From a virus, in the IMG/VR virus record IMGVR_UViG_3300045988_169891, positions 1 through 40,438 of that record: a stretch of 40,438 bases of DNA. The stretch is one strand, 5' to 3'. Each line of letters begins with the position of its first letter. Position 1 is the stretch's first letter. The notes beneath the pieces were generated by a model. It was not told where the DNA came from. It did not search any database and saw only the letters and a program-made list of their open reading frames with translations. The translations under genes were made by a program, and so were the position numbers. This document shows, in pieces, positions 1 to 40,438 of the stretch.

Positions 1-119
1 CATCATCGAACACTTCCTCAGAACCCTGTAAGGAAGTATCGTGTACCTCGTGGAGGTGGTGATGCCGGGTCGATGGCGACGTGACCGCGAAGATCATGGA
101 CCGCGCGACCGGTGCTGGA
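1..119. repeat. Terminal overlap: bases 1-119 are identical to 40320-40438, indicating circular closure or terminal redundancy
   Basis: Direct comparison of the first and last lines of the window. Each copy carries the last 31 nt of the 38479-40350 ORF and the start of the 62-226 ORF. Confidence 0.95.
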
Positions 120-226
120 AGATCGACGCGTACGGGAGAATCGCCATCGACCACGGCGCCATCCGGAGCAACGAGGGATGGATCCAGCTCACGGGCAGCG
201 TCCCACTCGACGAACCCGACCGATAG
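62..226 (+). CDS. hypothetical small protein (54 aa)
   Basis: ATG at 62 follows a GGAGGTGGTG Shine-Dalgarno. It lies in the frame of track ORF 41..226. No recognisable motif. Confidence 0.4.
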   Translation: MPGRWRRDREDHGPRDRCWKIDAYGRIAIDHGAIRSNEGWIQLTGSVPLDEPDR

Positions 227-241
227 GCGGGGCGCGTCCCG

Positions 242-1141
242 TCACACGGCGTTCTGGTACCGGCCCCACAGGTAAGGTCTCGACGCGTTCCTTCCCGTGA
301 CCGTCGGGAGGACGAGGGTGATTCTCCCGGTCAGGTCCCAGCCCATGCGGGACATGGGCGTGATGTCGCCCGCGCGGTCGGGCAGATAGGTGCTGGATAC
401 CGTGTCGTAGAGCACGAAACCGAACGGCGGCATGCGGATGAACGCCATGTCGCAGAACGTCCCGTCGTCGAACAGGACCCGCATCCACCCGGAGAACACG
501 CTCTCCCCGTCAAGCTTCGGAAGGACGGCCATGTGCAGACGGTAGCGTGCCGGCAACGAAGTGTTCCCCCGGTCGAGCAGGAAGTCCCTGCAGTCGAGCA
601 TGCTGCCCGGCGCCGTCGTGGCGCAGAAGTTCGACACCACCTGCTTGACGAACGCCAGGGGACGGAACCCCTCGTTCAGATCGAACCGGCAGTACCGCTC
701 CACACCGTCGGTCTCGGACTCGTTCCGGTCACGGTCGAGCCCGTCGAGGATGTCGCCGGATTCATGGGCGAAATCCAGGTACAGGCCTTTGAACGTTTCC
801 ACGTAGTTGGCGCCGAGATACTCGTTGCAGTCCTCGCACAGCGTCTTGAACGTCATCCCGTGTGACTGCCTGTATCCGTCGTCGTCCCGGACCTCCATGT
901 CGAACAACGAGTGCATCACCGCCTCATCCCCGCGGTGCACGACCACCACATGGTCGTTGCCCGTGGACCGGGGAGGGATGTGCTCGAGCGTCAGCGGTTT
1001 GTGTTCGCCGCAAATCCTGCAGAACCTGTTGCCCATACCCCGAGCATATACGTCGAAAGGACAGCCTATGAATCCGCCAGCCGGTACCCCGTTGTGGGCG
1101 GTGATCCTGATCGCGGTGGTGCCGAGTCTGGCCACGGTCAT
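242..1141 (-). CDS. HNH-type zinc-finger nuclease-domain protein (HNH_5-like arrangement), reverse-oriented accessory gene
   Basis: The N-terminal part reads CRIC-GEHKPLT-LEHIPP ... CEDCN (CxxC, EH-I-P, CxxCN), as in HNH nucleases. The long C-terminal region has no motif I recognise. The start may be Met36 (coordinate 1036), which removes the antisense overlap with 1068..1400. Confidence 0.7.
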   Translation of the reverse strand: MTVARLGTTAIRITAHNGVPAGGFIGCPFDVYARGMGNRFCRICGEHKPLTLEHIPPRSTGNDHVVVVHRGDEAVMHSLFDMEVRDDDGYRQSHGMTFKTLCEDCNEYLGANYVETFKGLYLDFAHESGDILDGLDRDRNESETDGVERYCRFDLNEGFRPLAFVKQVVSNFCATTAPGSMLDCRDFLLDRGNTSLPARYRLHMAVLPKLDGESVFSGWMRVLFDDGTFCDMAFIRMPPFGFVLYDTVSSTYLPDRAGDITPMSRMGWDLTGRITLVLPTVTGRNASRPYLWGRYQNAV

Positions 1142-1400
1142 AGTGGCGGTGATCCAGTCCCGTCAGATCCGCGGTCTACGCGACCAACAGTCGGCCACGA
1201 AGTGGGAGATCACGAACGACCATCAGGCGCCGTTGCGCGTGGACATGGACGAGAAGCACGAGAAGGTCATGGACGCGATCGACGGGCTGCGTGACGCCAT
1301 GAACTGCGAGTTCAAGACGGTGAACGAACGCGTCGCCAACGCCGAACGCGAGCACCTGGAGCTGCGCGAGGACATCCGCGAACTGAGGAGGCATCGATGA
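1068..1400 (+). CDS. membrane protein: N-terminal TM helix plus charged coiled-coil tail; first gene of the lysis region
   Basis: Internal ATG of track ORF 807..1400, preceded by AAAGGA. The TM segment is LWAVILIAVVPSLATVIVAVI, followed by a heptad-like E/R/K-rich tail. Confidence 0.7.
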   Translation: MNPPAGTPLWAVILIAVVPSLATVIVAVIQSRQIRGLRDQQSATKWEITNDHQAPLRVDMDEKHEKVMDAIDGLRDAMNCEFKTVNERVANAEREHLELREDIRELRRHR

Positions 1401-1471
1401 TCGTCATCGTGATGATAGTCGCCGTAACCGTCGTGTGGCTGTTCGTGCGCGGCGGCGACGACCGCTGGTAA
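1397..1471 (+). CDS. 24-aa hydrophobic peptide (MIVIVMIVAVTVVWLFVRGGDDRW)
   Basis: ATGA overlap with the stop of 1068..1400. A GAGGAGG Shine-Dalgarno sits 6 nt upstream. Too short for the ORF track. Confidence 0.45.
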   Translation: MIVIVMIVAVTVVWLFVRGGDDRW

Positions 1472-1493
1472 CAGCCAGCCAATCAGAAATTCC

Positions 1494-1519
1494 GCCCCGC
1501 CCGATCGGGTGGGGCTTTT
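1494..1519 (+). terminator. Rho-independent terminator-like hairpin
   Basis: GCCCCGCCC-GATC-GGGTGGGGC (9-bp stem including one G-T pair), followed by TTTT. Confidence 0.6.
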
Positions 1520-1547
1520 CCATATCCATCAACAGTAAGGAGAGGAA

Positions 1548-2786
1548 TTGGACATCAAGAACAAGAGCAAGCCGAGCCTGGTAATGCGGATCCTCGCGGT
1601 CGTCGTCGCCGTGCTGCTCGCGTGCACGCCGGCGATCGCGATGGCCGACATGGTCGGCATCGACGTGTCCGGCTGGCAGGCCTCGAACGTGACCTGCACC
1701 GCCAGCTACGACTTCGCCGTCGTCAAGGTCAGTCAGGGCGTCGGCTTCGAGAACGGGAGCTGGCGCGCCCAGGCCAAGTGTGTGACAGACCGGGGCAAGA
1801 GCCTCGGCCTGTACCACTACGCCGGCGGCAACAACGCCGAGGCCGAGGCCGACTACTTCGTCGGCCGGGCGAGGGACTACATCGGCAGGGCCGTGCTCGT
1901 GCTCGACTGGGAGTCCTATCAGAACGCCCAGTGGGGCAATTCCGACTGGGTTCGCCGGTTCGTCCAGCGCGTCCACACGTTCACCGGCGTATGGCCGATG
2001 GTGTACGTGCAGGCCAGCGCGCTGGGCCAGATACCCGGCGACGTGCGCGCCAACTGCGGCCTGTGGGTCGCCCAGTACGCCAGCAACGCGCCCACCGGCT
2101 ACCAGAGCCGACCGTGGAACTACTCGATCTACGGCGAGGCCATGCGCCAGTACACCTCCAACGGCTGGGTCAACGGCTACAACGGGCCGCTCGACCTCAA
2201 CTACTTCCGAGGCGACGCAAGCCAGTGGCAGGCCTACGCCAACCCCGCCGGCGCAGCCAAGCCCGCACCCCCGCCGCAGACCGAGAAGCCGCCGACCCAG
2301 ACCATCGACCTACAGGCACTCGCGACCGCCACCATCCGTGGCGACTACGGCAACGGCCAGCAGCGGCGCGACGCGCTCGGCGCGAACTACGACAAGGTCA
2401 TGGCGATCGTCAACCAACGCCTCGCCGGCACCGCGACCGTAGCGCCGCAGCAGGCCGCGCAGGCCAACACGACCCGCGTGGCCGTCCGCTCCGGCGACAC
2501 CATGAGCGGCATCGCCTCGCGCACCGGCCTGTGGCCGCTGTCCAAGTGGAGCGTGCCCAGCGGCAACCTCAACCTGATCTACCCCGGTCAGGTCGTCACC
2601 TACAACGGCGGCGGCAGCGTCGCCACCGGCAGCAACGCGCCGCCGGCAACCCGTACCGTGACCGTGCGCAGCGGCGACACCCTCAGCGGCATCGCCGCCC
2701 GCCTCGGCATCGGCTACACGCAGCTCACCGGCTATCGCAGCGGCAACCCCAACGTGATCTACCCCGGCGAAGTGCTGCACTACTGA
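1548..2786 (+). CDS. endolysin 1: signal peptide + GH25 muramidase + Cpl-7-like repeat + two LysM domains
   Basis: TTG start after AAGGAGAGG. The N-terminus is hydrophobic with an AIA-MA cleavage-like site. GH25-like motifs are GIDVSGWQ, FAVVKVSQG, GLYHY and LDLNYF. IRGDYGNGQQRRDALG...VNQRL resembles a Cpl-7 (CW_7) repeat. There are two LysM-like blocks (SGDT[ML]SGIA ... IYPG[QE]V). Confidence 0.9.
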   Translation: MDIKNKSKPSLVMRILAVVVAVLLACTPAIAMADMVGIDVSGWQASNVTCTASYDFAVVKVSQGVGFENGSWRAQAKCVTDRGKSLGLYHYAGGNNAEAEADYFVGRARDYIGRAVLVLDWESYQNAQWGNSDWVRRFVQRVHTFTGVWPMVYVQASALGQIPGDVRANCGLWVAQYASNAPTGYQSRPWNYSIYGEAMRQYTSNGWVNGYNGPLDLNYFRGDASQWQAYANPAGAAKPAPPPQTEKPPTQTIDLQALATATIRGDYGNGQQRRDALGANYDKVMAIVNQRLAGTATVAPQQAAQANTTRVAVRSGDTMSGIASRTGLWPLSKWSVPSGNLNLIYPGQVVTYNGGGSVATGSNAPPATRTVTVRSGDTLSGIAARLGIGYTQLTGYRSGNPNVIYPGEVLHY

Positions 2787-2808
2787 ACTACTGAGAACCC
2801 GAACCCAA

Positions 2809-2847
2809 CCTGGGAACCCCGCACCTTAGCCGGGCGGGGTTCCCAGG
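2809..2847 (+). terminator. strong intercistronic hairpin (14-bp perfect stem) between lysin 1 and holin-like gene 1
   Basis: CCTGGGAACCCCGC (2809-2822) pairs with GCGGGGTTCCCAGG (2834-2847). There is no clear T tract, so it may attenuate or stabilise rather than terminate fully. Confidence 0.45.
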
Positions 2848-2872
2848 TTCCAACTGCAGAATCGAGGACAAT

Positions 2873-3139
2873 ATGACCGACGAAAACACCGAACCCAAGA
2901 CCGCCGGCACGGAGCCGACCGCGCCCGATTGGCTGCTGCCGAACCGAGCCTATGACGTGCTCAAATGGCTCGCGCTGATCGTGCTGCCGGCCATCGGCGT
3001 GCTCGTGCAGACCCTCGGCCCCGTATGGGGCTGGACGTGGGCCGATCAGGCCGCGACGACCATCAACGCCGTCGCCCTGGCCATCGGCGTCGTCATCGGC
3101 GCAAGCACCCTCAAGGCCAAGGCATCCAAAACCGAATAA
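2873..3139 (+). CDS. holin-like membrane protein 1 (resembles Dp-1-type phage holins)
   Basis: 88 aa with two TM segments (WLALIVLPAIGVLVQTLGPVW and AVALAIGVVIGA), directly downstream of a lysin. It is a paralogue of 4698..4976. Confidence 0.75.
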   Translation: MTDENTEPKTAGTEPTAPDWLLPNRAYDVLKWLALIVLPAIGVLVQTLGPVWGWTWADQAATTINAVALAIGVVIGASTLKAKASKTE

Positions 3140-3149
3140 CCATAAAAAC

Positions 3150-3194
3150 ACCGCCCCTCCATCCGGCATAACGCTGGACGGAGGGGCGGTTTTC
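3150..3194 (+). terminator. Rho-independent terminator
   Basis: ACCGCCCCTCCATCC (3150-3164) pairs with GGACGGAGGGGCGGT (3176-3190) with one mismatch, followed by TTTTCACGTTTT. Confidence 0.7.
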
Positions 3195-3230
3195 ACGTTT
3201 TGGGAGTAGCTTTCCGAGGCTCATTTTTTT

Positions 3231-3292
3231 GCCCACATTTTGCCCACATTTTTCGTAAAAACAGGTTAAAAACCGTTAAAACCGGTTAAAAC
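3231..3292. repeat. AT-rich spacer with tandem repeats: GCCCACATTTT x2 and GTTAAAA x3 at 10-bp period
   Basis: GCCCACATTTT occurs at 3231-3241 and 3242-3252. GTTAAAA occurs at 3265-3271, 3275-3281 and 3285-3291. The local GC is far below the rest of the genome. Confidence 0.8.
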
Positions 3293-3417
3293 GAGAAAAG
3301 CCGCTCAGCCCTACTCCCGCAAGGCAAAGCGGCCATTTTCCAACCCACTCTCAGCTCAGCGCGTCCTTCAACAGGGGCAAGCCCCGCCACGCGAAGCCGC
3401 GCCGCCGACTGGCGGCC

Positions 3418-4638
3418 ATGCTGGCCGCGGTTCTGACGGCGATGGCCCTGGTGTTCGCGCAGGGCGTCGCGTTCGCGGATAGCGGCATGGACGTCAGCAA
3501 ATGGCAGGGCTGCGTCGGCAGCGGCCAGGCCGCGACCGCCAAAGCGTCCGGCGTCAACTTCGGGTTCGTGAAGGTCACGGAAGGCAACGGGTACACCGAT
3601 TCGGTAGCCGACTGCACCATGCAGTCGTTGAAGGCCAACGGCATCCGTCGCGGCGTCTACCATTTCGCCCGCCCCGACCTGGGCAATAGTCCCGAGGCGG
3701 AGGCCGACTGGTTCGTCAGCCAGACGCGCGGCTACATGCATGACGGGGTGATTCCCGTGTTGGACTGGGAGCCGTCCGGCTCCTACAAGACGTGGAGCTG
3801 GTGGGCGTTGCGCTGGCTCCAGCGCGTCGAGGCCGCATGGGGCGTCAAGCCGATGATCTACACGAGCGCCAGCGTCATCCAGATGACCGACTGGACGAGC
3901 GTGGCCAACGGCAACTACGGCCTGTGGGTCGCCGGCTACCCGCGTGGCTACGCCGGCGAGACCCTGCGGGACCCGGGGGCCGTGCCCTACAGCGTCTCGC
4001 CCTGGCCGTTCGCCGCCGCGTGGCAGTACTCCAGCTCCGGCAACGTGCCCGGCATCGGATCGAGAATCGACGTCAACTGGTTCTACGGCGACGCCGGCAC
4101 CTGGGCCCGCTACGCTGACAGCAAGGCCGGAAGCGCCGCGAACCCCGCCACCCCGAGCCCGACCCCGCAGCAGGGAGCCCCCGTCGGCGACGCGCAGTCG
4201 CTGGCCACCGCAGTGATCCGCGGCGACTATGGCAACGACCCGACCCGCCGCCAGCTGCTCGGCAACCGGTACGCGGAGGTCATGGCCATCGTCAACCAGA
4301 GGCTGCGCGGCAACGGCGGCACCGGAAACGGCAGCGGATACTGGGTCGTGCAGCGAGGCGAATACCTCCGTCTCATCGGCTCCAGAACCGGAGTGCCGTG
4401 GACGACCATCGCCGCGCTCAACGGCATCCGAAGCCCCTACGTCATCTACCCGGGCCAGAAGCTCAGCCTCGGCGGCGCCAACGGCAACAGCGCGGCGAAC
4501 ACAGGCCGCCGATCCATCGTGATCACCGCGGGCGACTGCCTGTGGAACCACTTCGGAGCCGACAGTGCCCGCGTGGCCGCCGCCAATGGCATCAGCAACC
4601 CCAACCTGGTGCGAGCCGGCACCGTCATCCACTACTGA
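3418..4638 (+). CDS. endolysin 2: signal peptide + GH25 muramidase + Cpl-7-like repeat + two LysM-like domains (paralogue of 1548..2786)
   Basis: Same motif order as lysin 1: GMDVSKWQG, FGFVKVTEG, GVYHF, IDVNWF; IRGDYGNDPTRRQLLG...VNQRL; then two LysM-like blocks ending IYPGQK and VRAGTV. The frame is open back to 3280 with a basic stretch (KPRRRLAA) but no ATG/GTG/TTG, so the start is uncertain. Confidence 0.9.
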   Translation: MLAAVLTAMALVFAQGVAFADSGMDVSKWQGCVGSGQAATAKASGVNFGFVKVTEGNGYTDSVADCTMQSLKANGIRRGVYHFARPDLGNSPEAEADWFVSQTRGYMHDGVIPVLDWEPSGSYKTWSWWALRWLQRVEAAWGVKPMIYTSASVIQMTDWTSVANGNYGLWVAGYPRGYAGETLRDPGAVPYSVSPWPFAAAWQYSSSGNVPGIGSRIDVNWFYGDAGTWARYADSKAGSAANPATPSPTPQQGAPVGDAQSLATAVIRGDYGNDPTRRQLLGNRYAEVMAIVNQRLRGNGGTGNGSGYWVVQRGEYLRLIGSRTGVPWTTIAALNGIRSPYVIYPGQKLSLGGANGNSAANTGRRSIVITAGDCLWNHFGADSARVAAANGISNPNLVRAGTVIHY

Positions 4639-4697
4639 ACCTGGCAGGGCCGCGAATCCGATCGCGGCCCTCACTCCCGACAAAGGAAGGAATAATA

Positions 4698-4976
4698 ATG
4701 TCCGACGAAAACGAGCTCAAGAATATCGCCAAACTCACAGCCGGAGACGACCCCGCAGTCCCTGCATGGCTCATCCCCGACAAGCTGTACGACATTTTGA
4801 AATGGCTCACCGCACTCGTGTTCCCGGCCCTTGCCCTTTTCGTGGGCACGGTCGGCCCGGCGTGGGGATTACCTTACGTCGATGCCATCGTCACCACGCT
4901 CAATGCACTCGGGGTACTCGCTGGTGCCATCATCGGAGCCAGCACACTCAAAGCCAAGTTCACTCTCGCGGCATGA
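4698..4976 (+). CDS. holin-like membrane protein 2 (paralogue of 2873..3139)
   Basis: Internal ATG of track ORF 4398..4976, preceded by AAAGGAAGGAATAATA. About half its residues match holin-like 1 (for example YD[VI]LKWL, GASTLKAK). Two TM segments. Confidence 0.75.
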   Translation: MSDENELKNIAKLTAGDDPAVPAWLIPDKLYDILKWLTALVFPALALFVGTVGPAWGLPYVDAIVTTLNALGVLAGAIIGASTLKAKFTLAA

Positions 4977-5019
4977 GCTATATTTTCGGGCGATAGATTG
5001 GCTGCAAAGTACCGTGAAT

Positions 5020-5061
5020 AATTCGGCCTTGCCTGGTCTGCGGACTGGGCAAGGCCGAATT
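5020..5061 (+). terminator. terminator-like hairpin (14-bp perfect stem)
   Basis: AATTCGGCCTTGCC (5020-5033) pairs with GGCAAGGCCGAATT (5048-5061), followed by TCGCGTATCATT. Confidence 0.55.
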
Positions 5062-5161
5062 TCGCGTATCATTAATCAAACCAGATTTTGCAGGTCGGCG
5101 TTTTATTGATATCTTGGCCGTAAGAACTCCTCACATGAGGGGTTTGGAAAAAGACAATCCG

Positions 5162-5183
5162 GTAGCATGACCATAGCATGACT
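5162..5183 (+). repeat. attP left arm: two direct copies of TAGCATGAC (putative integrase arm-type sites)
   Basis: TAGCATGAC occurs at 5163-5171 and 5174-5182, in the same orientation as the three copies at 5406-5449. Confidence 0.6.
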
Positions 5184-5237
5184 TCGGCTGGCTGGAGATG
5201 CGACAAGGCTTGTGGTGCAAGGCGTGGAAGCGTTCGC

Positions 5238-5290
5238 GTAATCAGTCTTCCAAACTGATTACGCGGGTTCGATTCCCGTCATCCGCTCCA
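5238..5290 (+). other. attP core candidate: 3' portion of a tRNA (Gly-UCC-like), not a complete tRNA gene
   Basis: T arm GCGGG-TTCGATT-CCCGT, acceptor 3' strand CATCCGC, discriminator T and CCA lie at 5263-5290. The preceding hairpin TCAGT-CTTCCAA-ACTGA would place UCC in the anticodon position. No complementary 5' acceptor strand (GCGGATG) or D arm is present upstream. Confidence 0.7.
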
Positions 5291-5296
5291 CTGACA

Positions 5297-5336
5297 AAGG
5301 CCGGAAACCCAAGGAATCTCAAGGGTTTCCGGCCTT
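5297..5336 (+). terminator. hairpin immediately 3' of the tRNA fragment (14-bp perfect stem)
   Basis: AAGGCCGGAAACCC (5297-5310) pairs with GGGTTTCCGGCCTT (5323-5336). It would serve as the terminator of the tRNA reconstituted at attL. Confidence 0.5.
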
Positions 5337-5404
5337 CCGCATATTCGGGTGCCGAATCATCGAGATTGCAAGATTTGGGCCAAACGTGCCTGATTGTGAC
5401 CTCG

Positions 5405-5450
5405 ATAGCATGACCTATAGCATGACCTCCAGCTGCCACATAGCATGACC
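5405..5450 (+). repeat. attP right arm: three direct copies of ATAGCATGACC (putative integrase arm-type sites)
   Basis: TAGCATGAC occurs at 5406-5414, 5418-5426 and 5441-5449, directly upstream of the integrase start. Confidence 0.6.
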
Positions 5451-5461
5451 AAGGAAGAGGC

Positions 5462-6703
5462 ATGATGCCCGAACAAAACAAAACGACGACGCCCAAAACA
5501 CCACCACGCAGACCGCGAGGAAGCGGCAGCGAATGGCAAGACAAACGCGGAACATGGCACGCGCGCAAAGAGATCGCACCAAACCCGCGCACCGGCAAAC
5601 GCCGCATGGTCGAGGCACAGGCCCCCACCAAGACCGCCGCCCGGCAACGGCTCCAAGAAAAAATCAAAAGACTGCAGCGCGAGGGCGATATGCCTCTGCC
5701 CGGAACCCCAACGCTCGGCGAATGGATGGACCGATGGCTCAACACCATAGCGCCCAACGTCAAACCCCGCACCCTCGAAACCTACCGATCCGACTGCAAC
5801 ACCATCCGCAGCGTCATCGGCGGAATGCGACTCGACAGAATAACCCCCGCCACCATCGACGGAATGTGCGCCAAACTCGCCAAGGAACACCGAAGCAAAA
5901 CCGTCCACAACCACTATCTCAGACTTAAGCAGGTACTCGACGCAGCGGTCCGCGAACGCCTCATCCCATCGAACCCGGCGCTCGCTGCAATACCGCCGCG
6001 CTACGAGTCGCAGGCCACCCAAATCCTCGAACCCGGACAGCCGGCCCAGGCGGCGCAGGCCGCACTCGACCCCAAGCGTCGCAAATACAGCCACCTGGCA
6101 GATACCGACGACGACCGCGAAATGTGGAGCCTCATGTGGAACATCATGTTCGAGACCGGCATGAGAGAGGCCGAAAGATTCGCCATCCTGCCCGAAGAGC
6201 TCGCCACCGTCGACGGTGTGCACGGAATCCAGATCATGTGGGAGCTCCAACGCTTCAGATCCGATGCAGAAGTGCCCAACTGGCTCCGCTCCCGCCATTA
6301 CGAGGGATGCTTCTGGCTCGTCGAACCGAAAAGCAAGCAGGGCAACCGGTTCGTGCCCGTCAGCAACCAGACGTGGCTCGGACTCTGGGCGCTCGTCGGA
6401 CGCAGGCAATGCCAGCCCGGCCAGCTCATATTCACGCGCGAGGGACACCCGCTCACCAACACCGTGGAACGCCGCCGCTGGAAACGCTCTCTCGAAGACG
6501 CCGGATTGCCCTACGTCACCATCCGAAGCGCCCGCCACTTCTTCTCCACGCACCTCGCCGAAGCCGGAGCCCCGGAAGACGCGAGAAAAGCGATGATGGG
6601 CCACGCAAAAATCAGCACGACGGCCGGATACACCCACTGGTCCGCCGCAAGCCTTGCGGCGCTCGCCGACAAGGCTCGTCAGGCGGTGGGGGAATCGGCC
6701 TGA
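5462..6703 (+). CDS. int: tyrosine integrase (phage integrase family)
   Basis: 413 aa. The C-terminal catalytic signature is RSARHFFSTHL ... MGHAKISTTAGYTHW (R, HxxR, H, Y). There is an N-terminal basic arm-binding-like region. AAGGAAGAGG Shine-Dalgarno. It is adjacent to the tRNA fragment. Confidence 0.95.
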   Translation: MMPEQNKTTTPKTPPRRPRGSGSEWQDKRGTWHARKEIAPNPRTGKRRMVEAQAPTKTAARQRLQEKIKRLQREGDMPLPGTPTLGEWMDRWLNTIAPNVKPRTLETYRSDCNTIRSVIGGMRLDRITPATIDGMCAKLAKEHRSKTVHNHYLRLKQVLDAAVRERLIPSNPALAAIPPRYESQATQILEPGQPAQAAQAALDPKRRKYSHLADTDDDREMWSLMWNIMFETGMREAERFAILPEELATVDGVHGIQIMWELQRFRSDAEVPNWLRSRHYEGCFWLVEPKSKQGNRFVPVSNQTWLGLWALVGRRQCQPGQLIFTREGHPLTNTVERRRWKRSLEDAGLPYVTIRSARHFFSTHLAEAGAPEDARKAMMGHAKISTTAGYTHWSAASLAALADKARQAVGESA

Positions 6704-6906
6704 TTGCGATTCTTGCGCGGCCTTCCGCCGCCCGCACCACGACCGGGGCGGGCGGCGTTCCACGCATCGATTGTCTCCGGAAGCCAGCCGCGAGTCGTGC
6801 CGATCAGCGCGTCCGGTTCCGGCAGATGATACCCCCTCGCGGCCGGATTGCTCGTGCCGATGCGCTCGCCGACCTCCTTGAGGCTGAGATATCTTGCGGT
6901 GCTCAT
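6679..6906 (-). CDS. excisionase-like / MerR-type HTH DNA-binding protein (75 aa)
   Basis: Internal Met of track ORF 6679..7059, preceded by GGGAGG. YLSLKEVGERIG ... GWLPETIDAW resembles excisionase-family HTH. It is convergent with int and overlaps it by 25 nt. The upstream part of the track ORF is Arg/His-rich and looks non-coding. Confidence 0.7.
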   Translation of the reverse strand: MSTARYLSLKEVGERIGTSNPAARGYHLPEPDALIGTTRGWLPETIDAWNAARPGRGAGGGRPRKNRNQADSPTA

Positions 6907-7049
6907 TTCCGGCCTCCCGACAGATAGCCGAACACCCCGGCGGCCATGCCGAAGGTTCCGGCCGCGATGGCCTGACCGCCGATGGCGAGAATGAGGCACA
7001 TCGCGCCACATATCAGCGAGACGAGCCTGTATGCGTTTGTTGTGTTCAT
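6903..7049 (-). CDS. 48-aa glycine-zipper membrane peptide
   Basis: Translated by hand: MNTTNAYRLVSLICGAMCLILAIGGQAIAAGTFGMAAGVFGYLSGGRK. Its stop overlaps the Xis-like start (ATGA). The Shine-Dalgarno is weak. Too short for the ORF track. Confidence 0.4.
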   Translation of the reverse strand: MNTTNAYRLVSLICGAMCLILAIGGQAIAAGTFGMAAGVFGYLSGGRK

Positions 7050-7127
7050 GATGTTCCATGGATTAGTCTGGGGATAGGGAGCCGCAGCTCCGGATACTAG
7101 GACTATTCGGAATCTGCGGCTCTTGTA

Positions 7128-7277
7128 CTACCGGCGAGGCCTTCGCCGTATGTGCGGCGGCTTGGGCTTCGGTGCGGGTGGTGGCTCGTTGCCTTTGGAT
7201 TTCACCGCCGCGATGACTGCGGCGATTCCGACAAGCAGGGAGCCGATGGCTTCTATCGCTTTCCAGACCTCATCCAT
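7128..7277 (-). CDS. 49-aa single-pass membrane peptide with Pro/Arg-rich tail
   Basis: Translated by hand: MDEVWKAIEAIGSLLVGIAAVIAAVKSKGNEPPPAPKPKPPHIRRRPRR. A strong GGAAGGAGGTGAGAC Shine-Dalgarno precedes the ATG. Confidence 0.55.
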   Translation of the reverse strand: MDEVWKAIEAIGSLLVGIAAVIAAVKSKGNEPPPAPKPKPPHIRRRPRR

Positions 7278-7307
7278 GTCTCACCTCCTTCCACTGTTCT
7301 GTTTTCG

Positions 7308-7347
7308 TTGACATAATAATTATAGCTCAATTAAGTAAGTTATGCAA
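7308..7347. promoter_or_regulatory. AT-rich divergent promoter region
   Basis: Minus strand: TTGCAT (comp. 7342-7347), 17 nt, TATAAT (comp. 7319-7324), facing the 7277 operon. Plus strand: TTGACA at 7308-7313, but only a weak -10 (TTAAGT, 7331-7336). Confidence 0.35.
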
Positions 7348-7534
7348 GCTGAAACGACGGAAAATGATGTGCTGCAATGAATTGGCCAAGGAGATGCCGG
7401 GCGTGATGTGCCTTTGGAGCATGTCTGCTTGAGAGCGGAATTATGCACATTTGTCCACATTTTTTAGGAAAATAGCAGGAGTGTCTAGGTGGATTACGGT
7501 GGTTTCAGTGGCTGCCGCGCGTGCATGATGGGAG

Positions 7535-8110
7535 GTGACCCGTATATTGGCCGCAACGGATAATATGACTGAAGCCACTCCCTCTGTGCGCCCGATCATC
7601 GAGAACACCGGAGCCACCGCCACCGCTGCCGCGGAGACGCTGATGAAGACCATCGCCATGGACGGCAACCGGATCAACATACCCATCGACGTGCGCCAAG
7701 TGGCGGAACGCTTGGGGTTGGAAGTGCAGTACCTGTTACTTGATAGCGGCACGGACGGCATGATCGTCAAAGAAGCGGGCCGCCCATGCAAAGTCGTGGT
7801 CGACGCGCTCGCCCATACACACCGCCGACGCTTCACCCTTGCCCATGAAATCGGCCATTATGTGCAGAAATACCAAAAATACGCATTGGGCGACGAGGGC
7901 GGTGAGATCGACTACCGAGACGAGCGTTCATCGAAGGGAACGGAACCCGACGAGCGTTGGGCGAACGGATTCGCCGCGGCGCTCCTCATGCCGGCCTCCG
8001 CGGTCCGGCAATTCTGGGCACAGGGCATGACCCCGGAACAACTGGCCGAAGCGTTCAACGTCTCGCAGCGATCCATGGACCTGCGCATCGCGAAACTCGG
8101 ACTCCGCTAA
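7535..8110 (+). CDS. ImmA/IrrE-family zinc metallopeptidase
   Basis: HEXXH motif (FTLAHEIGHY) with downstream E...ANGFAAALLMP, typical of COG2856/ImmA peptidases. The start is uncertain: GTG 7535 lies directly after GGGAGG, and ATG 7565 is an alternative. Confidence 0.85.
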   Translation: MTRILAATDNMTEATPSVRPIIENTGATATAAAETLMKTIAMDGNRINIPIDVRQVAERLGLEVQYLLLDSGTDGMIVKEAGRPCKVVVDALAHTHRRRFTLAHEIGHYVQKYQKYALGDEGGEIDYRDERSSKGTEPDERWANGFAAALLMPASAVRQFWAQGMTPEQLAEAFNVSQRSMDLRIAKLGLR

Positions 8111-8122
8111 GGAACCCAGCCC

Positions 8123-8761
8123 GTGACAAACAAGCAAAACGCTGACGCCTCGGAATCATTCCGCCAGCTGATGGCCGCCTACAGCAAGGCGTTCTCCTCC
8201 ACTCCCGATTCCGTCAAGGAAGAAGAGAACGCCGACGACACCGCGACAACCACCGAAAACGGGACAACTCCGAGTCCTCGAACCGCCTCCATATTGGACG
8301 CCGACGACGAAACCACCGAGACGGCCCTCGAATTCAACCTCGAACGAGCAAAACTCCTGAATCGACAAAAAGAACAGGAGCTCGAGGAACAAGCCCAGAA
8401 AATCAAAAGACTTAAGGCGCGGAACGCAAGACGATGGCTATCCATCATCCTGCGAGGAATACTCGCGGTGACTGCAATCGTATTCGTCGGCATCCAGCTC
8501 TGGAACTGCAACGCCATCGTCTCCGAATACGTCGCATACATGATCCACACCGACAAAGAATCCCCGGTCGTCATCATCTCCTGGATGGCAACAAGCCTCG
8601 GAGAAGTCGTCGGCATCCTATGGGTCATCGCACGCAACCTCTTCCCCTTCCACGACAAACACCGTGACCGTGAAGCCGAAAAACAAAACCCAAAACAAAC
8701 CCAACTGGAAAAAGACACCATGACATACATCGCCAAAGCATTGGCGGACAAAGATAACTGA
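8123..8761 (+). CDS. membrane protein: acidic N-terminus, coiled coil, 2-3 TM helices
   Basis: GTG start 12 nt after the ImmA stop. KLLNRQKEQELEEQAQKIKRLKARN is a coiled coil. TM segments are WLSIILRGILAVTAIVFVGIQLW and VVIISWMATSLGEVVGILWVIA. Confidence 0.75.
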   Translation: MTNKQNADASESFRQLMAAYSKAFSSTPDSVKEEENADDTATTTENGTTPSPRTASILDADDETTETALEFNLERAKLLNRQKEQELEEQAQKIKRLKARNARRWLSIILRGILAVTAIVFVGIQLWNCNAIVSEYVAYMIHTDKESPVVIISWMATSLGEVVGILWVIARNLFPFHDKHRDREAEKQNPKQTQLEKDTMTYIAKALADKDN

Positions 8762-8765
8762 AAAC

Positions 8766-8797
8766 CGCCCCGGCGCTCGCAGAGAGAGGCCGGGGCG
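8766..8797 (+). terminator. terminator-like hairpin
   Basis: CGCCCCGGC (8766-8774) pairs with GCCGGGGCG (8789-8797). Confidence 0.5.
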
Positions 8798-8869
8798 ATT
8801 CCGTATATGCGGCGGTAGAATCTAATCAAGCCGCATCGAGTTGGCTGAACGAACAACGAGGTTGGAGGC

Positions 8870-9526
8870 ATGATGCCGACAGGGAATAGAAGACTTGCAT
8901 CGCAGATGATGAACCCTATGGAGATAAGCCTTGCCGATGAGGTAAGGAAGACGCTGCAGGCGGAATGCTATGGCGCCGCCCTAGCTCTTGCGCTCACAAT
9001 TCCGGATGCCTACGGGCAGATTGCCTTTCCGGAAGAGAAAAAAGTCGGGAAAAGATACATGGACTGGTACCGGCAATACTGTGGATATGCCCTTAGCTCA
9101 AGAATGGGTAAGGACCCGATGCCGGCCTTTGATGCCCTTGCATGTTACAAGCTGCGCTGCGAACTGCTTCACAACGGCGATGCCAATATGGAGACCAAAT
9201 ACCTGTACGAGTTGGATGACCAAGGGAAGCTGATGCGGAATGACGTCAATCTTGAACGCGTCTCGTTCTCATTGCGCATTGGACTGAGTTCGAAACTCGG
9301 CAAGACGTGGGAACGTGACGACGAGGAAAACGCGGAGTACAGCCTCGTCGTATCCGTCGAGGAACTGTGTCTTGCGCTATGTGATGCCGCCGACCGATTC
9401 GACCGGAATACAGAAACGCAATGCCGACCTGAACTGCGACCGCGGATAGTCATAGATGATTTAAGGAACGTGACAGCGTATCGATGGCGGTCGAAACCCC
9501 TGTCGGCAGATGAAGTGGCGGAATGA
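8870..9526 (+). CDS. hypothetical protein with an Rx4H motif (possible HEPN-like fold)
   Basis: 218 aa after a GGAGG Shine-Dalgarno, with lower GC than the flanks. YKLRCELLHNG gives R96-x4-H101 (9155-9172) in a helix-rich context. The family assignment is speculative. Confidence 0.75.
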   Translation: MMPTGNRRLASQMMNPMEISLADEVRKTLQAECYGAALALALTIPDAYGQIAFPEEKKVGKRYMDWYRQYCGYALSSRMGKDPMPAFDALACYKLRCELLHNGDANMETKYLYELDDQGKLMRNDVNLERVSFSLRIGLSSKLGKTWERDDEENAEYSLVVSVEELCLALCDAADRFDRNTETQCRPELRPRIVIDDLRNVTAYRWRSKPLSADEVAE

Positions 9527-9597
9527 TGCCAAAAGACGACGGTAAAAATCTAAACATAGCCGCATCGAGACGGCCAAGAGAACGAGGGGGAATAGAT

Positions 9598-11037
9598 ATG
9601 ACAATGGCAAAATGGGCTGAAAGACTTCTGGCTGGAATCGCCGTCATCGCGCTCGGCTCTTCGCTGGCTGCATGCGGAAATGAAAGAACACAGTCTCAGG
9701 CAACTCCTTCGACCTCGCAGAACCAATCCGCAACCACGACTCCACCGAAAAAGCAGGAAGAACCAAAACCCGAACCGGCGCAGCCAATGGCGGATTTCAT
9801 CAAAGCGTTTGACTCTAACAATGCCACGCCAATCACGGATGCAGTCGAGTTCGATCCGCAGAACCGTGACAGCGGATACTATCGAACGGAATACCGGCTC
9901 GGCGCATTCAATGGATCCAAGGGAACCCACGGCAACGTCGGAAACATGACCATAGACATCGTCGAATATGGATACTGGGGTAAAAACACCAATCTGTGCG
10001 TCTATCTCAGTGGAACACCCGACGACGTCCGTACTGCCTATCCGGCATTGGCAAAATCCGTAGACCCCTCACTCTCGGACAACGATATTCAAGCGGTGCT
10101 GGACAAATCCTCTTCCGGGGGAGATGTGCAAGGAGAACTATCCTTTGCCCCCGTCAAGGCAGACAGTGCAATCCGATTATTTGATCAAACACATCGATGG
10201 AAGCCTGGAGGCATTCATCGATGCCGATCTCAGCAAGACCAAGCAGTAGCAAGCTACATTGAAAGCCAAGAGAAAAGAAGACCAACCATGACAATACGCA
10301 AACGCACCCTCTACTGGATACTCGCCGCGATATTCGCATTCACCGCCATATACGCGCCATTCAGCGACGACAAGGATTCCAGCATACTGGTCACAATCCT
10401 GACCATCCTCCTCTTCATCGCGCTCGCCATACTGTTCGCGCACCTCGCGCGAAAGGTCGACCCCGAGAAGGCGATCCGATTCGGCAAGGCGAAGACCGTG
10501 GCCAGAGCTGCGTCCGTCAACGGGTTGCCGCGCGACTACACATGCATCGACATCGAAACCACCGGACTGCCCGACCAGGATCCGCGAATCATCGAGCTCG
10601 GCGCCGTCCGCATCCGCAACGGTAAGGTATCCGGCACCTACAGCCAACTCGTCAACCCCGGCAAACCCATACCCGCAAAGGTCGCGGAACTCACCGGAAT
10701 CTACGACAGCCTCGTGGCAGACAGCCCCACCATCGCCCAGGCATTGCCGAGCTTCGTCGAATTCTGCGGCACCGACACCCTCGTCGGACACAACATCGAC
10801 CGATTCGACGCGCCCATCATCCAAGCCGAGGCCCAACGCAACAACATCCAACTCCCCGATTTCAACACGATCGACACGTTGCCGCTCGCCGAAACCCTCT
10901 GCCCCGAACTCGACCGCCATCGCGTCGTCGACCTCATCCGGGCGTTCGACATCGGCGACACCGAAGATCACCGCGCAACGCAAGACGCACTGCAGACCTC
11001 GCAGATCTACGAAGAACTCCGCAGGCGAGCCTCATAA
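9598..11037 (+). CDS. as-assembled single ORF: lipoprotein module (lipobox LAAC) + linker + 2 TM + DEDDh 3'-5' exonuclease
   Basis: A lipoprotein signal peptide MTMAKWAERLLAGIAVIALGSSLAAC (Cys codon 9673-9675) follows a GAGGGGG Shine-Dalgarno. There is no in-frame stop until 11037. The segment 10185-10287 translates to R/C/W-rich, non-protein-like sequence. This is probably two genes (see finding). Confidence 0.55.
   Translation: MTMAKWAERLLAGIAVIALGSSLAACGNERTQSQATPSTSQNQSATTTPPKKQEEPKPEPAQPMADFIKAFDSNNATPITDAVEFDPQNRDSGYYRTEYRLGAFNGSKGTHGNVGNMTIDIVEYGYWGKNTNLCVYLSGTPDDVRTAYPALAKSVDPSLSDNDIQAVLDKSSSGGDVQGELSFAPVKADSAIRLFDQTHRWKPGGIHRCRSQQDQAVASYIESQEKRRPTMTIRKRTLYWILAAIFAFTAIYAPFSDDKDSSILVTILTILLFIALAILFAHLARKVDPEKAIRFGKAKTVARAASVNGLPRDYTCIDIETTGLPDQDPRIIELGAVRIRNGKVSGTYSQLVNPGKPIPAKVAELTGIYDSLVADSPTIAQALPSFVEFCGTDTLVGHNIDRFDAPIIQAEAQRNNIQLPDFNTIDTLPLAETLCPELDRHRVVDLIRAFDIGDTEDHRATQDALQTSQIYEELRRRAS
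10288..11037 (+). CDS. membrane-anchored DnaQ-like DEDDh exonuclease (alternative, stand-alone reading)
   Basis: ATG 10288 gives MTIRKR, two TM helices and then ARKVDPEKAIRFGKAK, which obeys the positive-inside rule. Exo I is CIDIETTGL, Exo II is GHNIDRFDAPI and Exo III is HRATQDAL. Confidence 0.6.
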   Translation: MTIRKRTLYWILAAIFAFTAIYAPFSDDKDSSILVTILTILLFIALAILFAHLARKVDPEKAIRFGKAKTVARAASVNGLPRDYTCIDIETTGLPDQDPRIIELGAVRIRNGKVSGTYSQLVNPGKPIPAKVAELTGIYDSLVADSPTIAQALPSFVEFCGTDTLVGHNIDRFDAPIIQAEAQRNNIQLPDFNTIDTLPLAETLCPELDRHRVVDLIRAFDIGDTEDHRATQDALQTSQIYEELRRRAS

Positions 11038-11052
11038 CCATAAACAGCAAAA

Positions 11053-11097
11053 CACCCCGGCGCTCATAACGAGCGACCGGGGCGTTTTTGTTTTTTT
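11053..11097. terminator. bidirectional terminator between convergent units
   Basis: CACCCCGGCGCTC ... GAGCGACCGGGGCG forms an imperfect stem, followed by TTTTTGTTTTTTT. The minus-strand gene ends at 11096. Confidence 0.7.
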
Positions 11098-11428
11098 ATT
11101 CGACTTTAGGTGGCTGTTGCCATTTGGGGTCTTCGGAACTGGCTTTGATTCTGCGGCCTAGTTCCGCCATGAGTTCATCGTCTGACGCATCTCTTAATGC
11201 GTCCTGGCTTTTGATTGCCTTGATGTCGTCATCTGTGAGCAACCCCATGATGATTAGGGGCTCAATGGCGGGTCTGCCGTATGCGCGCGCAATGGCGACG
11301 GCATTTTTTTCTGAGAGTCGATCGGGGAGTTGGCGCCATATGGATGATGCCTGCACCCCAGCTTTTTTAGCGACGGCGTTATAGCTCTCACCGCCAGTTA
11401 TCTTCTCGAACCAATCGTTGATACTCAT
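11096..11428 (-). CDS. HTH DNA-binding protein, CI-like repressor candidate A (110 aa)
   Basis: Internal Met34 of track ORF 11096..11527. NAVAKKAGVQASSIWRQ is an HTH-like segment. It is a paralogue of 11457..11801 (shared W[FY]E, VA[KR]KAG, WRQ, IARAYG). Confidence 0.75.
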   Translation of the reverse strand: MSINDWFEKITGGESYNAVAKKAGVQASSIWRQLPDRLSEKNAVAIARAYGRPAIEPLIIMGLLTDDDIKAIKSQDALRDASDDELMAELGRRIKASSEDPKWQQPPKVE

Positions 11429-11431
11429 ACA

Positions 11432-11444
11432 TTGCATTATGCAA
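11432..11444. promoter_or_regulatory. 13-bp perfect palindrome TTGCAT-T-ATGCAA (operator candidate with embedded CATAAT)
   Basis: It lies in the 28-bp gap between the two repressor-like genes, 4 nt upstream of the 11428 start on the minus strand. It has the same architecture as the 11804-11816 palindrome. Confidence 0.55.
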
Positions 11445-11456
11445 TGAAATTGCTCA

Positions 11457-11801
11457 TTATTCGGTGACCATGGGACTTGACCAGGTGGGGTTATCTGGGT
11501 CGGCTTCAATCCTGCGCGCCATCTCATGCATGATCTGAGGCCAGCTCGCTTTCTGTAGGGCTTCGTCGATACCGATTTCGAGAGTGCCTTCGGGCGCCAT
11601 CAGATAGCCAAAGGTCACCAATGCCTTGACTGGGCTGGTTCCATAGGCGCGAGCAATGAGGATGACATTCTCGGCGGAAAAATTAAGTGCACCGTCGGCA
11701 TATTGCCTCCATGCTGTAGTGGCGGATATACCCGCCTTCCGCGCCACGTCCTTGATTGTGTCTTTACCGACAAGGCGTTCGTACCACTTGTATTTATCCA
11801 T
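11457..11801 (-). CDS. HTH DNA-binding protein, CI-like repressor candidate B (114 aa)
   Basis: Internal Met11 of track ORF 11457..11831. DVARKAGISATTAWRQ is an HTH-like segment. It is divergent from the Cro-like gene. Confidence 0.75.
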   Translation of the reverse strand: MDKYKWYERLVGKDTIKDVARKAGISATTAWRQYADGALNFSAENVILIARAYGTSPVKALVTFGYLMAPEGTLEIGIDEALQKASWPQIMHEMARRIEADPDNPTWSSPMVTE

Positions 11802-11803
11802 GA

Positions 11804-11836
11804 TTCCATTATGGAACCAAATTGATTCCATGTCAA
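11804..11836 (-). promoter_or_regulatory. leftward promoter (TTGACA-17-CATAAT) overlapping palindromic operator TTCCAT-T-ATGGAA; probably a leaderless repressor mRNA
   Basis: On the minus strand, -35 TTGACA is comp. 11831-11836, the spacer is 17 nt, and -10 CATAAT is comp. 11808-11813, inside the palindrome at 11804-11816. Only 6 nt separate the -10 from the ATG at 11801. ATTCCAT half-sites also occur at 11825-11831 and 11844-11850. Confidence 0.55.
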
Positions 11837-11856
11837 AATTTCAATTCCATTTCGGT

Positions 11857-11885
11857 TTGACAAAAGGGGGGAGCGGCTTTAATCT
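11857..11885 (+). promoter_or_regulatory. rightward early promoter (TTGACA-17-TAATCT)
   Basis: TTGACA lies at 11857-11862 and TAATCT at 11880-11885, about 45 nt upstream of the Cro-like start. Confidence 0.5.
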
Positions 11886-11930
11886 GATACCAAGATGAAA
11901 CCGCAATACCGAAATGAAACGAGGTATGAC

Positions 11931-12179
11931 ATGGCTAAGGTTTTCGTGTTGCGCGAAGGATTTTTGGACCGTGTGCGAAAAATGAGTGGTCTTAAATCCG
12001 AAGAGGCTTTTGCGGGTGCTCTACACGTGTCGCTGGAAGAGTTACAAACTGCGGAGCGGTTGCGTAATCCGTCACCTAACGTTCTGGTCGGTCTGTTCGA
12101 GGCATTCGGTTTTACGCCGGGTGAGGCAACCATTGTGGAGGAGCAGGTAGTTCCGCGCTCGCAGGAGCTGGTGGCGTGA
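11931..12179 (+). CDS. Cro-like / XRE-type HTH protein (82 aa)
   Basis: ATG 11931 follows GAGG. MSGLKSEEAFAGALHVSLEELQTAE is HTH-like. It is the first gene of the rightward operon. Confidence 0.7.
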   Translation: MAKVFVLREGFLDRVRKMSGLKSEEAFAGALHVSLEELQTAERLRNPSPNVLVGLFEAFGFTPGEATIVEEQVVPRSQELVA

Positions 12180-12547
12180 TGTGGCCGGCATCCTCTTTGA
12201 AGAAACCGGCCAATAAGTCATCTGCTGGTGTGAAGCTCGGTGAGTCTCTTGTTGATATCGGTCTGCTGGGCGAACGTGTCCATAATCTGCTTGTTGAAAG
12301 CGGCCTGCCGATCGCACGCGCCACCCTCGACAGCGCAGGCGAACAGGACAGCAACCTTCTAGGCCTTCAACTGGCCGAAGGCATACCTGTCTTCGTCCGA
12401 AGCATGAGCAGCGCCATCGCCGACCAGATCGGCAAAGCGCTCCTGATGGACGCCAAAACGGACGCAGGATTCCTGCCATCCATCACACTCGCCGACTATC
12501 TGCCCAAGGGGGTGAGCATCGATGCGAACCCCGAAGAAAAAGCATAA
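12176..12547 (+). CDS. hypothetical protein
   Basis: Track ORF, with a GTGATG start overlapping the previous stop. Confidence 0.7.
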   Translation: MMWPASSLKKPANKSSAGVKLGESLVDIGLLGERVHNLLVESGLPIARATLDSAGEQDSNLLGLQLAEGIPVFVRSMSSAIADQIGKALLMDAKTDAGFLPSITLADYLPKGVSIDANPEEKA

Positions 12548-12740
12548 CGGTGAAACCATCACGCTCGCCATCGTCATGCTGCTCTCCCTCGCATGGCTGC
12601 TCACCCACGAAGGCTGCTCCCACCCGATCGGCAACACCATCGCCCTAATCATCTACGTCGCCAGCGGCGTACTGCTCGCCCTCCCGTGGGCAATAGAAAA
12701 ACTCGAACCATACCTCACCGAAAGAGAGGACCAGCAATGA
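12522..12740 (+). CDS. hypothetical membrane protein (2 TM)
   Basis: Track ORF. TM segments are ITLAIVMLLSLAWLL and IALIIYVASGVLLALPWAI. Confidence 0.65.
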   Translation: MRTPKKKHNGETITLAIVMLLSLAWLLTHEGCSHPIGNTIALIIYVASGVLLALPWAIEKLEPYLTEREDQQ

Positions 12741-13069
12741 GCGAAACCAAGATCCTCGAACACGTGGCCCTCATGACCAGGCTCAACGAGCAGGGCGTGC
12801 GCGCCGAAACCACGAAACAGGCCCGCAAGGCGCTCGCCGACCAATACGGCGTGAGGATCCCCGTCAACCAGACACCGCTCAACGAGCGTGAATCCTGGAC
12901 GCTGAACTCGGCCGCGAAGGTGTGGAACATCGACTATCACGCACTCCTCATAGCCGCGAACAACGGCACTCTCACCACATTCCGTCCGCCAAGCCGACGG
13001 GGAACCAGAAGCTGGCGGCGCGTCACCCGCAAGGCGATGGAGGAATTCATCGCCCAATTCGAGGAATAG
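12737..13069 (+). CDS. excisionase-family (HTH_17-like) DNA-binding protein
   Basis: ATGA overlap with the previous stop. WTLNSAAKVWNIDYHALLIAANNGTLTTFRPP...WRRVTRKAMEEFI resembles MerR/excisionase HTH. Confidence 0.7.
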   Translation: MSETKILEHVALMTRLNEQGVRAETTKQARKALADQYGVRIPVNQTPLNERESWTLNSAAKVWNIDYHALLIAANNGTLTTFRPPSRRGTRSWRRVTRKAMEEFIAQFEE

Positions 13070-13071
13070 GC

Positions 13072-13272
13072 ATGTGCGAGCACATCATTCGCGCCACCGC
13101 AGCGATTCTCGCGCTCGCCGGTCTGGCTCTGTTACTGGCCGGGGCCCATGAGGGCAAGGGAGCGCCGATGCTCGGCGGCATGTACTGCTTCACCGTCGGC
13201 GTGCTGCTGCCGTCCACCACATACCAGGAAGACCAAGACCAAGAAGACCAGGAAGAACCGAAGGGAGACTGA
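13072..13272 (+). CDS. small membrane protein with acidic tail
   Basis: Internal ATG of track ORF 12922..13272. There are two hydrophobic segments, then YQEDQDQEDQEEP. Confidence 0.6.
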   Translation: MCEHIIRATAAILALAGLALLLAGAHEGKGAPMLGGMYCFTVGVLLPSTTYQEDQDQEDQEEPKGD

Positions 13273-13273
13273 T

Positions 13274-13732
13274 TTGGCCAAAGACCCAAGCATCTCGATC
13301 ATCAGGGGCCGATTGGCCGCTGACCCGGAATACCGGACCACGGGCAACGGGATACCCGTCGTGAATCTGCGCATCCTATCCAGCGGCTGGGAGAAGGACA
13401 CGGCCGGCAATCCGGTCGATGTCACGCCCACCAGCTGGCAGTGCGAGGCATGGCGTGAACTCGCCGAACACATCGTGACATCGCTCCGTAAGGGCGACCA
13501 GGTACTGGCAACGGTACGACCCCAGACCAACCGGTTCGAGAAACGCGACGGCGGCACCGGCTGGTCCACACGCTGGGTCATCGAGGACATCGGCCCCAGC
13601 CTGCAACGCGCCACCACCGCCATCACCCGCATCCAACGAGACCGGCACGCGCAACCGCAACCACCGCAGGACGGCTACTACGAACCTCCATCCACAGCAA
13701 ATGACCCATGGACCAACCAAGGAGCATCATGA
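13274..13732 (+). CDS. ssb: single-stranded DNA-binding protein
   Basis: TTG start 6 nt after AAGGGAG. OB-fold SSB pattern: ISIIRGRLAADPEYRTTGNGIPVVNLRI ... SWQCEAWRELAEHI..SLRKGDQV. The tail is P/Q-rich, ending DPW-like. Confidence 0.85.
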   Translation: MAKDPSISIIRGRLAADPEYRTTGNGIPVVNLRILSSGWEKDTAGNPVDVTPTSWQCEAWRELAEHIVTSLRKGDQVLATVRPQTNRFEKRDGGTGWSTRWVIEDIGPSLQRATTAITRIQRDRHAQPQPPQDGYYEPPSTANDPWTNQGAS

Positions 13733-14397
13733 CCACGAAATACACGACCGAGGAAGTCAAACAGCTCTACAACATCGCCATCGACCAGGGCTGGGATGCG
13801 CTGGAATCCAACGAAAAGATAGCTGTCGGCCGATACTGCCGCGCGCACGGCATCAACCGTCCCGGCCTTGAACCCCAGACGGCGCCATCGCCACTGCCCG
13901 AACAGGCCCCCGAGACGCCGGCACCCCAAACAGCCGAAGAAACGAAAACCACACAAACCGAGACCAGCGCCGAGCCAATCACAGGCGAACAGTATTTCAA
14001 GCATCTCGGACTGGGCTCGGCGCAGTCCGTGGAAACGGAGATCAGCAAGCTCGAAACACCCCAAACAGGCGACGTCACCGCGTCCGACACCGATCTGGAA
14101 CTGCTGCGCAGCGTCCGGTTCATCGAACGTTGGCCCGATGACATCGTGACCACCCCTGCACGAACCGCCAGCAAATGGAAGCGGACCGCGCAGGCATTGC
14201 GCCGCTTCCCCGACCGTCCGGCCATCGTCGCCGAAGGCAAAAGCCGTCGCCGCGCCCTCGAACTGCGCCGCCGCCTACGTAACGCGAAATTCAAGGGCTT
14301 CGAGCCCCAAGGTGCATACCGGGTGGAAATCGCGCCCGACCGCCGCCACAAGGACCGCTACGTCGTCATCGCGCAATATCGGGGAGCCGGACGATGA
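13729..14397 (+). CDS. hypothetical protein with P/E/T-rich linker
   Basis: ATG follows AAGGAG, with an ATGA overlap on the ssb stop. Confidence 0.75.
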   Translation: MTTKYTTEEVKQLYNIAIDQGWDALESNEKIAVGRYCRAHGINRPGLEPQTAPSPLPEQAPETPAPQTAEETKTTQTETSAEPITGEQYFKHLGLGSAQSVETEISKLETPQTGDVTASDTDLELLRSVRFIERWPDDIVTTPARTASKWKRTAQALRRFPDRPAIVAEGKSRRRALELRRRLRNAKFKGFEPQGAYRVEIAPDRRHKDRYVVIAQYRGAGR

Positions 14398-15005
14398 ACG
14401 GCAACGACAACAACGGCCAGCCGCTCGACATCATCGTGCAGGGTATGCCCATCACCAAGGGCAGCGTCCAACCATGGCGAACCAAACACGGCAAAGCGGT
14501 CAGCGTCGACGCAAGACTGCAATCCTGGGAAGCCGCGATCCGCGGCACGGCCGTCAGCATGATGACCGCCAGCGGACTCAAACCCTACGACTGCCCAATC
14601 TCCATCACCGGCGAAATCCGAGTGCCCCGAACCGACAAGCTCCACGACCTGCCCGCATGGCAGACCGCGAAAACCTCAGGCGGAGGCGACCTCGACAAAC
14701 TCCAACGCGCCATCGGCGACGCGCTCCAAACCACCAACAGCCGATACCCCGGCCGAAACCGCGAGGGAGTGATCTCCAACGACAGCCGCATCATCCACTG
14801 GCAGATCAGCAAACGCTACGCCGACGAAACCCGCCCCGAAGGCGTCTACCTGACCATCCGACCCATCAGCACGCCGGAACTGCCCGACTGGCAACCCGCA
14901 ACCCCAGCCGGGCGAACCATCCACGACAACCTGCAACGCCGAAGCCAACGCCTCGCCGACATGCTGCGCCAACACCCCCACGACCGAAAGGACACCACCA
15001 AGTGA
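14394..15005 (+). CDS. rusA: RusA-like Holliday-junction resolvase
   Basis: Motifs: MPITKGS..., GGGDLDKLQRAIGDAL and VISNDSRI, typical of RusA endodeoxyribonucleases. Confidence 0.8.
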   Translation: MNGNDNNGQPLDIIVQGMPITKGSVQPWRTKHGKAVSVDARLQSWEAAIRGTAVSMMTASGLKPYDCPISITGEIRVPRTDKLHDLPAWQTAKTSGGGDLDKLQRAIGDALQTTNSRYPGRNREGVISNDSRIIHWQISKRYADETRPEGVYLTIRPISTPELPDWQPATPAGRTIHDNLQRRSQRLADMLRQHPHDRKDTTK

Positions 15006-15124
15006 GCAAACACAAGCACCGCCGCCAAACCATCGAACACCAACGACAGAAAGCCCGCCGCAAACGCCGCCCCCACACCATCAACCAGGAACCACAAAAC
15101 TACGAGAACCGCGAGAACCAATGA
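15002..15124 (+). CDS. 40-aa highly basic peptide
   Basis: GTGA overlap with the rusA stop and ATGA overlap with the next start, i.e. a chain of translational coupling. Composition alone is weak evidence. Confidence 0.35.
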   Translation: MSKHKHRRQTIEHQRQKARRKRRPHTINQEPQNYENRENQ

Positions 15125-15354
15125 GCACCATCATCAACACCACAGGACACACCACCGGCATCACTTTGACCGATGCCGACTGGAACACCACCCACATCGA
15201 AAACGGAGGCAGCAGAATAACCATCCTCGCCCACACCGACGAATACCCCCAACTCGTCGCCGACCTCGCACTCCACCTCACCACCATCACCCCAAACCCC
15301 GGCATCCGACAAACCGCCCAAGCACTCGCCGAAGCCATCAACCAAGGAGCGTGA
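15121..15354 (+). CDS. hypothetical protein
   Basis: Track ORF, 77 aa. Confidence 0.65.
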   Translation: MSTIINTTGHTTGITLTDADWNTTHIENGGSRITILAHTDEYPQLVADLALHLTTITPNPGIRQTAQALAEAINQGA

Positions 15355-15364
15355 CCCGCACGAA

Positions 15365-16831
15365 ATGACCCCCACCATCACCCTCATCGGCACCACCCGA
15401 CTCAAGCCGAACCCCAACAACCCCCGCAAGGACATCGGAGACATCACCGCGCTCGCCGACAGCATCCGCGCGCACGGCATCCAGCAGGAGCTCGTCGTCA
15501 CCCCCATCACCGATTCAACCGATTACAGGGTGGTAATCGGCCACAGGAGACTCGCCGCCTCCCAACAGGCCGGACTCGCACAGGTGCCATGCCGGATCAT
15601 GGAACTCTCGCCCAAGGACGAACGCGAGCTCATGGTCATCGAGAACACGCAACGCCACGACCTGACGCCCATCGAGGAAGCCGACGCCTACCAGGGACTG
15701 CTCGATCTGGGCAGCAGCATCGAGGACATGGCCGAAAAGACCGGCCGCAGCACCGACTTCGTGCGCCGCCGCCTCAAAATCGCGGGAATCCCACGCCTCA
15801 CCCGAGCCCTCGCCAAGGACTTCAACCAACTGTCACTCTCCGACCTGGACGTGCTCGCCGAATTCCAAGGCGACGAGGAAACCCAGCAGGAACTCGCACG
15901 CCAAGCCGGAACCAACAACTGGGACTGGACGGTACGCAAGGCCCGCGAGGAACGCAAGGGAACCGCGTGGATGAACAAGGCGCTCGACTACATGCACCGT
16001 GCCGGCCTCAAAACCTGCCAAGCACCCTCGAACTGGTGGAATGACGCGCCGGAAGGCTACCAATACTCAACCTGCATCACCAACATCCAAAACACCAGCT
16101 TCGAAAAACAATGGCAGAAGCTCACCGGCGACAAGCCGAACATCAATGCCATCATCGGGCTCGACGAGACCGACCACAGGGCCATCGTCTACGAGCGCAT
16201 CCCCCAAGACCAGATCGACAACGCCAACCGGGCGAAACAAGCCGAAAAACAACGCCGAGCCCATGCGCGCGAACAGACGAAGAAGGCACGGGAACTGCAC
16301 GACGCCAGCCAGGCACTGCGCGCCGAATGGATCCGCAAAACCCAGAACACATGGAAGAAACCCATGATGCAACAGGCCCTCCTGCACCTGGTAGACGGCG
16401 AAATCCTCGGCAACGACGAATACCGGTTCCCCGCAGGCTCCGGCGACATCAACTGGTCCGACAAGGCCATCGCCGCCTACAACCGCATGACCACGCCACT
16501 GCCCATCACCGGCAAAGACCCCGACAACGGCATCTGGCACATAACCACAGGCAAAAACCTTGACGAACTGCGCCGACGAGCCCGCACAGGCAACACACGC
16601 CAACTCCAACTCATCCTCATTCTGCTCGCACGCCGCGAAGCCGACATCAACCCCGGGGCATGGACCAACAAAAACCAGCTGGACAGCCTGCAACACATCA
16701 ACGACTACTACCAAGCCCTCGAACTGCTCGGATACAAGCCCAGCGACGCGGAAACGCAGGCGCTCGCCGGAAGTCTCATCGAGGTTATGAAGGAAGGAGA
16801 CGGCCATGACGACGATCATGATGCCGAGTAG
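15365..16831 (+). CDS. ParB/Srx-like nuclease-domain protein with long uncharacterised C-terminal region
   Basis: The N-terminus reads LKPNPNNPRKDIGDITALADSIRAHGIQQELVV ... VIGHRRLAAS ... ENTQRHDLTPIEEA, the ParB N-terminal domain motifs. Confidence 0.85.
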   Translation: MTPTITLIGTTRLKPNPNNPRKDIGDITALADSIRAHGIQQELVVTPITDSTDYRVVIGHRRLAASQQAGLAQVPCRIMELSPKDERELMVIENTQRHDLTPIEEADAYQGLLDLGSSIEDMAEKTGRSTDFVRRRLKIAGIPRLTRALAKDFNQLSLSDLDVLAEFQGDEETQQELARQAGTNNWDWTVRKAREERKGTAWMNKALDYMHRAGLKTCQAPSNWWNDAPEGYQYSTCITNIQNTSFEKQWQKLTGDKPNINAIIGLDETDHRAIVYERIPQDQIDNANRAKQAEKQRRAHAREQTKKARELHDASQALRAEWIRKTQNTWKKPMMQQALLHLVDGEILGNDEYRFPAGSGDINWSDKAIAAYNRMTTPLPITGKDPDNGIWHITTGKNLDELRRRARTGNTRQLQLILILLARREADINPGAWTNKNQLDSLQHINDYYQALELLGYKPSDAETQALAGSLIEVMKEGDGHDDDHDAE

Positions 16832-17063
16832 ACGCCAGACGGCACGCCAGCGCTGCAAGTGGGCGGCGGCGTGCGGCGCACTCGATGCCATGGGAATGCT
16901 GATCGACCAGCTGGCCACCAGCATGGGCCGGTTGCGCGACCAGGGCGCTCCCGAGGACGTGCTCGAAGACCTGACCATTACGCTCGCCCGACTGCGTGAA
17001 ACCCGCAAGGCGGTGTCATCGGCCAGCCGACGACTGTGGACCCGAGTGGAGGACATGCCATGA
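16806..17063 (+). CDS. hypothetical protein
   Basis: Track ORF. AGGAGA Shine-Dalgarno 5 nt upstream. Confidence 0.6.
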   Translation: MTTIMMPSRRQTARQRCKWAAACGALDAMGMLIDQLATSMGRLRDQGAPEDVLEDLTITLARLRETRKAVSSASRRLWTRVEDMP

Positions 17064-17260
17064 GCCGCCAACGACTCTCGCCGACCATGGTCGAAACACT
17101 GATCGCCATGCTCAACCGCAACGCCTACCCCGCATACGAAAACAATTCGCGCACCTTCGCCAGCCTGGAGGAGCGCGGGCTCATACAACCGGACATCGAA
17201 GGCAACTGGAGCCTGACCGACACCGGCCACCAGACCGCCCTCAAACTACTCAAGAGGTGA
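17060..17260 (+). CDS. hypothetical protein (66 aa)
   Basis: ATGA overlap with the previous stop. Internal Met of track ORF 17036..17260. Confidence 0.6.
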   Translation: MSRQRLSPTMVETLIAMLNRNAYPAYENNSRTFASLEERGLIQPDIEGNWSLTDTGHQTALKLLKR

Positions 17261-17266
17261 CATCAC

Positions 17267-17764
17267 ATGGGCAGATGGGTCGAAAACGAGAAGAACCGCG
17301 TGAAATCCCGTCACATGGTCGAACAATCGATGGACTGGCTCGACGACGTCGAAATCGGGGATCCGGACGGACGGCCGTTGCGCTGCTGGAGGAGTCGCGA
17401 CTACAGCGCCATGCTGTTCCGCGACCAAGCCAGCGGACTGCTGCGACTGGCCATCACGCGCGTCCAGCTCGACAAATACACGCTCGAATACCGCGACGGC
17501 ATCAGCTGGGACGCATTGCAGCAGATCAAGAACGAGACCATGGGCCCCGACGTGTGGGCCGTCGAATGCTACCCGCCGCAACACCTCGTCCAGAACGTCG
17601 CCAACATGCGCCACCTGTGGATCCTCGAGGAACCACCCGCATTCGGGTGGAAGATACCCACCGGCGAACCCGAGACAACCGATGACGCCGACATCACCGA
17701 AGGCGAACCATACCGGCCCGCCGCATCCACGCAACAGGTCTTCTATTATGAGGGGGAATCATGA
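17267..17764 (+). CDS. hypothetical protein
   Basis: Track ORF, 165 aa. Confidence 0.75.
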   Translation: MGRWVENEKNRVKSRHMVEQSMDWLDDVEIGDPDGRPLRCWRSRDYSAMLFRDQASGLLRLAITRVQLDKYTLEYRDGISWDALQQIKNETMGPDVWAVECYPPQHLVQNVANMRHLWILEEPPAFGWKIPTGEPETTDDADITEGEPYRPAASTQQVFYYEGES

Positions 17765-18756
17765 GCTCACTGCTTTACGGACGCGCGAAACGAATCAAGG
17801 TCGGCGACCGCTCCGCCAAACTCTTTCTGCTGATCCTGTGCGACTACGCGGACGAGAACAACCGCGCATGGCCAAGCATCGACCGGCTCATGGCCGAAGG
17901 CGAGGCCAGCGCAAGCACCGTGCAACGAGCCCTGCGCTACCTCGAAGACCACGGGCTCATCACCCGAGACGAAGACTACGGCACCCGCTACCGCGCAGAC
18001 CGAAGCCCCTACGTCTACCACATCACCCTCGACGGCCATAACCACGTCGAATACAAAAAACGCAAAAAGCAGCAAACCACGAAAAAACGGGGTAGCACCA
18101 GTGACACCCCGTCAGATTCACGGGGTAGCACCCATGACACCCCGCAATCCGACCACGGGGTGTCACCCATGACCTCACGGGGTGTCACCGGTGACTATCA
18201 CGGGGTGTCACCCATGACTTCACGGGGTGTCACCCATGACACCCAATCTCTTAAAGAACCATCATTAGAACCACCAAGAGAGAGTACTCGCACGCAAAAA
18301 ACAAAAATCACCATCGAACAAGCGTTCGACTCCCGCAAACAGGCGCTCGCCCTCTACCGGCCGACACCGGACCTCACCGCGCTCGCCGCCAGCTACGGGC
18401 TCGACCCAGACTGGGAACTCGGAAAGTTCAAGGACGCCTGCCTCGCCAACGGGAAAATCCCATACGACCTCGCCGCCGCCTACCGCAACTGGCTCAAACG
18501 CGGCCGCGAACTCAACATCGGCACCCCAACCGAAACCACGACCACAGCCAGCGACCAAGCCACGGAACTCGAACGCCGAGCCCGCAAAATCCTCGACACC
18601 AGCACACCGCTCAAAAACCGCCAACCCGACGACGGCGAGCGCCTGCGCTGGCTGCCACACGTCACCCGACTGCTCGCCCAGGGCACCGACGCGGCCCGCA
18701 TCGTGGAACTCCTGTGCCAGGCCATCGACCGGGGCGAACTGGACGAGGCCGCGTGA
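17761..18756 (+). CDS. winged-helix/HTH replication initiator-like protein containing internal iterons
   Basis: The N-terminal FLLILCDYADENNRAWPSIDRLMAEGEASASTVQRALRYLEDHGLI is a typical HTH of phage replication/organiser proteins. The middle of the gene carries six DNA repeats. Confidence 0.8.
   Translation: MSSLLYGRAKRIKVGDRSAKLFLLILCDYADENNRAWPSIDRLMAEGEASASTVQRALRYLEDHGLITRDEDYGTRYRADRSPYVYHITLDGHNHVEYKKRKKQQTTKKRGSTSDTPSDSRGSTHDTPQSDHGVSPMTSRGVTGDYHGVSPMTSRGVTHDTQSLKEPSLEPPRESTRTQKTKITIEQAFDSRKQALALYRPTPDLTALAASYGLDPDWELGKFKDACLANGKIPYDLAAAYRNWLKRGRELNIGTPTETTTTASDQATELERRARKILDTSTPLKNRQPDDGERLRWLPHVTRLLAQGTDAARIVELLCQAIDRGELDEAA
18088..18244 (+). repeat. six direct ~18-23-bp iterons CGGGGT(A/G)(G/T)CACC(C/A/G)(A/G)TGAC: candidate replication origin
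   Basis: Copies start at 18088, 18121, 18156, 18178, 18201 and 18223, spaced 33, 35, 22, 23 and 22 bp. Several extend to an internal inverted repeat GGGGTGTCA/TGACACCCC. Confidence 0.7.
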
Positions 18757-19034
18757 TGGGCAGCATGCAAGCCACCATCGACTGGCGGACAGCCACACCC
18801 GAAGAGCTCGACGGCCACCGGTGCATCATCACCACCGTGGACGGCACGATCATCGACGGATACCTCAAAGCCATCCCGCCATTCACCCCCGAATACCAGC
18901 TCACCAGGTTCGTGCTCCACGACCGAGACCTCTGCCTCGGACAACTGCGCATCCTGTCCCTCAACCCCAAACACGGCACGGCAATCCTCCAACCACACAT
19001 CCGAACACTCACCGTCACACAAGACCACCGATAA
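18756..19034 (+). CDS. hypothetical protein (92 aa)
   Basis: The ATG overlaps the previous stop (TGATG). Internal Met of track ORF 18714..19034. Confidence 0.65.
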   Translation: MGSMQATIDWRTATPEELDGHRCIITTVDGTIIDGYLKAIPPFTPEYQLTRFVLHDRDLCLGQLRILSLNPKHGTAILQPHIRTLTVTQDHR

Positions 19035-19054
19035 CCACAGAAAGGACAGAAACC

Positions 19055-19396
19055 ATGAACAACGACGGCATCATCAGCCTCATCAAAACGGCGCTCGCCG
19101 CCAACTGCCAGATCAGTCTGACATTCACGCCCAAGGCATTCCTCGGAGACGCCGACGAAGAAGGCCCCGAAGCGCACGACTGTACGACGCAGCTGCCGGA
19201 CCATGACGGACTCTGGTACGACAACACGGACAATCTCTGGTGGATCTCCAGCGACACGGCGGTATGCATCCGCGAGGACGGCGACTGGAGCATGGGGGAC
19301 TTGGAGATAGCCAAGCACTCCATCAAATCCGGCAGCATCAGCATGTTCGCCCCATTCCGCCCAGCCACGGTAACGACACAAGGAAAAGAATCATGA
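19055..19396 (+). CDS. hypothetical protein (113 aa)
   Basis: ATG follows AAAGGACAGAAACC. Internal Met of track ORF 18821..19396. Confidence 0.7.
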   Translation: MNNDGIISLIKTALAANCQISLTFTPKAFLGDADEEGPEAHDCTTQLPDHDGLWYDNTDNLWWISSDTAVCIREDGDWSMGDLEIAKHSIKSGSISMFAPFRPATVTTQGKES

Positions 19397-19668
19397 AACA
19401 AACCACAAGAATCAGCACGCTTATCTGCACCATCCTCGGCATCATCGCGCTCGCCGGATGCGAGGGCACTCCCATCGACTCTTCGGCTGATAAACACACC
19501 GAAGCGGTGACCCAGAGCGAATGCTCCACCTACAACGCCCAGTGGGAAACCTGCACGATCACGATGCCGGACAGCCGCCGCGTGACCTGTATCGCACACG
19601 ACAGCAACGCCGGCATCTCCTGCGACTGGGACCACGCGGACGGAGCCGACAAAGGATGGACGGAATAA
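19393..19668 (+). CDS. small Cys-rich lipoprotein (91 aa)
   Basis: ATGA overlap. The signal peptide MKQTTRISTLICTILGIIALAGC has a LAGC lipobox. The mature part has five further Cys residues. Confidence 0.7.
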   Translation: MKQTTRISTLICTILGIIALAGCEGTPIDSSADKHTEAVTQSECSTYNAQWETCTITMPDSRRVTCIAHDSNAGISCDWDHADGADKGWTE

Positions 19669-19856
19669 GCGTCAAACAGTCCATCGAAATCGAAACCAAA
19701 GGTTACGCCACGCTCATGATGGGAGTCGCGCCAGCAGGACAATTCAAAATCCGCTTCGCCGACTCCGGAGAACATGAAATCGATTTGGCGGGACGTGCAG
19801 GCACTCAACAAGTTCCTCGCACAAGTTCTGGATCGAGACATACCGGAGGAACCACA

Positions 19857-20087
19857 ATGGCAATCCTGAAACACACATACAAAGTCACCATCATCCGCAC
19901 CGGCATCGGATACGACATCTTCATCAACGAATTCGCCACCGACGGCACCCGCCGCGAATACGAACGACGACACCACACGTGGGCCCTAACCAGTCACGGA
20001 GCCGACCGTGCGGCCCAACGACTCATCAGCCGCATCAAACGACAAAACCAGCGAGACGAACACCCACGCGAATACACCATCGAATAG
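19857..20087 (+). CDS. hypothetical protein (76 aa)
   Basis: ATG follows GGAGGAACCACA. The same frame is open back to 19655, so the true start is ambiguous (see finding). Confidence 0.55.
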   Translation: MAILKHTYKVTIIRTGIGYDIFINEFATDGTRREYERRHHTWALTSHGADRAAQRLISRIKRQNQRDEHPREYTIE

Positions 20088-20094
20088 GACGACA

Positions 20095-20220
20095 ATGAGC
20101 AACAAACCGAATCGAATCACCGACATCCTCGTCAACATCGCCAGCATCGTAACCGTCACCGGATGGGCGGCAGCTGTCGTCCTGCTCATCATCAAACTCG
20201 GCATCTGGGTATTCCAATGA
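20095..20220 (+). CDS. 41-aa membrane peptide
   Basis: Internal Met of track ORF 20008..20220. The TM segment is ILVNIASIVTVTGWAAAVVLLIIKLGIWV. Confidence 0.5.
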   Translation: MSNKPNRITDILVNIASIVTVTGWAAAVVLLIIKLGIWVFQ

Positions 20221-20450
20221 TGAGCGAGACCGACTGACTGCCACACGCCGCCTGCAAAACCGCAGACCCAGACCTGTTCTTCCCCAGCACACCCGCCGAA
20301 GAACAAGCAGCAAAACGAATCTGCGCCACATGCCCCGTCCAACAAAACTGCGAACACTACGCCAACACCCACTCCATCAACAGCCACCACCTCACCGGCA
20401 TCTGGGGAGGAAAAACTCTACAAACCCCGCAACCCAAGAAAGAAGACCAC
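20217..20450 (+). CDS. WhiB-like [4Fe-4S] transcription-factor domain, interrupted by in-frame TGA (20235-20237) and continuous in frame with 20451..21212
   Basis: Hand translation: MMSETD*LPHAACKTADPDLFFPSTPAEEQAAKRICATCPVQQNCEHYA...LTGIWGGK. This shows the four-Cys pattern C-x(n)-C-x2-C-x5-C plus the DPDLFFP and GIWGG motifs. The ATG forms an ATGA overlap with the previous stop. There is no ATG/GTG/TTG between 20238 and 20451. Confidence 0.7.
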
Positions 20451-21212
20451 ATGAACCAAAAACAGCGAATCTGCCCAGTCTGCAACACCACCGCGCTCGC
20501 CGATGATGACTATGTGTGCAAGGCGTGCGCCTGGTGCTGGCAGACGGACATGCTGCAGCTGGCCGGTCTGATCCCCGATCTGGAGTTGGTGGCGGCGAAA
20601 CAGGCCAGTCCCTCACCACGGAACCAGGGAGCCAAAGGCAATCAGGGCAACGCCCCGCTGCCGATCAGCGAGCGCCCGTTTGATTTGCTTGAGCGGATTC
20701 GACGTTATGGTCTGAGCGTGTATCTGCTGGCCGGTGTGCGTCGGCGTGAGGATGAGAGCACGGTGAGCCTGATCACCGGGCTGGTGAACATGGATGGGTT
20801 CGCCCGGGTGGCTGGTGCGGCTCAGCTCGCGGTGACCGGTCATGAGCTGATTGGCGAGGCGTGGCGGATGTTCGTGCCTCGTGAGCCTCGCACGTGGGCG
20901 GGTGAGTGTCCGTCGTGCGAGGCTCAGGTGTATGCGTCGTTGTCGGCCAAGGTCGCGTATTGCGATGAGTGCGGTGGTCTCATCGATCTGACTTGGCTGA
21001 GGGCCGAGACGCTGAGGCGATTGTCCGTGAGCACGAAGACGTTCACGGCGGGGGAGCTGAGCCGGTGGCTCAAGTCATGGGGGCTCAAGGTGTCGAAGCG
21101 CAGCATCCAACGCTGGGCGAAGGACGGGCAGATCATCGTGGGGCCGGAGGATGCCGATGGTCGTCGCACCTACCAGATCGGGAGCATCCTGCGCAAGCTC
21201 AACGGCAAATAA
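20451..21212 (+). CDS. zinc-ribbon (CPVC..CKAC; CPSC..CDEC) protein with C-terminal HTH
   Basis: Track ORF, 253 aa. There are two CxxC pairs at each of two sites. The C-terminal FTAGELSRWLKSWGLKVSKRSIQRWAKDGQI is MerR/excisionase-like HTH. Confidence 0.8.
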   Translation: MNQKQRICPVCNTTALADDDYVCKACAWCWQTDMLQLAGLIPDLELVAAKQASPSPRNQGAKGNQGNAPLPISERPFDLLERIRRYGLSVYLLAGVRRREDESTVSLITGLVNMDGFARVAGAAQLAVTGHELIGEAWRMFVPREPRTWAGECPSCEAQVYASLSAKVAYCDECGGLIDLTWLRAETLRRLSVSTKTFTAGELSRWLKSWGLKVSKRSIQRWAKDGQIIVGPEDADGRRTYQIGSILRKLNGK

Positions 21213-21320
21213 ACTGGGCGCTGGGCTTGCGACACGCCGAAGGGGCTGGTGCAATCCGATTTGGCGCGGTATACATGCTACATGTGGTGTTTGGTGTAAG
21301 CACCATTAATCAAATCTTCT

Positions 21321-21356
21321 GAGAGCCCCGAACGGACAACCGTTTCGGGGCTCTCG
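21321..21356 (+). terminator. hairpin at the early/late boundary
   Basis: GAGAGCCCCGAACGG-ACAA-CCGTTTCGGGGCTCTC, a stem of about 15 bp with one bulge and no T tract. Confidence 0.5.
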
Positions 21357-21378
21357 CATATCCAGCCAAGGTACCGGC

Positions 21379-21693
21379 ATGAGTTCGAACCGTACCCACA
21401 ACAGGGCATTCAAAAAAGCCAAACAGGCATTCTTCGAAGACGGCAAACGGCTGGACGCCCTAGACGATCCCGCAGCCGACTGCTGGATATGCCGTGGCCG
21501 CATCGACTACAGCGTGCCGCCCGGCACCACGGACATGAGCCATGAGCTCGACCATTACTATCCGGTGCGCGACTATCCAGACCTGCAGGACGATCCCGCA
21601 GGCTTCCGCCACTCACACCGCAAATGCAACCGCGAGCGCGGTGCCGGCCAGCCCCGGCTCGACCTGGGCGATGTCATCCCCGCCTGGTGGTAG
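21379..21693 (+). CDS. HNH endonuclease (packaging-associated)
   Basis: CWICRG ... HELDHYYP ... HSHRKCNRERG (H-N-H with a Cys pair). It lies just upstream of the terminase genes. Confidence 0.85.
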   Translation: MSSNRTHNRAFKKAKQAFFEDGKRLDALDDPAADCWICRGRIDYSVPPGTTDMSHELDHYYPVRDYPDLQDDPAGFRHSHRKCNRERGAGQPRLDLGDVIPAWW

Positions 21694-21718
21694 CCGACCA
21701 ATCGAAAGGACTTGCGTC

Positions 21719-22069
21719 ATGGACAACGACCACAGCATCTGCCAACGATTGGCCATGATGCTCGACGAGGATCCGTCGTGCACGATACTGATCATCGGCC
21801 GATACATGCCGCCGGTGCGCGCCGAATACAACAAGGTCAGGCATCTCACGCGCAAGGCCAAGCTCCGGCCGACGCTCGCCAAGGCCGGGCATCTGCGGTC
21901 CGTGACCGCGCAGCAAGGCAGGCTTGAGGCGTTCGCGCCCATCGGCCTGGCCCGTGGCCGGCGTGCCCGCGCCGTGCTTCACATCGGCGAGCGCGATGAC
22001 CACATCGAGATGGTGCTTGATGCGTTCCGTGCGTCCGGCGCGATCGTTTACACGTCGTTGGGCGTCTGA
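21719..22069 (+). CDS. hypothetical protein (116 aa)
   Basis: Internal Met of track ORF 21542..22069. Confidence 0.6.
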   Translation: MDNDHSICQRLAMMLDEDPSCTILIIGRYMPPVRAEYNKVRHLTRKAKLRPTLAKAGHLRSVTAQQGRLEAFAPIGLARGRRARAVLHIGERDDHIEMVLDAFRASGAIVYTSLGV

Positions 22070-22310
22070 CCCGACGCCGATGGGGTAGGGGCGTTCGGAT
22101 TTGCCAGACGGTTTCGGGGGGCCTCCCCTCCCGCGCGCACCAGACCTCTCTCTCCTGACCTGGCCACCCTATCGCGCGCGATGGCTCGGAATCGGTTTTA
22201 TTCCGCCGTTTCTGAGGGGCGTATTTTTCCGGTTGTTTTCCGGTGGCTCGGTTCGTTTGGTTGGTAATTGGGTTGTTTTTGCCGCCAGTTCGGCTGATTG
22301 GGGGTTGATT
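22070..22310. other. 240-bp non-coding region upstream of terS: candidate cos / terminase recognition region
   Basis: There is no credible ORF. It holds a G-run/C-run block (GGGGGGCCTCCCCTCCC), CGCGCGC/GCGCGCG elements, and then phased T tracts with GGTT repeats (22190-22300). Confidence 0.4.
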
Positions 22311-22922
22311 ATGAGTGCTTCCAAGGATCAGCGGGCTCTTGACATGTTCATGGGCGCCGAACCGTTGCAAAGGATTCGTGACGAGCTTGGTTTCAAGACC
22401 GTCACGTCGGCCGAGGCGGCGATACGCCGTGCCCTGGCCGAGAAGCGCAAGGGCAAGGACTACGACACCGAACGCCAGCTCGAGCTGGAACGCATCGACG
22501 CCATGTTCAGGATCGAATACCCCTTGGCCAAGCAGGGTGATTCCGCGGCCATGAGCACGTGCCTGTCCCTGTCGGAGAAGCGCATGCGCCTATTGGACAA
22601 GCCTGGCGATCATGAGGGCATCACCGCCAGCTATGAGGCGACGCTCAAGGCGCTGGCCATCACCGACGCGGATTCCGCATTGGTGGCGACCGGACGGGCG
22701 GTGGCCCGGCAGATCGACTACGCGCTGCGCCACGGCCAGGGGCAGGAGGTCACCAAGGCCCTGTATCTGGTGCCTCACCTGATGAACGTGCTGCGAGAGC
22801 TCGGCGCGACGCCCGCGGCGAGGAAACAGCTCAAGGAGTACGCCGGCGCCGCAGCGGCCGAATCGGACAGCGAGCCGGTGGACGAGCTCACGGCGTTCCG
22901 TCGCCGCAAGTTCGGCATCTAG
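22311..22922 (+). CDS. terS: terminase small subunit (by position and size)
   Basis: 203 aa, directly upstream of the large terminase. Helical, with an N-terminal HTH-like segment. Internal Met of track ORF 22101..22922. Confidence 0.65.
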   Translation: MSASKDQRALDMFMGAEPLQRIRDELGFKTVTSAEAAIRRALAEKRKGKDYDTERQLELERIDAMFRIEYPLAKQGDSAAMSTCLSLSEKRMRLLDKPGDHEGITASYEATLKALAITDADSALVATGRAVARQIDYALRHGQGQEVTKALYLVPHLMNVLRELGATPAARKQLKEYAGAAAAESDSEPVDELTAFRRRKFGI

Positions 22923-22944
22923 ACCTGGGAGGATCGGAGCAGCC

Positions 22945-24522
22945 ATGTCGAAGCATTACGGCCGCACCGAACCGAGGCTGTGGACGAAGCCGCTGCGCGA
23001 GCTCACCCCGGACACATCCTTGGGCTTCGAGGTCATCGACTACGCTCGCCAGATCCTGCACATCGAACTCTACCCGTGGCAGCAGTGGCTGCTCATCCAC
23101 GCGTTGGAGCTGTTGGAGGACGGGATCACCTACCGGTACCGGCGCATCATCGTGCTCGTCGGCCGGCAGAACGGCAAGACCCTGGTGGCCAGCGTGCTCG
23201 CCTCATGGTGGCTGCACGTGGACAGCCAACGCCACCCCGACCGCGTGCCCCCGTTGAGATTCAAGATCGTCGGCACCGCGCAGAACCTCGACATCGCCCG
23301 AGAACCATGGAACAGCGTCAAACTCTGGTGCGACCCCGAACCCGAAACCATCGAGGAACAATCCGCCGCCATCCCCACCCTGCAGGCCGCGACCGCCAAA
23401 GTGAGCGACACGAACGGCAAGGAATACATCAAAAGCCGAACGCTCGCAGTCTACGAGATCCGCGCCGCGAAAAACGCGCGAGGCAAGCCGGCAGCCCGAG
23501 TCATCATGGACGAACTGCGAGAACAGAAGGACTGGGCCGCATGGAACGCGCTGAGCCCGACCATGAAGAGCTTCTGGAACGGCCAACTCTGGGGCATCAG
23601 CAACGCGGGCGACAGCACCAGCGTGGTACTCATCCAACAGCGCGACGCGGCACTCGAATTCATCGACTCCTGGCACCGCACCGTCGAATCAGGACTCATG
23701 GACGCCGCCGAATACGCAGGCCGCCACGACTGCTCCCTCGCACTGTTCGAATGGAGCGCCGAACCCGACTGCCCGAAGGACGATCTGGAAGCGATACTCC
23801 AATCCAACCCCAGCATCGGATTCGGCTCGCAGACAGTGGAAGGCGTGCTCGCCGACATCCCCGGCATGACCGACGCCGGCTACCGGACCGAAGACCTCTG
23901 CCAATGGGTCACCGCGAAGGTCGAAGGCTACATCGACGCCAACGATTGGACGAACACCTTGGCCAAACCATTCGACATCCGAATCCCCACCGGTGCACGC
24001 ACCGTGTGGGGAATCGACGTGAGCGTCGACCGATCCCACACCTGGATCGCCGCCGCCGTGCTCGACGCCAACGGCAACCCCGTGGTCAGCCTGCGCGAAC
24101 GCCGCAAAGGCCTGATGTGGGTGCCCGAATACATGCAGCATCTGGCCGAGGAATCCGGCATGTGGGAGGTCGCCATCCAATCCAAAGGATGCCCCGCCAT
24201 GGAATTCATCGAACCCATGAAGCAGCTCGGCTTCACCGTCCACGGGATCGACGGCAGCCACATCGGCCTCGCGACCGGCCGCCTGCGAGACCGCGTGCGC
24301 GAACACCGGCTCATCCACGCTCCACAGCCACTCGTCGACCAGGCCATCGAAGGCGGCGTCACCAAGGTCATCGCCGAAAACGAGGCATGGGACCGACGCC
24401 GGTCGATCGTCGACATCAGCGGCGTCGCCGCCATCACCGTAGCCCTCTACGGGCTCGAAACCTGCGAACCGGTCGAACCGGAACACAGCGCATACGAGCA
24501 ATACGACCTCCTCACCTTCTGA
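22945..24522 (+). CDS. terL: terminase large subunit
   Basis: 525 aa. Walker A-like VGRQNGKT, Walker B-like RVIMDEL, and a C-terminal nuclease-like region. Confidence 0.9.
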   Translation: MSKHYGRTEPRLWTKPLRELTPDTSLGFEVIDYARQILHIELYPWQQWLLIHALELLEDGITYRYRRIIVLVGRQNGKTLVASVLASWWLHVDSQRHPDRVPPLRFKIVGTAQNLDIAREPWNSVKLWCDPEPETIEEQSAAIPTLQAATAKVSDTNGKEYIKSRTLAVYEIRAAKNARGKPAARVIMDELREQKDWAAWNALSPTMKSFWNGQLWGISNAGDSTSVVLIQQRDAALEFIDSWHRTVESGLMDAAEYAGRHDCSLALFEWSAEPDCPKDDLEAILQSNPSIGFGSQTVEGVLADIPGMTDAGYRTEDLCQWVTAKVEGYIDANDWTNTLAKPFDIRIPTGARTVWGIDVSVDRSHTWIAAAVLDANGNPVVSLRERRKGLMWVPEYMQHLAEESGMWEVAIQSKGCPAMEFIEPMKQLGFTVHGIDGSHIGLATGRLRDRVREHRLIHAPQPLVDQAIEGGVTKVIAENEAWDRRRSIVDISGVAAITVALYGLETCEPVEPEHSAYEQYDLLTF

Positions 24523-24536
24523 CGAAAGGAACCAGC

Positions 24537-24761
24537 ATGCTTTCACGCCACCCATTGCGCAGGTCCATCGGACGACGCATCGTCGCCCGCATCGACACCG
24601 TCACCTGGCGAGGCCGGCTCGCCGCATACTCATGCGGATGGCTGGAACTCAAGGACGCCAGCGTAGTGGACCCGGTCACCGGCGCCACCGGCGCCGACGG
24701 CCTGATCCTCCTGCCCGAAACACGCATCGACTTCATCCAAATCGCACCGGAGGCCGACTGA
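24537..24761 (+). CDS. hypothetical protein (74 aa)
   Basis: ATG follows AAAGGAACCAGC. It lies at the end of track ORF 22980..24761. Confidence 0.55.
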   Translation: MLSRHPLRRSIGRRIVARIDTVTWRGRLAAYSCGWLELKDASVVDPVTGATGADGLILLPETRIDFIQIAPEAD

Positions 24762-26041
24762 TGGCGGGACTCTACTTCGAACACAACGGGCTGCTCAACG
24801 ACTGGACGGCCGCCAACAACATCGAAGTCGTCGACGCCGGCCAGCCACTCCTCTCCTACGACGCGGAACCCGACGGGCACGGCGTGAAAAGCCACCCATT
24901 GCGCGAGGTCACCGACTTCATCGCACGCATGATCAGCAGCCTGCCCCTCAAGGTCTACAAACGCGAACCCGACGGCGGACGCAGCCGCGTCAGGGAAGGC
25001 CCCCTGGCCGTGCTCGTCGCCAACCCGAGCGGCAACCCCGCCATACCACCCAGCATGTTCTGGTACGCGCTCATCCAGGACGGCCTCTTGGCCGACCGGT
25101 ACCTCGCCATCATCGACCAAACCGCCAACGGCCTGCGATTGAAACGCATCCCCGCCCGCCGCTGGAGGCCCACCGTCGACGACTTCGACGAACCCACCGG
25201 CGCCAAGGTATGGATCGACCCCGCGAACCCCGCCCGGTTCGACATCCACACGGACGGCATCATCATGAACGTCGGCTATGCGTTCGCCAGCGGCAAAGGC
25301 GAACCCAAACGTCGACGCCTGCGGGAAATCCTCGAGGAATACGACGCGAGCCTGAAATACCGCGCCGAAGTCAACCGGCACGGCATCCGAAGCCCGCTCG
25401 TCATCGAACGCGACAAGCCATGGCCCGACGCCACCTCCCGCGAACGCTTCCAACGCGGCATGAAGCAATTCACCAGCGGGCAAAGCGGGGCCGGCGGCGG
25501 CATGCTCCTGGACGACGGCATGCATGCCACCGCCCTCAACGGGTTCAAACCCATCGACGTGGACGACCTCAACGCCCGCGACAAGGTCAAGATCGACGTG
25601 GCCAACGCCTACGGCATCCCACCCGAGATCATCGGCATCAGGGAAGGCAACTTCAGCAACCTCACCGCTTTCAAACAGATGCTCTACGGCACCTACCTGG
25701 ACCCGTACATCGTCAGCCTCGAGCAGACCCTGAACCTGTGCCTGCGCGACCGACTGCAGATCTACGACAAGGGCGTATACCTCGAATTCGACCGCGACGC
25801 CCAACTGCGCGGCGATCCCGAAGCCCAATACAAGGCGCTCGTCACCGCCACGGGCCGACCCATATTCACCACCAACGAGGCACGCGAACTCCTCAACAGG
25901 ACCAAGCTCGACGAGGGCGAAGGCCTCGTCACCCCGCTCAACGTGCTCATCGGCGGCCAGACCAGCCCCAACGACGGGCAGACCGAAAGCAGGGGAGACG
26001 CCCAACTGCCAACCAGCGAACCAGAGAAAGGACAGCCATGA
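24761..26041 (+). CDS. portal protein (HK97-type)
   Basis: 426 aa, between the terminase and the prohead protease. The start overlaps the previous stop (TGATG). Confidence 0.85.
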   Translation: MAGLYFEHNGLLNDWTAANNIEVVDAGQPLLSYDAEPDGHGVKSHPLREVTDFIARMISSLPLKVYKREPDGGRSRVREGPLAVLVANPSGNPAIPPSMFWYALIQDGLLADRYLAIIDQTANGLRLKRIPARRWRPTVDDFDEPTGAKVWIDPANPARFDIHTDGIIMNVGYAFASGKGEPKRRRLREILEEYDASLKYRAEVNRHGIRSPLVIERDKPWPDATSRERFQRGMKQFTSGQSGAGGGMLLDDGMHATALNGFKPIDVDDLNARDKVKIDVANAYGIPPEIIGIREGNFSNLTAFKQMLYGTYLDPYIVSLEQTLNLCLRDRLQIYDKGVYLEFDRDAQLRGDPEAQYKALVTATGRPIFTTNEARELLNRTKLDEGEGLVTPLNVLIGGQTSPNDGQTESRGDAQLPTSEPEKGQP

Positions 26042-26670
26042 TGCTGACCAAGACCATACGCACGCCGGTCAAGGCGCGCACCAACGAGGAAGGCGAAACG
26101 ACCGGATTCACCGGCTACGCCGCCGTATTCGGCAACATCGACCTCGGCGGCGACAAGATCGTCAAGGGCGCGTTCACCCAGACCCTCGCCAGCCGATACC
26201 CGGATCATGGCGCCGGAATCCCCGTCTACTGGAACCACGACACCGACGACCCGTTCAAGAACCTCGGCCTGACCACCAGCGCCATCGAGGACGAGCACGG
26301 GCTCAAGGTCGAAGGCGACATCGACACCGGCACCGCACTCGGCAAACAGGTCGCCAAACTCCTCAAGGAGAACCGCGTCAGCCAGATGAGCTTCGCGTTC
26401 GACATCGAGGACGGCGCATGGGTCGACAGCCGGAAAAACGACGACGGCACCATCAGCCCCGGCTACTACGAGCTGCGCCGGCTCGACCTATACGAGGTCT
26501 CCATATGCCCGATCGGCATGAACCAGGCAACCGAGGTCAGCGCCAAGAAAGCCGTCCTCGGCCTCGACCCCGACCAGCAGCCGGAACACGACGAGAAAAC
26601 CGCCGCCACGGATCCCGCCCCGCGCAAAACCGACGCCGCACGCCGCCTGCGCCTCCTCAACCTCCAATAA
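26038..26670 (+). CDS. prohead (HK97-family) maturation protease
   Basis: GYAAVFGNIDLGGDKI, NHD and VSICPIGMN motifs, between the portal and capsid genes. ATGA overlap. Confidence 0.85.
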   Translation: MMLTKTIRTPVKARTNEEGETTGFTGYAAVFGNIDLGGDKIVKGAFTQTLASRYPDHGAGIPVYWNHDTDDPFKNLGLTTSAIEDEHGLKVEGDIDTGTALGKQVAKLLKENRVSQMSFAFDIEDGAWVDSRKNDDGTISPGYYELRRLDLYEVSICPIGMNQATEVSAKKAVLGLDPDQQPEHDEKTAATDPAPRKTDAARRLRLLNLQ

Positions 26671-26702
26671 ACCAACCACACCCTCCGAAAGGAACACCCA
26701 TA

Positions 26703-27950
26703 ATGCATCTCCAGCAGCAGATCAACGACCTCAAGAAAACCGCACGGGAAATCCTCGCCAACGCCGACAACGAGCACCGCGACCTCACCGCCGCGGAAAA
26801 GAAGGAATTCGACGACACCTGTACCAAGGCCGAAACCCTCCAGCAGGTACTCGCCAACGCCGAAGCCAACACCAAACGACTCGACGGCATCCTCACCGGC
26901 GACACCAAGAGCCTCGGCGAAGCCGAAAAGAACGAGGACAATCTCGAAGGCCACGACCTCGGCCAGCGATTCGTCAGCGGCCTCGCCTACAAGACCTGGC
27001 ACAAGACCGCCGACACACTCGGCACCGGCGGCGCCATCCGCATCGACAAGACCCGCATCGGCACCATGGACGAATACTTCCAGGCCAAGGCCGGCAACGC
27101 CATCGGCACGCCCATCGCCCACCTGCAGCCCACACGCATGCCAGCCGTCGACCTGATCAACCGGCCCGCCATCACCCTGCTCGACCTCATCAGCCGAGGC
27201 AGCACCAAAGGCGACTTCGAATACCTGCAGATCCTGAGCGTCACCCGCAACACCGGAATCATCCCCGAAAACACCGGCGACGACGCCACCGACACGCAGA
27301 AACCACAGTCCACATTCGCCACCGCGCTCGCCGACGCGAAGGTCTACGGCTACGCCGACGGCTACACCGTCACCAACCAGCTGCTCGAAGACGATTCCGC
27401 CATGGCCAGCTTCCTGCAGAACGAATTCGACTACAGCTTCCAGCTCAAGCTCGCCGACATGCTGCTCAACGGCACCGGCACCAACGGCCAGCCCAAGGGC
27501 CTGCTCAACACCACCGGCGTGCAGGCGGGGAACTGGACCAAGGCCGACGACGAGGCGCGCAACCTCGTGGTCGCCATCCGCCAGTCCCTGACCAAGCTGC
27601 GCGCCGTAGGCGCCACCGCGTCCGCGATCCTCGTCAACCCCGAAGACGCCGAGAAGATCGACCTCATGACCGACGTCAACAAGCGATTCATGGGCAACGG
27701 CCCCTTCGGCACCGGCCCCACCACCGTATGGGGCCGCCCGCTCGTCGAATGCGACCAGATCGCAGCCGGCAAGGCCATCGTCGGCGACTTCCGCCAGATG
27801 GCCCTGCTCGACCGCAGCGGCCTGACCGTCGAAGCATTCAACCAGCACAAGGACTACGCCAGCCGCAACCTCACCTACGTACGCGCCGAACTGCGCGCCG
27901 CACAGGTCATCTGGCGCCCCGCCAACTTCGTCGTACTGGAGGCCAAGTGA
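26703..27950 (+). CDS. major capsid protein, HK97 fold with N-terminal delta (scaffold) domain
   Basis: 415 aa. The first ~100 aa form a coiled coil, followed by a capsid-like body. The position after the protease fits. Confidence 0.9.
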   Translation: MHLQQQINDLKKTAREILANADNEHRDLTAAEKKEFDDTCTKAETLQQVLANAEANTKRLDGILTGDTKSLGEAEKNEDNLEGHDLGQRFVSGLAYKTWHKTADTLGTGGAIRIDKTRIGTMDEYFQAKAGNAIGTPIAHLQPTRMPAVDLINRPAITLLDLISRGSTKGDFEYLQILSVTRNTGIIPENTGDDATDTQKPQSTFATALADAKVYGYADGYTVTNQLLEDDSAMASFLQNEFDYSFQLKLADMLLNGTGTNGQPKGLLNTTGVQAGNWTKADDEARNLVVAIRQSLTKLRAVGATASAILVNPEDAEKIDLMTDVNKRFMGNGPFGTGPTTVWGRPLVECDQIAAGKAIVGDFRQMALLDRSGLTVEAFNQHKDYASRNLTYVRAELRAAQVIWRPANFVVLEAK

Positions 27951-28171
27951 TGAGCAGCCAAATCGCAATGCAGGTCATCAACGGCATCCGCTACCGCCCC
28001 GAAGACGCGCCACGCCACGCGGCCACCGAACCTCCCGCAATCGAGGCACCCGTGGAAACCCCGCAACCCGAGCCCGAATCCGAAACCATCGAACCGGTGG
28101 CGGGCGTACTCACCGCAGACGAGGCCAAGGCCAACGCCAAAGCCACGAAGGCCACCAAAAAGGAGGCCTGA
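27950..28171 (+). CDS. hypothetical head-associated protein (73 aa)
   Basis: TGATG overlap. Internal Met of track ORF 27728..28171. Confidence 0.6.
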   Translation: MSSQIAMQVINGIRYRPEDAPRHAATEPPAIEAPVETPQPEPESETIEPVAGVLTADEAKANAKATKATKKEA

Positions 28172-28537
28172 ATGACAGCGGCACAATTCCGCATAGTCCA
28201 ACAGCCACTCGACCCGACCACCGCAGTCGGCGAAATCGCCCTGTACGACGCGGACGGCAAACCCCTCGACCTCTCAGGCGGAGGCCAGAAAATCACCAGC
28301 GTCAAAGCCACCGCGCTCGCCGCCGGCACGGCTCCCACCGCGACACTCGCCAACGGGGTGTTGACCATCGGCATTCCGGCAGGAGCCAAAGGCGATCCGG
28401 GCACTCCAGGTACGGATGGAGTCGGCGTGAAATCCATCAGCCTGACCAGGGGTTCCGACGGCAACATAACCGGCGGCACCCTGACCAAGACCGACAACTC
28501 CACGGCCGCGATCCCCGTAACCACGGCCACCGCCTGA
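28172..28537 (+). CDS. hypothetical structural protein with short collagen-like stretch (GAKGDPGTPGTDG)
   Basis: Track ORF, 121 aa. Confidence 0.7.
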   Translation: MTAAQFRIVQQPLDPTTAVGEIALYDADGKPLDLSGGGQKITSVKATALAAGTAPTATLANGVLTIGIPAGAKGDPGTPGTDGVGVKSISLTRGSDGNITGGTLTKTDNSTAAIPVTTATA

Positions 28538-28552
28538 TGGAAGGAGCCAGCC

Positions 28553-29074
28553 ATGCCGATTCCCGACATCGTCGACGGCAATCCCCAGATCGACACGCAA
28601 TGGTGGATGAAGGCCGCACAGGCATCAATCCGCCGTTACTGCGGCTGGCACGTCACCCCCGATATCGACGAGACGCTCAAGGTCGACGCCTACGGTGGCA
28701 GCATCCTCACGCTGCCGTCCAAACACGTCAACTCCATCACAAGCATCCTTGTCGACGGCAGGGAACTCGTCGACCGGATTGATTGGAGCGTGGCCGGCAC
28801 CATCCAGCTGCGCACGGGATGCTGGCCGGACAGGCCCGGAAGCGTCACCGTGACGCTCAACCACGGGTATCCGCGAGACGAAGTGCCGGAAATCGCCGAA
28901 CTGTTGCGCACCCTCGCCAAGAGGGCGCGAACCCAGCCCGGCGTGGCCAGCCAGTCCGTCAACGGCGCATCGGTCAGCTACCTCACCTACGGGGGCACCA
29001 CCCTCGGCGTGCAGCTCCTGCAGGTCGAACAGTCCATGCTCGACCCGTATCGACTGAACTGGGGGCCACGATGA
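28553..29074 (+). CDS. head-tail connector/adaptor protein (by position)
   Basis: Track ORF, 173 aa, first gene after the capsid block. Confidence 0.7.
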   Translation: MPIPDIVDGNPQIDTQWWMKAAQASIRRYCGWHVTPDIDETLKVDAYGGSILTLPSKHVNSITSILVDGRELVDRIDWSVAGTIQLRTGCWPDRPGSVTVTLNHGYPRDEVPEIAELLRTLAKRARTQPGVASQSVNGASVSYLTYGGTTLGVQLLQVEQSMLDPYRLNWGPR

Positions 29075-29463
29075 ATTTCGAAGACAGCATCAATGAGATC
29101 AGCGATTTCGGCATGGCCAGCCTCACGCCGATGACCCGGCAGCGGGCCCGGCCGATCATGGGCGACGGAGGCCTCGTCTACGACGAGGACTGGTCGAACC
29201 CGCTCGTCCTCGCGTTCGAGGGGTATCTGTATAGCCGTTCCAGCGTCGACTCCGCCACAAGCGAACCCCGCGACCAGGGCATCGTGAGCGACAAGCAGCT
29301 CATCGTCCCGGATCCGGACATCGACATCAAGGTCCACGACCGGATCATCATCAACGGCGACACGTGGCGGGTGACCGGGATCCCTGCTTCCGACAGGAAT
29401 CCCTACACCGGTTGGCGGCCCACCCTGGTCGCCGACCTCGAACAGGTGGCGGGAGGCGGCTGA
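29071..29463 (+). CDS. head closure / head-tail joining protein (by position)
   Basis: ATGA overlap, 130 aa. Confidence 0.65.
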   Translation: MNFEDSINEISDFGMASLTPMTRQRARPIMGDGGLVYDEDWSNPLVLAFEGYLYSRSSVDSATSEPRDQGIVSDKQLIVPDPDIDIKVHDRIIINGDTWRVTGIPASDRNPYTGWRPTLVADLEQVAGGG

Positions 29464-29753
29464 TGGCCAAGATGGGCGACACCGACATGCACTTCAACCA
29501 GGCGTACTTCGACACGATCCTCAAGGAGCCCGGCATCGACGGGATGTGCGAGGAAAAGGCGAAACAGGCCCTGCAGATCGCCGTCGCCACCGCGCCCGTG
29601 GTCACCGGCAACTACCGGGACAGCCTGTATGTGGAGCACGTCGAATTCAGGAACCGCAACGCATGGCAGGTGGTCAGCAGCGAGGAGGACTACGCGATGG
29701 CCGTCGAAACCAAGCACCACACGCTCGCCAACGCGATGAGGCAGGTGAAATGA
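29463..29753 (+). CDS. HK97 gp10-like tail-completion/neck protein
   Basis: TGATG overlap, 96 aa. AVATAPVVTGNYRDSL resembles the gp10-family TG.L..S motif. Confidence 0.65.
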   Translation: MAKMGDTDMHFNQAYFDTILKEPGIDGMCEEKAKQALQIAVATAPVVTGNYRDSLYVEHVEFRNRNAWQVVSSEEDYAMAVETKHHTLANAMRQVK

Positions 29754-30181
29754 CGACCATCGTACTGCCCGCCGACCTCAAACGCTGGGCCGTGGAATAC
29801 CTGGCGGGCCGGCTCGGCCGGCTCGGCCATGACGTGGACATCGGCACCAAAACCCCGAAGACCATGCCCTACCCGCTCGCCAGGCCGCTCATCACGGTCG
29901 ACGAGCTCACGCCCACGAAATACGACCTCGTGCAATGGGACCAGGAACTCGCCGTCAACATCCGCGCCGGAACCCGTCAGAACGACCGGGAGTGCGACGA
30001 CCTCGCGCGCCTGATCGCCGCGCTCCTCACCGATCCGACGATCAGCCAGGCCGCGGCAAGCCCCATCACCAGCGTGGAGGCGTGCAGCGGCCCCTATCCG
30101 ATCGCCGACACGGCCGACGTGGCCCACTCGTATCTCACCGTCGAATACCACTGCATGGGCGAGATACGCGAAACAGAATAA
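29750..30181 (+). CDS. tail terminator-like protein (by position)
   Basis: ATGA overlap, 143 aa. Confidence 0.65.
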   Translation: MTTIVLPADLKRWAVEYLAGRLGRLGHDVDIGTKTPKTMPYPLARPLITVDELTPTKYDLVQWDQELAVNIRAGTRQNDRECDDLARLIAALLTDPTISQAAASPITSVEACSGPYPIADTADVAHSYLTVEYHCMGEIRETE

Positions 30182-30207
30182 CCGGATTTTTTGGAAAGGA
30201 AATCATC

Positions 30208-30768
30208 ATGACAGCAGACGTCGAGGGCAACGACCTTACCAAGGTCTTCGTGCCCATCACCGGCTTCCTCGCCGTGCAGCTCACCGGCGAAGCCAAATGG
30301 GTGGAACCCGCGGCAGGCGCGGCCACACCGCTCGTGCTCCCAGAAGGCTACGTCAAGGTCGGCCTGTTCAAACAGGACGGCGGCCCGCAGGACGGCGGCG
30401 ACAAGGAAGACGACATCGAATTCTTCCAGGAAGGCTACAAGCTCGGAGGCTCCAAGAGCCGCACCCTGCAGGTCACGCTCGCCGAATTCAACGACGTCGT
30501 CCGCCAGCTCACCACCGGCAAGACCCCGGATGCCAACGGCATGATCACCGTCGATGGCGACAATGACAGCACCTTCCCCATGTTCGAGGTGCTGAAGGGC
30601 AAGAACGGCATGAGCCTGCGCCGCAACGGCCTCGGCCGCATCCAGACCGTCGAACCCGACCAGAGCACACGAGGCGAGGCCGGCGGCAACGCCGTCACCT
30701 TCGACTGGATCCGCAACGACGAATGGGGCGGATTCTACCGCGAATGGCTCGTCGCCCCAAAACCCTGA
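30208..30768 (+). CDS. major tail protein
   Basis: 186 aa after GGAAAGGAAATCATC. It lies upstream of the chaperone pair and tape measure, and a hairpin follows the region. Confidence 0.8.
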   Translation: MTADVEGNDLTKVFVPITGFLAVQLTGEAKWVEPAAGAATPLVLPEGYVKVGLFKQDGGPQDGGDKEDDIEFFQEGYKLGGSKSRTLQVTLAEFNDVVRQLTTGKTPDANGMITVDGDNDSTFPMFEVLKGKNGMSLRRNGLGRIQTVEPDQSTRGEAGGNAVTFDWIRNDEWGGFYREWLVAPKP

Positions 30769-31040
30769 CGTCGGTGACGGTCACCTCCGAAACCGGAGGA
30801 ACGCTGCCGACGAACCTCAAAGCCGGAGCCACGCTCAAGCTCGGCGCCAAAGCCACCTACACGGACGGCACCAGCAGCATGGCCACAAGCCAGGCGACCT
30901 TCACGTCACTGGACACGGCCATCGCCACGGTCAACGGCAACACGCTCACCCTCATCAAGGAGGGCACCGCCAAAGTCACCGCAACCATCGGCGCCAAGAC
31001 CAGCGGCACGACGACCATACCCGTGGCCGCAGCCGCCTAA
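30762..31040 (+). CDS. -1 frameshift extension of the major tail protein encoding a Big_2-type Ig-like domain
   Basis: The slippery heptamer C_CCA_AAA (30756-30762) ends 4 nt before the zero-frame stop. The -1 frame continues TLTSVTVTSETGGTLPTNLKAGATLKLGAKATYTDGTSS...ATVNGNTLTLIKEGTAKVTATIG, typical of bacterial Ig-like group 2 domains. Confidence 0.65.
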   Translation, partial: TLTSVTVTSETGGTLPTNLKAGATLKLGAKATYTDGTSSMATSQATFTSLDTAIATVNGNTLTLIKEGTAKVTATIGAKTSGTTTIPVAAAA

Positions 31041-31047
31041 CCAAAAC

Positions 31048-31082
31048 GTCTCCCGCAACGCAGTCGGGTCGCTGCGGGAGAC
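31048..31082 (+). terminator. hairpin after the major tail protein region
   Basis: GTCTCCCGCA (31048-31057) pairs with TGCGGGAGAC (31073-31082). No T tract. Confidence 0.4.
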
Positions 31083-31138
31083 CCCCACCAACCCGACAAA
31101 CCCATGCAGTCCCCACGATCATCGAAAGGCACCCGACC

Positions 31139-31504
31139 ATGACCACCAACACCATCCCCGACATCGACTTCGACGACTGGACCAGCGAACAGGAAGAAGC
31201 CGCACTCAAACAGCTCGCCCAGGCCGCGAAATGCAAATACGCCATCGGCGACAACCACTTCTACGGCAAATTCCCCGACGGCACCATCATCAGCATGCCA
31301 CTGAACCTCAGCCTCGACGACGTCAACGACATCACCGAAGGCGACGTATCCAGCGTCGACCAGTTCACCCGCCTCATCGAAAAAATCGCCGGCAAGGACG
31401 ACGCAAAGAAATTCCTCGCCCAACCCACACCATCCATGATCGACATGGCCAACAAATACTTCGAAACCTTCCAAAAACTCAACCAGCTCGTCCTGGAAAA
31501 ATAA
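31139..31504 (+). CDS. tail assembly chaperone (gpG-like)
   Basis: 121 aa, acidic, immediately upstream of the tape measure gene. Confidence 0.8.
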   Translation: MTTNTIPDIDFDDWTSEQEEAALKQLAQAAKCKYAIGDNHFYGKFPDGTIISMPLNLSLDDVNDITEGDVSSVDQFTRLIEKIAGKDDAKKFLAQPTPSMIDMANKYFETFQKLNQLVLEK

Positions 31505-31893
31505 CAGCCCTCGCCCGCCTCCACCATGAGCACCGGCAAGCGTTCACGGCCACATTCCGCGAACGCTACAACATCAGCGCCAACCAGATCGGCACCGCCA
31601 TCGCCTACAGGGAAGCCTGGGACCTCACCGGCCAACTCCTCGACGACCCCGGCAACCCCCTGTGCGCCGAACTCGCCGACTGGGCATACCCCGCACGACT
31701 CATCGACCTGCTCCAACTCGCCGCCACCATAGGCGACGGCAAAGCAGCCGAAAACATCATGCCATGGACCATGCAACGCCACCGCAACCAGATCGAAGCC
31801 GCGAAAACCACACCGGACGAGATCAACAAGGCGCTCGCGGAGCTGGACGAGGAAATCATCATCCCCACCACCATCGAGGACATAACCGAATAG
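31501..31893 (+). CDS. -1 frameshift extension of the tail assembly chaperone (gpGT-like)
   Basis: The -1 frame (track ORF 31231..31893) is open across the stop of 31139..31504. The A-rich G_GAA_AAA at 31495-31501 lies just before TAA. The extension ends 12 nt before the tape measure start. Confidence 0.65.
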   Translation: MTALARLHHEHRQAFTATFRERYNISANQIGTAIAYREAWDLTGQLLDDPGNPLCAELADWAYPARLIDLLQLAATIGDGKAAENIMPWTMQRHRNQIEAAKTTPDEINKALAELDEEIIIPTTIEDITE

Positions 31894-31905
31894 AGGGAGA
31901 CCACC

Positions 31906-34900
31906 ATGGCGAAGATCGTCGGCACCGGAGCCGTCCGCGTATTCCCCGTCATGACCGGATTCAAAAAAACCGTCAAAAACGAAATGGCGGGCTCCGGACG
32001 CGAAGGAGCCAAAGGCTTCGCCGACTCCCTCAAAGGCGCCGGCACGAAAGCCGGCAAACAACTCGGCAAGGAACTCGGCACCACCGCCAAGGACGCCATG
32101 AAAAACGTCGGAGGCGACCAGGTCAAACAACTCTCCAAAGACGTCGCCTCCGCCTCCGCCGCGGTCTCCAAAGCGAGGATCAAGCAGCAGACCACCACCG
32201 CAGCAGCCATCCAAGCCGAAAACGCATACGCGAACGCGGTCAAACAGCACGGCGCCGACAGCGCACAGGCAGCCGCCGCATCACAACGACTCGCAGCGGC
32301 ACGCGAACGCGTCAAACTCGCCGACGTCGAACTCGCCGCAGCCACCGGCAACCTCAAATCCGCCCAGGAAACCCTCTCCACCGTTCAGAAGGACGCGGAA
32401 ACACAAGCCAAAGCGCTCGCCATCGCGAACCAGAGCATGTTCGCGCGATTCAAGATGGGATTCCGGGATTTGGATGCAGGCAAGGACAACGCCACCGGGT
32501 TGGCCGGAGCGTTCGGCAGCCTCGCCGGCGCGATCAGCGGTCCGATCACCAGCGGGTTGAGCAAGTTCCGCGCCGGGTGGGTCAACGCCGACATGGCCAT
32601 GCTCGACGGTGCGGGCGTCATGGGCAGGATCGGCGGCGCGGTCCATAAGCTGACCGGCACCATCACCGGAACGGTCGGCAAATGGGGCGGCATGATCGCC
32701 GCTCCGTTCAAGAACGGCGCCGCCATCGCCAAGCAGCTCGGCACCGACTTCTCCTACGGTCTCAACCAGCGGTTCGCGCCCGCCAAGGCCGCCATCGGCA
32801 AGTTCGCCGGCACCATCGCCACGCCGTTCAAGGCGGTTGGCGGCGCGATCGGCGGATACCTCGCCCCCGTGGGCAGCGCGGTCGGCAACGTGTTCGACAA
32901 AATCGCCCCCATGGCGTCGAGCGCAGCCAACGGCATCAAAGGCGCGTTCAGAGCGGTCGGCACCGACATCAAGGCGAAACTGTCGAGCGTGGGCGACTCC
33001 GTCAAGGGCTTGGCCACGCTCAGTGTCGGCGGCCTGGCCGCAGGCGTGGGGGCGCTCGGCACCGCACTGATCGGGGTGGGCAAAAGCGCCGTCGGCGCGT
33101 ATGCCAGCTACGAGCAGGCGGTCGGCGGCATCGACACCCTGTTCAAGGATTCATCCAAGACCGTGCAGGCGTATGCCGCCGACGCGTACAAGAACGCCGG
33201 CGTATCCGCGAACGACTACATGGCGCAGATCACCAGCTTCAGCGCCTCGCTGATCAGCTCGCTGGGCGGCGACACCTCCAAGGCCGCCGAACTCGGCAAC
33301 ACCGCCATGGTCGACATGTCGGATAACGCCAACAAGATGGGCACCGACCTCGGCAGCATCCAGCAGACCTACCAGAGTCTGGCGCGCGGCAACTACCAGA
33401 TGCTCGACAACCTCAAACTGGGGTACGGCGGCACCAAAACCGAGATGGAACGCCTCATCTTGGACGCCAACAAGCTGCGCGAGGCCAACGGCCAAGCCGG
33501 CGACCTGAGCATCGACAAATTCAGCGACGTCGTGCAGGCCATCCACGAGGTCCAGAACAACCTCGGCATCACCGGCACCACCGCCAAGGAAGCCTCCACC
33601 ACCATCGAAGGCTCCGTCGGCAGCATGAAGGCGGCCTGGCAGAACTGGCTCACCGAACTCGGCAAGAACGACGCCGACATGGGCAAGCTCACCAACCAGC
33701 TCGTCACCAGCATCGGAACCGTCATCAAGAACATCGGCCCCCGCATCGGCGTCATCGTCAAAAGCCTGATCGCCTCCCTGCCCAGCATGCTCGGCGAAAT
33801 CACCAAAATCCTGCCCGAACCCATCCAACAGGCCATCGGCAAGATCACCGGACTGGCAAGCCAGTTCAAAACCGTACTCGCCCCAATCGGCGCGGCATTC
33901 CTCGCACTGGGAGCCGGCGGCATCGCACCACTATTATCCAAGATCCCGCTGCTCGGCGGACTGCTCGGAGGATTGAGCGGACCACTGGCCATGCTCGGCG
34001 GCCCACTCGGCATACTGACCGCAGGCCTCGGCGCACTCATCGCCACCAGCCCACAACTGCAATCGGTATTCCGAGCGACCCTCAACCCGCTGCTCGAACA
34101 GTTCAAAACCATCCTCGACGGATTGAAACCCACATTCGACCAGATGGTTACCGCGATCGGCGGCATGATCCAACAAATCATGCCCGCCGTCACCGGATTC
34201 GTCGCGGCACTGATCCCCGTCATCGGCCAGGTCATCGCCACCCTCATGCCGATCATCCCGACCGTACTCACACCGATCATGGACGCCGTCACCCAGATGG
34301 CACCAGTGGTCGGCGGCATCATCACCACGATCATCGGATTCATCCAAGCGACCCTGCTACCCGCCATCCAGGCGACCCTCCCGTACATCACCGGCGTCAT
34401 CAACTCGATCGGCACCGTCGTACAAGGCCTCGTCAACATCATCAGCGGCGTCATCAACATGATCGCCGGAATCCTCAACGGCAACTGGACACAAGTCTGG
34501 GAAGGCTTCAAACAAGTCGTCTCAGGAGCAGTCCAAGCCCTCGGCGGCATCGTCTCCGGCATCAAGGACATCATCCTCGGGGCGCTCGCCGGCGCGGGCA
34601 CCTGGCTGTGGAATGCCGGCAAGGCCATCATCCAGGGGCTGATCGACGGCATCATGTCGATGATCAACGCCGCAGGCGATGCCATCGGATGGGTGATGGA
34701 CAAGATCAGCTCGTTCATCCCGCATTCGCCGGCCAAACGCGGCCCGTTCAGCGGACGCGGATGGACCACCTATTCCGGCCAGGCCATCGTGGAAGGGCTC
34801 GCCCAGGGCGTCACGGACAACGCGGGCAAGGCCGAACAGGCGATACAAGCCGCCATGCAGCGTGCCCAAGCCGCCGCCAACGGCGTCGAACTCGCCTACC

Positions 34901-35085
34901 GGAGCGTCAAACCCGCCACCGTCACCAACCCAGCCGGCACCGCGCAGAACACCGCCGGCCAGCGGACGCTGGAGGGGAACACGGTGAACGTGTCCATCGA
35001 CGCGCACGGCATGAACAGCGCGGACATATTCAACGAATTCGACCTGCGCACCAAGGCCGCGGCAAGCGGCTGGGGAGGAGAGTAG
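31906..35085 (+). CDS. tape measure protein
   Basis: 1059 aa, Ala/Gly-rich and helical, with hydrophobic central segments. The position fits. Confidence 0.95.
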   Translation: MAKIVGTGAVRVFPVMTGFKKTVKNEMAGSGREGAKGFADSLKGAGTKAGKQLGKELGTTAKDAMKNVGGDQVKQLSKDVASASAAVSKARIKQQTTTAAAIQAENAYANAVKQHGADSAQAAAASQRLAAARERVKLADVELAAATGNLKSAQETLSTVQKDAETQAKALAIANQSMFARFKMGFRDLDAGKDNATGLAGAFGSLAGAISGPITSGLSKFRAGWVNADMAMLDGAGVMGRIGGAVHKLTGTITGTVGKWGGMIAAPFKNGAAIAKQLGTDFSYGLNQRFAPAKAAIGKFAGTIATPFKAVGGAIGGYLAPVGSAVGNVFDKIAPMASSAANGIKGAFRAVGTDIKAKLSSVGDSVKGLATLSVGGLAAGVGALGTALIGVGKSAVGAYASYEQAVGGIDTLFKDSSKTVQAYAADAYKNAGVSANDYMAQITSFSASLISSLGGDTSKAAELGNTAMVDMSDNANKMGTDLGSIQQTYQSLARGNYQMLDNLKLGYGGTKTEMERLILDANKLREANGQAGDLSIDKFSDVVQAIHEVQNNLGITGTTAKEASTTIEGSVGSMKAAWQNWLTELGKNDADMGKLTNQLVTSIGTVIKNIGPRIGVIVKSLIASLPSMLGEITKILPEPIQQAIGKITGLASQFKTVLAPIGAAFLALGAGGIAPLLSKIPLLGGLLGGLSGPLAMLGGPLGILTAGLGALIATSPQLQSVFRATLNPLLEQFKTILDGLKPTFDQMVTAIGGMIQQIMPAVTGFVAALIPVIGQVIATLMPIIPTVLTPIMDAVTQMAPVVGGIITTIIGFIQATLLPAIQATLPYITGVINSIGTVVQGLVNIISGVINMIAGILNGNWTQVWEGFKQVVSGAVQALGGIVSGIKDIILGALAGAGTWLWNAGKAIIQGLIDGIMSMINAAGDAIGWVMDKISSFIPHSPAKRGPFSGRGWTTYSGQAIVEGLAQGVTDNAGKAEQAIQAAMQRAQAAANGVELAYRSVKPATVTNPAGTAQNTAGQRTLEGNTVNVSIDAHGMNSADIFNEFDLRTKAAASGWGGE

Positions 35086-35088
35086 CCA

Positions 35089-35826
35089 GTGACCCGGATC
35101 ACCATCGTCACCGATACCGACACCATCCCGCTGCGCGACGACTACCGGTGGAAACACCACATCCACGCCATCAAGAAGAACGGCATCACCGGCCTGTTCG
35201 GCACCCCCGGCATGAAAGAATCCACCACATCGATCCCGCAACAGGACGGCGACTACTGGCCCAGCCGCATCACCCAGAAACCACGCTCGATAAGCCTCGA
35301 CTGCGTAATCAGAGGCCTATCGAGCGCCGAAGCCGCACAGGAACGCGACCGCATCAACGCCCTGTTCGGCCATACCCTGACCATCATCGAGGAAACCGCC
35401 GCCGGCCCACGCCAACTCACCGGCATGCTCGCCGCAGACCCCGAACCCACCATGCGATGGAAGGAACAGGGTTTCGAATTCGGCCTGGTCATCACCTGCC
35501 CCGACCCGTTGAAATACGGGCAGCCGGTCACCTACACGGCATCCGGCGGCGTGATCCGCTGCCAGAACCCCGGCACGGCGGCCACATGGCCAAACGTGAG
35601 AATATCGGGGCATGCGACCTCGCTGACATTGGCATATGCCGGGCATCGCGTGCAATGGCAGGGCGATGCGCAGAATCTGGCATTGGATTTCCGGGACATG
35701 ATACCCAGCGCGGGCATTGTCACCTATGACGACGCATTCCAGATCCCGCCGGGCGGCGCCGTCGTATCGGCCGTCGTCGTCGGCGGGGGAGCGGTGTCGA
35801 TGATCGTACGACCGGCATGGAGGTGA
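35089..35826 (+). CDS. distal tail protein (Dit-like; by position)
   Basis: GTG start after GGGGAGGAG, 245 aa, directly after the tape measure gene. Confidence 0.7.
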   Translation: MTRITIVTDTDTIPLRDDYRWKHHIHAIKKNGITGLFGTPGMKESTTSIPQQDGDYWPSRITQKPRSISLDCVIRGLSSAEAAQERDRINALFGHTLTIIEETAAGPRQLTGMLAADPEPTMRWKEQGFEFGLVITCPDPLKYGQPVTYTASGGVIRCQNPGTAATWPNVRISGHATSLTLAYAGHRVQWQGDAQNLALDFRDMIPSAGIVTYDDAFQIPPGGAVVSAVVVGGGAVSMIVRPAWR

Positions 35827-35830
35827 CCTC

Positions 35831-36961
35831 ATGGCATCACAGCTCGCCCCGTTGACGGTACACGTGTACGAGCCGGTCACCGGCCGGCATCTCTACCGGC
35901 TGCCCTACACGGCGGCCGACTGGACGGAATCATTGAACCAGCCGGGATCCATGAACGTGACCGTCGACTACACGCGAACCGCCGCCAGACTCGGACTGTT
36001 CAAATCCCTGCGCTGCTGGAAGGCGCTGATCGCGCTGCAACGCGCCGTCAATGGCGGTTTCGAAGTGGTGCATGCGGGCCCGTTGACGGACTGGGAGTGG
36101 GACGCCGAGAACCGGAGCCTGAAGCTCACTGTGGGCGGCGGCCTGACCCTGCTGACCAAACGACTCGTCATCAACCACGCGCTCAAGGACTCGTGGCGCG
36201 ACGGGAGCATGCTCCTCGACGAGAAACACCCCGCCGGAGACATGGACCTCACCCTGAAAGGCAGCTACACGGACATCGCACGCGGACTGACCGCCGAGGC
36301 CATGCAATGGGGCAACCTGCCCATCAGCTTGCCCGCGACGACCGGCGGAGACAAGACCCGCACCTACTACGCGTGGGATCTGGCCACCACCGCCGACCGG
36401 ATCCTCGACCTGACCAACCTCGAACACGGCATCGAAATCCGTTTCGACCCGCGCATCAAACCCGACGGGAGTCTCATATTCGACCTGCATGCCGGAAACG
36501 AGCTCATTGATTCAACGCACCAGTGGAACGCGGTGATACCCGGCCAGCGCGTCATCCTCTCCTCGGTGGCCGGGGCCGGCGGGTCGATGACCTCGCAGGC
36601 GTGGCTCACCGGCGGCAAGGACGGCGACAAGACCCTCATGTGCCGACGCACCACCACCCGGCTCACCGACCAGGGTTACCTGTTCTGCCAGTCCGCGGAC
36701 ACCACGCACACCACCGTCAGCGATTTGAAAACGCTGCAGGCCCACGCATTGGGAGACCTCGCCCAGGGCGCGTTCCCCGCGGAAACCTACAAGGTCAAGG
36801 TCGGTGAGGAACACCACGTGAAAGTCGGCGACCATGCCGACCTGCGCGTCGAGGACGACCACCTCGGCTCCCGGCTGCTCAGACTGAAGATCACCGACCT
36901 GAGCGGCTCGGCAGACAGCGACTGGCTCACCCTGCAGGCCCAGGAAAGGAACGAGACGTGA
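35831..36961 (+). CDS. tail tip / baseplate hub (Tal-like) protein (by position)
   Basis: 376 aa after GGAGGTG. Confidence 0.7.
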   Translation: MASQLAPLTVHVYEPVTGRHLYRLPYTAADWTESLNQPGSMNVTVDYTRTAARLGLFKSLRCWKALIALQRAVNGGFEVVHAGPLTDWEWDAENRSLKLTVGGGLTLLTKRLVINHALKDSWRDGSMLLDEKHPAGDMDLTLKGSYTDIARGLTAEAMQWGNLPISLPATTGGDKTRTYYAWDLATTADRILDLTNLEHGIEIRFDPRIKPDGSLIFDLHAGNELIDSTHQWNAVIPGQRVILSSVAGAGGSMTSQAWLTGGKDGDKTLMCRRTTTRLTDQGYLFCQSADTTHTTVSDLKTLQAHALGDLAQGAFPAETYKVKVGEEHHVKVGDHADLRVEDDHLGSRLLRLKITDLSGSADSDWLTLQAQERNET

Positions 36962-38070
36962 GCGGAATCAACCAGACCCGCGCCATACCGGCGGGAACGC
37001 ACGCCGTATGGTGCGGCGACAGCGTCACCCAGGGCACTGGTGCCAGTGCGACGGCGAAACGATACAGCACGCTGGCCAGCGGCGAACTGAACCTGACCGA
37101 ACACAACTACGCGAAAACCAACGCCGGATACCTGATCGACGGCAACACCATCAGTATGCAGCTCGACGCGGCCAACGCGGATGCCGGCTATCCACATGAT
37201 CAGGTCGGCTACGTGTTCCTGATGGCCGGATTGACCGACTCCTACGAGTCATTGGCCAACATGCAGCAGACGGTCGCGGACACGATCGCCAAAGCCAAGA
37301 GGCTGTTTCCCGTGGCGCGCATCGTCGTGGGCGTAGGTCCCGGCTGCATCCCCGATGCCACCGATGCCGAGGCGATCGCGCGACAGGGGCATGTGCTCAC
37401 CGCGATCACCCTCGCGGGCACCTCGGCCGACGCGCTCGTCATCCACAACATGCGCGCCATCTGTGGCTCCGACCACGACATGCACGCCACCGGCATCAAC
37501 CCAAACGACGAAGGTATGAGGCTCCTCGCACAAGCCGTCGTCACGAGCGTCGACGCCGACAAGGGCGAACCCTTGGATACGCCGGTCACCGATCTGACCC
37601 GCGTGTACTCGTCGCCGGGCGCCGACTGGGCCTCCCGTCAGGTCAACGCGCAACGCAAACGCGAGGCATCGAAGAAAGAGGCGAACCGGCCCACCGGCAC
37701 CGAACTGACCCAACTGACCTCGAAACTCGACGAACTCACCCAGGCACAGGGCCTGCAGCAGGTCATACTGCAGCAGCAACAGGAACAGTTGGCCGAGCAG
37801 CAGCGGATGCTGAAGGAGCAGCAGGATCAGTTCGCGGCGCAGCAGAAGCAGTTGAAGTCGGTGCAGGACCAGCAGGCGAGCATGCTCAGCACATTGCAGT
37901 CGCAACAGACCCAGCTGGGCCAGATGCAAAGCAATCTTGAGAACAGCATTCGCTCGTATATCAACACGAACCTGGTCCCGACCCTGAACGCGAACTTCGC
38001 GAAGGTGGACGACAGGTTCGACAAGCTCGAGGCGAGGGTCGGCAAGCTCGAACAGGGCACGCCGGCGTGA
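36958..38070 (+). CDS. tail protein: N-terminal SGNH/GDSL-like hydrolase domain + Gln-rich coiled coil
   Basis: GTGA overlap. Block I is VWCGDSVTQG and block III-like is LMAGLTDS. The block V region reads GINPNDEG, with Asn where His is expected, so catalysis is uncertain. The C-terminal 130 aa are heptad-like and Q-rich. Confidence 0.8.
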   Translation: MSGINQTRAIPAGTHAVWCGDSVTQGTGASATAKRYSTLASGELNLTEHNYAKTNAGYLIDGNTISMQLDAANADAGYPHDQVGYVFLMAGLTDSYESLANMQQTVADTIAKAKRLFPVARIVVGVGPGCIPDATDAEAIARQGHVLTAITLAGTSADALVIHNMRAICGSDHDMHATGINPNDEGMRLLAQAVVTSVDADKGEPLDTPVTDLTRVYSSPGADWASRQVNAQRKREASKKEANRPTGTELTQLTSKLDELTQAQGLQQVILQQQQEQLAEQQRMLKEQQDQFAAQQKQLKSVQDQQASMLSTLQSQQTQLGQMQSNLENSIRSYINTNLVPTLNANFAKVDDRFDKLEARVGKLEQGTPA

Positions 38071-38095
38071 CCTGTGGATTGATCGGAGGCATCTG

Positions 38096-38458
38096 ATGGC
38101 AGTTTTCGGCAGGAAGGTGGGTCGCGCGGACCTGCGTTTGGTGCGCGGCGACAGCGAGCGGGTGTCCGTCTGGTGGCGGCAACGGAACGTGCTGACGGGC
38201 GTGGTGACGCCGGTGGACATGTCGTGGTGGAGCGGCCGACTGGAATTGCGCAGCCCGGACGGTTCCGAGCTGTGGTATTCGCAGGCGTGCGGCTCGATGA
38301 CGTCGGACGGGTATGCGATCGCGGACATCCCGCCGAGCGCGCTGTCTGGGGACGTGTGGGTGCAGCGGCGTGCGGGCCGGTGGCGGATCAGGGCCACGGG
38401 TCCGGGCGGCGGCGTGGTGCGCACGCTCGCCTGGGGTTATTTCACTTTGAGCGACTGA
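38096..38458 (+). CDS. hypothetical tail-associated protein (120 aa)
   Basis: Track ORF after a GGAGG Shine-Dalgarno. Confidence 0.7.
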   Translation: MAVFGRKVGRADLRLVRGDSERVSVWWRQRNVLTGVVTPVDMSWWSGRLELRSPDGSELWYSQACGSMTSDGYAIADIPPSALSGDVWVQRRAGRWRIRATGPGGGVVRTLAWGYFTLSD

Positions 38459-38478
38459 TCGAATCGGAGGAATTGATT

Positions 38479-40350
38479 ATGGTTGAGCAGATCGTGGATT
38501 TGGTCGAGGCGGGCATGCCCGTCTCGTCGGACACGGCGGCGGTCGCGGCCGGCGCGGGTTCGGCGGCCGGATGGGAGGCCGGGCGCATGGCGGCCTCCGA
38601 ACTGGCCGGGGACATGCGTGACCGTCTGAACGCCCTGTCGTCCCGTTTGGACGTGGTCGTCGCGTCCGGGTCGGATGGCGGGGACGTGGGAACCGAGTTG
38701 AGGGACGTGCGCGTGGGCGCGGACGGGACAACGTACGGGTCGGCCGGCGAGGCAGTCAGGGCGCAGGCGCGATTGTGTGTTTCGGTGAGCGAGGCGTCGG
38801 CGTCGGGCGTGTCGGGCGTGCGCGTCATATTACACAGGGGCGAGGTACTGGACAACAACGGCATAAGATTCAACCCCGTCGACGGGGTCCTATGCTACGT
38901 GACCGACGTGGTCATGGCGTCGGCCGGCGAGGAGTACGTGTACACGGGATCGTCCGACGGCGCGCCGTCCGTATTCTTCTACGATTCGCTGATGCACAAT
39001 ATCGGGAGCGTGAAAACCGATAACCCCAACGGGGAGTACGTGTTCCAAGTGCCGGGTGGCGCCTCGTACATGCGTGCCCAGTCGTTCGCATGGACGGATT
39101 CAACCTCGGACGTCACGCTGTCGCTGCGCGAGAAGGACGGCGAGGCCATACGGTGGATGCTGGACGGCAGGTACGCGACCGCGCTTAACGTCGGCAGGGT
39201 GTCGGACGCCGTCGGCGGCGTCCTGTCCGACGTGGGAGGCCTGGTGTACGGGCGTGGCTTTCTCCTCGGCGACGAGACCGTGCTGCGCCCGAGGTACGAC
39301 GAGATGACGTCCGGCGCGTTCCTGAACCAATCGGGCGGTGCCACCCCATTTGACAGTGGGTACACGTCCGACTACATCGACCTCGACCTGCTCGGAGACG
39401 CGTACGTCACCGTGAGGACCATGGTGGCGTATGAGTCGCGCGCCGCCGCGCTCTACAATCGCGACTACGAATTCATCCGCATCCTCGGCGGCAACGAGGA
39501 CACGAGTGAAATCACGAGCGTGGAATTTACCGTGTCCCTGCGCGAGTGCAGGAGGATCGGTGGCGCGTACATACGGTTCGGGTTCTTGGGATACATCGTT
39601 CCGGATGCGAACAAATTCCAGGTCGTCTCGACGGCTCCGGTGGCACTCGGCGACTACATCGATTCCAGGGCCGTGGCGGCCTATGCATCGAACGTCCTGT
39701 ACGGAAAGAAGTACGTCGCCTGCGGTGACAGCTTCACCGCAGGCGCGGGACTGACCGGCGACGACTATGACCACGACCTCGGGGCCGTGAAATCCTATCC
39801 GTGGTGGATTGCCAAGCGCAACGGCATGACCCTAGTCAACGAGGCCATATCCGGCAGCGACTTTACGAACATCGAAGGGGCGAACAACCCGTTCTCCGTG
39901 GAACGTTACCTAGCTGTCCCTAACGACAGCGACTATATCACGCTCATGTTCGGCCTGAACGAATACAACTTAACTGCCGAACAGATCGGCTCCAGACAGG
40001 ACACCGGCAACACGACCCTGTGGGGCGCGTACAACACCGTGTTCGAACGTTTCCTGACCGACATGCCGTACGCGAAGATTGGCGTCATCATACCGGACGC
40101 GTGGATGACCGAGACATACGCCGACGCGATCAAGGACATCTGCCGATACTGGGGAGTGCCCTGGTTGGACCTCAAGGGCGACCCGTCCGTGCCCATGGGA
40201 ATCGGCGGACGCAACGGGATCGACGTCAGCCCGCGTGCTGTGGAACTGCGCAACAAGGCGTTCAGATTGTCCGACGCCGACGCCCACCCCAACGCCAAGG
40301 CCCACGAATACCGGAGCACCATCATCGAACACTTCCTCAGAACCCTGTAA
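38479..40350 (+). CDS. tail fibre / receptor-binding protein with C-terminal SGNH/GDSL esterase domain
   Basis: ATG follows CGGAGGAATTGATT (internal Met of track ORF 38173..40350), 623 aa. C-terminal motifs are YVACGDSFTAG, AISGSD, FGLNEYN and DADAHPN. Its last 31 nt recur at 1-31. Confidence 0.85.
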   Translation: MVEQIVDLVEAGMPVSSDTAAVAAGAGSAAGWEAGRMAASELAGDMRDRLNALSSRLDVVVASGSDGGDVGTELRDVRVGADGTTYGSAGEAVRAQARLCVSVSEASASGVSGVRVILHRGEVLDNNGIRFNPVDGVLCYVTDVVMASAGEEYVYTGSSDGAPSVFFYDSLMHNIGSVKTDNPNGEYVFQVPGGASYMRAQSFAWTDSTSDVTLSLREKDGEAIRWMLDGRYATALNVGRVSDAVGGVLSDVGGLVYGRGFLLGDETVLRPRYDEMTSGAFLNQSGGATPFDSGYTSDYIDLDLLGDAYVTVRTMVAYESRAAALYNRDYEFIRILGGNEDTSEITSVEFTVSLRECRRIGGAYIRFGFLGYIVPDANKFQVVSTAPVALGDYIDSRAVAAYASNVLYGKKYVACGDSFTAGAGLTGDDYDHDLGAVKSYPWWIAKRNGMTLVNEAISGSDFTNIEGANNPFSVERYLAVPNDSDYITLMFGLNEYNLTAEQIGSRQDTGNTTLWGAYNTVFERFLTDMPYAKIGVIIPDAWMTETYADAIKDICRYWGVPWLDLKGDPSVPMGIGGRNGIDVSPRAVELRNKAFRLSDADAHPNAKAHEYRSTIIEHFLRTL

Positions 40351-40438
40351 GGAAGTATCGTGTACCTCGTGGAGGTGGTGATGCCGGGTCGATGGCGACG
40401 TGACCGCGAAGATCATGGACCGCGCGACCGGTGCTGGA
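40320..40438. repeat. second copy of the 119-bp terminal overlap (identical to 1-119)
   Basis: Direct comparison with the start of the window. Confidence 0.95.

What the first reader, a model, noticed from the sequence alone, without database searches (positions are those of the whole stretch)
20217..21212. WhiB-like gene with an in-frame TGA exactly at the conserved Trp position, running without a stop into a zinc-ribbon/HTH ORF
Seen in sequence:
- ATG 20217 forms this genome's usual ATGA coupling overlap with the upstream gene.
- It opens MMSETD-TGA-LPHAACKTADPDLFFP...RICATCPVQQNC...GIWGGK, a clear WhiB domain with four Cys.
- The TGA (20235-20237) lies 6 residues before the first Cys. That is where WhiB proteins carry a conserved Trp (M. 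tuberculosis WhiB1 begins MDWRHKAVC).
- Between the TGA and 20451 there is no ATG, GTG or TTG, so the WhiB domain has no conventional start of its own.
- There is also no stop before the 253-aa zinc-ribbon/HTH ORF, which is in the same frame.
- The stop context is TGA-C.

Established knowledge: UGA is the leakiest stop codon, UGA-C is a weak context, and near-cognate readthrough of UGA inserts Trp (as in Qbeta A1).

Inference: either a recent TGG-to-TGA nonsense mutation or assembly error, or programmed low-level readthrough. Readthrough would restore the conserved Trp and give a 331-aa WhiB/zinc-ribbon/HTH fusion alongside the 253-aa product started at ATG 20451. Since WhiB proteins bind sigma region 4, such a fusion could act as a sequence-specific late-gene activator. 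The gene lies just before the early/late boundary hairpin at 21321.
Basis: partly seen in the sequence, partly recalled or inferred. Interest (0 to 1): 0.75.

Follow-up and report, generated by a model that had tools for sequence, protein, structure and literature searches.

The report
Broken WhiB gene in Bifidobacterium phage
The in-frame TGA and the stop-free run into the next gene are two recent, genuine mutations (a Trp-to-stop change and one extra A) that knocked out a small WhiB regulator gene in one clone of a common Bifidobacterium longum temperate phage; this is an ordinary dead gene, not programmed stop-codon read-through.

Summary
ATG 20217 overlaps the upstream stop. TGA 20235-20237 sits where WhiB proteins carry a conserved Trp. 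No ATG/GTG/TTG follows before 20451, and the frame runs without a stop into the 253-aa gene.

Six independent close relatives (L001, L013-L016, L019) have TGG at that codon and four A's where the window has five (20411-20415). With four A's, WhiB is a stand-alone 78-aa protein (B. longum WP_242668464.1, on 329 contigs) whose stop overlaps the next gene's ATG. More distant Bifidobacterium relatives also keep WhiB separate, with its own stop, a 29-83 nt gap and the Trp conserved. The 331-aa fusion does not occur among about 15 billion proteins.

The lesions are not assembly errors. TGA plus five A's recur together in at least five other assemblies, and the clone appears in at least ten, including excised-form contigs at about 1,900x coverage. 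TGA ends 24 of 38 genes, and the phage has no tRNA.

Verdict: a recently pseudogenised WhiB gene in a minority clone (about 6%) that still excises. Interest is low.

The parts
20095..20220 (+). Upstream 41-aa gene. Its TGA (20218-20220) overlaps the WhiB ATG (ATGA coupling).
   Evidence: 100% identical protein in the intact relative L017.
20217..20237 (+). All that is still translatable of WhiB from its normal start: MMSETD followed by a stop.
   Evidence: the same ATG starts the intact 78-aa WhiB in L001, L017 and WP_242668464.1.
20235..20237 (+). TGA nonsense codon derived from TGG (Trp7). G-to-A at 20237, private to this clone.
   Evidence: G in L001, L013, L014, L015 and L016 and in L017 and L019. 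A in the window, L018/L020/L050 (one scaffold), L021, L022, L024 and L051.
20238..20450 (+). WhiB-domain coding remnant (four Cys, FFP, GIWGG) with no ATG/GTG/TTG of its own. A pseudogene body.
20411..20415 (+). Run of five A's where all intact relatives have four. This +1 frameshift right after GIWGGK replaces the basic tail LYKPRNPRKKTT* and puts the WhiB frame in register with the next gene.
20452..20454 (+). TGA that is the WhiB stop codon in intact relatives (ATGA overlap with the 253-aa gene). It is out of frame in the window because of the extra A.
   Evidence: L001 WhiB 2768-3004, next gene 3001-3762.
20451..21212 (+). Intact 253-aa gene with two Cys4 zinc-ribbon-like motifs and a C-terminal Xis/MerR-like winged helix (phrog_908, function unknown). 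Translated from its own ATG.
   Evidence: (phrog_908 E=1.9e-26). The exact protein is on 52 contigs, including genomes with intact WhiB.
21321..21355 (+). Strong hairpin in the gap before the HNH and terminase genes. No T tract.
   Evidence: sequence; not flagged as a terminator; only sub-threshold Rfam matches.
18765..18765 (+). G-to-A (Val4Met in the 92-aa gene 18756-19034). A third private change, used as a marker of the lesion clone.
   Evidence: Met form on 29 contigs, Val form on 443.
10144..10148 (+). Run of five C's where four relatives have four; the extra base was placed at 10148 by the alignment and the run start is read from the printed context. This second private +1 insertion makes a 216-aa lipoprotein-like gene run on into the 249-aa RNase_T exonuclease gene (ORF 9523-11037).

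Best explanation
The window is the excised, circular genome (40,319 bp unique) of a temperate Bifidobacterium longum siphovirus-like phage. Its ancestors and most of its living relatives carry a stand-alone 78-aa WhiB-like gene. That gene starts at an ATGA overlap with the gene before it and ends at an ATGA overlap with the 253-aa zinc-ribbon/HTH gene after it. In one clone, the one sampled here, this gene took two mutations: G-to-A at 20237 (Trp7 TGG to TGA), and one extra A in a four-A run at 20411-20415, a +1 frameshift directly after GIWGGK. Either mutation alone inactivates WhiB. Because of the frameshift, the dead WhiB frame happens to read on into the next gene, so the 'fusion' is a by-product and not a design. 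Ribosomes starting at 20217 stop after six codons, and the 253-aa protein is made from its own ATG 20451 (inferred). Shown here: the alleles, their polarity, their linkage and their recurrence in independent assemblies. Inferred: loss of WhiB function, and that this phage can still excise and reach high copy without WhiB.
For: 1) Six close relatives from different assemblies (L001, L013, L014, L015, L016/L017, L019) have TGG and four A's. 2) Over 4,192 nt (17700-21891) the window differs from L016 at only three positions, and in each case the window is the odd one out: 18765, 20237 and 20411. 3) With four A's, WhiB ends at the TGA of the ATGA overlap and is a separate 78-aa protein. That exact protein is named WhiB family regulator of B. 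longum and sits on 329 contigs. 4) Relatives whose downstream protein is 54-64% identical (L002, L010, B. miconis, B. biavatii) also have a separate WhiB, with its own stop, a 29-83 nt gap and the Trp conserved. 5) No fusion appears among homologues, which are all 252-259 aa, and the exact 331-aa fusion is absent from about 15 billion proteins. 6) The lesions are real: TGA and five A's occur together in ERZ28651829, ERZ784401 (1,976x), ERZ784495, ERZ784764 and ERZ783785, linked to three other private changes. 7) WhiB is the only one of 35 genes with an in-frame stop relative to L017. 8) TGA is the normal stop of 24 of 38 genes, 7 of them TGA-C, including large terminase; there are no tRNA genes and no Rfam element nearby. 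9) The same clone carries another +1 homopolymer insertion (10148) that likewise makes one gene run on into the next, so this kind of accident recurs here.
Against: Two of the three private differences in 4.2 kb fall within the 237-nt WhiB gene. That is unlikely by chance if uncorrected (p about 0.009). Conditional on the finding having been picked because of one of them, p is about 0.11, so some non-independence cannot be excluded, for example a second hit selected because of the first. UGA-C is a leaky context (established knowledge), so a trace of read-through product is physically likely. No expression data are available, so loss of function is inferred from sequence alone.
Confidence: 0.9

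Rival explanations
1. Programmed, selected UGA read-through inserts Trp and yields a functional 331-aa WhiB/zinc-ribbon/HTH fusion alongside the 253-aa protein.
For: The TGA sits exactly at the conserved Trp, and near-cognate decoding of UGA gives Trp (established knowledge, Q-beta A1). The context is TGA-C and the frame is open to 21212. The RNA downstream folds slightly better than shuffles, z=-1.97. The allele persists in a clone that still excises and reaches high copy.
Against: Neither the TGA nor the in-frame continuity is conserved. All intact relatives have TGG, four A's and a stop between the genes. The downstream sequence is identical in the TGG relatives, so no stimulatory structure evolved for read-through. 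The only stable helix starts about 40 nt after the stop. The frameshift removes the basic C-terminal tail present in the intact homologues. TGA-C also ends 7 ordinary genes here. No WhiB/phrog_908 fusion exists in the databases searched.
Confidence: 0.03
2. Sequencing or assembly error: the true sequence is TGG with four A's.
For: A homopolymer length error plus a single substitution are typical artefacts, and the window is a metagenome assembly with a 119-nt k-mer overlap at its ends.
Against: The same two alleles occur together in at least five other assemblies from different runs and assemblers, including one at 1,976x coverage. They are linked to three further private changes seen in at least ten assemblies from ENA and Logan. 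No other gene is damaged by an in-frame stop.
Confidence: 0.02
3. WhiB is still made from a non-canonical start, for example re-initiation at CTG 20238 directly after the TGA. That would give a Trp-less WhiB fused to the downstream protein.
For: CTG follows the stop immediately (TGA-CTG), and terminating ribosomes can re-initiate nearby (established knowledge).
Against: CTG is a very poor bacterial start. The product would lack the Trp whose loss destabilises the cluster in WhiB1. It would still carry the frameshifted tail. The arrangement is not conserved in any relative.
Confidence: 0.03
4. TGA is reassigned (code 4 or 25) or encodes selenocysteine in this phage.
For: Some gut phages recode stop codons (established knowledge).
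Against: TGA ends 24 of 38 genes, including terminase, portal and capsid. There is no suppressor or other tRNA. The homologous residue is Trp encoded by TGG, not Cys or Sec. No other gene has an in-frame TGA.
Confidence: 0.005

Closest known systems
WhiB-like (Wbl) regulators of actinobacteriophages and prophages; specifically the B. longum prophage WhiB WP_242668464.1
   Same: The window's 20217-20450 is 99% identical in DNA to the gene for this 78-aa protein. It keeps the four Cys, the FFP aromatic patch and the GIWGG turn. A 2025 preprint counts WhiB in 122 bifidophages.
   Different: The window copy has a nonsense codon at Trp7 and a +1 frameshift after GIWGGK, so it is a pseudogene and not a working member.
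Programmed UGA read-through, e.g. the Q-beta A1 coat extension (from established knowledge)
   Same: A UGA that would be decoded as Trp by near-cognate tRNA, with an open frame beyond it.
   Different: In Q-beta the stop and the extension are conserved and essential. Here both the stop and the open frame are private to one clone and absent from every relative.
Slipped-strand homopolymer frameshifts that inactivate or merge genes in Actinobacteria (from established knowledge; not tested here as a family)
   Same: All three private indels of this clone are +1 insertions in short homopolymer runs (C4 to C5, T6 to T7, A4 to A5). Two of them make one ORF run on into the next.
   Different: The runs are short (4-7 nt). 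Every contig of this clone that covers a site shows the same run length there, so there is no sign of reversible phase variation.
phrog_908 and mycobacteriophage 'helix-turn-helix DNA binding' proteins near the right genome end (ThulaThula gp73, Che9c gp75)
   Same: The 253-aa downstream protein matches phrog_908 (E=1.9e-26). Its C-terminal ~100 residues (zinc ribbon plus winged helix) are about 30% identical to these mycobacteriophage proteins.
   Different: The N-terminal zinc ribbon and helical middle region are specific to the Bifidobacterium group. There is no solved structural homologue for the whole protein, and its function is unknown.

Membership tests
WhiB-like (Wbl) protein family, PF02467 | Sequence match above the curated Pfam threshold | tested here: met
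   63.3 bits against a cut-off of 23.6, E=3e-17, with W substituted for the stop; phrog_472 E=9.4e-19.
WhiB-like (Wbl) protein family, PF02467 | Four cluster-binding Cys (C-Xn-C-X2-C-X5-C), an aromatic patch and the G[IV]WGG turn | tested here: met
   C13, C36, C39, C45; F21-F22; GIWGG at residues 61-65. Roles of the aromatic residues from PMC6954389.
WhiB-like (Wbl) protein family, PF02467 | An intact, translatable open reading frame | tested here: not met
   TGA at codon 7, no canonical start after it, and a +1 frameshift at codon 66 relative to six intact relatives.
Programmed stop-codon read-through | The leaky stop codon is conserved among relatives | tested here: not met
   TGG in L001, L013-L017 and L019; Trp codon in L002, L010, L027, L042 and L043.
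Programmed stop-codon read-through | The downstream extension is in frame and stop-free in relatives, or occurs as a true fusion elsewhere | tested here: not met
   In relatives WhiB is in another frame (ATGA overlap) or separated by a stop plus 29-83 nt. There is no fusion among homologues, and the exact fusion is not in the collection.
Programmed stop-codon read-through | A stimulatory context or RNA structure just 3' of the stop | tested here: inconclusive
   z=-1.97. The main helix begins about 40 nt downstream, and the sequence is identical in the TGG relatives. TGA-C also ends 7 normal genes.
Programmed stop-codon read-through | A detectable extended protein product | not testable with these tools
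   Needs a western blot, mass spectrometry or a reporter assay.
Stop-codon reassignment (TGA as a sense codon) | TGA is not used as a terminator, in-frame TGAs occur in many genes, and a suppressor tRNA is present | tested here: not met
   TGA ends 24 of 38 genes. Only WhiB has an in-frame stop. No tRNA genes.
phrog_908 (the downstream 253-aa protein) | Profile match over most of the length | tested here: met
   E=1.9e-26, residues 3-250 on profile positions 49-307 of 361.

The most novel reading that the evidence does not exclude
The two WhiB lesions are not independent decay. The extra A came first and created a harmful constitutive WhiB/zinc-ribbon/HTH fusion. The Trp7-to-TGA change was then selected to reduce it to a trace read-through level, and the residual 331-aa fusion has a function in this clone. 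The evidence leaves only a little room for this: two of three private changes in 4.2 kb fall in WhiB (conditional p about 0.11), and the clone still excises and reaches about 1,900x coverage.
Probability: 0.03. Interest if true: 0.5.

Novelty: already known. Interest (0 to 1): 0.08.

Why it matters
It matters mainly as a negative result. A suggestive pattern, a stop codon exactly at a conserved Trp plus an open frame into a DNA-binding protein, turns out to be two ordinary mutations once close relatives are aligned, so no new recoding mechanism is needed. There is a modest positive by-product. This is a natural WhiB-null clone of a common B. longum temperate phage that is still found integrated and, at very high coverage, in the excised circular form. 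That suggests (inferred, not shown) that the phage WhiB is dispensable for excision and propagation. It also gives experimenters a ready-made natural knock-out to compare with the intact allele.

Tried and rejected
1) Megablast and blastn of the region against 50,697 phage records found no match, so annotated phages gave no help. tblastn of the 253-aa protein hit only the C-terminal ~100 residues in mycobacteriophages.

2) An exact-pattern scan of GTDB species genomes gave 0 hits. The search for related loci with the wide alignment A2 failed on genome contigs; it worked with the narrower A3.

3) I first read the T insertions at 19784 and 19813 and the transitions at 20175 and 20920 as private to the window. 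This was wrong: L016 shares them, so they are polymorphisms or private to L014.

4) Assembly error was rejected after the lineage look-ups.

5) Stop-codon reassignment, selenocysteine and a suppressor tRNA were rejected.

6) Foldseek of the 253-aa model against the PDB gave no hit at E<=0.001; there was only weak local similarity to Xis/MerR winged helices and to ribosomal zinc ribbons.

7) Rfam found nothing at the locus.

8) The terminator scan did not flag the 21321 hairpin.

9) I considered that the long exonuclease ORF (9523-11037) might be the ancestral state. It is not supported: the two-gene relatives have a proper lipoprotein signal and a separate ATG, and the outgroup L047 has its exonuclease domain at the N-terminus.

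Full report
**Observation.**
- ATG 20217 overlaps the TGA of the upstream 41-aa gene (ATGA).
- The frame reads MMSETD, then TGA (20235-20237, followed by C), then LPHAACKTADPDLFFP...CATCPVQQNC...GIWGGK. It continues without a stop through ATG 20451 to TAA 21210-21212.
- With W in place of the stop, the first 78 residues match Pfam Whib at 63.3 bits (cut-off 23.6, E=3e-17). Profile position 1 lies on the TGA codon, and PHROG WhiB families agree.
- No ATG, GTG or TTG lies in frame between the TGA and 20451; only CTG and ATC occur.
- The position is the conserved Trp. In M. tuberculosis WhiB1, Trp3 lies six residues before Cys9 and is one of four conserved aromatic residues around the cluster pocket. 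W3A loses the cluster and sigma-A binding (PMC6954389).

**What the window is.**
- The first and last 119 nt are identical, the signature of a circular assembly. The unique genome is 40,319 bp.
- Gene order: an HNH gene on the minus strand, two GH25 lysins, an attachment site with a tRNA-like sequence (5224-5287), a tyrosine integrase, an M78 peptidase, an exonuclease, SSB, ParB, a replication protein, the WhiB remnant, the 253-aa gene, HNH, small and large terminase, portal, protease, capsid and tail genes.
- In a 330-kb metagenome scaffold the same sequence is integrated, with bacterial genes up to the junction at window 5242.
- The host is Bifidobacterium longum, as named on the exact intact WhiB and neighbouring proteins. 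More distant relatives sit in B. miconis and B. biavatii.

**The decisive comparison.**
- The 253-aa protein has close homologues, all 252-259 aa, and none is a fusion.
- In the DNA upstream of those homologues, L001 has a 78-aa WhiB gene that ends in an ATGA overlap with the 253-aa gene. It is therefore in a different frame from that gene.
- A base-by-base alignment shows why. L001 has TGG where the window has TGA, and four A's where the window has five.
- The same holds for IMG/VR contigs L013 and L014, metagenome contig L015, the 265-kb contig L016/L017 and L019.
- Over 4,192 nt the window differs from L016 at only three positions, and in each the window is the odd one out: 18765 G-to-A (Val4Met in a neighbouring gene), 20237 G-to-A (Trp7 to stop) and the extra A at 20411-20415.
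- The stop is therefore a recent nonsense mutation. The stop-free continuity into the next gene is the by-product of a separate +1 frameshift directly after GIWGGK.
- In relatives whose downstream protein is 54-64% identical, WhiB is again a separate gene with its own stop, a 29-83 nt gap and Trp at the same position.
- The hypothetical 331-aa fusion does not exist as an exact sequence among about 15 billion proteins. The intact 78-aa WhiB is on 329 contigs.

**Error or real?** The lesions are real.
- I used the private Val4Met protein as a lineage marker. It is listed in 43 blocks of the collection.
- Every retrieved contig that reaches the WhiB site carries TGA and five A's together: ERZ28651829, ERZ784401 (1,976x coverage), ERZ784495 and ERZ784764, and ERZ783785.
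- The clone also carries two other private +1 homopolymer insertions, C at 10148 and T at 11304. These are seen in further assemblies, including Logan SRR1159060 and SRR1162616.
- L054, at 1,903x coverage, spans the attachment junction in the excised arrangement. L052, at 3.3x, is in the integrated arrangement. The clone therefore still excises and reaches high copy.
- By contig counts the clone is a minority: the Met marker is on 29 contigs and the Val form on 443.
- WhiB is the only one of 35 genes with an in-frame stop relative to L017, so this is not general decay or a poor assembly.

**Recoding alternatives.**
- TGA ends 24 of 38 called genes, 7 of them followed by C, including large terminase. 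The codon is not reassigned and the TGA-C context is not distinctive here.
- There are no tRNA genes and no Rfam element at the locus.
- The RNA after the stop folds only marginally better than shuffles (z=-1.97). Its main helix starts about 40 nt downstream, and the sequence is identical in the TGG relatives.
- A trace of read-through at UGA-C is physically likely (established knowledge), but nothing indicates that it is selected.

**The second accident.** The extra C at 10148 shifts the last ~30 codons of a 216-aa lipoprotein-like gene so that it runs on into the 249-aa RNase_T exonuclease gene. This creates a 504-aa ORF (9523-11037) in the window, where four relatives have two proper genes. 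The same kind of accidental ORF merger therefore happened twice in this clone, which makes the WhiB case look even less special.

**Statistics.** Two of the three private changes in 4.2 kb fall in the 237-nt WhiB gene. The unconditional probability is about 0.009. The finding was selected because of one of them, so the fair figure is the chance that one of the other two also lands there, about 0.11. That is compatible with chance. It also leaves room for a second hit that was neutral after the first, or for a compensating pair of mutations.

**The partner protein.**
- The 253-aa protein belongs to phrog_908, function unknown.
- An AlphaFold model (mean pLDDT 81) has no full-length match in the PDB. 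The C-terminal ~60 residues weakly resemble Xis/MerR winged helices, and the Cys-pair regions resemble small zinc ribbons.
- Its C-terminal module is shared with mycobacteriophage 'HTH DNA binding' proteins near the right genome end.
- The adjacency of WhiB and this gene is conserved across Bifidobacterium prophages. That could reflect a functional link, but always as two separate proteins.

**Verdict.** This is a recently pseudogenised copy of an already annotated B. longum prophage WhiB gene. Interest is low. The only mildly useful by-product is a natural WhiB-null clone that still excises.

Noticed in passing
window 1-119 and 40320-40438; attachment region about 5224-5290: The window is a circular assembly with a 119-nt terminal repeat, in the excised (attP) arrangement. 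A tRNA-like sequence (Rfam tRNA, 30.6 bits) spans the chromosome/phage junction at 5242. The same phage is integrated next to bacterial genes in scaffold TAFT14-1_SAMN01773464 scaffold_2.
   Followed up: partly
window 9523-11037 (C-run ending at 10148): A +1 C insertion private to this clone makes a 216-aa lipoprotein-like gene run on into the 249-aa membrane-anchored RNase_T exonuclease gene. Four relatives have two separate genes. This is a second accidental ORF merger in the same genome.
   Followed up: yes
window 11304 (T-run), minus-strand gene 11096-11428: A third private +1 homopolymer insertion (T6 to T7). The minus-strand gene here is called at 110 aa in this clone and 80-88 aa in relatives; the consequence was not examined. 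All three private indels of the clone are +1 insertions in homopolymers, and the substitutions private to it in the compared stretches (5974, 6808, 18765, 20237) are all transitions.
   Followed up: partly
window 20217-21212 and loci L001, L002, L010, L027, L042, L043: The gene pair WhiB then 253-aa zinc-ribbon/winged-helix protein (phrog_908), sitting just upstream of HNH and terminase, is conserved across Bifidobacterium prophages. It is coupled by an ATGA overlap in the B. longum group and separated by 29-83 nt elsewhere. The 253-aa protein has no solved structural homologue.
   Followed up: partly
window 1548-2786 and 3418-4638: Two tandem lysin genes with the same architecture (GH25 + CW_7 + LysM), separated by about 600 nt.
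   Followed up: no
whole window; exceptions 20401-21000 and 37800-39000: The + strand has a strong, nearly genome-wide A>T and C>G skew. The 253-aa gene and a stretch of the tail region have the opposite GC skew, which hints at mosaic acquisition.
   Followed up: no
window 21321-21355: A 12-bp perfect inverted repeat (GAGAGCCCCGAA...TTCGGGGCTCTC) lies in the gap before the HNH/terminase block, without a T tract. It is not flagged as an intrinsic terminator and has only sub-threshold Rfam matches.
   Followed up: partly
window 19784 and 19813 (region 19669-19856, with no called gene): L014 lacks one T at each of these two positions compared with the window and L016, so there are single-base length polymorphisms in a stretch where no gene is called in any relative.
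   Followed up: partly
loci L021 (ERZ784401) and L054 (ERZ783585): Contigs of this clone reach about 1,900-2,000x k-mer coverage, while integrated-form contigs from what looks like the same assembly series (ERZ783xxx/ERZ784xxx accessions) have 3-5x. This suggests virion-enriched samples or strong induction; sample metadata were not available.
   Followed up: no
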